55,092 nucleotides of DNA from Gemmatimonadota bacterium (GCA_038128265.1 JAYPJE010000027.1:1-55092); one strand, 5' to 3'; shown: positions 1 to 55,092, counted from the first letter of the stretch. Numbers and translations are program-made. Notes: a model not told the origin generated them from the sequence alone.

Positions 1-33
1 GAAAAGGCCGGCGGTCAGGCCGAGGTAATCTGA
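1..33 (+). CDS. rplO: 50S ribosomal protein L15, C-terminal fragment (truncated by window edge)
   Basis: Frame 1 reads EKAGGQAEVI*, typical of the L15 C-terminus, directly upstream of secY. Confidence 0.85.
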   Translation, partial: EKAGGQAEVI

Positions 34-40
34 GGATCTA

Positions 41-1378
41 ATGCTGCAGAGTTTTCAAAACTGCTTCAAAATACCCGAGCTGAGACAGCGCATCCTATTT
101 ACCATAGGGCTGCTGGTCGTATACCGCATCGGTGGCCAGATTACCGTTCCCGGCGTCGAGGTAAAGGTCGTCCAAGAGTTCTTCAACAACTCGGGCAATA
201 CGCTCTTCGGGCTGTACGATATGTTTGTCGGAGGCGCTTTCACGCGCGCGACCATATTTGCCCTTGGCATCATGCCCTATATCAGCGCCTCTATTATTTT
301 GCAGCTGCTGGGCGCTGTTATTCCCTACTTCCAGAAGCTTCAGCGCGAAGGGGAAGAGGGTCGTAAGAAAATAACACAGTACACCCGCTATGGGACCGTT
401 TTCCTCGCAGCCGCTCAGGCCTATGGCGTCAGCTACTTTCTCGAAACGATACGCGGTCCGGCATCCGGTCTGTCCGCCGTAGCCGATCCCGGCATTGGCT
501 TTACCCTGGAAACGATCATCACGATCACCACGGGAACGATTTTTATCATGTGGCTGGGTGAGCAGATTACCGAGCGCGGCATAGGCAACGGTATATCGCT
601 GATCATTTTCATCGGTATTATAGCCGAGTTGCCCAACGCCATCCGCTACGAGTACCAGCACTACTTGAACAACATTGGTTTGGGCAAGAATATCATTCAG
701 GAAATTGTTCTGGTTGGCATGATGTTCCTGGTCGTGGCGTTTGTCATCTTGCTGACGCAGGGGTTGCGCAAGATCCCCGTTCAATACGCCAAGCGCGTTG
801 TTGGGCGCAGGGTGTACGGCGGGCAAACGACGCACATTCCCCTGCGCATTAATACCGCAGGTGTTATCCCGATCATATTTGCCCAGTCTATCATGTTTCT
901 ACCGGGGACTATAACGCAGCTCTTTCCCGATAGCGAGTTTCTGCAGAGCATTGGCGGTCTGTTTTCTACTGAGTCGGTGGTTTACTGGACGATATACGGT
1001 CTCATGATCGTCTTCTTCACCTACTTCTACACCGCCATCGTCATGGACCCCAATCAGCTGGCCGACAATATGAAGAAGCACGGCGGCTTTATTCCCGGCA
1101 TTCGACCGGGGCCGCGCACGGCGCAGTACATTGACGGCATCATGACGAGGATAACGCTGCCTGGCTCGATCGCCCTAGCGGCCGTTGCGATCTTCCCCTT
1201 CTTTGTCATACAGCAGTTTAAGGTGCACCCTTCGTTTGCTCAGTTTTTTGGCGGCACCGGTTTGCTGATCATAGTTGGCGTGGCCTTGGATACGTTGCAG
1301 CAAATTGAGTCCCAGTTAATGACCCGCCACTACGAGGGGTTTATGAAGAGGGGACGCATACAAGGACGTCGGGGATAA
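41..1378 (+). CDS. secY: Preprotein translocase subunit SecY
   Basis: Motifs [70 protein letters not shown]; about 10 TM segments. Confidence 0.99.
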
Positions 1379-1403
1379 TCCCGCTTTTTGTTGGAGTAAT
1401 ATT

Positions 1404-1520
1404 GTGAAAGTCAAAGCATCTGTTAGCAAGCGCTGCCCTGAGTGTAAGATCATTCGCCGACACGGGGTTGTGCGCGTGATTTGCAAGCGCAATCCGCGTC
1501 ACAAACAGAGACAAGGATGA
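1404..1520 (+). CDS. rpmJ: 50S ribosomal protein L36 (38 aa, zinc-binding form; absent from the ORF track)
   Basis: GTG start with GGAG upstream; translates [38 protein letters not shown]. Confidence 0.98.
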
Positions 1521-1532
1521 GGAGACCAGCCA

Positions 1533-1910
1533 TTGGCACGTATTGCAGGCGTTGATTTGCCCCGCGACAAGCGGGTAGGTATCGGACTCACCTATATTTT
1601 TGGAATTGGTCAGACCGTAGCCAAGCGCATTATTGAGCAAGCCGGTATTGATCCGCAGGTGCGCATCAATAGTTTGACGGAGGATCAGGTGAACAGCCTG
1701 CGCGCGATTATCGAGACCAACTACAAGGTCGAAGGTAGCTTGCGCGGTGAAATTACCATGAACGTCAAGCGCCTGATGGATATCGGAAGCTATAAAGGCC
1801 TGCGGCATCGCCGCGGTCTTCCAGCCAACGGCCAGCGCACGAAGACCAATGCGCGCACTCGCAAGGGACCTCGTCGTGCCATTGCGGGCAAGAAAAAAGC
1901 GCCGAGATAA
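1533..1910 (+). CDS. rpsM: 30S ribosomal protein S13
   Basis: [44 protein letters not shown] start. Confidence 0.99.
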
Positions 1911-1937
1911 TAACAGCTAAGAACGAGGATAACGCAT

Positions 1938-2327
1938 TTGCCACCCGAAAGACGCAGAAGACGCAAGAAGTCAAAGCAGGTAGAGGCCGTGGGCGTCGCC
2001 CACATTCTCGCTACCTTCAACAATACGATTATCACGCTGACCGATCCTGAGGGCAATGTGATATCATGGGCTACACCCGGCAAGATGAGCATTAAGGGGA
2101 GCCGCAAGTCGACCCCGTTTGCCGGTCAGATCGCCGCTGAGAAGGCCGCACAGGAGGCGATGAGCATGGGGTTGCGCCGCGTCGAAGTGTGGGTCAAAGG
2201 ACCCGGGGTCGGCCGTGAGTCCGCCATTCGAGCGCTGCAGAATGCGGGGCTGGAGATTTCGGCCATCCGCGATGTGACGCCCATTCCCCACAACGGCTGT
2301 CGTCCGCCCAAGCGTCGCAGGGTTTAG
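1938..2327 (+). CDS. rpsK: 30S ribosomal protein S11
   Basis: [49 protein letters not shown]. Confidence 0.99.
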
Positions 2328-2341
2328 AGGAGAATATTGGT

Positions 2342-2968
2342 ATGAGCAGATATACGGGACCCAACTGCCGCTACTGTCGGCGCGAAGGTGCGAAGCTCTT
2401 TTTGAAGGGCGAGCGGTGCAATTTGGAGAAGTGCTCCTTTGAGCGTCGCAGCTATGCCCCCGGGCAGCACGGCCAGGGCTTGCGTCGCAAACAGTCCGAC
2501 TACAGCGTCCAGCTGCGTGCAAAGCAAAAGCTGTCTCGCCTGTATGGCGTGCGCGAGGGCCAGTTCCGCGGTTACTACAAGGAGTCCACGCGCGTGCCCG
2601 GTGTTAGCGGTGAAAACCTGCTGCGCCTGTTGGAAAGCCGCCTCGACAATGTGGTTTACCGCCTCGGCTTTGCCGCATCGCGCAAAGCGGCCCGGCAGCT
2701 GGTGCGCCACAACCATATTTTTGTGAACGGTTCCCGCGTTAACATCCCCTCTTATCTGACGAGGGTTGGCGATGCGATTACGGTGGCTGAGTCAAGTCGC
2801 CAGTTGGAGGCGATTCACGAGTCGCTGCGTCGTTCCAGAGAAACCGTGCCCTGGCTGTCTGTCGACAAAGTCAATCTTCAGGGCTCAGTCGTCGAAACCC
2901 CCAGTCGCGAAGATATTCCGACGATTGCGGAAGAACAACTAGTCATCGAGTTCTATTCTCGCGTTTAG
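2342..2968 (+). CDS. rpsD: 30S ribosomal protein S4
   Basis: CRYCRREG..LFLKGERC, PGQHG, LLESRLDNVVYRLGFA, ARQLVRH. Confidence 0.99.
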   Translation: MSRYTGPNCRYCRREGAKLFLKGERCNLEKCSFERRSYAPGQHGQGLRRKQSDYSVQLRAKQKLSRLYGVREGQFRGYYKESTRVPGVSGENLLRLLESRLDNVVYRLGFAASRKAARQLVRHNHIFVNGSRVNIPSYLTRVGDAITVAESSRQLEAIHESLRRSRETVPWLSVDKVNLQGSVVETPSREDIPTIAEEQLVIEFYSRV

Positions 2969-3020
2969 AACGGCGAGAATCGTAGAAAATCTCTCCTCAT
3001 TCCAGGGAGCAAGGGGCTAT

Positions 3021-4037
3021 ATGAAGTTAGAAGGTCTCCAGATGCCGAGGCTGGTGGAAATCGAAAAGGAAAGCTTGAACGAGAACTACGGCAAGTTTGT
3101 CGTACAGCCGCTCGAGCGGGGGTTTGGCGTTACCTTAGGTCATTCTCTGCGGCGTATCCTCCTTTCGTCCATCCAGGGTGCTGCGATAAAACAAGTCAAT
3201 ATTCAGGGTGTTCAGCACGAATTCTCCGTTGTCGAAGGGGTTCGCGAAGACATCCCCGAAGTCATACTGAATCTCAAGGAAGTAGCGCTGCGTTATAACG
3301 GCGATGAAGACAGGGTGCTGCGCATCGAGAAGACCGGTGCTGGCGCGCTGCAAGCTAGTGATCTAGCCGTCGATCCCAACGTGCAGATTATGAATCCAGA
3401 CCTGCACATCGCTACGTTGGACGAAGGGGCTACCCTGACGATGGAATTGACCGTCGGCCAGGGGCGCGGCTATCGCTTTGCGGAAGAGAACAAGGTGCCC
3501 GACCAGCCCATTGGCTCGGTGCCCATTGACAGCTCTTTTTCTCCGGTTACTCAGGTTAAGTACGATACTGAAAACGCGCGCGTTGGTCGTCGCACCGACT
3601 ACGACCGCCTGACGCTGGAAGTGTGGACCGATGGCTCGGTCAATCCAGAGGATGCGCTGGCTCAGGCCGCGAAGATCCTCACGGAGCACTTGAGCCTCTT
3701 TATCAACTTTGAAGAAGAAGCCGAAGAGGCTGAAGAAAAAGAGGTTGATGAGGAGACCAAGCGCGTTGCCCGTCTGTTGGCTATGCCCGTCGAGGAGTTG
3801 GAACTATCCGTTCGCTCGGCCAACTGCTTGCGCGCTGCCGGCATTACGCATTTGCGTGAACTCGTGGGACGCAGCGAAGCCGAAATGCTCAAGTACCGCA
3901 ATTTTGGCCGCAAGTCGCTCAACGAGCTGGGAGAAATCTTGGACTCGCTCAGACTGAACTGGGGAATGGATTTGGCGCCCTACGAAAACGTGGAAGTTGA
4001 CGAAGAGGCCGTCAATCCGCTCGCAGAGGAATTCTAA
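3021..4037 (+). CDS. rpoA: DNA-directed RNA polymerase subunit alpha
   Basis: PLERGFGVTLG.SLRRILLSS, RVGRRTDYDRL, alpha-CTD LELSVRSANCL and NFGRKSL. Confidence 0.99.
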   Translation: MKLEGLQMPRLVEIEKESLNENYGKFVVQPLERGFGVTLGHSLRRILLSSIQGAAIKQVNIQGVQHEFSVVEGVREDIPEVILNLKEVALRYNGDEDRVLRIEKTGAGALQASDLAVDPNVQIMNPDLHIATLDEGATLTMELTVGQGRGYRFAEENKVPDQPIGSVPIDSSFSPVTQVKYDTENARVGRRTDYDRLTLEVWTDGSVNPEDALAQAAKILTEHLSLFINFEEEAEEAEEKEVDEETKRVARLLAMPVEELELSVRSANCLRAAGITHLRELVGRSEAEMLKYRNFGRKSLNELGEILDSLRLNWGMDLAPYENVEVDEEAVNPLAEEF

Positions 4038-4058
4038 GCGTAGATTGAAAGAAAAAAG

Positions 4059-4481
4059 ATGAGACACGGAAAGAAAATAGCTAAGCTGGGCCGTCGCGCC
4101 TCGCATCGCAAAGCGATGATGGCGAATATGGTAACCTCGCTGCTGGCGGGGGAGCGCATTACGACGACGCACACCCGCGCTAAGGAACTGCGTCGCTCGA
4201 CTGAGCACATGATTACCTTTGCCAAGCGCGGTGACCTCCACGCACGCCGTCAGGTGTTGCGCTTTGTTGCGGACAAGCAAGTTGTAGCCAAGCTCTTCGA
4301 CGAGCTGGGGCCTCGCTATAAGGGACGCAATGGTGGCTATACTCGGATCGTTAAGCTGGGCCCGCGCCGCGGCGACGGCACTTTTATGAGCATCATAGAG
4401 CTCGTCGATCGTCCGGGAGCGGCCGCAGCCGCCGACAGCGCTTCAGACGGCAGCGCAACAGAGGATGCCGCTGAAGAATAG
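4059..4481 (+). CDS. rplQ: 50S ribosomal protein L17
   Basis: [34 protein letters not shown]. Confidence 0.99.
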
Positions 4482-4505
4482 AGCGCGTCATAGAAGCGAA
4501 CATGG

Positions 4506-4549
4506 ACAAACGGGGCGAGATTCGATTCTCGTCCCGTTTGTTTTGTTTT
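4506..4549 (+). terminator. Intrinsic terminator after the alpha operon
   Basis: 15-bp stem acaaacggggcgaga / tctcgtcccgtttgt (one G-U pair), 6-nt loop, followed by TTTGTTTT. Confidence 0.85.
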
Positions 4550-4567
4550 ACGTATGGGAAATGACGG

Positions 4568-5923
4568 ATGAAGCGCGGTGATATCATAACGGTGGATATA
4601 AGTGAGATCGACTCTAAGGGAGACGGGCGCGGCTTCGTCGAAGAGCGCGAAGTGGTTGTCCGTCGCGCGGTGCCGGGTGATCGCGTCGAGGCGCGTATCG
4701 CCAAGAAGCGCCGTGGCCGTCTCAATGCCGATATGGTTCGTCTTGTGGACTGTGCCATGGAGCGGACGGAGCCTGTATGTGCCCACTTTGGCCTTTGCGG
4801 GGGCTGCCGCTGGCAGGATGTTCACTATGCGGATCAGCTGCGGATCAAGGAGCAAATGGTCCGTAATGCGCTGGTTGGACAGGGTTTTGCCGACGTAGAA
4901 ATACCGCCTGCGATTGCAGTAGACGCGCCGTATTTCTACCGCAATAAAATGGAATTTTCATTTGGTAGCGATAGAGAGGGACGCGTGCAGTTGGGGCTGC
5001 ACGTGCGCGGTCGATTTAATCGAATATTTGACGTGGAAGAATGCCATCTCCAATCGCCGCTGTCCAACCGCATCGTAGGCGTTGTGCGCAGCGCGGCGAA
5101 TGATATGGGACTCAGCGCGTATAATCTGAAAACGCACGAGGGGTTGTTGCGATTTTTGGTTATTCGCGATGCCAAAAACAGCGGTCAGACTCTGGTAAAT
5201 CTGGTCGTATCATCCTATCCCGACGAAGGCGTTGATCAGCTGGTTGAGCACCTCATACGCGAAGTGCCGGAACTCGACTCTCTAGTGGTTACGCTGCACA
5301 GCGGCAAGGCCCAGGTAGCAAAGGGCGAGCGCGAGTTTGTCATATCGGGAGGTGGTGCTATTGAAGAATCCTGCGGAGGAATTCGCTTTGATATTTCGCC
5401 ACAGTCCTTTTTTCAGACCAATTCGCTGCAGGCCGAACGGCTGTATGCGCTTATTCGTGAATGGGCGGGCAATCAGCTGGGCCGCGTATTGGACCTATAC
5501 TGTGGAACGGGGTCGATCGGCCTGCACCTGGCGCCGCTGGCCAACGAGGTCGTGGGGATCGAGGTAGTAGAAGAAGCAGTGGCCGATGCCCGTATCAACG
5601 CCGAGCGCAATGGCGTGCACAACTGTTCCTTTATTGCCGGTGCGGCCGAAGACGTGTTAAACGATGTGGAAGCGCAGCGGGGAGCATTTGACTTGGTCGT
5701 TGTCGATCCTCCGCGCCCGGGATTGCACCGAAAAGTATTGGACGCCCTGGGACGCATGCAGGCTGCACGCCTCCTATATGTATCGTGTAATCCGCAAACG
5801 TTAGCAGAGAACGTTCTCGTGCTGCGCGAATACGGCTATGCAATTGAGCGCGTTCAGCCGGTCGATATGTTTCCACAAACGCCGCACTGCGAGGTCGTGT
5901 GCGAATTGGTAAAACTTGACTAA
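4568..5923 (+). CDS. rlmD: 23S rRNA (uracil-C5)-methyltransferase, RlmD/TrmA family
   Basis: N-terminal TRAM domain, Fe-S motif CAHFGLCGGC, YRNKMEF, SFFQTN, LDLYCGTG, VDPPRPG, catalytic YVSCNP, DMFPQT. Confidence 0.95.
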   Translation: MKRGDIITVDISEIDSKGDGRGFVEEREVVVRRAVPGDRVEARIAKKRRGRLNADMVRLVDCAMERTEPVCAHFGLCGGCRWQDVHYADQLRIKEQMVRNALVGQGFADVEIPPAIAVDAPYFYRNKMEFSFGSDREGRVQLGLHVRGRFNRIFDVEECHLQSPLSNRIVGVVRSAANDMGLSAYNLKTHEGLLRFLVIRDAKNSGQTLVNLVVSSYPDEGVDQLVEHLIREVPELDSLVVTLHSGKAQVAKGEREFVISGGGAIEESCGGIRFDISPQSFFQTNSLQAERLYALIREWAGNQLGRVLDLYCGTGSIGLHLAPLANEVVGIEVVEEAVADARINAERNGVHNCSFIAGAAEDVLNDVEAQRGAFDLVVVDPPRPGLHRKVLDALGRMQAARLLYVSCNPQTLAENVLVLREYGYAIERVQPVDMFPQTPHCEVVCELVKLD

Positions 5924-5993
5924 ACGGTAGACATTCGGTATCGTAGCAAAAATTGGCTTATAAAAATGCCCTGATAGCCTTCTCTATAAACAC

Positions 5994-7406
5994 ATGGAAG
6001 AAAAAAAGAAAAAGCCGCTGTCGGATGCTCGACGCGCCGAACTGAAGAAAGCAAAGTTAAAAAAGGCGAAGAGTGCCGCTGCAGGAGTGTCTACTGCCCC
6101 TGATAGCGAGGCAGAGAAAGCGCCCTTTTCCACGGTTGAAGTATTTATCAAGCCGGGGAAGATGCAGCCGCTCTTTGCGGCATTTCGCAGTGTAGAAGTC
6201 CTCTGTGACTTGATTCGCCCACGCATGCTAACGGAGTCTGTCGAACACGGCCGTGGCCGCGGAGCGATATGTAACTTTGCCTTTCGCAAGTTTAAGGACC
6301 AGCCCAAAGCCGTATTCTTCGTTACTTCTCCGAAAGGCGTGGCCGGCGGTAGCTTTGAGCCGACCGATCGCTTACTCAAACCCGGAGAGCCGCTGCAGCT
6401 GAGCTACACGGTTGAAGTCGAAGGGGCGACTCGCCCGGTCTACTTTGTCGGCAAGGCCTATTTCTTGCGCAAGAGTTTCTATGTCGCAGAAAGTCCAGAC
6501 AACCCCGAGAAACCGTGGGTTGGACCGCGCGAAGAGGCACAGGAAAAGCTGCCCAAGGATGTCTTTGTCCGCGGTGAAGACATCATCGAGGTTCGCGTCG
6601 ATAGCGTGACATCTATGCCCAACGGGCCGGGCAGCATACGGCGCGACGTATTGGAGCGCTACCTGAGCAATGCGCAGCTCTACTGCATTCCCGGCGGGGG
6701 AGGGTGGGCGCAGCGCAGCACGCAGGGCCCCTTTTTCAAGAGCATTCGCGATCCACTCGACAAGTATATCGAACAGAGAGGCGTCAAGCACATCGAAAAC
6801 GTAACCCTCGATGAATTGGGCAACCTGGGCGATGTGAACCTGCTGATTAAGGAAGAATTGCTGGCCAATATTGAGCACGACAAAGTGCTTCAGGTTATGG
6901 TCTCTAAGCCCAACGAATACCTGCGCGAAATCAATACGATCGTTGGTTTCTTGCTCTATTTCAGGATTACCGAAGAGGTAAAAGAAGGGCTAATGCGCAC
7001 GTTTAATAAAAAGGTGGGCAAAGAAGACGAGGTGTACCTGCCGCTGATATTGGAGCGCGTCGCCGACTCCAAAGAGCAGTACCGCGTGACATTCCGCGTC
7101 TTCCCGCGCGATCTAATAGAGGATCGTTCGCGCAACAATATGGAGCGCGGCCTGCAGTTTATGCCGCCCTATACGTTGCATCCAGGTTCGGAAAACCAAA
7201 ACACCTATAGCAAATTGCTCATTGCGCTGAGCCAGCGTTTTCGCGAGGACGAAAAACCCGAAGAGGAAAAGCTAAAAAGCGAGAAATTAGTGGCTTCTGT
7301 GCAGAGCCGAATCGCCGAGCAGAAGCACAAATTTACCGACGAAAAAATCCGTTCCGCGTTCCAGGATCGGGTGGCTGCAAAGAAGAGGAAGGAAGACGAC
7401 GAATAA
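5994..7406 (+). CDS. Hypothetical cytoplasmic protein (470 aa), possibly a degenerate YcgR/PilZ-like fold
   Basis: Long ORF with natural composition, Lys-rich N-terminus and charged helical C-terminus. No clear family motif; only a weak PilZN/PilZ-like pattern. Confidence 0.8.
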   Translation: MEEKKKKPLSDARRAELKKAKLKKAKSAAAGVSTAPDSEAEKAPFSTVEVFIKPGKMQPLFAAFRSVEVLCDLIRPRMLTESVEHGRGRGAICNFAFRKFKDQPKAVFFVTSPKGVAGGSFEPTDRLLKPGEPLQLSYTVEVEGATRPVYFVGKAYFLRKSFYVAESPDNPEKPWVGPREEAQEKLPKDVFVRGEDIIEVRVDSVTSMPNGPGSIRRDVLERYLSNAQLYCIPGGGGWAQRSTQGPFFKSIRDPLDKYIEQRGVKHIENVTLDELGNLGDVNLLIKEELLANIEHDKVLQVMVSKPNEYLREINTIVGFLLYFRITEEVKEGLMRTFNKKVGKEDEVYLPLILERVADSKEQYRVTFRVFPRDLIEDRSRNNMERGLQFMPPYTLHPGSENQNTYSKLLIALSQRFREDEKPEEEKLKSEKLVASVQSRIAEQKHKFTDEKIRSAFQDRVAAKKRKEDDE

Positions 7407-7489
7407 ATAACGCCGTTGAGTCCCGTGGGCGTTTGTGCGGCATATAGGAAGAGATCTGCATCGGCTAAGAGGGCCGTTTGCGCATACAA

Positions 7490-7537
7490 TAAAAAGGGAG
7501 CGCTCGAATCTACCGTTCGAACGCTCCTATTTTTTTT
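7490..7537. terminator. Probable bidirectional terminator between the convergent hypothetical genes
   Basis: Stem ggagcg-c-tcgaa / ttcga-a-cgctcc (7497-7527; the mismatch is G-U on the minus strand), flanked by an A-tract and a T-tract. Confidence 0.7.
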
Positions 7538-9062
7538 CCGGCTCTTTTTGGCCTTCCGGTTCTTTGCGCTTGCGACGCCTGCGCTTGCCACCCGCTCCAC
7601 TCGACATGCTCTGGTTTTCCAAATAGCCGTACAGCTGACTAAGGTGGCTATGAACGGTTTTGAAGTGCTCGTTGTCGCGAATATATCGGCTGTAACGCCA
7701 GTCTATTGGATCGTCTTTGGCAAGGGGAATACCCTGTGCCTCGTAGCAGAATTGCAGCCCGTGCTGTAAGACCGTGCGTTCACCCGCTTGAACCAGGTGC
7801 GTGCGGACAACCTGTGCGAGAATGCTGACCTTGAACGGCAGTTCGGGTTTAAAGCGCTGAACGGCATCCGGGAAGTGGAGTTTGGGATAAAACGTGAGGT
7901 GGATCATGGAATTCTGCAGCTCGTTTAAGGCCTCTGTCCATTGATCGCTGGTAAACTCCGTTTCTTTCTTCACCCCGTCCGGGCATTTGTCTCCGAGGAT
8001 AAACTTGAGAAAATCTGCGTTGCTCTCTACGAGGGCCCCGCCGACGCTATAGTCGACCAGGTCGAGCTTGAGTCCGAATTCGGGGCGAGGGAACTCAATC
8101 GGTCTGACTGTTTCGTTCTGGGTGCGGGCGTCCATCACCTCGACCAGCATCTGGTAGTATTCGCGGTTGTGGACAAAGTTGGTAATGACTTTTTCGCCTG
8201 GCTTCATGCTGAAGGGGTTTTCTTTGCCCTTCTTGAGTGCCGCTTTGGCCGACTTCTTCAGGTAGAGCACATCGCGCAGCGACTCCATCTCTAAGCCGAG
8301 TAGATTTAGCTGGCCCAGCAGCAACTCTTCGTCCTTGCGTTTGACGAGGCTGGTCGAGTCATCTCGCTCTATTTTGCTTGCATACACCAAGCGCTCGTGC
8401 GGCTGCTTTTTGAGCATGATTGCACGAAAGTCGTTGATGGCGTCGCGCGTTTGAAACGGCTGGTTTTCGTCTTCTGGAGAGGAGAAATCGATTGGCGTAA
8501 TGTCCTTGAGCATTACGGGCGGGGCCCCTTCTTCGGGAAAGGTCTGATCCGTTTTGCGCACGTACAGGTCAAAGCCAATATGCGTCGTAAGCGGTATGCG
8601 CGAATCGCCGTAGTTTTTCAGCGTATAGCGAAAGAACTGCCGCTTGTCCTGTTTTTTCAGGGTGCTAGTAGGGACCAGTTTGTAGGCAGATTTGGCGTTG
8701 AAATCGAGCGTTTCAACAATCTCTGGCAGCATGCGAAAGCGCCCGATAATCTTGCAATCCAAGCTATAGGGAATGCGCTTATTCATGAACTGCAGCGAGA
8801 CGTACTGTGCCGTTAAATTCTGGTCTTTGGCTATTTTTAGGTTGTCTGGGGTAGTCAGATACAGATGGCTGCCTTCGGTATAGAGTTTTTTCTCACGGCG
8901 CAGAAAAAAGGCTTTGCCCAACTCTTCATGCGTATCTTCGTTCTTGTCGTTAGACATCGAAACGAGCGCAGAAGGAGGGCTAAGCTCCGCAAGCTTGCTA
9001 ACTTCTTGCTGGGGACTGAAGGTCGAAGCCTGCTTTTTTCGCCCTGTCAGGAAGTCGAACAT
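7527..9062 (-). CDS. Hypothetical protein (511 aa) with split PilZ (c-di-GMP-binding) motifs, YcgR-like
   Basis: RQFFR (RxxxR, aa 141-145), DYSVGG (DxSxxG, aa 337-342), terminal LAQVVR...HGLQF strands and helix typical of PilZ barrels. Confidence 0.75.
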   Translation of the reverse strand: MFDFLTGRKKQASTFSPQQEVSKLAELSPPSALVSMSNDKNEDTHEELGKAFFLRREKKLYTEGSHLYLTTPDNLKIAKDQNLTAQYVSLQFMNKRIPYSLDCKIIGRFRMLPEIVETLDFNAKSAYKLVPTSTLKKQDKRQFFRYTLKNYGDSRIPLTTHIGFDLYVRKTDQTFPEEGAPPVMLKDITPIDFSSPEDENQPFQTRDAINDFRAIMLKKQPHERLVYASKIERDDSTSLVKRKDEELLLGQLNLLGLEMESLRDVLYLKKSAKAALKKGKENPFSMKPGEKVITNFVHNREYYQMLVEVMDARTQNETVRPIEFPRPEFGLKLDLVDYSVGGALVESNADFLKFILGDKCPDGVKKETEFTSDQWTEALNELQNSMIHLTFYPKLHFPDAVQRFKPELPFKVSILAQVVRTHLVQAGERTVLQHGLQFCYEAQGIPLAKDDPIDWRYSRYIRDNEHFKTVHSHLSQLYGYLENQSMSSGAGGKRRRRKRKEPEGQKEPEKK

Positions 9063-9141
9063 TTGAGAAAAAACTCCGCTCTAGATAGGCAAACGGGTGT
9101 GCCAATCACTCGAGAGTAGCGCCAATAGGTACAATAGTTCT

Positions 9142-9170
9142 ATAATATATAAAAAAACGTACTATTGCAA
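9142..9170 (-). promoter_or_regulatory. Putative sigma70 promoter of the PilZ-like gene
   Basis: Minus strand TTGCAA-N17-TATTAT in an AT-rich intergenic region. Confidence 0.55.
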
Positions 9171-9199
9171 GTGCGAATGTGGTTGTACTACAATGACAT

Positions 9200-9227
9200 A
9201 TATCGGCATTAATGGCGATCTCTTTGA
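9200..9227 (-). promoter_or_regulatory. Putative sigma28 (FliA) promoter of the PilZ-like gene
   Basis: Minus strand TCAAA-N15-GCCGATAT versus consensus TAAA-N15-GCCGATAA. Confidence 0.6.
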
Positions 9228-9236
9228 GTGGAATTG

Positions 9237-9271
9237 ATGCAAAATGTCATTGGCTCGTTGTCATAATGGCA
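9237..9271. promoter_or_regulatory. Two tandem imperfect palindromes, candidate enhancer-binding-protein sites
   Basis: ATGCA-AAA-TGTCA (9237-9249) and TGTCA-TAA-TGGCA (9259-9271), 22 bp apart, upstream of the sigma54-like site. Confidence 0.4.
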
Positions 9272-9291
9272 GGGTAGTGCTGCAAACCGTT

Positions 9292-9306
9292 GGGCACGGA
9301 TATTGC
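9292..9306 (+). promoter_or_regulatory. Putative sigma54 (-24/-12) promoter of lon
   Basis: GGGCACGGATATTGC versus consensus TGGCACGNNNNTTGC, with exact GG-N10-GC spacing. Confidence 0.7.
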
Positions 9307-9414
9307 CCTATACGCAACGGCCCGTGGAACCGATGTGAAACACGCATATTGATCTACGGGCGCGAGTGATTGCTAAAACTTAATACTAAGTGGTCTAAAA
9401 GGAAGGACATAAGG

Positions 9415-11778
<2,364 letters not shown>

Positions 11779-11791
11779 AGAGGAGCGTTCA

Positions 11792-13162
11792 TTGAGTCAA
11801 ACAACGGTTCAGCGCGCGCGCATTTTAGTGGTCTTGCCGGAGTCCGCTTCGGCAAAAGAACTCGTCGCCTATCTGGAACGGGCCGAATTCGATGTGATAT
11901 GGGTGCGCGAAGGACAGAGCGCATACGACATCTTAGACTCCGAAGTCGTCAATGCGCTGATTTATCCCCTGCGCGAGGCGCGCATTGACGGGCTGCGCTT
12001 ACAGAAGCTCGCACACAGCCGCAATGCGTCGATTTGTGCGATCGCTATTGCCACCCCTGAAGAAATTGAGCTTGGCATAGAAGCCATGCGTCAGGGGGCC
12101 TACGACTTTCAGCTGCTGCCGCTCAACTTCGCAAAAATAAACGCAGTGCTGGAGCGCGGCCTGTCGTATCAGCAGTTGGTCGGCGAGGTCTCCAACCTAC
12201 AGCGCCGCCTCGACGAGCGCTATCGGTTTGGCGGCATTGCGCGTCGTTCCTCTGACTGGCATCGGATTTACCGGCAGGTGGAACAGGTATCGCAGTCAAA
12301 AACCAGCGTGCTGATTCGCGGCGAAACGGGCACGGGCAAAGGCGAAGTGGCCAAGGCCATCCACCAACAGAGCCGGCGTCGCGTCGAGCCGTTTGTCGAA
12401 GTCAACTGCGGCGCGCTGCCAGAAGGCGTTGTCGAAAGCGAACTCTTTGGGCACGAAAGGGGGGCTTTTACGGGAGCGACCACGGCGCGTAAAGGGCGCT
12501 TTGAACTGGCCGACGGCGGCACGCTCTTTCTCGACGAAGTGGGGGATATTCCGCTGCCCACACAGGTCAAGCTGCTGCGCGTCATTCAGGATGGGCGTTT
12601 CGAACGGGTTGGTGCAACGCAAACGCGGGGTGTCGATGTCCGACTGATTGCGGCTACGCACCGCGATTTAGATGCGATGGTCGGAGCCGGCGCATATAGA
12701 GCCGACCTATTTTACCGGCTCAACGTCGTGACGATTGAGGTGCCGCCGCTGCGCGAGTGCCGAGAGGACATCCCGCTGTTGGCCGATGAATTTGTGCGTC
12801 AATTTGCAGAAGACAATGAGAAGAACGTCTCCGGCATAAGCGCTCGTGCGATCGACGTGCTGATAGAATACGAGTGGCCGGGCAATGTGCGCGAGCTGAA
12901 AAACTGCATAGAAGGCATGGTCGTGATGTGTTCGCGCGAGGGATCCCTGCAGGTGGACGATATACCGCGCTATATCAACCGGCGCGAGCGGACCTTTCCC
13001 GGGGTCGATTTTCGCGTGGGGATGTCGATGAAAGAGATGGAGAAGATGGCTATTCGCGAGACGCTGAAGGCCGTCGGTAACGACCGTCGCCGCGCCGCTG
13101 AGATTCTGCAAATCGGCCTTAGCACGCTCTACCGCAAGGAGCTAGAATACGCGCTGCGCTAG
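11792..13162 (+). CDS. Sigma54-dependent enhancer-binding protein (NtrC/Fis family) with degenerate receiver domain
   Basis: GETGTGK, ESELFGHERGAFTGA, GGTLFLDEVG, WPGNVRELKN, Fis-type HTH (AAEILQIGLSTLYRK). The N-terminal REC fold lacks the DD, D, T and K residues. Confidence 0.93.
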   Translation: MSQTTVQRARILVVLPESASAKELVAYLERAEFDVIWVREGQSAYDILDSEVVNALIYPLREARIDGLRLQKLAHSRNASICAIAIATPEEIELGIEAMRQGAYDFQLLPLNFAKINAVLERGLSYQQLVGEVSNLQRRLDERYRFGGIARRSSDWHRIYRQVEQVSQSKTSVLIRGETGTGKGEVAKAIHQQSRRRVEPFVEVNCGALPEGVVESELFGHERGAFTGATTARKGRFELADGGTLFLDEVGDIPLPTQVKLLRVIQDGRFERVGATQTRGVDVRLIAATHRDLDAMVGAGAYRADLFYRLNVVTIEVPPLRECREDIPLLADEFVRQFAEDNEKNVSGISARAIDVLIEYEWPGNVRELKNCIEGMVVMCSREGSLQVDDIPRYINRRERTFPGVDFRVGMSMKEMEKMAIRETLKAVGNDRRRAAEILQIGLSTLYRKELEYALR

Positions 13163-13168
13163 GGAATA

Positions 13169-14677
13169 TCAGCTCGAGCCACGGCCGTAGTACGCGCGTA
13201 TGAGTTCGTTTAGCACGCTCTGCGGATCGCGCACGGCATCCTCGGAGATCGCATACTCGGCGAGTCCGGCGAGCTTGAGCCCGTGGCCGTAGTCGGCAAA
13301 GAGCACTTCGCACAGGTCGCTTGGATCTTTGTCCTGTTCGGCCGCTAGGTGCCGCACGAGCGCTTCGGCCTGAGGAGAAAACGATAGTTCGATAGCGTGC
13401 TTATTGGCAAAGCTCTGGCGGAAGTGGGCCAGCGAGGAGGTGCTCAACAGCTTGAGCAGGGCGGCCGTGGGCTGGTTGATGACCTCTTCGTCAACGGTAA
13501 ATGCCTTGACTTTGCTCGACGGCAGCTTTTTCTCAAAGTGCAGCAGGGCGCGTTCGACGGCTCCGACTAGGCTGCGCGCTCCGGTGCGCTCGGCATGGGC
13601 GCGCTCGGCGAGCAGTTCAAGCGCCCGATCGCTGAATTCGACATCGATCCCGTAGGCGCGAAAGTCCCGTTTCTTGGAAAGAATGACGCTGCTCTTTGGA
13701 TTGCGCAGAATGGATAGCAGGTCGTCCTTGTTTAAGTCATGCAGCACAGATACAACGGGCAGGCGGCCAATGAATTCCGATTCAAAGCCGTACTCCATTA
13801 GGTCTTCGGCGCGCACGCTGCGGTAGAGGTCCTGTGGCGTCATATCAGAGGCCGACGGCTCGTCGGCTAGGCGAAAGCCGATAGCCCCGCGATTGAGGCG
13901 GCGGCTAATAATTTCGTCGAGCCCAGCAAAAGCGCCGCTAACGATAAAAAGGATGTTGCGCGTATTGACCTTTTTGCGCTCGACCTTGCCCGTTTGCTGC
14001 ATTTGCATGACGGCCTCCATCTGCGAGGCGATATCGTGCGGGGCCTTGAGGTCGACCTCCGTTTCTTCCATGAGCTTTAGCAGGTTGCGCTGCACGCCCG
14101 AGCGGGAGACGTCGGGGCCCTGCACGCCGCGCGACGAAGCGATTTTATCAATCTCATCTATGTATATTATACCGTGTTCGGCGCGGCTAATATCGCCGCC
14201 GGCTTCGCGCACCAACTCGCGCACGAGATCTTCTACGTCGCCGCCGACATAGCCCGTTTCGCTAAATTTGGTCGCATCGCCTTTGACAAAGGGAACGCCA
14301 ATTTTGCGGGCGATTAGCTTGATTAGGTACGTCTTGCCGACGCCTGTTGGGCCGATGAGCAGCACGTTGTTTTTGATGTTGCCAATGACGTCTTCGTCAT
14401 CGTCCGTCGTTAGCTTCAGGCGGTTGAAATGCGTGCAGATCTTTGTGGCGAGAACGGCTTTGGCCTCGCTCTGACGGATGACGTACTGATCGAGATAGGC
14501 CTCCAGCTCTTCTGGAATAAGGTCAAACTCAATGGGGGGGCCGGCGCTCTCGTGTGTTGGATCGGCCTCGCCTCCCGCCGACGCGGGCTGGGCGGGCGGG
14601 CTGTTTTCCATCTGCTGGGCGAGAAATTGACGGAGCTTTTCGGGGTCGAGCCCCAATTTTTCTGAGCGTATATTCAT
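13169..14677 (-). CDS. ClpX-like AAA+ ATPase without the N-terminal zinc-binding domain
   Basis: LDQYVIRQ..AK, GPTGVGKT, DATKFSETGYVGGDVE, IIYIDEIDK, IGF loop, EFIGRLPV, TGARSL. Confidence 0.9.
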   Translation of the reverse strand: MNIRSEKLGLDPEKLRQFLAQQMENSPPAQPASAGGEADPTHESAGPPIEFDLIPEELEAYLDQYVIRQSEAKAVLATKICTHFNRLKLTTDDDEDVIGNIKNNVLLIGPTGVGKTYLIKLIARKIGVPFVKGDATKFSETGYVGGDVEDLVRELVREAGGDISRAEHGIIYIDEIDKIASSRGVQGPDVSRSGVQRNLLKLMEETEVDLKAPHDIASQMEAVMQMQQTGKVERKKVNTRNILFIVSGAFAGLDEIISRRLNRGAIGFRLADEPSASDMTPQDLYRSVRAEDLMEYGFESEFIGRLPVVSVLHDLNKDDLLSILRNPKSSVILSKKRDFRAYGIDVEFSDRALELLAERAHAERTGARSLVGAVERALLHFEKKLPSSKVKAFTVDEEVINQPTAALLKLLSTSSLAHFRQSFANKHAIELSFSPQAEALVRHLAAEQDKDPSDLCEVLFADYGHGLKLAGLAEYAISEDAVRDPQSVLNELIRAYYGRGSS

Positions 14678-14712
14678 GGGATGTAGGGCGAAGAATGGTG
14701 TGTATTATGGGT

Positions 14713-14741
14713 AATATAGCCGCCTTTAGCGATGGCGACAA
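14713..14741 (-). promoter_or_regulatory. Putative sigma70 promoter of the clpX-like gene
   Basis: Minus strand TTGTCG-N17-TATATT. Confidence 0.5.
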
Positions 14742-14747
14742 CCCCGC

Positions 14748-14776
14748 TTGACACTCTGCACGGTCCGATCTACATT
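14748..14776 (+). promoter_or_regulatory. Putative sigma70 promoter of the 14810 gene
   Basis: TTGACA-N17-TACATT, back-to-back with the divergent promoter. Confidence 0.65.
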
Positions 14777-14809
14777 TCGCCTTATACAACTGTTTATTAA
14801 GGATTTTTA

Positions 14810-16933
14810 ATGCGTCACTTCGCCGTCTTTTTTCTCCTTATGACGGTCGGCCTAGCGTCGCTTGACCCCGCTGACCTACAGGCGCAATCCATTCAGGCCG
14901 TTTACTCATCCGAGGCGGAAAACGTATTCTCGGATGGATTGACGGCCTATCGCCAGGGCGACTTTGAGGCGGCACGCAGCGCCTTCGTGCGCCTGCTGGA
15001 ATACGCGGTGAACCAGCACTCGAGCGCCGGACAGCTGCTGCTGGGCAAGAGTTACTTTCGCCTGGGAAGCTACGAGGATGCGCTGGCTGCAGCGCGCGGT
15101 CTGCAGCGCAAATACGCCGATAGCCGCTACGTTGCCGAAGCCCGCCTGCTCGCCGGGGACTCCTATTTCAAACTGAAGCGCTACTACGAAGCGGCCATGG
15201 AATACGGTCGCCTGCTGGCTACGCCTGCACCGCTGGCAACGCAGGCACAGGCGGCAGAGCGTCTGGCTGCCATCGATGCCAACGGTCATATCAGTGCTAA
15301 GGCGATGGAAAGCGTGCGCTTGGCCGTCGGCGCCGAACGCATGCGCGAGTCTTTGCTCTTTGGGCGTGCGCGCTGGTACGGTCGTCTAGGCTGGGAACCA
15401 GAGGCCGAGACGGCTGCGCAGGCCTATCGGGATGGCGTCGGCAGCAGCGGTATTTTCTACGAACTAGTAGACGATTCCATCACTGCGGCGGTGGTTGGTG
15501 AAGATCCCTACCCCGCTAGCCAAGTTGAGCCCGCGGGCAATTGGGGCGAAGTGGCTGTGCCGACGGCGCGGGTAAAACTGGGTCTGCTGTTGCCGCTCAG
15601 CGGCCCGTATCAGCGCATTGCCAACGAGATCTATGCCGGCGTAAGCATGGCCAATGAGGCTGCTGGCGAGCCGTTTGATCTGATTGTTGCCGATACGGGG
15701 TTGGATTTTGGCGATCTGCCGATCAATGCCGACGCCATCGGGGCCCTCAGCGAAAATCCAGGCAGCGGTCTGCTGCGCGTTGTTCAGGGGGCCCGTAGCC
15801 TGGTTGAGCGCGACGTAGCAGCAATTATTGGCCCGCTGTTTAGCAGTTCGTGCGTCGCCGCTGCGGTCGTTGCAGAAGCGGCTGGCGTGCCTATGATCGC
15901 TCCGCTTTCACAGCAGAGCGGTCTCGATTCACTCGGTCAGTTTATCTTTCAAATCAATGCAATACCCGAGACGCAGGGCCACCTATTGGCCGAGCACGCA
16001 ACGCTGGTGTTGGGCCTGCAGAACGTAGTCATTCTCTCGCCGTTGAGCGATTATGGGTGGAATTTCGAGCGCGCATTTCGCTACACGGCCGAAGTCAACG
16101 GCGGTCGCGTAGTCCATTCCGACTGGTACGTGCCCAACCAGACAAAGGACTTTCGCCGCGTATTCGAAGAAATTCGCGCCGTTGGCTTTGAGCTAATGCC
16201 GCCGCCAGAAGATACGTTAGCTGTTGCTGACTCGCTTGAGTGGGCCATGACCGACAGCGTTCAGTCCGCGCCGTCCTTTCTGACGGAACTGCTCGAAGGC
16301 ATAGAAGGCGAAATCGATGGGGAAGCGGAAGAAGAGGAAGAGGCACCGCCGGATTCTTCGGAGATCTTCATAGAAACAGTGGATGGCATCGTCGTCGCCG
16401 TCGAGAGCTTTGACGACGCCAAAACTATTGCGCCTCAGATTTCCTTCTATCGCCTCGAAACGCAAATACTCGGCAACGACATTTGGTATGATCCCGAAGG
16501 CGTGCGGCAGATGCGCCTGAGCGAGCGCAAATACGTCGACGGGGCGATTGTCGCCTCCGCCAAGCGGCAAGAGCGCGGTGAGGGGCAAGAGTTTGTCGAT
16601 AGCTATCGACAGCGCTTTGGCAGCGACCCTCAGTACGCGGCTTACGGCTACGACGCCGCGCAGCTGGTGGCCGCCGCTTGGCGCGCGACAGGTGGGCGGG
16701 CGGCTCCCATGCGGGATTGGCTGTCGCAGGTTCGCGACTACGCCGGTGTCTCAGGGCATATCTCCTTTGCCGAAAACCGCCGTACCAACGTCGATCTGAC
16801 GCTGCTCAAGATCGATGGAGATCGCTTCCGCCCGCTTGGAAGGGCCGATCTACCCGACTTGGGCATCGAGTCGGACGAGCCACCCGCGTCCAGCGTCGAT
16901 CTGCCGACCGGTGAGGCCTTTTTGGACGACTGA
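14810..16933 (+). CDS. Secreted TPR plus type-I periplasmic-binding-fold protein (LpoA/LppC-like)
   Basis: Signal peptide, N-terminal TPRs, then KLGLLLPLSGP, AIIGPLFS and AAYGYDAAQL motifs of the LppC/branched-chain-binding fold; acidic insertion. Confidence 0.8.
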   Translation: MRHFAVFFLLMTVGLASLDPADLQAQSIQAVYSSEAENVFSDGLTAYRQGDFEAARSAFVRLLEYAVNQHSSAGQLLLGKSYFRLGSYEDALAAARGLQRKYADSRYVAEARLLAGDSYFKLKRYYEAAMEYGRLLATPAPLATQAQAAERLAAIDANGHISAKAMESVRLAVGAERMRESLLFGRARWYGRLGWEPEAETAAQAYRDGVGSSGIFYELVDDSITAAVVGEDPYPASQVEPAGNWGEVAVPTARVKLGLLLPLSGPYQRIANEIYAGVSMANEAAGEPFDLIVADTGLDFGDLPINADAIGALSENPGSGLLRVVQGARSLVERDVAAIIGPLFSSSCVAAAVVAEAAGVPMIAPLSQQSGLDSLGQFIFQINAIPETQGHLLAEHATLVLGLQNVVILSPLSDYGWNFERAFRYTAEVNGGRVVHSDWYVPNQTKDFRRVFEEIRAVGFELMPPPEDTLAVADSLEWAMTDSVQSAPSFLTELLEGIEGEIDGEAEEEEEAPPDSSEIFIETVDGIVVAVESFDDAKTIAPQISFYRLETQILGNDIWYDPEGVRQMRLSERKYVDGAIVASAKRQERGEGQEFVDSYRQRFGSDPQYAAYGYDAAQLVAAAWRATGGRAAPMRDWLSQVRDYAGVSGHISFAENRRTNVDLTLLKIDGDRFRPLGRADLPDLGIESDEPPASSVDLPTGEAFLDD

Positions 16934-17007
16934 GCGCTGCGGGCAGATATTGCGCCCCGGCGCGTCAATACTTTATTTTTAGAGTTTGTTTATAAAAAGG
17001 TCACGAG

Positions 17008-17322
17008 ATGCCAACCTACGAATACGAGTGTCAAAAGTGCGGACATCGCTTTGAGGAGTTTCAAAGCATTACCGCCAAACCGCTGAGCACGTGTCGCAAA
17101 GCCATATGCCCCAAAGGAGGGGCGCGCGGTCGCCTCAAGCGACTGATTAGCAGCGGCGGTGGCCTGCTGTTTAAGGGTTCGGGTTTCTATGAAACGGACT
17201 ACCGCAGCGAAAGCTATAAGAGCGCGGCTAAAGCCGATAGCGGAAGCGCTGACTCCGGCAAGAGCGAGGGAAAGTCCGAGTCGAAAAAAACGCAGTCATC
17301 TGGAACTGCAACAAAGGAATGA
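17008..17322 (+). CDS. FmdB-family zinc-ribbon protein
   Basis: MPTYEYECQKCGHRFE...FKGSGFYETDY signature. Confidence 0.93.
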   Translation: MPTYEYECQKCGHRFEEFQSITAKPLSTCRKAICPKGGARGRLKRLISSGGGLLFKGSGFYETDYRSESYKSAAKADSGSADSGKSEGKSESKKTQSSGTATKE

Positions 17323-17336
17323 GAGTCTCTTAGTAG

Positions 17337-17822
17337 ATGATGAAGTTGCGAATCTTAGTGTGTGCCGCGGCCCTGCTAACTGTGGCGAGCTGCGGAGGAG
17401 AGAGTGCGGACGAACTGTGGACCCGGGCCGAGCGCGCAGCGGCCGATCCGGCTGCGTTGGATCAGGCCGGCGAAGCCTACAGCACCTTTGTCACCCAGTT
17501 TGCCCAGGATGGTAGGGCGGCGACTGCGCTGAAGAACTGGGCGGCAATCGAACAGCAACAGGGTGAACTGCAGGGAGCGATCGCCCTCTACGAGCGCCTG
17601 ATAAAAGAGTACCCGGAGAGCGAGCATGGCGATGAAGCGCAATTTATGATTGCCTTCATATACGAGGAGTATCTTGGTGAGCCCAATCGAGCGCGCAGTG
17701 CCTATCAGCTCGTTATCGATCGCTATCCCGATTCCGAATTGGCCGCTAGTGCCAAGCAGCTGTTGCCTCACGTCGGGCGGAATCCCGAAGAGTGGGTGCA
17801 TTTTCAGGACCGAGCGCAATAA
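17337..17822 (+). CDS. TPR-repeat lipoprotein
   Basis: Lipobox-like VASC after a hydrophobic stretch; TPRs ending LIKEYPES and VIDRYPDS. Confidence 0.8.
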   Translation: MMKLRILVCAAALLTVASCGGESADELWTRAERAAADPAALDQAGEAYSTFVTQFAQDGRAATALKNWAAIEQQQGELQGAIALYERLIKEYPESEHGDEAQFMIAFIYEEYLGEPNRARSAYQLVIDRYPDSELAASAKQLLPHVGRNPEEWVHFQDRAQ

Positions 17823-18006
17823 GGCCTGGATGCCGCGTTTCCAGGTCGCGTAGAAGGGCAATACATACGGCCACGTGCCGCTGTGGACTGGTAATCTCCT
17901 TTCTTAACCGTCGTTTTGAGCAGTTTATCCGCTGATGCAGCTTGGGGACCCATTCGCGGCGTGGGACCCCGGCGAGCAAAGGCGGTTTTTTGTTCAGTAG
18001 GAGCGT

Positions 18007-19002
18007 ATGCAACATTCGATAGATATACATGCAATTAGCGATAAAGTGCAGGAGCAATCCGTTCTCGTAGACAGCGTATTTGCGGAAATGGATCGCGTCA
18101 TTGTTGGTCAGCGCTACATGGTTGAGCGCCTGCTCATCGGACTAGTATGCGGCGGCCACATCCTATTGGAGGGCGTGCCTGGGCTGGCTAAAACGCTCAC
18201 CATATCGACGCTAGCGCGCATTATGCAGGCCAGCTTTAAGCGCATTCAGTTTACCCCCGATCTGCTTCCGGCCGATCTGACGGGCACGCTGATTTACAAT
18301 CCGCAAGACGGCGCCTTTGTGCCCAAGATGGGGCCGGTCTTCGCGAACTTAGTCCTCGCCGATGAGATCAACCGCGCGCCGGCCAAAGTGCAGAGTGCCC
18401 TGCTCGAGTGCATGCAGGAGCGCCAGGTAACCATAGGCGATGAGACCTATGCGCTCGAAGATCCCTTTTTGGTGATGGCCACCCAGAACCCGATTGAGCA
18501 GGAGGGTACGTATCCGCTGCCCGAAGCGCAGATTGATCGCTTTATGCTCAAGGTGAAAGTGACCTATCCCTCGCGCGAAGACGAGCGAGCCATACTCGAT
18601 CGCATGGCCAACGGCGGCTCGATTGAGGTCCGGCAGGTGCTGACGCCGGCCGATGTGCTGCGTCTGCGCCAGGTTGTGGAAATGGTTTACGTCGACGACA
18701 AGGTCAAGGATTACATCGTCGATTTGGTGCACGCGACGCGCTTTCCGGCCGAGCTGGGAATGGGTGAGATCGCGCCCCTTATCGAGCACGGTGCTTCCCC
18801 GCGCGCGACGATCTTTCTCATTCGGGCCGCGCGCGCGCACGCGTTTTTGCGTCAGAGGGCCTACGTGACGCCGGAGGACGTCAAAGCCGTTGGCACGGAC
18901 GTGCTGCGCCACCGCGTCGTCGCTAGCTACGAGGCCGAGGCCGAGGAAATCGACTCCGAGCACATCGTCCAGCAGCTATTCGATCACGTAGAGGTTCCCT
19001 GA
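18007..19002 (+). CDS. moxR: MoxR-family AAA+ ATPase
   Basis: GHILLEGVPGLAKT, RIQFTPDLLPADLTG, LADEINRAPAKVQSALLE, EGTYPLPEAQ, GASPRA. Confidence 0.97.
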   Translation: MQHSIDIHAISDKVQEQSVLVDSVFAEMDRVIVGQRYMVERLLIGLVCGGHILLEGVPGLAKTLTISTLARIMQASFKRIQFTPDLLPADLTGTLIYNPQDGAFVPKMGPVFANLVLADEINRAPAKVQSALLECMQERQVTIGDETYALEDPFLVMATQNPIEQEGTYPLPEAQIDRFMLKVKVTYPSREDERAILDRMANGGSIEVRQVLTPADVLRLRQVVEMVYVDDKVKDYIVDLVHATRFPAELGMGEIAPLIEHGASPRATIFLIRAARAHAFLRQRAYVTPEDVKAVGTDVLRHRVVASYEAEAEEIDSEHIVQQLFDHVEVP

Positions 19003-19012
19003 GAGGTCGGCT

Positions 19013-19891
19013 GTGATCCCCAAGGAGATACTCGAAAAGGTGCGCCTGATCGAGATTCGTTCGCGCAATATCGTCAACGAACTCTTTGCCGGGGAGTACC
19101 ACTCCGCCTTTAAGGGACGGGGCATGGAATTTGCCGAGGTGCGCGAGTATCTGCGCGGCGATGACGTGCGCACGATCGACTGGAACGTCACCGCGCGCAT
19201 CGGTGCGCCCTACGTTAAGGTATTTGACGAAGAGCGCGAGCAAACTGTTATGCTGCTGGTCGATGCTAGCGCTTCCGGGGCCTTTGGCTCTATGCGGCAG
19301 ATGAAGGGCGAAGTGGGTGTTGAGATTTCGGCGCTGCTCGCCTTTGCCGCTATCAAGAACAACGACCGCGTTGGCCTGCTGATTTTTACCGACGAAGTCG
19401 AAGTCTTTGTTCCGCCTAAGAAGGGACGCAAGCACGTCCTGCGCGTTATCCGCGAACTGCTCTACTTCGAACCGCGCGGTCGCCGAACGTCTATTGCTGG
19501 TGCGCTCGACTATTTGGACAAGGTGCTGCACCGGCGCAGCGTGGTATTTCTCATCTCTGACTTTATCGATGAGGGCTACGAACGCTCGCTGCAGCTGATG
19601 CGCCGCCGCCACGACCTCGTAGCGATTTCGCTATTTGACCCGCGCGAGCGCGAGCTGCCCGATGTCGGCTTTATCAATCTGCAGGATGCCGAGACGGGGG
19701 AACAATTTCTCGTCGACAGCGGACGAGAAGCGGTGCGGTTACATTTTGCCCAGCTGCAGCACCGCCGCGACGAGCGCCGTCGCTCGCTGTTTCGCCGCAC
19801 GGGCATAGACGAAGCGACTGTCGATATAACGCAGTCCTATGTAGATCCGCTGGTGCACCTATTTCACGCGCGCGTGCGCCGGCGCGGCTGA
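19013..19891 (+). CDS. DUF58 (VWA-like) protein
   Basis: GEYHSAFKGRGMEFAEVREY..GDDVRTIDWNVTAR, DASAS, FLISDF; directly after moxR. Confidence 0.95.
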   Translation: MIPKEILEKVRLIEIRSRNIVNELFAGEYHSAFKGRGMEFAEVREYLRGDDVRTIDWNVTARIGAPYVKVFDEEREQTVMLLVDASASGAFGSMRQMKGEVGVEISALLAFAAIKNNDRVGLLIFTDEVEVFVPPKKGRKHVLRVIRELLYFEPRGRRTSIAGALDYLDKVLHRRSVVFLISDFIDEGYERSLQLMRRRHDLVAISLFDPRERELPDVGFINLQDAETGEQFLVDSGREAVRLHFAQLQHRRDERRRSLFRRTGIDEATVDITQSYVDPLVHLFHARVRRRG

Positions 19892-19931
19892 TTTTTTGTA
19901 ATGCGAATACGTTAGCCAAGGAGGAAGTTCG

Positions 19932-20864
19932 GTGATAGAAGTCAATGAGCTTTCAAAGAGCTACGGCGAAGTCGTAGCGGTCGAAGGCGTATCCTTTGCC
20001 GTGGACAAGGGAACGATCCTCGGCTTTCTCGGTCCGAACGGAGCGGGCAAAACAACGACGATGCGCATGCTAACCTGCTATTTGCCGCCCAGCGGCGGTC
20101 AGGCTAAGGTAGCGGGTTTTGACGTAGTCGAAGAGTCGATGGAAGTGCGCAAGCGCATCGGTTACCTGCCCGAGCAGCCGCCGCTCTATCTAGATATGAC
20201 GGTGCGCTCCTATTTGCGCTTTGTCGCCAAGATAAAAGGCGTGGGCAGTGCCGAGCTCAATGGGCGCATCGACGATACCATGGAAAAAACCGGCATCGCA
20301 CACCATCAGAACACGGTTATAAGCCACCTATCAAAGGGCTATAAGCAGCGCGTCGGCTTGGCTCAGGCGCTGGTGCACAGCCCCGACGTGCTCATTCTCG
20401 ACGAGCCCACCGTTGGTTTAGACCCCAAGCAAATCATAGAAATTCGCGAGGTGATCAAGGGGCTAGCCGGACAGCACACGGTGATTCTCAGCACGCATAT
20501 CCTGCCCGAAGTAAGTATGACCTGCGAAAAGATTGTCATTATCAACAGCGGGCGCATTGCCGGAGAGGGCACGCCGGAAAGCCTGATTGACCAGTTAAAG
20601 GAAGGCGAGGTGCTGCGCGCATCCATTGGCGGCCCCGCCGAAGCGGTGGGCGCACTGATTCGCTCGCTTGACGGAGTCATTGACGTATCGGCCGAGGAAA
20701 GCGACGGCGTATTTATCGTAACCAGCGCGCCGGGCACGGACGTGCGCGACAGCTTGGCGCGCAAAATAGTCGACAGTGGGTATGCGCTGCGCGAACTGCG
20801 CGGGCTCGACATGACGCTCGAAGATATCTTTCTGCGCCTGACGACCGAGGAGGTGAACGCGTAA
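19932..20864 (+). CDS. ABC transporter ATP-binding protein (GldA-like)
   Basis: GPNGAGKTT, signature LSKGYKQRVGLAQA, ILDEPTVGLDP, STHIL. Confidence 0.93.
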   Translation: MIEVNELSKSYGEVVAVEGVSFAVDKGTILGFLGPNGAGKTTTMRMLTCYLPPSGGQAKVAGFDVVEESMEVRKRIGYLPEQPPLYLDMTVRSYLRFVAKIKGVGSAELNGRIDDTMEKTGIAHHQNTVISHLSKGYKQRVGLAQALVHSPDVLILDEPTVGLDPKQIIEIREVIKGLAGQHTVILSTHILPEVSMTCEKIVIINSGRIAGEGTPESLIDQLKEGEVLRASIGGPAEAVGALIRSLDGVIDVSAEESDGVFIVTSAPGTDVRDSLARKIVDSGYALRELRGLDMTLEDIFLRLTTEEVNA

Positions 20865-21646
20865 TGGGCAATTTCTTAGCGGTGTATTCAAAGGAGATGC
20901 GCTCCTACTTCGTCTCGCCGGTAGCCTACGTTATCGCCGGCGTTTTCCTCTTTCTATCCGGCTACCTGTTTCGCAGCATTCTCATGCAGTTCAACCTGAT
21001 TTGCCTGCAGCTGGGTCAGCGCGCACAGCAGATGGGCGGAGGCATGCCGGCGCTCAACTTGAACGAGATGGTCATCACGCAGTTCTTTGCGGTGATGGAC
21101 TTTATCTGGCTGCTCATTGTGCCGATGCTGACGATGCGACTCTATGCCGAGGAAAAGAAAACCGGCACCATCGAACTGCTGATGACTTCGCCGATTAGCT
21201 CGGTGCAGGTGCTGTTGGGCAAGTTTTTTGCCTGCTTTTCGCTCTACGCGATCATCGTTAGCCTGACCATGGTCTACTTCCTGATTCTCGAGGCCTACGG
21301 CTCGCCTGACTGGGGTCCCATTTTCTCGGGCTATCTCGGCTACCTCTTTCTCGGTGCTACGTTTATTTCCGTCGGTATTCTCGCTTCGGCGCTAACCGAA
21401 AACCAGATCGTCGCCGTGCTGCTCTCGTTTGGCATTCTGCTGCTGTTTTGGCTAATCGACTGGTCGGCTAGCTTTGCCGGGCCTACGGCTGCTAAAATTC
21501 TTCAATACGTATCCTTTATTGAGCACCTGGAGGATTTTCAGCGCGGGGTAATCGACAGCCGCGACGTGGTGTTTTACCTCAGCTTCACCTTTTTCTGTCT
21601 CTTTCTGACGACGCGCGTCATCGAGTCGCGGCGCTGGAGGCGATAA
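20864..21646 (+). CDS. ABC-2 permease (GldF-like)
   Basis: KEMRSYFVSPVAY, TMRLYAEEKKTGTIELLMTSP, SALTENQIVA; about 6 TM segments. Confidence 0.9.
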   Translation: MGNFLAVYSKEMRSYFVSPVAYVIAGVFLFLSGYLFRSILMQFNLICLQLGQRAQQMGGGMPALNLNEMVITQFFAVMDFIWLLIVPMLTMRLYAEEKKTGTIELLMTSPISSVQVLLGKFFACFSLYAIIVSLTMVYFLILEAYGSPDWGPIFSGYLGYLFLGATFISVGILASALTENQIVAVLLSFGILLLFWLIDWSASFAGPTAAKILQYVSFIEHLEDFQRGVIDSRDVVFYLSFTFFCLFLTTRVIESRRWRR

Positions 21647-21647
21647 A

Positions 21648-24600
21648 ATGAGGGACTACGCCATTCCCATCAGCCTCGTCGGCGCCGTCCTCGTTGTCGT
21701 CGGCGGGCTGGCCTACCTAGTCTCACCGGAAACCGGTTCGACAGGGCTGATCAACGGGGCGCTCGGCGTGCTATTGGTCGTCGGTGCTGGCTTTCTTAAC
21801 GCCGACCTATTTCGCCAATACGGCCGCTGGCTCAATGCATTTTGGGGCGGCATTATGGTCTTTGGCATCGTGGCGATGATTAACTTTCTCAGCAATCGCT
21901 ACGCCGAGCGGCTGGACCTTACGGAAGGACAGCTGCACAGCCTGTCTGACCTGACGATAGAAACGCTGCAAAACCTCGATCGCGACGTCGAGGCGTTGGC
22001 CTTTATGGACGGGGGAGAACACGCCGAACTGGAGCTGCTGCTGGCCGAGTTTAGCAACCGCGGAAGCCGCTTTAGTTACGAGATGATCGATCCCGATCGG
22101 GATCCGGTGCGCACGGAAGAAAATGGGATCCGCCGCTACAACACGCTGCTGCTCAAGAGCGGCGACAAGCAGCAGCAGATTACCGAGTTGGAGGAGCGCG
22201 AAATAACCAATGCGCTGCTCAAGGTAACGCGCGAACGCCAGGATAAAGTCTATCTAAGCGTGGGACACGGCGAACACGACCCCGGCAACGGCGCCGGTGG
22301 ACTGGGCATGCTCAAAGAGCGCCTGCAGGAAATCGATTATGCGGTAGACGACTCGCTCTTTTTGGCGCGCGCCGAGCGCGTGCCGGCCGACTGCGCCGTG
22401 CTGGTCATCGCCGGCCCGCGCACGCCGTTCTTACCCACCGAAGTCGCTGCGCTGCGCGCCTATCTCGAAGAGGGGGGGGCCGTCTTGGCGCTGCTCGACC
22501 CGCTCTACGAGAGCGGCTTGGAAGGCGTATTGACGGAGTGGGGTATTGCGCTGGGCGACGACTTTGTCATCGATACCAGCGGCATCGGCTCGCTGTTCGG
22601 ACTCGATTTTACCACGCCGGTATCCGTCTCTTACGGTGACCACCCGATCACGCGCAAGCACCGCGGCGTGATGACCTTTTACCAACTGGGGCGTTCGGTG
22701 CGCTTTGATGCGGAAGCGGCAGACGGTCCGGTGGAAGGCAGTGCCCTGGCGCTGACCTCTGAGGCGGGCTGGGCCGAGACCGACCTGAGCGTGCTGAGCG
22801 GCGAGGGCGATAGTACCGTTAAACTGGACGAAGGGGTCGATACGCCCGGTCCCGTCTCGCTGGCTGTGGCCGCAGAGCGACGGGGCGGGCGATTGGTCGT
22901 ATTCGGCGATTCCGACTTTGCGACCAACCAGTACTTCGACTATCAGGGCAACGGCGACCTCGCTCTCAACGCGCTGAGCTGGCTGGCCGAGGACGAGAGC
23001 CTCATCTCCATCCGTCCGCGCGAGGCCGGCTACAACCCGATTGCGCTGACCGACAGCCAGGGCGAGTGGATCTTTTGGATTAGCGTTGTGATGTATCCGC
23101 TTGCCATCGCACTGATCGGTCTGCTCGTCGTGTCGCGCAAAGGGCGTTGGAGTCTGCCCGAGCTAGTAGGAGCAGGTCTGGGTGTTGCGCTGTCGCTGGG
23201 CATTGCCGCCCTGCTCAACTTTTTGGGCGACCGCTACAATATACGCCACGATATGACGGCGGATGCGCTCTACACGCTCTCCGACGATAGCAAGCGCCTG
23301 TTGCGCACCGTTGAAGAGCAGGGTCAGTACGTGCAGGTCAAGACCTTTATGAGCGAAATGGATGGTATGCGCTTTCAGGACCTGATGAAGGAGTATCGCC
23401 ATATCTCGGCCCACTTCGATTACGAATTGGTCGATCCGCAGAAAAACGCGCTGCAGGTCAAGCAAAACAACGTTCGCGAGCTCGGCACCTCAATCATCGA
23501 GGTGCGCGGCGACGGCCAGGTGCGCAGCGAGCGCATCGTGCAAATGAGCGAAGAGGCGCTGAGCAACGCCATTCTCAAGGCGCTGCAAGCCCGTGATATG
23601 AAGGCCTATTTCACCACCGGCCACGGCGAAGCCGAACTCGACCAGGTCGATGGCAAGGGCTATTCGCTGCTCAAAGGACGCCTGCGCGAACTCAACTTCG
23701 AAGTGGTAAGCGGGCTTGCGGTACAAGACGGCATACCGGACGACGCCACGCTCGTGGTCGTGCTGGCGCCGAAAGAGCGCTTTGCCGCGGCCGATGTCGA
23801 GATTTTGCAGCGCTATCTCGACGGCGGCGGGCGAGCGCTGTTCCTATTGGATCCGGGCGCGCCGACGGGCCTGGAGGCGCTGCTCGATTCGTACTCGATT
23901 GAATTGGGACAGGATTTCGTAGTCGACCTGAGCGGCTTGGGACAGCTCTTTGGTGCCGACGTGTCGGTGCCGGTAGTGATTAACTACGGTGACCATCCAA
24001 TTTCCGAGCGCCTGTCTTCCGGCACCATGAGCTTTTTTCCGCTCGCGCGCTCAGTGCGACCAGCGGCTCACCGGTTGAAAAACCCGGAGGTGACGGCGCT
24101 GGCACTAACGCATCAGAGCAGCTGGGGCGAGAGCGATCTGTCGCCCGTTACCGGCGAAGGGGGGCAGGTCGAATTCGATCCCGAGATGGATTTGCGCGGC
24201 CCCGTCTCGCTGGCCGTGGCAGTGCGAGCAGATGCCGATACGAGCCTGGCGCGCGATGGCCAGGTGCGCATCGTGGTTTTTGGCGACGCCGACTTTGCTT
24301 CCAACGAGTACTTTTCGCAGCAGGCCAACGGCGATCTCGTCGCCAATAGCGTCGAGTGGCTCACAGAGGGAGACGACCGGCTGGACATTGCCGACCGGCG
24401 TCCGGCCCATAATCCGATCAACCTGATTGGCAACCAGGGCTCCGTCGTCTTGTGGGTCTCCGTCTTTGTGCTGCCCTTTGCCGTTGCGCTGTCCGGCCTG
24501 GTCATGGTGCTCAGACGCGGTTACCAAAACTACGCGGACGGCTTTGTCGGCTGGCTGCTCTATTCGTTTGCCGCCAACGCGGTGTTCTTGCTGATTTCCG

Positions 24601-24872
24601 CCGTCGTGGCGCTCAGTGAAGCCAAGGGCTTTGAAGGACAGGTGAATCTCCTATTCGGACTGTTTTGCGCAGCCATTGGTTTTGGTTTATACCGGCGCGC
24701 CGCGCAGGTGTGGCTGCCCGCGCTGGTCGGCGCGCTGCTCAGTGCGCTGGGTGGCTTCTGGATCATACCCAACGATACCATTCAACTGCTCTACGCCGCC
24801 GCCTTTATAACCAATGCGGCCATATTGGTGTGGATCCGCCGCGTATTTGAAGTCCGGGGAGAAAGCGCATGA
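21648..24872 (+). CDS. GldG-family ABC auxiliary protein with two tandem GldG modules and extra TM segments
   Basis: Two copies of DxT...SLS/TLS, GHGE, DFV.D.SG.G.LFG, RxVVFGDxDFA followed by a TM helix. Confidence 0.88.
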   Translation: MRDYAIPISLVGAVLVVVGGLAYLVSPETGSTGLINGALGVLLVVGAGFLNADLFRQYGRWLNAFWGGIMVFGIVAMINFLSNRYAERLDLTEGQLHSLSDLTIETLQNLDRDVEALAFMDGGEHAELELLLAEFSNRGSRFSYEMIDPDRDPVRTEENGIRRYNTLLLKSGDKQQQITELEEREITNALLKVTRERQDKVYLSVGHGEHDPGNGAGGLGMLKERLQEIDYAVDDSLFLARAERVPADCAVLVIAGPRTPFLPTEVAALRAYLEEGGAVLALLDPLYESGLEGVLTEWGIALGDDFVIDTSGIGSLFGLDFTTPVSVSYGDHPITRKHRGVMTFYQLGRSVRFDAEAADGPVEGSALALTSEAGWAETDLSVLSGEGDSTVKLDEGVDTPGPVSLAVAAERRGGRLVVFGDSDFATNQYFDYQGNGDLALNALSWLAEDESLISIRPREAGYNPIALTDSQGEWIFWISVVMYPLAIALIGLLVVSRKGRWSLPELVGAGLGVALSLGIAALLNFLGDRYNIRHDMTADALYTLSDDSKRLLRTVEEQGQYVQVKTFMSEMDGMRFQDLMKEYRHISAHFDYELVDPQKNALQVKQNNVRELGTSIIEVRGDGQVRSERIVQMSEEALSNAILKALQARDMKAYFTTGHGEAELDQVDGKGYSLLKGRLRELNFEVVSGLAVQDGIPDDATLVVVLAPKERFAAADVEILQRYLDGGGRALFLLDPGAPTGLEALLDSYSIELGQDFVVDLSGLGQLFGADVSVPVVINYGDHPISERLSSGTMSFFPLARSVRPAAHRLKNPEVTALALTHQSSWGESDLSPVTGEGGQVEFDPEMDLRGPVSLAVAVRADADTSLARDGQVRIVVFGDADFASNEYFSQQANGDLVANSVEWLTEGDDRLDIADRRPAHNPINLIGNQGSVVLWVSVFVLPFAVALSGLVMVLRRGYQNYADGFVGWLLYSFAANAVFLLISAVVALSEAKGFEGQVNLLFGLFCAAIGFGLYRRAAQVWLPALVGALLSALGGFWIIPNDTIQLLYAAAFITNAAILVWIRRVFEVRGESA

Positions 24873-26242
24873 AGTTTAAGACCAACCTCGTTATCGGGGC
24901 CGTTTTTGCGCTCCTGCTGGCCTTTGTCTATTTCCACGAAATAAAGGGCGGCGAAGAGCGGCGCCAGGAAGCCGAGCGCTCAAAGCAGCTGCTCGACTTT
25001 AAGGAGTCGGAGGTGAAACGGCTGGTGCTCGTGCGGCCCGACGGCGAAATAGAGATCGAGCGCGGCGGGACGGGTTGGCGCCTGCTAATCCCGGTAGACG
25101 ACGGAGCCGACGGCGAGGCCGTGGAGCGCTACTTGCGCAACATCGCCGAGTCGGAGCGCGAAAAAGTCGTCGTCGACAGCGCCGATGCGGAATCGGGCGA
25201 GGCTGCCCAGCGCTACGGGCTGGACAATCCGCGCCTCAAGGTGCTGCTGGAGACCGAAAGCGGCCTGCTCGATACGCTGTTTTTGGGTGCCGATGTGCCG
25301 ACCGACCGCTTCACCTATGTGCAGAAGAGCGGCGCCAACCGAGAGATTTTCGTCGTGCGCGCCTGGCGCTACGACAATCTCGACAAGGGCGTTTTTGACC
25401 TGCGCGATCGCCGCGTGCTGGCCCTTTCCAAGGGCGACGTTGAAGCGGCTCAGCGCAGCGGCTATGCGCCTCTGGCGCTGCGCAAAGAAGGTGCACAGTG
25501 GGCGCTGCAGGCGCCGGTTTCTGCCCGTGCTGCCAACGACGCAGTCGATGGGCTGCTGGGCAAGGTCGAGTCGAGCGAAGTCGAGTCGTTCGTAGACGAA
25601 GCGCCCGACGCCGAGGCGCTCGCCGACTACGGGCTGTCCGATGGGGCTTCCCTGCAGTGGTCGCTGCTGGTGGGCCCAGACCGGGCCGAAAAGCGCCTGT
25701 CCATTGGGCGCGCCGACGGAGAGGGGCGCTACTTTGCGCGCGACGCGAGTCGTCCACAGGTATTTCTCGTCGACTCAACGCTGGTGCAAAAACTGCTCAT
25801 AGAAGTCGATGGACTGCGCGACAAGCGGCCGCTGCAGTTAGACCGCGATGCGATCAATCGCATTGAGCTGCAGCGCAACGGGCAGCCGGTCTTTGCCGCA
25901 GAAAGAGATACTTCGGGCACGTGGCGCCTTGGCGAGCCAGCGTCTGAAGAGACCAAGTCGTGGAAGCTCAACGCGCTGCTAACCGACCTGCAAAACGTCG
26001 AAGCCGTCGATTTTGCAGTGGCTCAGGGGGGGGGGCCGCACCTGAGCGTGCGCCTGCTGGCCGACGGAACGCCGGTGCACGTCGTGCGCTTTTACCTGCG
26101 CGACGGCGAGGTCTTCCTCGAGCAGGACGGCGATGACAATGCCTATCGCATCGACGGCGATGCGTTCGCCGATTTCGACCTCGACCTCGACGACGTGCGC
26201 CAGGCGCCGGCGCCGGCCGATACTACCGGCGCCGATAGATAG
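24869..26242 (+). CDS. DUF4340 domain membrane-anchored protein
   Basis: N-terminal TM; repeats ending DLRDRRVL and GLRDKRPL, YGLDNP; usual position after gldG-like genes. Confidence 0.85.
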   Translation: MKFKTNLVIGAVFALLLAFVYFHEIKGGEERRQEAERSKQLLDFKESEVKRLVLVRPDGEIEIERGGTGWRLLIPVDDGADGEAVERYLRNIAESEREKVVVDSADAESGEAAQRYGLDNPRLKVLLETESGLLDTLFLGADVPTDRFTYVQKSGANREIFVVRAWRYDNLDKGVFDLRDRRVLALSKGDVEAAQRSGYAPLALRKEGAQWALQAPVSARAANDAVDGLLGKVESSEVESFVDEAPDAEALADYGLSDGASLQWSLLVGPDRAEKRLSIGRADGEGRYFARDASRPQVFLVDSTLVQKLLIEVDGLRDKRPLQLDRDAINRIELQRNGQPVFAAERDTSGTWRLGEPASEETKSWKLNALLTDLQNVEAVDFAVAQGGGPHLSVRLLADGTPVHVVRFYLRDGEVFLEQDGDDNAYRIDGDAFADFDLDLDDVRQAPAPADTTGADR

Positions 26243-26245
26243 CCT

Positions 26246-27199
26246 ATGTGGGCGGCTCTATCCCTGAGTCTGCTAGTGCTGGGCAGCGTCGGTGCCTGGG
26301 CCGATGCTGAGGTGTATTGGCGCGCCGATACGACGCGCGTAAGTTTGGGGCAGCCGGTGCGCCTGGAGCTTGCAATGGTCTATTCATCCGACCTGAGGCC
26401 GGATGAGCCCGATGTATCCGCGCTGTTGGCGCCTGCGTCTTACCGCCCCGAGCCGCGCGTCGGTCCGCAAACCGAAGGCGGTGTGGTGCACCTCTCTCTG
26501 CTGGGTCAGGTGCGCTACTTCGAATTGGGCGCTCACACTGTTCCCGCGCTAAGCGTAGCCTTTGTAAAAGCCGGCGGCGATACCGTGCTGGCTAGCGCTC
26601 GTTCCCTCGACATAGAAGTGGTTAGCGTGTTAGAGGAAGGCGACGATCAGCTGCGCGATATAAAGCCGCCGGTCGTGCTGGCAGGCGGCATACCGCTGTG
26701 GGTGGTGGTGGTGGCGGGGATGGTCGCGCTGGCCCTGGTCGGTGTGCTCATCTGGTATTGGGTGCGGCGCTACCGGCGCACAGGCGAATCGGCCGAGGCA
26801 GAGTTAGAACCCATCGACTATGCCGCAGAGTTTGAGCGCATTGCCTCTTTAGGCCTGCTGGAACGCGGAGAATACAAGACCTACTACTCGCTGTTGGCCG
26901 ACAATCTGCGGCGCTATATGGAAGGTGCGCTGGTAGCCGAAGCAATGGAAAAAACAACGACGGAGATCGAAGCGGCGCTGCGCCAACAGGCACTTGCCAA
27001 CGACCTCATCCGCCGCGTTGCGGGCTATTTATCAACGGCGGATCTGGTCAAGTTCGCGCGTTTTCATCCCGAACTCGACAGCGCGCGTCGCATGCCGGAA
27101 ACAGGTATGGCTATTCTGCGCGAATTGGAGGACCTACACAAGCTGCGATCGGCCGAGAGCGAGTCGAGCGAAGAGGAGCATGCACAACCTGCGCTTTGA
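26246..27199 (+). CDS. Bat-operon membrane protein (BatD-like Ig domain, TM, cytoplasmic helical domain)
   Basis: Signal peptide, LRDIKPP before the TM helix, AMEKTTTEI and ADLVKFAR motifs typical of the gene preceding batA. Confidence 0.8.
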   Translation: MWAALSLSLLVLGSVGAWADAEVYWRADTTRVSLGQPVRLELAMVYSSDLRPDEPDVSALLAPASYRPEPRVGPQTEGGVVHLSLLGQVRYFELGAHTVPALSVAFVKAGGDTVLASARSLDIEVVSVLEEGDDQLRDIKPPVVLAGGIPLWVVVVAGMVALALVGVLIWYWVRRYRRTGESAEAELEPIDYAAEFERIASLGLLERGEYKTYYSLLADNLRRYMEGALVAEAMEKTTTEIEAALRQQALANDLIRRVAGYLSTADLVKFARFHPELDSARRMPETGMAILRELEDLHKLRSAESESSEEEHAQPAL

Positions 27200-28184
27200 A
27201 AATCCCGAGTGGTTGCTGCTGCTCCTGCTGCTGCCGCTGTTGGCGTACTTCTACATCATTCGGGGACGCCAGCGGCAGGGCAGCGTGCAGTATTCGGACC
27301 TGGCCAGCCTGCGCAGCGCGGGGACGAGCATATGGACGCGCCTGCGGCATCTGCTCATCGCGTTTAAACTGCTCGGTTTAGCTCTACTCGTAATGGCCAT
27401 GGCGCGTCCGCAGGCCGGTCGCGAAAAACGCGAACTGTCTGCCGAAGGCATTGATATCATGCTGACGCTCGACGTATCGTCCAGCATGGAACTGAACGAT
27501 TTGGATAACGGAGAGCGCAGCCGGCTCGAGGTGGCCAAGGAAGTAGTCGCCGACTTTGTCGCCGGGCGCAACAGCGATCGCATCGGCATGGTCGTCTTTG
27601 CCGGTGAGAGCTTTACGCAGTGCCCGCTGACGCTTGATTACGACGTGTTACATTCTTTTATGCGAGGCATTCAGATTGCCGACCAGAGCTGGGATGGGAC
27701 GGCCATCGGCATGGCTCTGATTAACGCGACCAACCGCCTGCGCGCGTCGGAAGGTCGTAGCCAGGTCATCATACTGCTGACGGACGGCGTCAATAACGCC
27801 GGTGAGATCGAGCCGCTCACGGCGGCCGATGTGGCCCAGGCGGTTGGCATTCGCGTCTACACCATCGGCGTAGGTAGCGACGGGTCAATCCGCCGTCCGG
27901 TGCAGGGCATTTTCGGCACGCGCTATCAGACCGTACAGGTAGAAATAGACGAGGAGACGCTGCGCGAAGTAGCGCAGCGCACGGGCGGGCAGTACTATCG
28001 AGCGACGAGCGAGGAAAAGCTCGAGGAGATCTACCGAGAGATCGGCGAATTGGAAGCTACCGAGATTACGTCCGAAGTGCACGTAGAATACTCGGAGCGC
28101 TACGTCTATTTTCTGTGGACTGGCTTGGCCCTGCTCCTCGCTGAAATGGCCCTCGCCAACACGCGTTTTCGACGCTTGCCCTGA
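27180..28184 (+). CDS. batA: VWA domain membrane protein BatA
   Basis: RFENPEWL, AMARPQ, MIDAS DVSSSM, DRIGMVVFAG, LLTDGVNNAG. Start placed at ATG 27180 behind GAGGAG. Confidence 0.9.
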   Translation: MHNLRFENPEWLLLLLLLPLLAYFYIIRGRQRQGSVQYSDLASLRSAGTSIWTRLRHLLIAFKLLGLALLVMAMARPQAGREKRELSAEGIDIMLTLDVSSSMELNDLDNGERSRLEVAKEVVADFVAGRNSDRIGMVVFAGESFTQCPLTLDYDVLHSFMRGIQIADQSWDGTAIGMALINATNRLRASEGRSQVIILLTDGVNNAGEIEPLTAADVAQAVGIRVYTIGVGSDGSIRRPVQGIFGTRYQTVQVEIDEETLREVAQRTGGQYYRATSEEKLEEIYREIGELEATEITSEVHVEYSERYVYFLWTGLALLLAEMALANTRFRRLP

Positions 28185-28194
28185 GGAGAGACCG

Positions 28195-29220
28195 ATGCGC
28201 TTTTCCACGCCCGATGCGTTTTGGTTTTTGCTGTTGGTGCCGGTGCTCTGCGCGTTCTTTGCCTGGGCGACGCTGGCGCGCCGCCGCGCGCTGCTGCGCT
28301 TTGTGGGCGGTCCGCTCGCCGAAAAGTTGACGCGGGATCTGAGTCGTCGCCGCCAGCACGGCAAATACGTCCTACTGGCGTTTGGCGTGCTCTTTGCGCT
28401 ACTGGCGCTGTCCGGGCCCCAATTTGGCGCGAAGCTTGAAATGGCGCAGCGCAAAGGCGTCGACGTCATGCTGGTGCTCGACGTATCGCGCAGTATGCTA
28501 GCCGAGGATCTCAAACCCAGTCGGCTCGCGCGGGCGAAACAGCAAATACGCGAACTCATGGACCAACTCCAGGGCGATCGAGTTGGGCTAGTGGTCTTTG
28601 CTGGTGAGGCCTTTGTCCAGTGCCCGCTCACGCTGGACTACGGCTCTGTGGATATGTTTCTCGACATTCTCGATGCCGGCATGATTCCCGTGCAAGGGAC
28701 GGCTATTGGCGATGCCCTGCGCTTGGCGACGCGCTGTTTTGATGAAGAAGACGAGCAGCACAAGGTCGTGGTTCTTTTTACGGACGGAGAAGACCATATC
28801 AGCCAACCGCTGTCGGCTGCGGAAACAGCCGCCGAACAGGGCGTGCACGTCTTCGCCGTGGGGCTGGGAACGCCCGACGGCGAACTCATACCCGAAGGCC
28901 AAGAGGGCGGAGGCACGAGCTACCACAAGGACGAGCGCGGCAACTACGTAAAGACGCGTCTCGACGAGGAGGCGCTGAGAGAGATAGCCCTGGCGACGGA
29001 TGGCGATTATTTTCGCTCTACGCTAGGGGGGAAAGAGCTCGTTGCCATTGGCGAGCACATTGCGCAAATGGATCAAAAGGAATTTTCGTCTACGCGCTTC
29101 ACTCAATACGAAGAGCGCTTTCAAATACCGCTGCTGCTGGCGCTATGCTGTTTTTTCTTAGAGGCTTTCCTCGGAGAAAAGCGCGTGCGCGGCGGGGAAT
29201 GGAAGGGGCGTTTCGAATGA
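28195..29220 (+). CDS. batB: VWA domain membrane protein BatB
   Basis: LDVSRSMLAEDLKPSRL, GDRVGLVVFAG, FTDGEDH, YEERFQ. Confidence 0.9.
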   Translation: MRFSTPDAFWFLLLVPVLCAFFAWATLARRRALLRFVGGPLAEKLTRDLSRRRQHGKYVLLAFGVLFALLALSGPQFGAKLEMAQRKGVDVMLVLDVSRSMLAEDLKPSRLARAKQQIRELMDQLQGDRVGLVVFAGEAFVQCPLTLDYGSVDMFLDILDAGMIPVQGTAIGDALRLATRCFDEEDEQHKVVVLFTDGEDHISQPLSAAETAAEQGVHVFAVGLGTPDGELIPEGQEGGGTSYHKDERGNYVKTRLDEEALREIALATDGDYFRSTLGGKELVAIGEHIAQMDQKEFSSTRFTQYEERFQIPLLLALCCFFLEAFLGEKRVRGGEWKGRFE

Positions 29221-29858
29221 ATTATCCAACGCGCTATATCGGACTGTTCGCGGCGTGGTTGGCCCTGACGGCAGCGACTATCGGCGACCCGGCCGCCAGC
29301 AAGAGCGCCCAGGCGCTGGAGCACTACGAACGCGGTGAATTTCCCCAGGCTTTGCAGCTGTACCGCGATGCCCAGTTAGAGCGGCCCGATGCGCCAGAGC
29401 TCAACTTTAACGTCGGTAGCGCGCTGTTTAAAAGCGGGGACTACGAGTCTGCCCTGCGCGAGTTTTCCCAGGCGGCCCGAGACGCAAGGGATCCGCTAAA
29501 GGCCAATTCTCATTACAATATGGGCAATGTACTCTACCAGCAGCAGCAGTACCAGCAGGCTGTAGAGGCCTATCGCCAGGCGCTGGAAATCGATTCCGAT
29601 GACGTGGATGCCAAGGCCAATTTGGAGCTGGCGTTAAAGCAGTTAGAGCAGCAGCAGCAGGACCAGCAGCAGGATCAGCAGCAGGACCAGCAGGATCAGC
29701 AGCAGGATCAGCAGGATCAACAGGATCAGCAGCATGACCAGCAGGGAATTAGCCAAGCCGAGGCCGAACAGCTGCTCGATGCGCTTAAAGAGCGCGAGAT
29801 GGATGCGCAGAAACGCCGCTACCGGGCAACCGGACAGAGTCGCGGCAAGGATTGGTAA
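29217..29858 (+). CDS. batC: TPR protein with Gln-rich linker, BatC
   Basis: ATGA overlap with batB; TPRs (YNMGN, DAKANLELA), Q/D tract, AEQLLDAL, C-terminal KDW. Confidence 0.88.
   Translation: MNYPTRYIGLFAAWLALTAATIGDPAASKSAQALEHYERGEFPQALQLYRDAQLERPDAPELNFNVGSALFKSGDYESALREFSQAARDARDPLKANSHYNMGNVLYQQQQYQQAVEAYRQALEIDSDDVDAKANLELALKQLEQQQQDQQQDQQQDQQDQQQDQQDQQDQQHDQQGISQAEAEQLLDALKEREMDAQKRRYRATGQSRGKDW
29649..29744 (+). repeat. Coding low-complexity repeat (CAG)n-GAY encoding 32 Gln/Asp-rich residues
   Basis: Read directly: units of 2-4 Gln codons (mostly CAG; one CAA, one His codon) followed by GAC or GAT. Confidence 0.95.
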
Positions 29859-29860
29859 CG

Positions 29861-31660
29861 ATGTCGATGTTTGCCGCGACTCTGCTGCTGCTACTCGTCG
29901 TTCCGCTGGGCGCTCAGGAAATTGAGTTTACCGCCAGCGTAGATCGGAATCGAATCGGGCTGTCGGAACCGCTACAGCTAACGCTGCGGATTGTATCCGA
30001 TGAAAACCTTCAGCACGTGCCGGCCCCAACGCTAGCGCTCAATGGGTTCCACGTCGAAGGACCCAGCGTTAGCTCGCGCATTGAAATGGTCAATTTTAGC
30101 ACCAGCTTTACGCGCGAGTTGACCTATCGCCTCTTTGCTAAGCGCCAGGGGAAAATGCGCATTGGGGCAGCTAGTCTCACGATAGCGGGCAAGACCTACC
30201 AGACGCAGCCCATCAGCATAGAAGTGCTGCGCACCGCGCCGCGCAGCGGACGCAGCGCGGCTGGCAGGTCTGGAGACGAGTTTAACCTAGACGATCATCT
30301 CTTCGTACAGGCGCGCAGCGATCGTCAGCGCGCCTATGTCGGCCAGCAGGTCACGCTTGATTTTGATCTGTTCTATCGCTTTCAGCTACACAACGTGGGC
30401 TTCAAAGAAATACCGACTTTTGCCGGCTTCTGGATCAAAGAGCTCTTTGTGGCTCAGCAGCTGCAGGCGCATCGCGAAGTGGTCAACGGCGTCACCTTTA
30501 ACGTCGCTCCGCTGCGTCGCATGGCGCTCTTTCCCACCAGCGCCGGCAAACAGGTTGTCGAGCGCATGGCCGTGTCCTGCGAAATTCCCGCCGGGCGCTC
30601 GCAGCGCCGCAGTCTACTCGACGATTTCTTCGCATCCGATCCCTTTTTTGGACGAACGCAGAGCGCGCTTTTGCAGAGCGAGGAGGTGGAGATTGAGGTG
30701 CTGCCTCTGCCCGAGGATGGGCGCCCCAGCGAATTTACGGGCGCCGTTGGCCGCTTTGCGCTATCGGCCGATGCCCAGCCGACGCACGTGCAGGCCGGGG
30801 ATCCCGTCACGCTGCGCGTCGAAATATCGGGCGTTGGCAATATGGCTGCCGTGCAGGTGCCCACTATCCAAATATCCGAAGGCATAAAGCTATACGAGCC
30901 CACGGTGGAGGAAGAGGAGCAAATCGCCAACGGCAACTACGGCGGTCGGCGCACGTTTGAGTACATACTTATTCCCGAGACGGGTGGGGTGATGGAAATT
31001 CCGTCCGTTCGCTTTGCCTATTTTGACCCGTCGGCCGAGCGCTATATCACCCTGCAGTCGGCCCCGATCTATATTCGCAGCGACGGCGAGGGGGCGCAGG
31101 CCGATGGAGAGAGCTACGGACTGAGCCGCAAAGATATCGAAGCAGTGGGTAGCGATATACGCCATATCAAGCCGGATGCCGGCGAGCTAGGCCATGGCAG
31201 CACGCTCTATGCCAGCGGGCTCTTCTGGGCACTGCAGGCCGGTCTGCCCCTCGCCTTTCTCGGATTGGTCTTTTTTCAGCGCCACCGGGAGCGCCTGCGC
31301 GGCGACGTGGCCTATGCGCGGCGGCGGCGCGCGCGCGGCGAAGCATCAAAGCGCCTGGAGCGGGCCGATGCGCTGCTGGAAGGGGGCGATTCTGGCGCCT
31401 TCTACGGAGAGCTTCAGCGCGCTGTGCTGGCTTTTTTAGCCGACCGGCTCAATATAGCCGCTGCCGGTCTGACGGCCGATACCTGCGAAGGGGCGCTGCA
31501 GGCGCGTGGAATCGACGAGGATACCATCGATGGGCTGCGCACCTGGCTGGCCCGCTGCGACTATGCCCGCTTTGCCCAGGGCGTAGGCGGTCGCGCCGAT
31601 ATGGATGATGCGCGCGCGGAAGCGGAGCGCCTCATCACTGTGCTGGAAAAGAGCCTATGA
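29861..31660 (+). CDS. batD: BatD family protein
   Basis: Signal peptide, FTASVDRN, three Ig-like repeats, VLPLP..GRP..FTGAVGRF, single TM, C-terminal CDYARFA. Confidence 0.9.
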   Translation: MSMFAATLLLLLVVPLGAQEIEFTASVDRNRIGLSEPLQLTLRIVSDENLQHVPAPTLALNGFHVEGPSVSSRIEMVNFSTSFTRELTYRLFAKRQGKMRIGAASLTIAGKTYQTQPISIEVLRTAPRSGRSAAGRSGDEFNLDDHLFVQARSDRQRAYVGQQVTLDFDLFYRFQLHNVGFKEIPTFAGFWIKELFVAQQLQAHREVVNGVTFNVAPLRRMALFPTSAGKQVVERMAVSCEIPAGRSQRRSLLDDFFASDPFFGRTQSALLQSEEVEIEVLPLPEDGRPSEFTGAVGRFALSADAQPTHVQAGDPVTLRVEISGVGNMAAVQVPTIQISEGIKLYEPTVEEEEQIANGNYGGRRTFEYILIPETGGVMEIPSVRFAYFDPSAERYITLQSAPIYIRSDGEGAQADGESYGLSRKDIEAVGSDIRHIKPDAGELGHGSTLYASGLFWALQAGLPLAFLGLVFFQRHRERLRGDVAYARRRRARGEASKRLERADALLEGGDSGAFYGELQRAVLAFLADRLNIAAAGLTADTCEGALQARGIDEDTIDGLRTWLARCDYARFAQGVGGRADMDDARAEAERLITVLEKSL

Positions 31661-32403
31661 GACGCGCGCTGTGCCTCTTGCTCTGTTGGGTCTGTGCAGC
31701 CGGCGCTCAGTCGGCTGCCCTCGGCCTGTATAACGAGGGCAATTCCCACTATCGCGACGGCGATTTTGCCGCCGCCCAGCGCGCGTACCAGCGGGCGGCC
31801 GACAGCGGAGTGGAAGATGCCCGGCTGTTTTACAACTTGGCCAATGCCCATTTCAAGCTGGGCGAGCTGGGCGAGGCGATAGTGTGGTACGAACGCGCCC
31901 ATCGCCTCGACCCGCGTGATGAAGATATTGCTGCTAATTTGCGCTTTGCCCACCAGGTAAAAAAAGACCGAGATCCCGATGCGGAGGGAAATGCCGTCAG
32001 CCAATTTTTTACAAGCGCCTTTTTTCATCCAACGCTGAGTGAGCTATCGCTAGTCTTTGCCGCGGGGTGGATTGGCCTTTTTGTGCTGGGCAGCTGGCGC
32101 GTATGGTTTCGCCGCAGCAGTTCCCTGTGGCTAGCAGGCCTACTGGCGTGCGGTGCCGTGGCCGCGCTGGCAGGCGGATGGCTGGGAGCGCGGGCATACC
32201 AACAGGCTGGCGAGGTTTCGGCCATCGTGGTCGCCGACGTAGTGACGGCGCGCAGCGGTCCGGATATGGGGCAAACGGAAGTGTTTATCATGCACGAAGG
32301 TACCAAGGTCCGCGTCGTGCGGCGCGAGAGCGATTGGATGCTCGTGCGCCTGCAAAACGGACTGGGTGGATGGGTTCGGGTGGAAGCAATCCGAGCGATA
32401 TAA
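31657..32403 (+). CDS. batE: TPR plus SH3-like protein BatE
   Basis: FYNLANAHFKLG..GEAI.WYERA..LDPRDEDIAANL, 2 TMs, HEGTKV...GWV. Confidence 0.9.
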   Translation: MRRALCLLLCWVCAAGAQSAALGLYNEGNSHYRDGDFAAAQRAYQRAADSGVEDARLFYNLANAHFKLGELGEAIVWYERAHRLDPRDEDIAANLRFAHQVKKDRDPDAEGNAVSQFFTSAFFHPTLSELSLVFAAGWIGLFVLGSWRVWFRRSSSLWLAGLLACGAVAALAGGWLGARAYQQAGEVSAIVVADVVTARSGPDMGQTEVFIMHEGTKVRVVRRESDWMLVRLQNGLGGWVRVEAIRAI

Positions 32404-32479
32404 GCCCCTTGCAATGAGCGGCCTTTTGCGCGATGTTTTCGGCCGTCTATTGAAAAATCACCTACAGGGAGGAAAGAAC

Positions 32480-33535
32480 ATGGGCAAGCTACGAGTCGGA
32501 GTGATTGGCGTCGGAGGTATTGCGCGCACGCATATGCCGGGCTGGGCCGCATCCGAGCATGCCGAAGTCGTCGCCGGAAGCGATGTAAACGAAGCCGCCC
32601 TGAACAGCTGGGGGCAGGAACACGGCGTGAGCAAACTGCACGCCGATCCAGCCGCGTTGTTCAGCGATGGCGATATTGACGTAATCGATATCTGCACACC
32701 CAATATGTACCACGCGCCGCTAAGCATTGCCGCGTTGGAAGCGGGTAAGCACGTGCTGTGTGAAAAACCGCTGGCGCCGACGCCGGACGATATCCGCAGC
32801 ATGATTTCCGCGCGCGACCGGTCCGGCAAAACGCTAATGACGGCGCAGCACTTTCGCTTTCAGGGCTCATCCAAGGCGATGAAGGCGGAAATCGAAACCG
32901 GGGCGCTGGGCGATATCTACCACGCGCGCAGCTGGATGCTTCGGCGCGCCGGTGCGCCGACCGGCGGCGGCTTTATTCTCAAAGAGCACAGCGGCGGGGG
33001 GCCGTGTATTGATATCGGCGTGCACATCCTCGACCTAACGCTCTGGTTTATGGGCAATCCGGAGCCCGTAGCGGTCACCGGCGTCGCGCGCGCCGAACTA
33101 GCGCATAGGGCGGGAGCCTTTAGCCAGTGGGGCCGCAAAGAAATTCCGCCGCAGTACGATGTGGAGGATTTTGCCGCGGCCTTCGTGCGCTTTGACAATG
33201 GAGCCACGTTGGTCATTGAGGTCAGCTGGCTGCTGCACCACGATACGCAGGGTGAAGATATGCAGATGTGGCTCTACGGAACGCAGGGCGGAGCCCATTG
33301 GCCCAAGTGCGAGCTTTACGAGAGCAACTACCAGACGCGTCAGCAGTACAATCGCCAGCTCAAGCTAATGTACGATGGCCTGGAGGCGCATGCGCAGGAG
33401 TGCGTCGAATTTGCGCAGGCCGTGGCGGAAGGCCAGCCCTCTCCCGTGCCGGCCGAGCAGTCGCTGCAGGTGCTGCAGATTCTCGATGGGATCTATCGCA
33501 GCCAGCAGAGCGGCGGGGAGGTTCGGATCGTCTAA
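32480..33535 (+). CDS. Gfo/Idh/MocA family oxidoreductase
   Basis: VGVIGVGGIA, GKHVLCEKP, GGGPCIDIGVH. Start placed at ATG 32480 behind GGAGG. Confidence 0.93.
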   Translation: MGKLRVGVIGVGGIARTHMPGWAASEHAEVVAGSDVNEAALNSWGQEHGVSKLHADPAALFSDGDIDVIDICTPNMYHAPLSIAALEAGKHVLCEKPLAPTPDDIRSMISARDRSGKTLMTAQHFRFQGSSKAMKAEIETGALGDIYHARSWMLRRAGAPTGGGFILKEHSGGGPCIDIGVHILDLTLWFMGNPEPVAVTGVARAELAHRAGAFSQWGRKEIPPQYDVEDFAAAFVRFDNGATLVIEVSWLLHHDTQGEDMQMWLYGTQGGAHWPKCELYESNYQTRQQYNRQLKLMYDGLEAHAQECVEFAQAVAEGQPSPVPAEQSLQVLQILDGIYRSQQSGGEVRIV

Positions 33536-33550
33536 GCGAGCCATACCGCA

Positions 33551-33594
33551 ACGCAAAAGGCCTCCATCTTCGACGAGATGGAGGCCTTTTGCGT
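33551..33594. terminator. Bidirectional terminator hairpin
   Basis: Perfect 19-bp inverted repeat acgcaaaaggcctccatct / agatggaggccttttgcgt with a 6-nt loop, between convergent genes. Confidence 0.85.
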
Positions 33595-33640
33595 GTGCAA
33601 TGCTGTCGCTGCCGTGTTGCCGCGGCGCATGGCGTGGAGG

Positions 33641-34828
33641 CTACGCGTTGTTTCCGGCGATATCGTCGTCGATTGGCAAGACAATGGAAAAGGTCGTGCC
33701 TCGCCCCAGCTTGCTTTCGACGTGGATTGTGCCGCCGTGGTTTTCAATAATGCCTTTGCAAATAGACAGGCCGAGCCCGGTGCCGCTATTTCCCTTAGTT
33801 GTAAAAAACGGTTCAAAAATACGTTCGAGCGCGTCCGGGGCAATGCCCGAGCCATTGTCCCGAATTTGCACCTCGATAGACTGGTGGTTAAGCGCTTTGG
33901 TAGAAAGGGCGAGCTGCCCGTCCGCTTCGAGTGCATCAATGGCGTTATTAATGAGGTTTAGCAGGACCTGTGAGATTTGCTCGGGGTCGACGTTGACCCA
34001 TTCGCGCGCTGTCAGGGAGCGCGAGATATCGATACTCTTCTGCTTTACTGGATGGATCAGAAGATCCAGACAGTGTTCGACGAGCTTGTTGATATCTGTA
34101 GCTGTCTTAACGGGGTGTTTTTTGCGAGAAAAGTCGCGCATGCTCTCCATGATGCTGGCGGCGCGAAAAATCTGTTCCGTCGCCGTGGACAGCGAAGCGC
34201 GCTGGTCGGCGCTGATATTGTCCGATTTTGACACCGTTTCCACCCATCCCACGGCAATTGTAAGCGGGGTCATCACTTCGTGTACGATGCCGGCGGCCAG
34301 GCGGCCCAGCGTCGACAGGCGCTCGCTGTGTAACAGCTGCTGAGTGCGCTCGACGACGCGCTGCTCGAGCGTCGCGTTTAGCTCGCGCAGCTCCTGATTG
34401 CTCTCGCTCAGCGAGTCGGTGAGCGAAAGGTTGGACTGGATGAGTTCGAAACGCTCAAAGCCCTGCTCTATAGCCTGAGCGAGCTCGACGGAGTTCCATG
34501 GCTTGTGCAGGTAGCGGTGGACTTCTCCCTCATTTATAGCCGCGATTGCCGCCTCAATATCGGCGTGCCCGGTAAGCAGCATGCGAAATGTTTGGGGCGA
34601 GAATTCGAGGACGCGGTGCAAAAACGTCGCGCCGTTCATGCCGGGCATGCGCATGTCGGACACGACGACTGCCGCATTGTGCTCTTCGAGTAACGCTAGG
34701 GCCTCTTCGCCGCTCGTGGCTGTAATCACGTTGTCTGCGACGTGGCGCAACTCGCGCTGCAGGGCGCGCAGAATTTCCGTTTCATCGTCTACGCAGAGGA
34801 CGACTCGTTGGTAGCTATTCACGGGCAA
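33641..34828 (-). CDS. Hybrid histidine kinase (REC-HisKA-HATPase)
   Basis: VDDE, SDMRMP, KPW; H-box AAGIVHEVMTP; NLINNA, DNGSG, FFTTK, GTGLGL. Confidence 0.93.
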   Translation of the reverse strand: MPVNSYQRVVLCVDDETEILRALQRELRHVADNVITATSGEEALALLEEHNAAVVVSDMRMPGMNGATFLHRVLEFSPQTFRMLLTGHADIEAAIAAINEGEVHRYLHKPWNSVELAQAIEQGFERFELIQSNLSLTDSLSESNQELRELNATLEQRVVERTQQLLHSERLSTLGRLAAGIVHEVMTPLTIAVGWVETVSKSDNISADQRASLSTATEQIFRAASIMESMRDFSRKKHPVKTATDINKLVEHCLDLLIHPVKQKSIDISRSLTAREWVNVDPEQISQVLLNLINNAIDALEADGQLALSTKALNHQSIEVQIRDNGSGIAPDALERIFEPFFTTKGNSGTGLGLSICKGIIENHGGTIHVESKLGRGTTFSIVLPIDDDIAGNNA

Positions 34829-34834
34829 TACCGA

Positions 34835-35491
34835 TCATGTTCGCTCTGTTTTCTGCGAATAGTGGACTTGTTTCGGGTCTCGCAGCTGCGACAGGGCGTC
34901 GTCTAGCTGCTCCTTCCAGCCGTGTAGGAGGGCATCCCGTTGAGAAATTAGACCGCGCAGCTGCTCGTTTTCAGCGCGCAGCGCCTCCAGCTGATCGCCT
35001 GAGTGGGAACCGGCCGACGCGCGTCCGGCCAGCAGGCTGGCATTCTCCTTTTTCAGCTGTGCAATAACGTGTTTCAAATCGTCTATAATACCCTCGCGCT
35101 GGCGGGAGAGGTCGTGAAAAACCAGGGCCTGAAGAATGCAGTGTTTCAGTTCGATATCGTCCCACGGTTTGCTGAGATAGCGAAAAATCTGCCCTTCGTT
35201 GATGCTGCGCACGGCATCGTCTATGTCGCTGTAGCCGGTCAACAGGATGCGCACGGCGTGGGGGGCGATATGTATGCTCTGTGCCATGAGCTGTGCGCCG
35301 CTCATGCCGGGCATGCGCTGGTCAGAAACAATGACGGAGACGTCGTTCTCTCGGAGTAGCTCAAGGGCTTCGTGCCCGCTCGTGGCTAGCAGCAGGCGGT
35401 AGTCCTCGCGGCGAAATACGCGCCGCAGGCCGTTGAGTATACCCACTTCGTCGTCTACAAAGAGTAGCGTATAAGAGTAGTGCGTCTGCAT
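34835..35491 (-). CDS. Response regulator (REC plus coiled coil, no DNA-binding domain)
   Basis: FVDDE, SDQRMPG, LTG, KPW, followed by a heptad-rich tail. Confidence 0.92.
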   Translation of the reverse strand: MQTHYSYTLLFVDDEVGILNGLRRVFRREDYRLLLATSGHEALELLRENDVSVIVSDQRMPGMSGAQLMAQSIHIAPHAVRILLTGYSDIDDAVRSINEGQIFRYLSKPWDDIELKHCILQALVFHDLSRQREGIIDDLKHVIAQLKKENASLLAGRASAGSHSGDQLEALRAENEQLRGLISQRDALLHGWKEQLDDALSQLRDPKQVHYSQKTERT

Positions 35492-35503
35492 CAGAACTTT
35501 CGA

Positions 35504-37672
35504 TCAGGCCTCGTCGGAGGGTGCTTGCTCTCCCGAACTGGCTTGCCCTTCGGCACCGTCTTCGCCCTCTGCAGTGCCGGCAATGGGCTTTGCTTCTATG
35601 CCCATAGGCTCCAGCCGAAAGCAGAAGGCGGCGTGATCGGCGCTCAGCGTATCCTCGCTGTCGCCCATTACCAGGCGAACGCCGGCAAACGTCTTGCCCG
35701 TAACGACAATTTCCGCATTCTCTAGCGAGGAGTCCAGCATTTTTTTGAGCTCTTCTCTCTCGTTAAATGATTTTTCTCTGATCTCTAACAGGTCGTAGAG
35801 CTTTTTGACGATTTCCCGCACGATTTTCTTTTTGCCGGGCGCCGTTTTGCGCAGGGCCGCTTTGATATGCGCTGAGTTGGCTTCGTCCAAACCGAGGGTG
35901 CGCAGGAGGCGCATGGAGTTCGAATCGCAAAAATCGATTTGTTCGCTAATCTTGTTTATGCGCGCCGATACCTTTGGGTCGGCGCTGATGCTGAGCAGCG
36001 TGCCGGAGGTGGTTGCCGAACCGGCGTACTGACAGGTGATGCAGTTGGCGGCAATCGCCTCGCCACCGACGATGCTGCCGCCGCGGTCGCCGCCGCCGGG
36101 ATGGACCGTGATATTGCCGTTGGAGCGAACGAGTGAGTTAAAGGCATAGCTGCCAACTTCGATATCGCCTTTGGCCGCCACGGCGGCATTGAGAATAAAC
36201 TGCGCCTGCACGCAGCCCTCGGAAATGGCGCCCAGAGCCGCAACGCTCGTGCCGCCGCCAATGATGCCGCGCGAAATAATAATGTCTCCATTGGCTCGTA
36301 GGGTGGCCCCGCTTTCGACGTTGCCGCCAACGGTAATCGTACCTCCGGCTCTGATCGTGAAACCCGGGCCCACATCGCCGTTGATCTGCACGTCGTGGGG
36401 CGTATCTATATTGCCGATTTCGTAGTCGACATTGCCGCTTACGACAAAAACTTGTTTGACGTCAATACTGCCCTTGCTAACGTGCACATTGCCGCTGGTT
36501 AGGGCGTAGAATTCAGTAGGTGGGTTGCCTTCGCCCCGCACGTTTTCGCCGGCGCTATAGCTCAGCGAATCGTCGCCGTCGTTGGCCGTAAGCGCGTTGC
36601 CACATACGTCGATACCCGCCTGCCCCTTCGTGGCTTCGATAAGCGTGCCGAGCAGTTGCCCTTCCTCAACGGAGATCACCGAGTTGCGTTCGCGCAGGTC
36701 AATGCTGCCGTCTGGGTTGATCTTTCCCGCAAGTTTCTCCGGGTTGAACCCCAAGTCCATTCGCGCGTCCTGGCCGTGAACCGGAGGGGTTCCACGGGCG
36801 ATAAGGCGCGCTTTGGGTTGTTTGTAGGGAAGGGGTTTCCCGCTGACGAGGTCCATGGTTTTAGTAACGAATCCAGACTGGATGCTCATCTCGTTGAGCG
36901 TGGCCTGCAGCCTCTCCGAACCGATAGCCGGTTGGCTTTTGGGCAGCGGAAAGTGGACGAAATAAGCGCGCATTCGGTCTTCGGTCATCCAGATGGGTGG
37001 AATGACCGATATCTTGTCCTGTATTTGGCAGACGTATCCCATCTGATCGGCGACAAAGCGGTTGTCTGTTTGGGTTACGTGCGGGCCCGCTTCTAACGAG
37101 ACGTCTTCGCCTGGCTTTTCGATGCTGTTGCCGAGCACGTCGCGACCCGGGGTGCCTGGCGTGGCCGCGACGATCGTTGCCAGTTCATCGCCCGGCATGA
37201 CCAAAATACACTCGGTGCTTTTGGCAAGCACGGCTTCAATCGTTTCCTGTTCAAAGGCGTCTTTAATCTGCCTGTAGGCGGGCGGGGGACCGCTGTGCTC
37301 TTTTAAGAAGGCGTATTCGATGCGCCCGTTGGCACCCGGTTCGGCCAGCGTGCCGAGCGCGACGACAAAGTTGCCCTGCACCGTCGCTTCGGGATCTTCC
37401 AGGCACTTTTCGGCCAGTTCGGCCACGGCGTCGCCGTCATGGCCGTGCTTTATGTCGTACTGGTCGGTGAGCGCAGTAGTAATGTCGCGATTGGAAAGGT
37501 TGTCGTGTCCGCCGAAGGAAATCTGTTTGACGACGGCCTGCATGCGGTCGTCGGATATATTGACCACCATCCAACTCTCCGGATCCTCGCCGAAGGATTG
37601 GCGCTCTGGTGGGAGTTCGACCTCGTCGAGCTCTTCCGTATCGCTTTCGGTAGCCGTTTGCTGATTATTCAT
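35504..37672 (-). CDS. FapA/DUF342 family protein (long form, duplicated N-terminal module)
   Basis: ISDDRMQA, ARGTPPVHGQDA, GSIDLRE, SGNVDYEIGNI, Gly-rich beta-helix repeats, IVGGE, coiled coil. Confidence 0.88.
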   Translation of the reverse strand: MNNQQTATESDTEELDEVELPPERQSFGEDPESWMVVNISDDRMQAVVKQISFGGHDNLSNRDITTALTDQYDIKHGHDGDAVAELAEKCLEDPEATVQGNFVVALGTLAEPGANGRIEYAFLKEHSGPPPAYRQIKDAFEQETIEAVLAKSTECILVMPGDELATIVAATPGTPGRDVLGNSIEKPGEDVSLEAGPHVTQTDNRFVADQMGYVCQIQDKISVIPPIWMTEDRMRAYFVHFPLPKSQPAIGSERLQATLNEMSIQSGFVTKTMDLVSGKPLPYKQPKARLIARGTPPVHGQDARMDLGFNPEKLAGKINPDGSIDLRERNSVISVEEGQLLGTLIEATKGQAGIDVCGNALTANDGDDSLSYSAGENVRGEGNPPTEFYALTSGNVHVSKGSIDVKQVFVVSGNVDYEIGNIDTPHDVQINGDVGPGFTIRAGGTITVGGNVESGATLRANGDIIISRGIIGGGTSVAALGAISEGCVQAQFILNAAVAAKGDIEVGSYAFNSLVRSNGNITVHPGGGDRGGSIVGGEAIAANCITCQYAGSATTSGTLLSISADPKVSARINKISEQIDFCDSNSMRLLRTLGLDEANSAHIKAALRKTAPGKKKIVREIVKKLYDLLEIREKSFNEREELKKMLDSSLENAEIVVTGKTFAGVRLVMGDSEDTLSADHAAFCFRLEPMGIEAKPIAGTAEGEDGAEGQASSGEQAPSDEA

Positions 37673-37690
37673 TGCCGCTGCGTGCGCTGA

Positions 37691-38710
37691 TTAGAGGTCC
37701 CAGTCCTTGAGTACGGCGGCTATCTCACCCTTCCACGAGTTCATATTGCTGTGTATCTGCGCATCGCTTATAGCCATGGCTGCCTGCAGGGCAAAGCTGG
37801 CAACGACGCCCAGTTCGTCGGTTGAAATGGCTTCTCGGGTTCGCGGCGATGCCACCTCAATGAGTCCGAGCACGCTGTCGCCGCGGACTATGGGCGCAAC
37901 GGCAAAGGGGGCGATGCCCGATCCATCGGTGTGCTCCACATTGACCGGCTGTCGGGTTTCGGAAACGCGGGCGAAGGCCTCTATATGAAGCGGCGTTGGC
38001 TGAATCTTTAGCACGTCATTTGGTTGGAGAATGCGGCCGGCATAGTCGACGGCAGCGGCCGCTTTGGGTTGGCCTTCGGCCATCAAATAGACGACCGCTG
38101 CCTCCATTTCAATAATTTCGGAAACGACCTGCAGCACGAGTTTGAGCGTTTCTTCCAGAGAGTGCACGCTAAGCATGTGCTGCGCGATGCGGTCCTTGCC
38201 GGCCAGCTCTTTGACTTTTAGCTGCAGCTCGCGCGTGCGCTGCTGAACGGCCTCTTCTAACCGTGCATTAAAGTGCTCCAACTCCTGGTTTTTTTGGATG
38301 AGTTCGGCCGTGAGCTGCCTGTTTTCAAACTCGAGTTCAAACTGCTTTAGCCCGTCGCGAACAGACTGTTTGATATCTTCGTCGTTCCAGGGCTTTGTTA
38401 TGTAGCGCGATATGCCGCCCCGGTTAATTGATTCGGTGACCGCCTCTACATCGGAGAAGCCCGTCAGCATAATGCGCTTACAGTGGGGGGCTATCTCAAT
38501 GGAGCGAGCGAGAAATTCAGGGCCTGTCATATTCGGCATGCGGTAGTCGGATATGATGAGCGATACCTCGTTCTGTTCGAGAACGCTCAGGCCTTCGGCA
38601 CCGCTGGTGGCGGACAGTACCTGATAGCCCTCGCGGAGGAAAATGCGGCGCAGCGCGCTGATAATGCTTTCCTCGTCATCGACCAATAGTAGGGTGTGTT
38701 GCATGGCCAT
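37691..38710 (-). CDS. Response regulator (REC-coiled coil-GAF)
   Basis: LVDDE, SDYRMP, KPW; GAF motifs VAPIVRGDSVLGLIEV and FALQAAMAI. Confidence 0.9.
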   Translation of the reverse strand: MAMQHTLLLVDDEESIISALRRIFLREGYQVLSATSGAEGLSVLEQNEVSLIISDYRMPNMTGPEFLARSIEIAPHCKRIMLTGFSDVEAVTESINRGGISRYITKPWNDEDIKQSVRDGLKQFELEFENRQLTAELIQKNQELEHFNARLEEAVQQRTRELQLKVKELAGKDRIAQHMLSVHSLEETLKLVLQVVSEIIEMEAAVVYLMAEGQPKAAAAVDYAGRILQPNDVLKIQPTPLHIEAFARVSETRQPVNVEHTDGSGIAPFAVAPIVRGDSVLGLIEVASPRTREAISTDELGVVASFALQAAMAISDAQIHSNMNSWKGEIAAVLKDWDL

Positions 38711-38719
38711 GGGGATCTC

Positions 38720-39949
38720 CTAGTGTGAAGCTGTGTCCAGCGAGCGCACTTGCTGCGCTATGCGTTCTACGTCGCTCGGGGTCAAATCCAATATATCATA
38801 CACTTTGGGACTGCTGATGGGAAGCGTTTCCGTCGTCTCATCACCCCGCTCAATATGATGAGACAAGGCGTTGGCCAGGTGGATCAGACAGGCCAATTTC
38901 TTGTCGACGCTGGCGTTGGTCGGCTGGTGGTGGTAGCGCACCGCTTCGCAGATTCTGGGTGGGAGGTTCCACAGCTCCGAAGCATAGCCGCCAATTTCAG
39001 CGTGGTCGGTCCCCAGCACCTCGCGTTCCACCGCGCAAATGTCTTTCCCCTGGCCTAGCTTGCTTTGGACTTCGTCGTAGCGCGCATCGGCAAAGCGCGC
39101 CAAGATGAGTTTGCCCAGATCGTGCATCGTTCCAGCGAATAGGGCCGTTTCCTGCATGGAGCGGTCGCCGTTCTGGGCGCGGGCGATATGGCGTGCTACA
39201 AAGCCACACGACAGCGAGTGCTGCCAGAGCTGATCGCTGTTAAAATTGGTCGATTTACTATTGGCCAATTGTTGAAAGGCGCCGGTGGCCAGCACGAGGT
39301 TTTGCACGAAATCCAGTCCCAGGACAAAAATGGCCCGACTAATCGTTTCTACGCTGCGCCGCTGACCAAAGAACGTCGAATTGGACACCTGCAGCAGACG
39401 AGCCGCTAGCGGGGGATTTTGGTTGATGGCATCGGCGACGACCTCTGCAGACTTTTCGCTGGCTTCGTTGAGTGCTTGCTGAACGGCCTGGTAGGTCTGG
39501 GGTAGCGGCGGCAGCGCCTCAAAGCTGTTGATCAGATTGTGCAACCCGGGGCTGAACTCCTTGGGTGAACTGCTCTTCTCCAACAGATCGCGCACGGTCT
39601 GTTTTAACTCGTCATCGTCCCACGGCTTGGCCACCATTTCCTGAACGTTGATCTCAGAAAAAATACGGGTGACGGCTTCCTTTTCGGCGTACCCGCTGAG
39701 CACCATGCACGCGGTGTTGGGGTGGCGTTTGCGCACGCGGCTGAGAAATTCGACTCCGTTCATCTCGGGCATGCGAACGTCGGAAATCACCAGGTCAACT
39801 TCGTGCTGGCCTAGCAGATTAAGTCCCTGCTGGGCGCTCTTGGCCAAGAGCACTTTGTAGCCTTCGCGATGAAATAGGCGCCGCAGCGAGCGGAGAATAT
39901 TTTCCTCGTCATCGACGAAGAGAATCGTCTTTTCATCAGCAGTAGTCAT
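38720..39949 (-). CDS. Response regulator (REC-HDOD)
   Basis: FVDDE, SDVRMP, KPW; HDOD motifs LPPLP, LLQVSNSTFFG, LWQHS, MHDLGKL, DHAEIG, WNLP, YHHQP. Confidence 0.93.
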   Translation of the reverse strand: MTTADEKTILFVDDEENILRSLRRLFHREGYKVLLAKSAQQGLNLLGQHEVDLVISDVRMPEMNGVEFLSRVRKRHPNTACMVLSGYAEKEAVTRIFSEINVQEMVAKPWDDDELKQTVRDLLEKSSSPKEFSPGLHNLINSFEALPPLPQTYQAVQQALNEASEKSAEVVADAINQNPPLAARLLQVSNSTFFGQRRSVETISRAIFVLGLDFVQNLVLATGAFQQLANSKSTNFNSDQLWQHSLSCGFVARHIARAQNGDRSMQETALFAGTMHDLGKLILARFADARYDEVQSKLGQGKDICAVEREVLGTDHAEIGGYASELWNLPPRICEAVRYHHQPTNASVDKKLACLIHLANALSHHIERGDETTETLPISSPKVYDILDLTPSDVERIAQQVRSLDTASH

Positions 39950-41745
39950 AGGGTGTCCTTAGTATTCTGAGGGATCTTTATTGTAAAGGTGGTTCCTACG
40001 CCAACCGTGCTATCGACGAGAATGTGTCCGCCGTGCAGCGATACGATGGTGTGATACGCGAGGCTGAGGCCCATGCCGGTGCCGCTGCCTACGTCCTTTG
40101 TCGTAAAGAACGGTTCAAAGATACGCCGTTTTATCTCTGGGGTCATCCCCTTGCCCGTATCGCCAATTTCAACGCAGATAAAATCGTCTTCCTGATAGGT
40201 GCGCAGCGTGATGGTGCCGCGCTCTTCAATAGCCTGTGCGGCGTTGAGCAACAGCCCCATAAAGACCTGGTTGAGCTCGCGTGGGTAGCAAACGCATTCG
40301 CCGATTTGGCCGTATTCCTTGTGCACGGTGGCCGTTTTGCCAATTTCACCGGCGGCTAAGCTGAGGGTTTTATCGAGGTTGGAATTGATGTCGACAGGCG
40401 CTTTCTCATCGCGGTCGACGTGCGAGAAATCGCGCAGGTTGGCAACGATGTCGCGCACGCGCTCCAACCCTTCGCGCGATTCCCGTATCAATTCGTCGAT
40501 GTCGGAGAGCACGTAGTCGATGCCGGACGTGCTGCGCTGGCTCGTCGCGTAGTCGAGCAGGGCGCGCGCCTCTTTTTCATCGCCCTCTCGCAGGTGTTGT
40601 TCCAGCGCTTGGTAGGTTTCGATGAGCGCCGATAGATCACGCGCGTATTCTTCCAGCGTATTAAAGTTGGCAAAAATAAAGCCCAGAGGATTGTTTAGTT
40701 CGTGGGCTACGCCGGCAGCTAATTGGCCGATAGATGCCATTTTTTCGGCCTGCAGCATCTGCACCTGGTTTTGCTCTGCCGCGTGGTTGGCGTGTTCGGT
40801 TTCTACTGGGCGCTTGGACTGCGCGTCGTCAGCGGCCGGGAAAAAGGTAGTTTCGCAGCCGTAGACGTCGACGCAAAGGGCCTCTGTGCGCGGCACCAGC
40901 GTCAACACATAGGTGCGCTTGTCGTCGTCGACCAGAGCGACTTCCGTGCTTTGGCGACTGGCAAATACGGAGGCTGCTCTGAGCTGCCAGGCATCGGGAA
41001 TGGGCGCGCCGACTTGGGTTTGCCAATTGTCGATGACGGGGGCTGCGGCGGCATTGGCATAGAGCAGTAGGCCATCCTTCGAGAGGCGCAGCAGCGGGTG
41101 GGGGCTGTCGCTAGAAAAGCGGGCAAGTAATTCGAGCTCGCCGTCGGCTTTTGTATCCGCCCGTGCTTCCGCTCGAGGCGAGGAAGCTCTGTCGGGATTT
41201 TTGGGGGCGGCGAGTGGCCGGGGTGCCCACAGCAGGTAGGCCAGCGCGGCCGAGCAGAGGGCGGCCAGCGCGGCGACGGGCACGGCCCACCGCAGGTAGT
41301 CGCCCTGCCCGCTGCGCACGCAGAGAAAGAGCATGCCGCGCGTTCGCTCGTTGGGGTCGATGGGCTCAAAGAGAAAGGTATAGCCACCGCTGTCGTAGTG
41401 GCCCTCGGGAATGGCGCGCTCGGGAATGCGCTGGGCGTCGCCCGCCTCGTTGGCACAGGCGGCCAGGCGCGTTCCATCGATTGCGTAAAGCGCTGCCGCT
41501 GCAACGTGTGGCTGTTTCGCACACTGGGCCGCGAGGAGTGCGTCAAGCTGGCTCGGTGCTGCGCTGGAGACGCGCAGGTCGGGTGGCTCGAACCGATGCG
41601 CGGCGGCGTGTAGCCGCTGGAGGTCGCGTTCGCCGGTTTCGCGCAGGCCGCCGTAGACGAGAGCGGCACTGGCCAGTAGACAGGCTAGGCTGAGGCCCGC
41701 TAGCAGGGATCGTTGCTGCTTGGTTAAATCTGCGATTCCGGCCAT
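39946..41745 (-). CDS. Membrane sensor histidine kinase (2 TM, periplasmic domain, PAS-like, HisKA, HATPase)
   Basis: Two TMs, PHPLLRLS..G.LLYAN PAS-like start, EKMASIGQLAAGVAHELNNP, FFTTK..GSGTGMGL. Start placed at ATG 41745. Confidence 0.92.
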   Translation of the reverse strand: MAGIADLTKQQRSLLAGLSLACLLASAALVYGGLRETGERDLQRLHAAAHRFEPPDLRVSSAAPSQLDALLAAQCAKQPHVAAAALYAIDGTRLAACANEAGDAQRIPERAIPEGHYDSGGYTFLFEPIDPNERTRGMLFLCVRSGQGDYLRWAVPVAALAALCSAALAYLLWAPRPLAAPKNPDRASSPRAEARADTKADGELELLARFSSDSPHPLLRLSKDGLLLYANAAAAPVIDNWQTQVGAPIPDAWQLRAASVFASRQSTEVALVDDDKRTYVLTLVPRTEALCVDVYGCETTFFPAADDAQSKRPVETEHANHAAEQNQVQMLQAEKMASIGQLAAGVAHELNNPLGFIFANFNTLEEYARDLSALIETYQALEQHLREGDEKEARALLDYATSQRSTSGIDYVLSDIDELIRESREGLERVRDIVANLRDFSHVDRDEKAPVDINSNLDKTLSLAAGEIGKTATVHKEYGQIGECVCYPRELNQVFMGLLLNAAQAIEERGTITLRTYQEDDFICVEIGDTGKGMTPEIKRRIFEPFFTTKDVGSGTGMGLSLAYHTIVSLHGGHILVDSTVGVGTTFTIKIPQNTKDTL

Positions 41746-41770
41746 GGGGTAGGAGCGAGCAGGGCGCGCA

Positions 41771-43045
41771 TCAATCTTTGGGAATCTTAATGGTAAAGGT
41801 CGTCCCCTGGTCTGGTTCGCTATTGACCAGCAGCTGGCCGCCGTGTTTCTCAACGATGATTTGATAGGCCATACTGAGTCCCAGGCCCGTCCCTTCGCCG
41901 ACCTTCTTCGTGGTAAAGAACGGCTCGAAAATACGCTTTTGCACCTCCGGCGGCATGCCGTGCCCGTTGTCGGCAATCTCCACGCATACGTGGCTTTCCT
42001 CTTCGTAGGTGCGAATGCGTATTAGGCCCCCTTCTTCGATGGCGTGTCCAGCATTGACCAGCAGATTCATAAAGACCTGGTTGAGTTCCTGCATAAAGCA
42101 GGACACCTGGACAATTTGGCCGTACTGCTTGTCGATGGTTGCCTTGTACTTGAGTTCATTCCAAACGATGTTGAGCGTGCTTTCGATGCCTGCGTTTATA
42201 TCGGCGGGCATTTTTTCTTCGCGCCCCACGTGGGAGAACTCTTTCAGGTTGAGAACAATTTTGCGCACGCGATCGGCGCCCTCGCGCGACTCCTGCACGA
42301 GATCGCCTATGTCATCCAATAGATAGGATAGATCGATGCGCTCCTTTTCGCCCGTGACCGCCGTTAGGCGTTCGTTTGCCGTGGTTAGATCGCCCTTTTC
42401 GACGGCTTCTTCGAGCGCGCCATAGGCGGTAAACAGGCCGGTAATGTCTTCCATATACTCGGCCAGCGTACCCAGGTTGCTGTATATGAAACCCATTGGG
42501 TTATTGATCTCGTGTGCCACACCAGCGGCCAGTTGACCAATGGAGGCCATTTTTTCCGACTGCAGCAGTTGCGATTCGAGAAGCTTATAGGTCGACAGGT
42601 CGAGCGCTACGCAAACCACGCCCGTTAGTTGGCCCTCGGCATAGAGGCCGGAGCTCGAAAAGAGCACGGGAATGGAGTCGCCTGCCTTGGTGCGATACTT
42701 GGCCTCGTTGCGCGGGGCCGCATTGGTCAAATTGGCGATTGCTCCCAGGTCGATGCTGCTGTCGGGTGCACCTAAACTGCTCAGCGGCTGTCCGAGCAGC
42801 TCCGTGCGATCGTAGCCGAGCATGTCGAGCGTAGTCTCGTTCGCCGATTGGATAATGCCCTGGGCATCGGCGACTACGAGGCTCGAGAGCATTGAGTTGA
42901 TTACGTTCTCGAAGTCGTCGCGCGTTTTTTCTACCTGCTGGTTGGCCGCGGAGAGCAGGTGGCTTTTGTCTTCGACTTCCCGCTGTAAGCGCTGGATTTT
43001 TTCTTCGGCCTGTGCCAGGCGTTTGGCGAGTGCGCTCTCTTCCAT
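41771..43045 (-). CDS. Cytoplasmic PAS histidine kinase
   Basis: N-terminal coiled coil, PAS (SANETTLDMLGY...ELLGQ), EKMASIGQLAAGVAHEINNP, FFTTKKVGEGTGLGL. Start most likely ATG 43045 behind GGAG. Confidence 0.93.
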   Translation of the reverse strand: MEESALAKRLAQAEEKIQRLQREVEDKSHLLSAANQQVEKTRDDFENVINSMLSSLVVADAQGIIQSANETTLDMLGYDRTELLGQPLSSLGAPDSSIDLGAIANLTNAAPRNEAKYRTKAGDSIPVLFSSSGLYAEGQLTGVVCVALDLSTYKLLESQLLQSEKMASIGQLAAGVAHEINNPMGFIYSNLGTLAEYMEDITGLFTAYGALEEAVEKGDLTTANERLTAVTGEKERIDLSYLLDDIGDLVQESREGADRVRKIVLNLKEFSHVGREEKMPADINAGIESTLNIVWNELKYKATIDKQYGQIVQVSCFMQELNQVFMNLLVNAGHAIEEGGLIRIRTYEEESHVCVEIADNGHGMPPEVQKRIFEPFFTTKKVGEGTGLGLSMAYQIIVEKHGGQLLVNSEPDQGTTFTIKIPKD

Positions 43046-43262
43046 TTTCATACACTCCAGATGCAAAAATGAGGTACCAGACCCATCGACCCATGCGCGG
43101 AGGCAGGGGCCAAATACGCGGAGCGCGAGTGGCCGGTTGGGCGGGCGCGCTTTGCCAAATTAAAGTATCTAAACTGCGGCAAATCGCAAAGTGAAAGGAG
43201 CGATTGGTCGGGTGCGCCGGCGGGCATAGTAGGAGCCGCGGGTGCAGCAGTCTATGCGTTGA

Positions 43263-43835
43263 TCACGGATAATATGCTGTGCAGAGTCGAGAGGGGAGCG
43301 CGTTCCACCACGATGCGGTGGCATCAACCCGCAGCAGGTGAGTTTGGCCGGGCGCGTCGCCGGCGCCCAAGCCGCGAGCAAAGGCCACGCAGTGCGGATC
43401 GTCAGCCAGTAGGGCGGAGAGTGCGCGCTCTAGGGGCGCGTCGGCATACAGGAGGTAGGCCGCGCGGAGGCAGGCGCTTGGGTGGTCGAGTAAATAATCG
43501 ACGTTCCAATGGAGTGTTTTACTCGGTATGCGCTTGCTCTGAGTCGGCCCACACAGGCCGTGTTCGATAAAGTGTTTCAACAGCAGTGCGCGGAGTGCGT
43601 GCGGTGGGCGTCCATTGCAGCGTGCAGCGTGGCGCAGCAGGCGGCTCGCTAGTGAAGATGCGCCCGCGTTGCCCATGGCCGAGCCGATATAGACATAGCT
43701 GGCCGCCTGCAGGGCGATGGGACGACCGCCGGCAAAGCGCCCGAACGCGAGGTGTGCGGCGCGCACCAGGTCAATGCGCAGTAGGTAGCTGCCGCGCGGC
43801 TGTGCACAACCGAAGCAACGGATGAGAGGGGGCAA
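43263..43835 (-). CDS. DUF123 / GIY-YIG (Uri) nuclease-family protein
   Basis: GSYLL, YVYIGSA.G, L..RL.RH, K..HWNVDYLL, E, GxGA.D. Confidence 0.8.
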   Translation of the reverse strand: MPPLIRCFGCAQPRGSYLLRIDLVRAAHLAFGRFAGGRPIALQAASYVYIGSAMGNAGASSLASRLLRHAARCNGRPPHALRALLLKHFIEHGLCGPTQSKRIPSKTLHWNVDYLLDHPSACLRAAYLLYADAPLERALSALLADDPHCVAFARGLGAGDAPGQTHLLRVDATASWWNALPSRLCTAYYP

Positions 43836-43852
43836 TGGAGGCGCAGAATGCC

Positions 43853-46009
43853 CTAGATCGATCGGTGAGCTACGTGCTCTTCTTCCAAGTAGAACGCCGA
43901 GCGCTTGATTTCCTTGGAAACCATAAAAATGGCGTCGCCAATGTCAATTTCTACGCCAGAGTGCACCGTGCCGGCGATTTCGATGGTCGCACCTTCGGCA
44001 ACCTCGGCATTTTTCTCGATCAGCGGTTCCATGTCGGTGTTCACCTTTTCGCGCAGCTCGGCCATCTCATACAGTTTGTCGACCGCTTCTGAAATCATCG
44101 CCTTGCGTGCGTTAGGGGCCTGGCGAATCAAATTTTTCAGACGTTCGACATCGATAGAGTCGACGCCTAAAGAGTGCAGCTGGCGATCGATGGAGACGTC
44201 CAGTTCGCGCAGCTGCTTGCGCAGCTTGGCGAGTTTGATAGCGGAAACGGGGTCCGCGTTAAGGCCTATAATCGTGCCGGCAGTCGTCGAGGAGCCGATC
44301 TGAGTTGCCTGAATTGACTGGGCGGCAAAGACCTCGCCGCCGACGATGCTGCCGCCGCGCTTGCCGCCGCCGGTGTGGACGGCTATTTGCCCGCCGCAGC
44401 GCACCTGAGCATTGAAGATGTAGCTGCCAATTTCTATGCCTTCCTTGGCCAATACGGCGGCGTTTTGAATAAACTTACACTGCACGGTGCCCATGGAAAT
44501 CAGGCCGCGCGCCACCACATTTGTGTGCTCGCCGACGATGCCCTGCGCGACGATGACATCGCCCTGAGCTACGACGGTGGCGCCGGGCTCTATGGAGCCG
44601 CCAATTGTAATGGTGCCGCCCGACTCAACGGTGAAGCCCGAGCGCACCGTGCCGGCGATTTGCACGTCGATGGGCGTGTCGATATTGCCCGTCTCGTAGT
44701 CGACGTCGCCGCTGATGACGTAGAGCGGTTTGACGTGTAGCGTATCGCCCGCTACGTGCGCGTTGCCTTCGACGGTAGCGTAAAAGGCGGTAGGAGGGTC
44801 GCCTTCGGCGCGCACGTTCTCTCCCGCCTTGTAGACGTACTCCGTGCCGTCGGTCGCGGGCAGCTCTTCGCCAAAAATCGTATAGCCCTTCAGGCCTTCA
44901 GTCGCCGGGTGCACGGTGGCTAACTGCTGGTCCTCGGCCACGCCAATAACCAGGTTGCGCTCGCGAAAGTCGATGCTGCCATCGGGTAGGATCGTGCCGG
45001 CGCGCTTCTCCGGATCAAACGTGTATTCGATGCGCGTGTCCTCGCCGTTCATGGCTTTGCTCCCACGGGCAAGCGTCAAATAGCGCTTGCGCCTGGGCGA
45101 GAGCCGTTTTGAACAGAGCTTTTCCACCGCTCGGTCGTCGGTGCCTTGGCTCACGCCGGCTTGGGCGATCATGGCGTGCACCATTTCGGGTGTCGGCAGG
45201 GGCGGTTTGGCCAGCAGTTCGAGGTGTATGTAGACCGCGCGCATGGCGTCGGCCGATAGCCACAGGGCCGGTGCGATAGAGAGCTCGTTGTCGTTCAGAC
45301 CTAGGTAGCCGTATGCTTCGGCGATAACGGCATCTTCTTCGATGCGCACGTGCGCGCCGGCTTCTATGGGCGCTTGGCGGCCGGACACGTTGAGTTCTTC
45401 GCCGAAGAGATTGCGTCCCGGCTTGCCGGGGGTCGGCGGATGGATGCGCGCAAGAACTTGGTCTGGGGCTACGATGATGCCGCGCGCATCGCTTTTCATT
45501 ACGGCTTCTAGGGGCTGTTGGCGTATGGCCGCATGCACCCGAAACGCTTCGGTCAAGCGCTCTTCGCTCAGTCCTTTTGACCATTCCAAGCGGCCGTCGT
45601 CACCGGGTATTGCGCTGGTGGCGCGCGCTATGACCTGATTGCACTTCATCACGCTGTGCGGCTTTGTCAGCGCGCGGCCCAGCACGGCGACAATCGCCTC
45701 CTCATCGATGCCGTGTTCGATGTTGTAGTGCTCGGTCAGCGCCTGGGCGATGTCGCTCGGCGTTAAATCCGTATCGCCTCCGGGTGCCAACTGGGTCAGC
45801 GTGGCCGACGTGCCGCGCTCGCTGACGCGCACGGACATCCACGTGGCAGGTCCCTGTCCAAAGCTCTGGCGTTCATCAGACGGCGCATTCTCCCCGCCGT
45901 CTTGGTCGCCGCTGCGTTCCAAGAAGCGCTCATCGAGGCTGGCAGCACCTTTGTCACTCCGCGCGCGCGCGCGTCTGCTCGGCTGTATCATAGCTGGTCC
46001 GCTTTGCAA
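43853..46009 (-). CDS. FapA/DUF342 family protein (second long paralogue; start uncertain)
   Basis: Same architecture as 35504-37672: ERQSFG..P..WM, GSIDFRERN, SGDVDYETGNIDTP, RGGSIVGGE. Confidence 0.88.
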   Translation of the reverse strand: MQSGPAMIQPSRRARARSDKGAASLDERFLERSGDQDGGENAPSDERQSFGQGPATWMSVRVSERGTSATLTQLAPGGDTDLTPSDIAQALTEHYNIEHGIDEEAIVAVLGRALTKPHSVMKCNQVIARATSAIPGDDGRLEWSKGLSEERLTEAFRVHAAIRQQPLEAVMKSDARGIIVAPDQVLARIHPPTPGKPGRNLFGEELNVSGRQAPIEAGAHVRIEEDAVIAEAYGYLGLNDNELSIAPALWLSADAMRAVYIHLELLAKPPLPTPEMVHAMIAQAGVSQGTDDRAVEKLCSKRLSPRRKRYLTLARGSKAMNGEDTRIEYTFDPEKRAGTILPDGSIDFRERNLVIGVAEDQQLATVHPATEGLKGYTIFGEELPATDGTEYVYKAGENVRAEGDPPTAFYATVEGNAHVAGDTLHVKPLYVISGDVDYETGNIDTPIDVQIAGTVRSGFTVESGGTITIGGSIEPGATVVAQGDVIVAQGIVGEHTNVVARGLISMGTVQCKFIQNAAVLAKEGIEIGSYIFNAQVRCGGQIAVHTGGGKRGGSIVGGEVFAAQSIQATQIGSSTTAGTIIGLNADPVSAIKLAKLRKQLRELDVSIDRQLHSLGVDSIDVERLKNLIRQAPNARKAMISEAVDKLYEMAELREKVNTDMEPLIEKNAEVAEGATIEIAGTVHSGVEIDIGDAIFMVSKEIKRSAFYLEEEHVAHRSI

Positions 46010-46085
46010 TGAGGCTAAATGCCTTAGGGAGACATCGTGGGCTCCTTCCTGCTAATATACAAACTCAGGTGTGTCAAAGCACTAA

Positions 46086-46736
46086 TTATCTGTTTTCTGT
46101 TTTGACCCTATAGGAATGCAGCACGCGGCGGACGAGCCCTTCGAGCGGTTGTGCGCCGGAAATCGTGCAGTGGGCGCGTTCTTTAGTGGGTATAACATAC
46201 TGTTTTGTCATGGGATAGACTTGCTCAAAAAATTGGCGGCGAATGGCCTCTGCGCTGCGGCCGCGCTCTGCCGCGTCGCGGTTTAGTCTGCGTTGGAGGC
46301 AAAGGTCTGCGTCGGCATCGACATACAGGCGATAGGTGTAGAGAGGCAATAGTTGATGAAAGTGAAGGGAAAAAAGGCCCTCTACGACGATGTGTGCAGC
46401 CGGCTCAATGCGCCGCGTATGCGCGCTGCGGGAGTGCGTGACAAAGTCGTAGATGGGCGCGTCTACGGGCAGGCCGCTGGCCAGGTGGCTCAGGTGGGCA
46501 CACAGCAGGTCTGCGTCAAGGGCTTGCGGCGCGTCGAAATTGCAGCGTGCGCGCTGGTCGGCCGGCAGGTGGGCTCGGCAAGCGTAATAGGCGTCAAGCG
46601 GAACGTGCACGGCACTGGGTAAAGCCGCCACAAGCGCGCGTGCCAGCGCTGTTTTGCCGGCGCAGGACGGTCCGGCGATGGCAAGTAGGTGGGGTCTGGC
46701 CCTAGCGGCGCTCGTGCAGGAAGCGGCGGAACCCAT
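46086..46736 (-). CDS. udk: Uridine kinase family protein
   Basis: IAGPSCAGKT, LDAYY, NFDAPQALD, PIYDFVTHSR, VEGLF, RRLNRDAAERGRS, YVIPTK. Confidence 0.88.
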   Translation of the reverse strand: MGSAASCTSAARARPHLLAIAGPSCAGKTALARALVAALPSAVHVPLDAYYACRAHLPADQRARCNFDAPQALDADLLCAHLSHLASGLPVDAPIYDFVTHSRSAHTRRIEPAAHIVVEGLFSLHFHQLLPLYTYRLYVDADADLCLQRRLNRDAAERGRSAEAIRRQFFEQVYPMTKQYVIPTKERAHCTISGAQPLEGLVRRVLHSYRVKTENR

Positions 46737-48420
46737 CTATATCGAGCGCGTTGAGCACGTCTTGGGGCCCCAGCCACCCTTTGCGCGCACAGCCGATGCC
46801 GTAGGTGAGGTGATCGAGGCCCGTCGTGCGGTGCGCATCGGTATTGACGCTGAGGATGACGCCGGCCTGCTGTGCTTTGCGCACGTGGCGCCAGTCGAGG
46901 TCCAGGCGTGCGGGATGGGCGTTGATCTCAATGCTGACGCGGTGCTGGGCAGCGGCTGCAAAGATCGCCTCAAAGTCGAGGTCGTAGCCCTCGCGGTCGA
47001 GCAGCAGGCGGCCGGTTAGATGGCCGATGATGGTGGTAGCTGGATGTTCAATGGCGCGGACAAAGCGCTGCGTCATGGCGTCGCGGTCGAGGTTGAACTG
47101 CGAGTGCACGGAGGCGACGACAAAGTCGAATTGTTCCAGTATGGAATCTTCGTAGTCGAGCGAGCCGTCGGCGAGGATGTCCGACTCAATACCCTTGAAA
47201 ATGTGAAACGGGGCCAGCCCTTCGTTGAGCGCGTCGATCTCGTCCCACTGGCGTTTGACGGCGTCGACCTTTAGACCGCCGGCGTAGGCGGCCGACTGGC
47301 TGTGGTCGGCCATGCCCATATAGGGGTAACCCCGCTCTTGTACTGCGGCAGCCATGGCGGCGATGGAGTCGGCGCCGTCGCTGTAGGTCGAATGCAGGTG
47401 CAGCATGCCGCAGATATCGCTGGCGGAAACCAGCGCGGGCAGTTGACCCTCGGCCGCTGCGTCAATCTCGCCCAGTCCCTCGCGCAGCTCCGGCGCGATA
47501 TAGTCGAGGCCGAGCGCGCGGAAAAAGGCTTCTTCGTCGGCGCATTCAATGCGTTCATCGCCCCTAAAAAGGCCGTACTCGTTGATCTTGAGCCCCATGT
47601 CATTGGCGCGCGCCCGCAGCGCGACGTTGTGATCCTTGCTGCCGGTAAAGTGGTGCAGCACATAGGGAAATTCATCGTCGGCAACGACGCGCAAATCGGC
47701 CTGTATGCCGTCGTGCAGGCGCACCGCGCTCTTGGTAGGGCCTTGCTGCAGCACCTCGGCGACCGATTCATGCTCGGCAAAGAGGGCGCTGCTGGCTTCG
47801 GGGTCGCTCGAACTGAGCACAAAATCGATGTCCTTAACCGTTTCGCGCCGGCGGCGCAGCGAGCCGGCCGCTTCTACGCGCATCGTGGCCGGGTGGGCGC
47901 GCAGTGCCTCGAGCAGGGGCTGCGCGCTCTGGCGCGCCCTATCGGCGCGCGAACGGTCCTGGTAGCGGCGAATGTGCTCGATCCCCTTGAGGATATTGTC
48001 CTGGGTCTTCTTGCCAAAGCCCTTCAGGCCGCCCAGTCGGCCGTCGCGGCAAGCTGCCGCCAGCGCCTCGAGGTCTTCGATGCCCAGCGCACTGCGAATG
48101 GCGTTGATCTTGCGGGGCCCCAGGCCGGGCACGCGCAGCATATCGAGCAAGCCCTGCGGGACTTCGGCGCGCAGCTTTTCGTAGGCCTGCGCCGTGCCGT
48201 GCTCGGCGTATTCGCCAATTAGGGCGGCCACGCTCTTGCCGATGCCCTTGATTTCGGTGAGGGCGTCGCGGGCGATGTACTCTTCGAGGTCGCCGTCGAA
48301 GTGTTCGATGGTGCGCACGGCATTGGCATAGGCGCGCGTGCGAAAAGCGTCGGCACCGCTCAGCTCGAGGAGCGTGCAGTGTTGGTCGAGGAAGTCGGCT
48401 ATCTCGCGCGCACTTTTCAC
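46702..48420 (-). CDS. polX: DNA polymerase X with C-terminal PHP domain
   Basis: FRTRAY, HhH motifs (IKGIG, VPGLGP, LKGFG), AGSLRR..ETVKDID, HFTGSK.HN; PHP HLHSTYSDG, EINAHP.RLD, NTDAH. GTG start overlaps the cysQ stop. Confidence 0.95.
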   Translation of the reverse strand: MKSAREIADFLDQHCTLLELSGADAFRTRAYANAVRTIEHFDGDLEEYIARDALTEIKGIGKSVAALIGEYAEHGTAQAYEKLRAEVPQGLLDMLRVPGLGPRKINAIRSALGIEDLEALAAACRDGRLGGLKGFGKKTQDNILKGIEHIRRYQDRSRADRARQSAQPLLEALRAHPATMRVEAAGSLRRRRETVKDIDFVLSSSDPEASSALFAEHESVAEVLQQGPTKSAVRLHDGIQADLRVVADDEFPYVLHHFTGSKDHNVALRARANDMGLKINEYGLFRGDERIECADEEAFFRALGLDYIAPELREGLGEIDAAAEGQLPALVSASDICGMLHLHSTYSDGADSIAAMAAAVQERGYPYMGMADHSQSAAYAGGLKVDAVKRQWDEIDALNEGLAPFHIFKGIESDILADGSLDYEDSILEQFDFVVASVHSQFNLDRDAMTQRFVRAIEHPATTIIGHLTGRLLLDREGYDLDFEAIFAAAAQHRVSIEINAHPARLDLDWRHVRKAQQAGVILSVNTDAHRTTGLDHLTYGIGCARKGWLGPQDVLNALDIDGFRRFLHERR

Positions 48421-49205
48421 GGGCTGACCTCGCCGATTAACTGCAGCATCTGCCCGGTCAGGGCCTCGTTGCCGGCGACTAGGCCGCCGCGCAGGAGGGG
48501 ATCCGGCTGGTTGTAGACGCGTTGTCGCCCGTCTAAATCGAGCATGTGTCCGCCCGCTTCGCGCACCAGCAGGTCGCCGGCACAGACGTCCCACTCGTTT
48601 TTGCTCTGCACGCTAAAGTTGAAATCGCAGGCACCGGCGGCAACCAGCGCCAATTTATAGGCCACGCTGCCGACCGGCGTTATCGCGCCTAGGTGCGGGC
48701 GGTAGGGGTCAATTTCGCCGCGCTTGTCCTCGCTGCGGCTGACGATCGACGTGGATTTCGACAGGTCGTCTTGCTCGGAGCAAAACACCCGCTTGCCATT
48801 GAGAAAGGTGCCGCCGTTGCGCACGGCCGCGTAGAGGTCGTCCTTGGCTGGATTGAAGATGACGCCAACGCAGGGCACGCCGCGCTCGACCAGTGCGACG
48901 CAGACGACGTATTCGGGCAGGCCCTCGACAAATTCGCGCGTGCCGTCGATCGGGTCGACGATCCAGGTCTTCTCACAGCCTAGTCGCGCGCCGTCGTCGA
49001 CCGTTTCTTCGGAGAGCCAGCCGTAGTCGGGACGCGCCTCGAGCAGGCGCTCTTTGAGCAGGGCATTGGAGGCCAGGTCGGCCGTAGTCAGCGGGTCGCC
49101 GCCGCCCTTGTCTTCAACGGCGTAGGCGCCGCCGAAATACTCTAGCGTGCGGGCGCCGGCCTGGCGCGCAGCGTCCATGGCCAGCTCTAAATCGGCGTGT
49201 ATCAA
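48417..49205 (-). CDS. cysQ: 3'(2'),5'-bisphosphate nucleotidase CysQ / inositol monophosphatase family
   Basis: PLTTAD, WLSEE, WIVDPIDGTREF, GSVAYK, EWDVCAG. Start placed at TTG 49205. Confidence 0.88.
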   Translation of the reverse strand: MIHADLELAMDAARQAGARTLEYFGGAYAVEDKGGGDPLTTADLASNALLKERLLEARPDYGWLSEETVDDGARLGCEKTWIVDPIDGTREFVEGLPEYVVCVALVERGVPCVGVIFNPAKDDLYAAVRNGGTFLNGKRVFCSEQDDLSKSTSIVSRSEDKRGEIDPYRPHLGAITPVGSVAYKLALVAAGACDFNFSVQSKNEWDVCAGDLLVREAGGHMLDLDGRQRVYNQPDPLLRGGLVAGNEALTGQMLQLIGEVSP

Positions 49206-49239
49206 AAGGCATTGTCCGAGTCGGGTATGTGCGCGGCTG

Positions 49240-49268
49240 AAAATAGGGGATGCGGCCAGCGCGGGCAA
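49240..49268 (-). promoter_or_regulatory. Putative sigma70 promoter of cysQ-polX-udk
   Basis: Minus strand TTGCCC-N17-TATTTT. Confidence 0.45.
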
Positions 49269-49291
49269 TGCTTGGTAGGGGATGGACAGTA

Positions 49292-49431
49292 CAAAAAAAG
49301 TCCCCACGTCCCTGTGGGGGTTAAGCCAACGTCCCTGTCGGCTGGATATGCGCCGCCGTGCGCCGAACGCATGTCCTTTTAACCCGTTTATCGGCAAATT
49401 GCCCATCCTCTCCAGCGCTCTTTTTAACGGG
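49292..49431 (-). ncRNA. Candidate structured small RNA with two ACAGGGACGU hairpins (Csr/Rsm-type sites) and a U7 tail
   Basis: Consecutive stems, two identical AGGGAC loops, terminal hairpin followed by 7 T on the minus strand. The 5' end is uncertain. Confidence 0.5.
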
Positions 49432-49439
49432 GCCTCACC

Positions 49440-49468
49440 TTGACATATGGAGGGGTCAAAAGTAGATT
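49440..49468 (+). promoter_or_regulatory. Putative sigma70 promoter of the 49510 gene
   Basis: TTGACA-N17-TAGATT; the -35 box is half of a TTGAC-N10-GTCAA inverted repeat. Confidence 0.6.
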
Positions 49469-49509
49469 GAAAACACACCACTTAACCATTTTCCAAACGC
49501 AGAAACTGA

Positions 49510-50160
49510 GTGCTGATGAGATCGATTATGCGATATATTGCGCTCTCTATTGCGACGCTGCTGGCCGCTGTGCCGGAGGGCGCAGAGGCGCAATTGGAGG
49601 CCGACCAGGTGCGCACCCTACTCGAGGAACTGCGGTCCGACAATCTGTGGGGCGAAGCCGTGCTGACCGGCGGTCAGGTGCGCTCCATACAGGTTCGCGA
49701 AATGGCCGAGGATAGCGTGCATGTCACCGAGGTATACGGCGCGCTGCAGCGCCGTCAGGCTACCTATGCCGTGGCCGATTTCAGCGCCCTGCGCACGCTG
49801 GGCAGCGAGCGCATACAGACGCGCCGGGCCGCCTATGGACACAGCAAGTCCATGCTGAGCGCGCTGCTATTGGAAGCCGTGGTGCCCGGTGGGGGCTATC
49901 TCTACATCGGCGAAACGCGCCAGGCGCTGGTCCTGTGGGGACTGACGGGCGTGGCCGCGGCCACGGCCGTTGCTACCGGCGAAGACGGGGCGGCCGGCTG
50001 GGCGCCCCTGTCGGCGTGGATCAAGGTGGCCTCGCTCTTTCAGCTGCGCGACAAGGTGCGGGCGATCAACGCCAACGCCGTAGCCTGGCGCGTCGACGTC
50101 GGCGCGATAGCCGGTCGGCAGGGCACGGTGCCGGCTCTGAGCCTGCGCGTCGACTTCTAA
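49510..50160 (+). CDS. Hypothetical exported/membrane protein (start may be ATG 49528)
   Basis: Signal peptide, KS...ALLL..VVPGGGYLYIG (TM2/DUF5683-like motif), C-terminal alternating strand ending in Phe. Confidence 0.7.
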   Translation: MLMRSIMRYIALSIATLLAAVPEGAEAQLEADQVRTLLEELRSDNLWGEAVLTGGQVRSIQVREMAEDSVHVTEVYGALQRRQATYAVADFSALRTLGSERIQTRRAAYGHSKSMLSALLLEAVVPGGGYLYIGETRQALVLWGLTGVAAATAVATGEDGAAGWAPLSAWIKVASLFQLRDKVRAINANAVAWRVDVGAIAGRQGTVPALSLRVDF

Positions 50161-50219
50161 AGAGACCATCGCCGCGCGCAAGGTGGATGAACAATAAGCA
50201 AGCCAACGGGGAGTTTCTC

Positions 50220-50642
<423 letters not shown>

Positions 50643-50669
50643 ACGCACAGATATTTAGATGGAATGAGC

Positions 50670-50704
50670 GCGGGGTCGGTTGCTACTGTGGCAACCGACC
50701 CCGC
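50670..50704. terminator. GC-rich hairpin between convergent genes
   Basis: Perfect 14-bp stem gcggggtcggttgc / gcaaccgaccccgc; U-tract weak. Confidence 0.65.
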
Positions 50705-50718
50705 TGCTGTTTGTGGAT

Positions 50719-53700
50719 TCAGGCCGAAGGGGCGATGTCCTGGCGTGCGGTGCGCGCGCGGGCCCAGGCGCCCAGATCCATGGCCAAGCTGAGAAAGGTG
50801 GGCACGAGAAAGAGGGTGAAGAGCGTCGACATCAGCAGGCCGCCGATAACGACGCTGCCTAAGCCGCGATAGAGCTCCGAGCCGGCGCCGGGAAAGACGA
50901 CCAGCGGCAGCATGCCGAGCGCGCTGGTAATGACCGACATAAAGATGGGACGCACGCGGCTGGCCACTGCGTCGCGGATGGCGTCCTTGACCGGCGTGTC
51001 GGGCGCCTCGCGCAGAATGTTGAGCGTTTGGTGCACGATGAGAATGGCGTTGTTGACCACCACGCCGATGAGAATGACAAAGCCGAGCATGGTCAGGATG
51101 TCGAGCGGCTGGTAGGTCAGCGCCATATTGACCACCTCGAGGCCCAAAATGCCGCCGGCCAGCGCCGGCGGCACGCTGAGCATAATGACGAGCGGGTAGA
51201 GAAAGCTCTCGAAGAGCGAGGCCATCAGCAGATAGGTTATGACCAGCGCCAGCAGGAAGTTCCACTGCAGCGCCTGGCGCGTGCGCTTGAGGTCGTCGGC
51301 CGAGCCCGACAGGCGGATGGCGTAGGGCGGCTGCAGCGCGCCCGAAGCGATGAGCGGATCGACGATCTGGGCCTGAATGTCGTCGAGGGCCGTTTCCAGC
51401 GGCAGCGTTTCGGGCGGAATGACCTGAATGCTGATGGTGCGGCTGCGCTCGCTGTGGTTAATCTGCTCGGGGCCGGTCGTCACTTCGACGCGCGCCACGC
51501 TGGAAAGCGGCACGAGCTGGCCGCGCGGCGTGTAGATGGGCAGCGCGGCAATGTCCTGGGTGCGGAACCAATCTTCGTCGCCGCGCAGCACCAGATCGAT
51601 TTCCTCGCCCAGATACTGATAGCCGTCGACGATGGCCCCGTCCATCAGCGCGTTGACGGCCACGCCGATATCGCGCGCCGACAGGCCTAGGTCGGCCGCG
51701 CGCACGCGGTCGGGTATAATGCGCACTTCTGGGTTGCCCAGGTCGAGGCTGGGAATGGGGCGGGCCTGCGCGTCGGGCACCACCTGGCGCACCTGGCCAA
51801 AGACGCGGCCGGCCAGGCCGATAAGCTGGCCCAGATCGGGGCCGGTGATCTCAATGTCGATAGCGCGGCTGCCGCCGCCCTGAAATAGGCTCGACTGCTG
51901 CACGATGGCAATGGTGCCGGGCACGCCGCCAAAGACGGGGCCCTGGATCACCGGTATGAGCTGCTTGACCTTGGTCGGATCGGTGGCGCGCGCGCCCATA
52001 AAGGCGCTGCGGCCAAAGGCGACAAAGAACATATTGTCGACCAGCACGTCGTCGAGCGCTTCGGCCTCCGGGCTATCCGGTGCCGCTTCCCAGCGCGGGC
52101 GCAGGGCGTCTTCGATGGTCTGACCTACCCCGACCAGCTCGTCGAGGTTGTAGCCGGGTGGGGGCAGCAGGATGCCAAAGACCAGGTTGCGGTTGCCCGT
52201 CGGCAAATACTCGGACTTGGGCAGCAGCGTCCAGGCAATGCCCAGCGAGACGCCGACCAGCACGACGACGACGCTCAGGCGCAGGGCGGTGCTGCCGCTG
52301 ATGCGGTAGACGCTGCCGGCGATCCCGTCGCGGACGCGGTTGCCCAGACTCTCAAGGGCACTGTCGCGCGGGGTGCGCACGCCGCCGAGAATTTTGTTGG
52401 CCAGGCTGGGAATAACGCTGACGGCGACGACGAGGCTGAGCACGACCGAGCAGGATACGGCAATGGCGATATCGCGGAAGAGCTGGCCGGCTTCGTCCTC
52501 GACAAAGACGATGGGCAGGAAGATGGCCACCGTCGTCAGCGTGCTGGCCAGCATGGCGCCCCACACCTCGCGGGCGCCGTCGAAAGCGGCCTGCGCGCGC
52601 GTCTTGCCCATCTGGCGGTGGCGAAAAATGTTCTCCAGCGCGACGATGGCGTTGTCGACGACCATGCCGATGGCAAAGCTCATGCCGGCCAGGCTGATGA
52701 CGTTGATATTGCGCCCCAGCAGGGCCATGGCCAAAAACGTGCCGACGATGGAAATGGGAATGGCGGTGACGATAATGGCCACGCTGCTGGCGCTGCGCAG
52801 AAAGACCAGCAGCACCGCGGTGGCCAGCAGGCCGCCGATGAGGATGTTGGAGCGCACCAGGCTGATGGCGCTTTCGATGTAGTCCGTCTCGTCGTAGACC
52901 TGGCGCAGGTAGAGCCCCTGGCGCGCCAGCGGCCCCTCGTTGAGCTCGTCGATAGTCTGGCGAATGCCCCCCATGACCTCGAGCACGTTGGCGCCCGTTT
53001 CGCGCGTGGCGTTGACGGCGATGGCCGGCTTGCCCTTCTGGCGCACGGCGGCCCCGGCGCGGGCGTAGCCCAGCTCGATGCGGGCGATGTCGCCGATGCG
53101 CACGCGCGATCCATCGGCGGCGCGCACGACTACGTCCTCCAGATCGGCCGGCTGCTTGTACTGGCCGACGGTGCGGACGATATAGCGGCGCTTGCCCTCG
53201 TCAAAGGCGCCGGCGCTGATGTTGGCGTTTTCGCGGGTGATAGCCGCCGCCATATCGGCTACGCTGAGCTGGCGCGCGGCCATGGCCTGCGGGTCGACAA
53301 TGACCTGCAGCTGGCGCTCGTAGCCGCCAAAGACGTTGCTCTGCGAGACGCCGGGCACGCGCTCGATGGCCGTCTCGATCACTTCTTCGGCGATGTGGCG
53401 GTAGAGCTCGACGTCCTTTTCGGGGCCGCCCGGCACGGAGTCGAGAATAAGCCAGGTGATGGCGCGCGTATTGGCGTTGCCGCCGGCCGAGAGCACCGGG
53501 CGCTCGGCGTCGAGCGGGTAGCCGGTGACCTGGTTGAGCTTGTTGGAGACCTTGAGCAGCACCGCGTCGGGATCGACGCCGACGTTAAACTCGAGGGCGA
53601 CGTTGCCGCGGCTGTCCTGGCTTTCGCTGGTCATTTTGACCAGCCCTTCGAGGCTCTTGAGCTGCTCTTCCTGGCGCTGGACGATTTCCTGCTCGATTTC

Positions 53701-53871
53701 CTCCGGGCTGGCGCCGGGCCAGAAGGTGGCCACGTTGACGATGGGGCGGTCGACGTCGGGCGTCAGCTGCACGGGAATGCGAAAGAGGGAAATCAGGCCA
53801 AAGAGGGCGATAAAGAGGACGCCGACGATGACGCTGACCGGGCGTTTGATGGCGGAGTCGACCAGCTGCAT
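50719..53871 (-). CDS. RND efflux transporter permease (AcrB/AcrD/AcrF family)
   Basis: IKRPV, PGASPEEIE, GMVVDNAIV.LENI, ASTLTTVAIFLP, MASLFES, RVRPIFMS; 1050 aa. Confidence 0.96.
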   Translation of the reverse strand: MQLVDSAIKRPVSVIVGVLFIALFGLISLFRIPVQLTPDVDRPIVNVATFWPGASPEEIEQEIVQRQEEQLKSLEGLVKMTSESQDSRGNVALEFNVGVDPDAVLLKVSNKLNQVTGYPLDAERPVLSAGGNANTRAITWLILDSVPGGPEKDVELYRHIAEEVIETAIERVPGVSQSNVFGGYERQLQVIVDPQAMAARQLSVADMAAAITRENANISAGAFDEGKRRYIVRTVGQYKQPADLEDVVVRAADGSRVRIGDIARIELGYARAGAAVRQKGKPAIAVNATRETGANVLEVMGGIRQTIDELNEGPLARQGLYLRQVYDETDYIESAISLVRSNILIGGLLATAVLLVFLRSASSVAIIVTAIPISIVGTFLAMALLGRNINVISLAGMSFAIGMVVDNAIVALENIFRHRQMGKTRAQAAFDGAREVWGAMLASTLTTVAIFLPIVFVEDEAGQLFRDIAIAVSCSVVLSLVVAVSVIPSLANKILGGVRTPRDSALESLGNRVRDGIAGSVYRISGSTALRLSVVVVLVGVSLGIAWTLLPKSEYLPTGNRNLVFGILLPPPGYNLDELVGVGQTIEDALRPRWEAAPDSPEAEALDDVLVDNMFFVAFGRSAFMGARATDPTKVKQLIPVIQGPVFGGVPGTIAIVQQSSLFQGGGSRAIDIEITGPDLGQLIGLAGRVFGQVRQVVPDAQARPIPSLDLGNPEVRIIPDRVRAADLGLSARDIGVAVNALMDGAIVDGYQYLGEEIDLVLRGDEDWFRTQDIAALPIYTPRGQLVPLSSVARVEVTTGPEQINHSERSRTISIQVIPPETLPLETALDDIQAQIVDPLIASGALQPPYAIRLSGSADDLKRTRQALQWNFLLALVITYLLMASLFESFLYPLVIMLSVPPALAGGILGLEVVNMALTYQPLDILTMLGFVILIGVVVNNAILIVHQTLNILREAPDTPVKDAIRDAVASRVRPIFMSVITSALGMLPLVVFPGAGSELYRGLGSVVIGGLLMSTLFTLFLVPTFLSLAMDLGAWARARTARQDIAPSA

Positions 53872-53882
53872 GGCGCGTCCTC

Positions 53883-54893
53883 CTACTGGTGCTTGCGCAG
53901 GACGCGCACGTCCTGGCCGTCGCGCAGGCGCTCGTTGCCGCGCACCACGGCCAGATCGCCGGCCTGCAGCTCGCCCTCGACGGCGACAAAGCCGTTGTAG
54001 GCCAGGCCGCTGCGCACGGGCCGGCTGACGGCCTTGCCCTCGACGGCGACAAAGACCACCTCGCCGGCGGCGCTGCGCACCAGCGCGTCTTTGTGGACGA
54101 GGGTGGCCTCGCCGGGCTGGCGCACGCTCAGGTGGACCTCGGCCGACATATTGCTGCGAATGCGGCCATCTGGGTTGTCTATTTCGACGGCGGCGGGGAA
54201 GGTGTGCGACTCGGCATAGCCTTCGGCGAGGACGGCGACGACGCGGCCGACAAAGGGCTCGCCGCCCAGCGCGGCAATGGAGACGGACGCCTCGGAGCCC
54301 AGTTTGAGCAGCGGCACGTGGCGCTCGGGCACGTTGACGTAGACGCGCACCGTGTCGGTTGAAACCAAGTGGGTTACCGACTGGCCGCGCCCGACCCAGG
54401 CGCCGATTTCGGTGAGCATCTGCACGATGTGGCCGGCAAAGGGCGCGCGGATGCGCAGATTGGATACCTGTGCATCCAAGCCGTCCAATTTGGCGCGGGC
54501 CCGGTTGAGCTCGTACTCGTCTTCGTGCACCGCCTGCTCCGAGGTGGCTTCTGTGTTGAGCAGTTCGACGCTGCGCGCGTAGTTGGCCTTGCGCAGGGCA
54601 AAGTCGGCGCGCGCCTCGGCCAGGGCGGCGCTGAGCGGTTCGTTGACCAGGTGGTAGAGCACCTCGCCGGCGCGCACGCGCTGACCGCTCTCCTTGAGGC
54701 GGTGCAGCACCAGGCCCTCGCTCTCGCTGGCCACCTGCGTCGTGCGCCGGGGCTGCACGCGCCCGACTAGGGCAATATCTTCCTGCAGCGCCTCGCGGCG
54801 CACTTCGGCGACGATGACGGGGGTGGCCTGTTGGGCCGGGGCCGCGCTAGCGGCGGCCAAAGAGAGGAAGAGCAGCCAGCGAATTGGGTGCAT
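53883..54893 (-). CDS. RND periplasmic adaptor (membrane fusion protein)
   Basis: Signal peptide, biotinyl-lipoyl halves, IRAPFAG, VNVPE, GELQAGD.AVVRG..RLRDG. Confidence 0.93.
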   Translation of the reverse strand: MHPIRWLLFLSLAAASAAPAQQATPVIVAEVRREALQEDIALVGRVQPRRTTQVASESEGLVLHRLKESGQRVRAGEVLYHLVNEPLSAALAEARADFALRKANYARSVELLNTEATSEQAVHEDEYELNRARAKLDGLDAQVSNLRIRAPFAGHIVQMLTEIGAWVGRGQSVTHLVSTDTVRVYVNVPERHVPLLKLGSEASVSIAALGGEPFVGRVVAVLAEGYAESHTFPAAVEIDNPDGRIRSNMSAEVHLSVRQPGEATLVHKDALVRSAAGEVVFVAVEGKAVSRPVRSGLAYNGFVAVEGELQAGDLAVVRGNERLRDGQDVRVLRKHQ

Positions 54894-54927
54894 GTAGAGG
54901 CTCCTGCAAAGGGGGTGTTAGCCTCTA

Positions 54928-54956
54928 AATGTAGGCGCTGCTCCGACAGCCGACAA
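54928..54956 (-). promoter_or_regulatory. Putative sigma70 promoter of the RND operon
   Basis: Minus strand TTGTCG-N17-TACATT. Confidence 0.5.
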
Positions 54957-54962
54957 TGGGCG

Positions 54963-55091
54963 CTAGGCGCCGCGCCGCCGGTAGATCACGTAGGAGCCGA
55001 CCAGCAGGCCGAGGGCGGCAAAGAGGATTTCGCCGCCAAAGGGCACCTCGACGGGCTCGATGGGGGCCTCGGGATCAAAGAGCGTATCGGT
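54963..55091 (-). CDS. C-terminal fragment of a protein ending in a sorting-signal-like tail (truncated by window edge)
   Basis: Translates ...TDTLFDPEAPIEPVEVPFGGEILFAALGLLVGSYVIYRRRGA*. Confidence 0.8.
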   Translation of the reverse strand, partial: TDTLFDPEAPIEPVEVPFGGEILFAALGLLVGSYVIYRRRGA

Positions 55092-55092
55092 G

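Follow-up and report, generated by a model that had tools for sequence, protein, structure and literature searches.

In Vibrio vulnificus, FapA is described as a protein recruited to the cell pole (Park et al. 2016, as summarised in 10.64898/2026.10.23.761471), and in Borrelia burgdorferi the fapA gene (bb0267), reported to sit in a flagellar operon, belongs with the sigma-28-linked FapA proteins to the same family (PMC11607428). The Helicobacter pylori protein is portrayed as cytoplasmic and rich in β-strands; it co-purified with MotB, represses soft-agar migration, curbs motility, and promotes surface behaviour, while being dispensable for building the flagellum, an output of the kind that would suit a signalling cluster (10.64898/2026.10.23.761471). 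According to the same source, two studied FapA proteins are ~14% identical to each other; the studied proteins are distant, a point against the flagellar reading proposed below. Among HDOD proteins, Xanthomonas GsmR (REC-HDOD) and Pseudomonas SadB are described as tied to the expression of flagellar genes, to motility, and to biofilm formation (PMC6543031).

The window analysed here, the whole stretch of 55,092 nucleotides, comes from an uncultured organism that carries flagellar genes; its closest relatives in public data are MAGs under the label Gemmatimonadota or Candidatus Latescibacterota. A first-pass annotation had described a packed minus-strand run of signalling genes built around FapA, and a Pfam scan together with gap measurements bore out all of its members: a PAS kinase, a membrane kinase, REC-HDOD, REC-GAF, FapA, REC with a coiled coil, and a REC-kinase. 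In coordinate order from 33641, that is, from the REC-kinase, successive genes are separated by 6, 12, 18, 9, −4, and 25 nt, where gene starts in the island and its neighbours are longest-ORF calls rather than gene-finder output and the 25-nt gap between the membrane and PAS kinases is valid only with the membrane kinase starting at the Met at 41745. A second FapA gene was said to lie about 0.8 kb upstream; the distance is correct (786 nt), but the interval is not an empty gap, since it holds an ORF encoding a DUF123 protein of 190 aa (43263..43835, minus strand; Pfam 58.8 bits against a cut-off of 25). G002 also has this ORF, G004 and G006 keep remnants of it, and G001 lacks it; it probably lies outside the signalling unit. 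The minus-strand segment 33545..33600, which follows immediately on the stop of the REC-kinase gene and lies between the operon and a convergent GFO gene, is predicted to fold into a strong hairpin (MFE −39.8 kcal/mol, z −8.3, equalled by 0 of 200 shuffles), which is likely to be an intrinsic terminator acting in both directions at the 3' end of the unit. The consensus scans, whose promoter and terminator matches were no better than in shuffles, did not list this hairpin and found no minus-strand terminator inside the island.

The domain content defines what kind of system this could be. As the first-pass annotation had held, the Pfam scan at E<=0.01 returned no HTH family in any of the nine island genes, and no GGDEF, EAL, or HD_5/HD-GYP (PF13487) domain in the island genes. 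It returned no Hpt (PF01627) or PilZ domain there either, and CheA, CheW, MCP, CheB, and CheR genes were likewise absent from the island by Pfam. Three kinases carry the H-box and HATPase_c of classical two-component systems (by Pfam, with the H-box histidines visible in the translations), while a DNA-binding output domain was found by Pfam in none of the nine genes. Elsewhere in the window, 20 kb from the island, 11792-13162 encodes a sigma-54 activator whose receiver is weak. The earlier term phosphorelay does not apply in its strict sense: since Hpt is absent by Pfam and the sole kinase-linked receiver is located N-terminally rather than at the C-terminus of a hybrid kinase, the island is a branched two-component cluster and not a strict His-Asp-His-Asp phosphorelay.

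All genes of the run lie on the minus strand. The cytoplasmic PAS histidine kinase (41771..43066, 431 aa; PAS, HisKA, and HATPase_c by Pfam) carries the H-box AAGVAHEINNP. The membrane histidine kinase (39946..41745; HisKA and HATPase_c by Pfam) has an ambiguous start, its longest ORF, 39946-41976, overlapping the PAS kinase; if 41745 is taken as the likely start, two hydrophobic segments at residues ~12-34 and ~151-175 are predicted to flank an extracytoplasmic loop of ~115 aa. The cores of these two kinases are 56% identical. The third kinase (33641..34828, 395 aa) joins an N-terminal receiver to HisKA and HATPase_c (Pfam HATPase_c 106, REC 79, HisKA 31.7 bits), and its orthologues adjoin FapA in G001, G002, G004, G006, and L060.

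The four receivers had been described as intact and of one type, and the translations agree: all read VDDE ... SD.RMP ... L(T/S)G ... KPW, motifs that we take to be the acidic pocket, the phospho-acceptor Asp, the Thr/Ser, and the Lys of receivers. Their pairwise identity is 39-52%, and the best NCBIfam match of each is the REC and linker part of the HD-GYP response-regulator model NF053512 (166-228 bits). What follows the receiver differs in each protein. REC-GAF (37691..38710, 339 aa) scores 81 bits for REC and 48 bits for GAF in Pfam. REC-HDOD (38720..39949, 409 aa) scores 182.9 bits for HDOD and 92 bits for REC, with an additional HD match of 33 bits (cut-off 22). The REC-coiled-coil protein (34835..35491, 218 aa; Pfam REC 73 bits) ends in a tail of ~95 aa that is conserved and helical in all five aligned orthologues, with an invariant W192 and a QRD motif; its gene lies directly after FapA in L057, L060, L061, and L062. 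In the G002 and G004 clusters, neither this gene nor the membrane kinase was found.

FapA1, the long FapA/DUF342 protein within the run (35504..37672, 722 aa; Pfam FapA 184.7 bits, FapA_N 170.3 bits in two stretches), and its paralogue FapA2 (43853..46009, 718 aa, also on the minus strand; FapA_N 193.8 bits in two stretches, FapA 176.6 bits) are 41% identical and both lie above the Pfam cut-offs of the family (PF20250 and PF03961, 27 and 31 bits). FapA1 comprises two FapA_N-like modules, a β-solenoid, a helical hairpin, and a small β domain. In its AF2 model (pLDDT 83.5), strands at 415-562, helices at 566-651, and strands at 654-696 reproduce the C-terminal order given for the Vibrio and Borrelia proteins, solenoid, α-helical hairpin, and small β subdomain (10.64898/2026.10.23.761471). 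Residues 406-702 match β-helix folds (Z 14.3, rmsd 4.3, 180 aligned), the matches being generic (antifreeze, TPS, and LpxD folds), and the N-terminal modules give middling fold matches (Z<=7.7) to small β barrels. FapA2 stands apart from the run: it has no REC-GAF partner, comes after PRK, PolX, and IMPase genes, and in G003 is the sole gene of the set left between GFO and PRK, with no signalling genes there.

The whole run is retained in the same-genus genome G001 (FapA identity 87%) and its 3' half in L060 and L061 at 45-48% identity, which is more than chance would give. The FapA1 block is wholly missing in G003 and G006. A FapA position that is not conserved had been named in advance as a refuting outcome; the position proved constant directly after REC-GAF, but the seven-gene island as a whole is not conserved. 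In a reverse synteny search of 41 related genomes, the GAF part of REC-GAF found 24 distinct genes in 16 genomes. For 23 of these genes the next gene downstream, on the same strand, is FapA, and several genomes (G015, G021, G030, G026, G028) have 2-3 such pairs. Among 78 FapA loci of public genomes, a member of the REC-GAF family lies directly upstream in 18, at a median gap of 4 nt. Thirteen of these 18 genes are REC and GAF by Pfam, one is GAF only, and four combine REC with an unassigned C-terminal part; the three of those four that were tested aligned over their full length to the REC-GAF profile with 98.7-100% probability. What is conserved is thus not the whole island but REC-GAF with a long FapA of two modules directly behind it, a pairing for which no description was found in the literature. 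Of the REC-GAF-linked records, L079 alone bears no MAG label.

A tree of 79 FapA proteins places FapA1 and FapA2 together in a group of 27 (SH-aLRT 89), made up of 15 REC-GAF-linked proteins, five of FapA2 type, and seven others (L058, L059, L062, L067, L069, L071, L074), among which the L058, L059, and L062 loci begin at a contig edge. The FapA2 clade of five (SH-aLRT 100) is nested within this mostly REC-GAF-linked group, and the sigma-28-linked and Che-linked forms fall outside it. The Che-linked forms are L110, L112-L116, L118, and L124; two further loci carry other regulators, L068 having an HTH_17-REC gene two genes past FapA and L109 reading REC, FapA, then an HD_5 protein. In four loci labelled Desulfobulbia or Desulfobacterota the order is kinase, REC-GAF, FapA. 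The kinases upstream of the Desulfobulbia-type pair score highest with the PAS-kinase core, at 249-258 bits, where the REC-kinase core gives 104-111 bits, and all three that cover the H-box region read EKMASIG.LAAGVAHEINNP.

We propose that the island is a branched two-component network with a post-translational output through FapA, in which REC-GAF controls FapA by contact and a flagellar target is likeliest, a reading that we regard as evenly poised between right and wrong. The island would form one operon-like, presumably co-transcribed signalling unit. In its three-part core, a kinase with an AHEINNP H-box would phosphorylate REC-GAF, which would in turn control the FapA encoded immediately downstream through direct contact; within the island this core kinase would be duplicated, as the cytoplasmic PAS form and the membrane form. 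FapA1, a predicted non-enzymatic two-module β-solenoid protein, would be the output, from a family that acts at the flagellar pole or motor in V. vulnificus, Borrelia, and Helicobacter. The other receiver proteins, REC-HDOD, REC-coiled-coil, and REC-kinase, would branch off this core, employing receivers of the same HD-GYP-associated type and serving as further outputs, as sinks for phosphate, or as a second tier of kinases, for which the REC-kinase is a possible candidate. That kinase, REC-GAF, and long FapA constitute a distinct, previously undescribed two-component class, whose output is phosphorylation-dependent capture or release of FapA, is a tentative proposal, and one we would expect somewhat sooner to fail than to hold. 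At least two groups of phylum level have this set of genes, bacteria of the Latescibacterota type and of the Desulfobulbia type. If the proposal is true, a defined upstream switch is gained for FapA/DUF342, a family that is widespread but has hardly any biochemistry. The arrangement suggests that the flagellum or the cell pole is controlled by contacts between proteins and not by way of gene expression, a mode of control that is little studied.

By analogy with the studied proteins, the FapA output probably acts on flagellar behaviour or assembly, the likeliest physiological target being perhaps the switching between the motile and the sessile state. A look for flagellar genes, advised at the outset, supports this in part: the organism is flagellated and long FapA tracks flhA, but no flagellar genes lie beside FapA. 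Long FapA and full-length FlhA are both present in 19 and both missing in 19 of 41 genomes, with FapA only in two and FlhA only in one, a correlation confounded by the shared ancestry of these related genomes. Within the same family, six genera have neither; G028, which is 91% complete, has FapA and REC-GAF with no FlhA match. Flagellar genes were found neither in the window nor beside the two other FapA copies, and the contig with flhA ends 72 bases from that gene, so that a further FapA copy may lie past its end; none of the four FapA genes of the source genome lies in a flagellar cluster (fliA, flhF, flhG neighbourhood). The HDOD proteins provide a second connection. Among the nine best HDOD matches in the 41 genomes (at least 39% identity), seven adjoin a FapA gene, and 15 of the 19 genomes with full flhA carry an HDOD paralogue 3-4 kb downstream of it; HDOD proteins are therefore tied to the flagellar cluster in this lineage.

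FapA could instead be a scaffold or localisation hub, for instance at the pole, that gathers kinases and receivers and leaves the HDOD, GAF, and coiled-coil domains as the real outputs. The predicted architecture, non-enzymatic and modular (two FapA_N modules, a β-helix, and a long helical hairpin), would suit this role, as would the polar recruitment described for V. vulnificus FapA (10.64898/2026.10.23.761471), and genes of the FapA1 clade also have REC-HDOD and REC-coiled-coil as companions. FapA paralogues are numerous as well, up to 9-11 matches per genome in relatives (G015, G021), numbers that a general scaffold fits better than one flagellar role. Such a hub is nevertheless rather unlikely, as the adjacency is specific to REC-GAF (23/24) and not to kinases generally, and as a hub adds little to the minimal Desulfobulbia-type unit of one kinase and one regulator. 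Quite improbable is a nucleotide second-messenger node in which HDOD and GAF, on receivers that would derive from HD-GYP phosphodiesterases, sense c-di-GMP or cyclic nucleotides and FapA is a downstream effector, perhaps with a target other than the flagellum: GGDEF, EAL, HD-GYP, and PilZ are absent from the island by Pfam, although all four receivers and linkers best match HD-GYP-type regulators and L109 places an HD_5 protein after FapA. Binding of c-di-GMP has been proposed for HDOD and is described for SadB, but the same source treats HDOD ligand binding as unproven (PMC6543031). The REC-kinase, intact and lacking an obvious partner inside the island, raises the prospect that it phosphorylates an unlinked DNA-binding regulator and that the FapA genes are co-regulated cargo; the HTH_17-REC gene of L068 and the sigma-54 activator 20 kb away would be compatible with such transcriptional output, which is very unlikely because it leaves unexplained both the near-exclusive placement of REC-GAF before FapA (23/24) and the three-gene units that lack the REC-kinase. 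Finally, a MinC-like FapA acting on a cytoskeletal polymer, so that the cluster steers division or shape rather than motility, is extremely improbable, as the MinC_C match in FapA2 (27 bits, residues 451-492) falls under the curated cut-off of 33.2 and is absent from FapA1, as the modelled β-helix of the C-terminal half that would favour it has generic matches and the N-terminal modules resemble small β barrels only, and as FapA presence follows flhA, which a division role does not predict.

With REC-GAF control of FapA as the preferred reading, the island can be set against the described systems. Its receivers and helical linkers, ~50% identical to those of RpfG-type REC-HD-GYP regulators, are shared with that group, but in place of the catalytic HD-GYP domain the island proteins have GAF, HDOD, a coiled coil, or a kinase core, with no HD_5 match. 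Compared with GsmR and SadB, the HDOD protein here sits in a FapA cluster. The sigma-28-type FapA was recovered in L126 (Paenibacillus) and L134 (Synergistaceae). In both it comes immediately after the gene of a sigma-28-like factor, has 471-474 codons by longest-ORF call and one N-terminal module, and lies outside the tree group of the island copies. Unlike the island FapA, the H. pylori protein is said to be undetected by PF03961, and the text on it reports no two-component partner, the term response regulator occurring 0 times (10.64898/2026.10.23.761471). V. vulnificus FapA shares with the island protein the FapA_N and FapA β-solenoid families, and the C-terminal solenoid, helical hairpin, and small β domain appear as in the FapA1 model. 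The island FapA differs in having two N-terminal modules, ~720 aa, several paralogues per genome, and a gene that is not in a flagellar cluster. The V. vulnificus protein is described as sequestered by a signalling protein in a phosphorylation-state-dependent manner, the logic proposed here for REC-GAF (10.64898/2026.10.23.761471). There the controller is EIIA-Glc of the sugar phosphotransferase system, here presumably REC-GAF, which, if the proposal is true, would make the island unit a receiver-based counterpart of the Vibrio EIIA-Glc-FapA sequestration.

Read 5' to 3' on the minus strand, the island (33641-46009) opens with FapA2 (43853-46009), a 718-aa protein 41% identical to FapA1, and a 190-aa DUF123 ORF (43263-43835). 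These are followed by a PAS-HisKA-HATPase kinase (41771-43066), a membrane kinase with two hydrophobic segments around a loop of ~115 aa (39946-41745 from its likely start, the longest ORF reaching 41976), REC-HDOD (38720-39949), REC-GAF (37691-38710), FapA1 (35504-37672; 722 aa, with two FapA_N stretches and a FapA beta-solenoid), a receiver with a conserved helical tail, here called REC-coiled-coil (34835-35491), and a REC-HisKA-HATPase kinase (33641-34828). From the PAS kinase to the REC-kinase, successive genes are spaced by 25, −4, 9, 18, 12, and 6 nt. These assignments come from an ORF listing and a Pfam scan, with an orthologue alignment for the helical tail, and they match nearly gene for gene the minus-strand order of the first-pass annotation. 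Its statement that the island lacks HTH, GGDEF, EAL, and HD-GYP domains also holds: the Pfam scan of the island genes detected no HTH, GGDEF, EAL, HD_5, or Hpt family at E<=0.01. Given that no Hpt family was found, the island is strictly a branched two-component cluster and not the phosphorelay it had been called. The 0.8 kb between the PAS kinase and FapA2 is occupied by the DUF123 ORF. Within the genus, G002 has an intact copy of this ORF, G004 and G006 have only remnants, and G001 has none. The ORF looks like a come-and-go insertion rather than a member of the signalling unit. No NCBIfam model matched FapA or this ORF.

The DDE, SD.RMP, L(T/S)G, and KPW motifs are present in the translations of all four island receivers, which are 39-52% identical to one another; in REC-GAF the presumed phospho-acceptor Asp is D55. 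Receiver plus linker is ~50% identical to RpfG-family REC-HD-GYP proteins, and the best NCBIfam match of each receiver is the N-terminal portion of a model for HD-GYP response regulators, so the four are indeed of one type, as first proposed, and that type is RpfG-like. Such receivers are usually found in fusion with a c-di-GMP phosphodiesterase. The PAS-kinase and membrane-kinase cores share 56% identity, compared with 38-40% for either against the REC-kinase core.

Between the convergent genes at 33545-33600, just 3' of the REC-kinase and facing a GFO/IDH/MocA oxidoreductase gene, lies a near-perfect 19-bp hairpin flanked by A and U tracts (−39.8 kcal/mol, z −8.3 on folding), which was spotted by eye and was not among the sites of the consensus terminator scan. 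Consensus scans of 33000-50000 performed no better than shuffles, returning 9 sigma-70 promoter sites against 6.0 expected and 19 terminators against 20.3, and inspection by eye of the 196 nt that precede the PAS kinase showed no sigma-54 −24/−12 motif. We infer that the island genes are co-transcribed and that phosphotransfer takes place among their products.

Conservation of the island was followed in related genomes, over 20 regions surrounding relatives of FapA1, with ORFs scored against the window's own domains. In G001, a member of the same genus with a FapA identity of 87%, the entire run is kept, DUF123 excepted. The membrane-kinase and REC-coiled-coil genes are absent from G002 and G004, while G006 has nothing left but FapA2 and the REC-kinase, and G003 nothing but FapA2, with the same flanking genes; these differences within one genus indicate that the island as a whole is plastic. 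Stepwise accretion of the island across the genus was considered and dropped because the FapA1 block adjoining the GFO/IDH/MocA gene is also found in other genera (G011, G020, and the public locus L061), making loss in G003 and G006 as likely as gain.

A long FapA with REC-GAF directly upstream is found again in further genera and families (G011, G012, G015 twice, G021, G026, G028, and G030). Scanning with a FapA alignment yielded 79 loci, in which genes were taken as the longest ORFs without overlap; one locus yielded no gene, leaving 78, and two neighbours on each side of FapA were scanned, 286 ORFs in all. In 18 of the 78 loci, FapA is immediately preceded on its own strand by a gene of the REC-GAF family, at a median distance of 4 nt. 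Thirteen of these genes match both REC and GAF in Pfam, one matches GAF only, and four combine REC with a C-terminal part lacking a Pfam assignment; three of the latter were compared with the REC-GAF profile, and each gave a full-length alignment (98.7-100% probability). The 18 loci, labelled Latescibacterota-type or Desulfobulbia/Desulfobacterota-type, are not 18 independent events, since many are close relatives of one another; among the REC-GAF-linked records, L079 alone does not carry a MAG label.

The strongest result of the analysis comes from the reverse search, in which the GAF part was sought across 41 related genomes: 24 distinct genes were recovered from 16 genomes, 23 of which immediately precede a FapA match, the sole exception being G015:C1:727407-727838. 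This adjacency makes the island's GAF subfamily close to a dedicated FapA partner. For the HDOD part, seven of nine matches at a minimum of 39% identity adjoin FapA, a pattern limited to the closest relatives. The synteny survey advocated in the first-pass annotation thus upholds one part of the arrangement, the adjacency of REC-GAF and FapA, and not the island as a unit. Four Desulfobulbia-type loci consist of a kinase, REC-GAF, and FapA, followed by convergent transporter genes. Their kinase scores 249-258 bits against the window's PAS-kinase core versus 104-111 bits against the REC-kinase core and has an H-box identical to that of the PAS kinase, indicating that kinase type, regulator, and FapA stay linked in two groups of phylum rank.

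A quick maximum-likelihood tree built from 79 FapA proteins places FapA1 in a clade of eight rows (SH-aLRT 99), the complete members of which (L057, L060, L061) have the order REC-HDOD, REC-GAF, FapA, REC-coiled-coil, and FapA2 in a 5-row clade (SH-aLRT 100). Both lie within a 27-row group (SH-aLRT 89) made up of 15 REC-GAF-linked proteins, five of FapA2 type, and seven others (L058, L059, L062, L067, L069, L071, and L074), the first three of which begin at a contig edge. Outside this group are forms that follow a sigma-28-like gene (L126, L134), forms in Che clusters (CheB/CheX or MCP/CheW), and 575-aa spirochaete forms; the deep order of the tree is unsure, owing to long branches and flagged compositional heterogeneity.

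The predicted structure of FapA1 (pLDDT 83.5) consists of two similar N-terminal modules (~30-225 and 230-410; pLDDT 89.5 when folded alone), a beta-helix (~415-562), a long helical hairpin (566-651), a small beta domain (654-696), and disordered acidic ends. With VIA-align, residues 406-702 gave generic beta-helix matches only (best Z 14.3) and the N-terminal modules gave middling matches to the small barrels of bL27 and exosome Rrp4/Csl4 (Z<=7.7); MinC was not among the fold matches listed. Foldseek against the PDB returned nothing at E<=0.001 for the whole model or its N-terminal half. These fold matches provide no functional lead, and the model, with nothing to suggest an enzyme, looks like a binding platform.

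The source assembly (G000; 4.29 Mb, 84% complete), which among public genomes is closest to MAGs labelled Gemmatimonadota or Candidatus Latescibacterota, contains the window as contig C27. Parts of this contig occur in 20 public DNA sequencing runs from 10 studies, with estuarine or marine habitats as the places of occurrence, and no RNA run was among those listed. The genome encodes four FapA genes and 15 HDOD-matching stretches; the two FapA genes outside the window adjoin metabolic genes, not flagellar ones. One of these, the third (G000:C2:44851-47584; L055:6852-9585), comprises two ORFs that overlap, one for FapA_N (594 aa) and one for the FapA solenoid (343 aa), a split that reflects either a frameshift or an assembly error. 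GFO/IDH/MocA genes adjoin FapA genes of three paralogue groups (window 32366-33535, plus strand; G000:C2:47687-48700; L103:9184-10197; L120:8833-9459), being convergent with the FapA block in the window, G001-G004, G006, G011, G020, and L061, and running in the same direction as FapA in L120 and after the C2-type copy. Elsewhere in the window, a long plus-strand run (18007-32403) of MoxR AAA_3, DUF58, an ABC transporter with a 1074-aa ABC_transp_aux/IFT52-GIFT protein, DUF4340, BatA-VWA, VWA, TPR, BatD, and TPR-SH3 genes forms a Bat/aerotolerance-like operon linked with a GldG-like ABC system, and ORFs 5994-7406 (plus strand, 470 aa) and 7527-9062 (minus strand, 511 aa) match no Pfam family at E<=1e-5.

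Flagellar genes, for which the first-pass annotation had proposed a check, are present in the source genome as flhA and nine flagellin-N matches. A FapA1-like match (E<=1e-20) and a full-length FlhA are both found in 19 of 41 genomes and both missing in another 19, including six genera of the same family; FapA occurs without full-length FlhA in G005 (an FHIPEP fragment only) and G028 (no FlhA match), and FlhA without FapA in G023. As the genomes are related, this co-occurrence is suggestive of a link between FapA and the flagellum rather than a statistical test of it. In 15 of the 19 full-flhA genomes, flhA is followed after 3-4 kb by a same-strand gene (G000:C4:114754-115464 and 15 related genomes) for an HDOD paralogue of ~320 aa, ~34-35% identical to that of the window, which appears to be a member of the flagellar cluster in this lineage. 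Matches of ~100 aa to the middle of the FHIPEP/FlhA profile occur in nine genomes, G000 (C12:83871-84212), G001-G007, and G020 of another genus, four or five of them with one in-frame stop (TGA in G000, G004, and G006; TAA in G005; none in G001, G002, G003, or G007). In two publications, FapA is located to the pole that bears the flagellum or to its motor (10.64898/2026.10.23.761471; PMC11607428). The former describes sequestration of Vibrio vulnificus FapA away from the pole by EIIA-Glc, and a Helicobacter pylori FapA that co-purified with MotB and restrains soft-agar migration; the latter, Borrelia fapA within the flagellar operon and association of FapA with sigma-28 modules. PMC6543031 describes the HDOD proteins GsmR and SadB as influencing motility and flagellar genes through a mechanism not yet understood.

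We propose a model where the PAS and membrane kinases would each sense signals that converge on REC-GAF, whose phosphorylation would change how its GAF end engages FapA1, in turn altering flagellar assembly or behaviour, while REC-HDOD, REC-coiled-coil, and the REC-kinase would represent lineage-specific branches. Functional coupling of REC-GAF and FapA is very probable, direct binding between them has about an even chance, and the flagellum is a plausible target held with slightly less than even confidence. A literature search, with most subscription journals outside its reach, returned no description of FapA in two-component clusters or with a REC-GAF partner. The minimal three-gene unit would be easier to study than the seven-gene island, and the finding would connect HDOD and this type of GAF, output domains that are both poorly understood, with the flagellar apparatus of a lineage not yet in culture.

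FapA/DUF342 is a widespread family that has been studied in three organisms and is the subject of few publications; to our knowledge, its only known regulation is the sugar-phosphotransferase link in Vibrio. Its near-obligate pairing with one receiver-GAF subfamily, often accompanied by its own kinase, offers a concrete, testable candidate for an upstream switch, and would provide a further case of a two-component pathway whose end point is control between proteins and not transcription.
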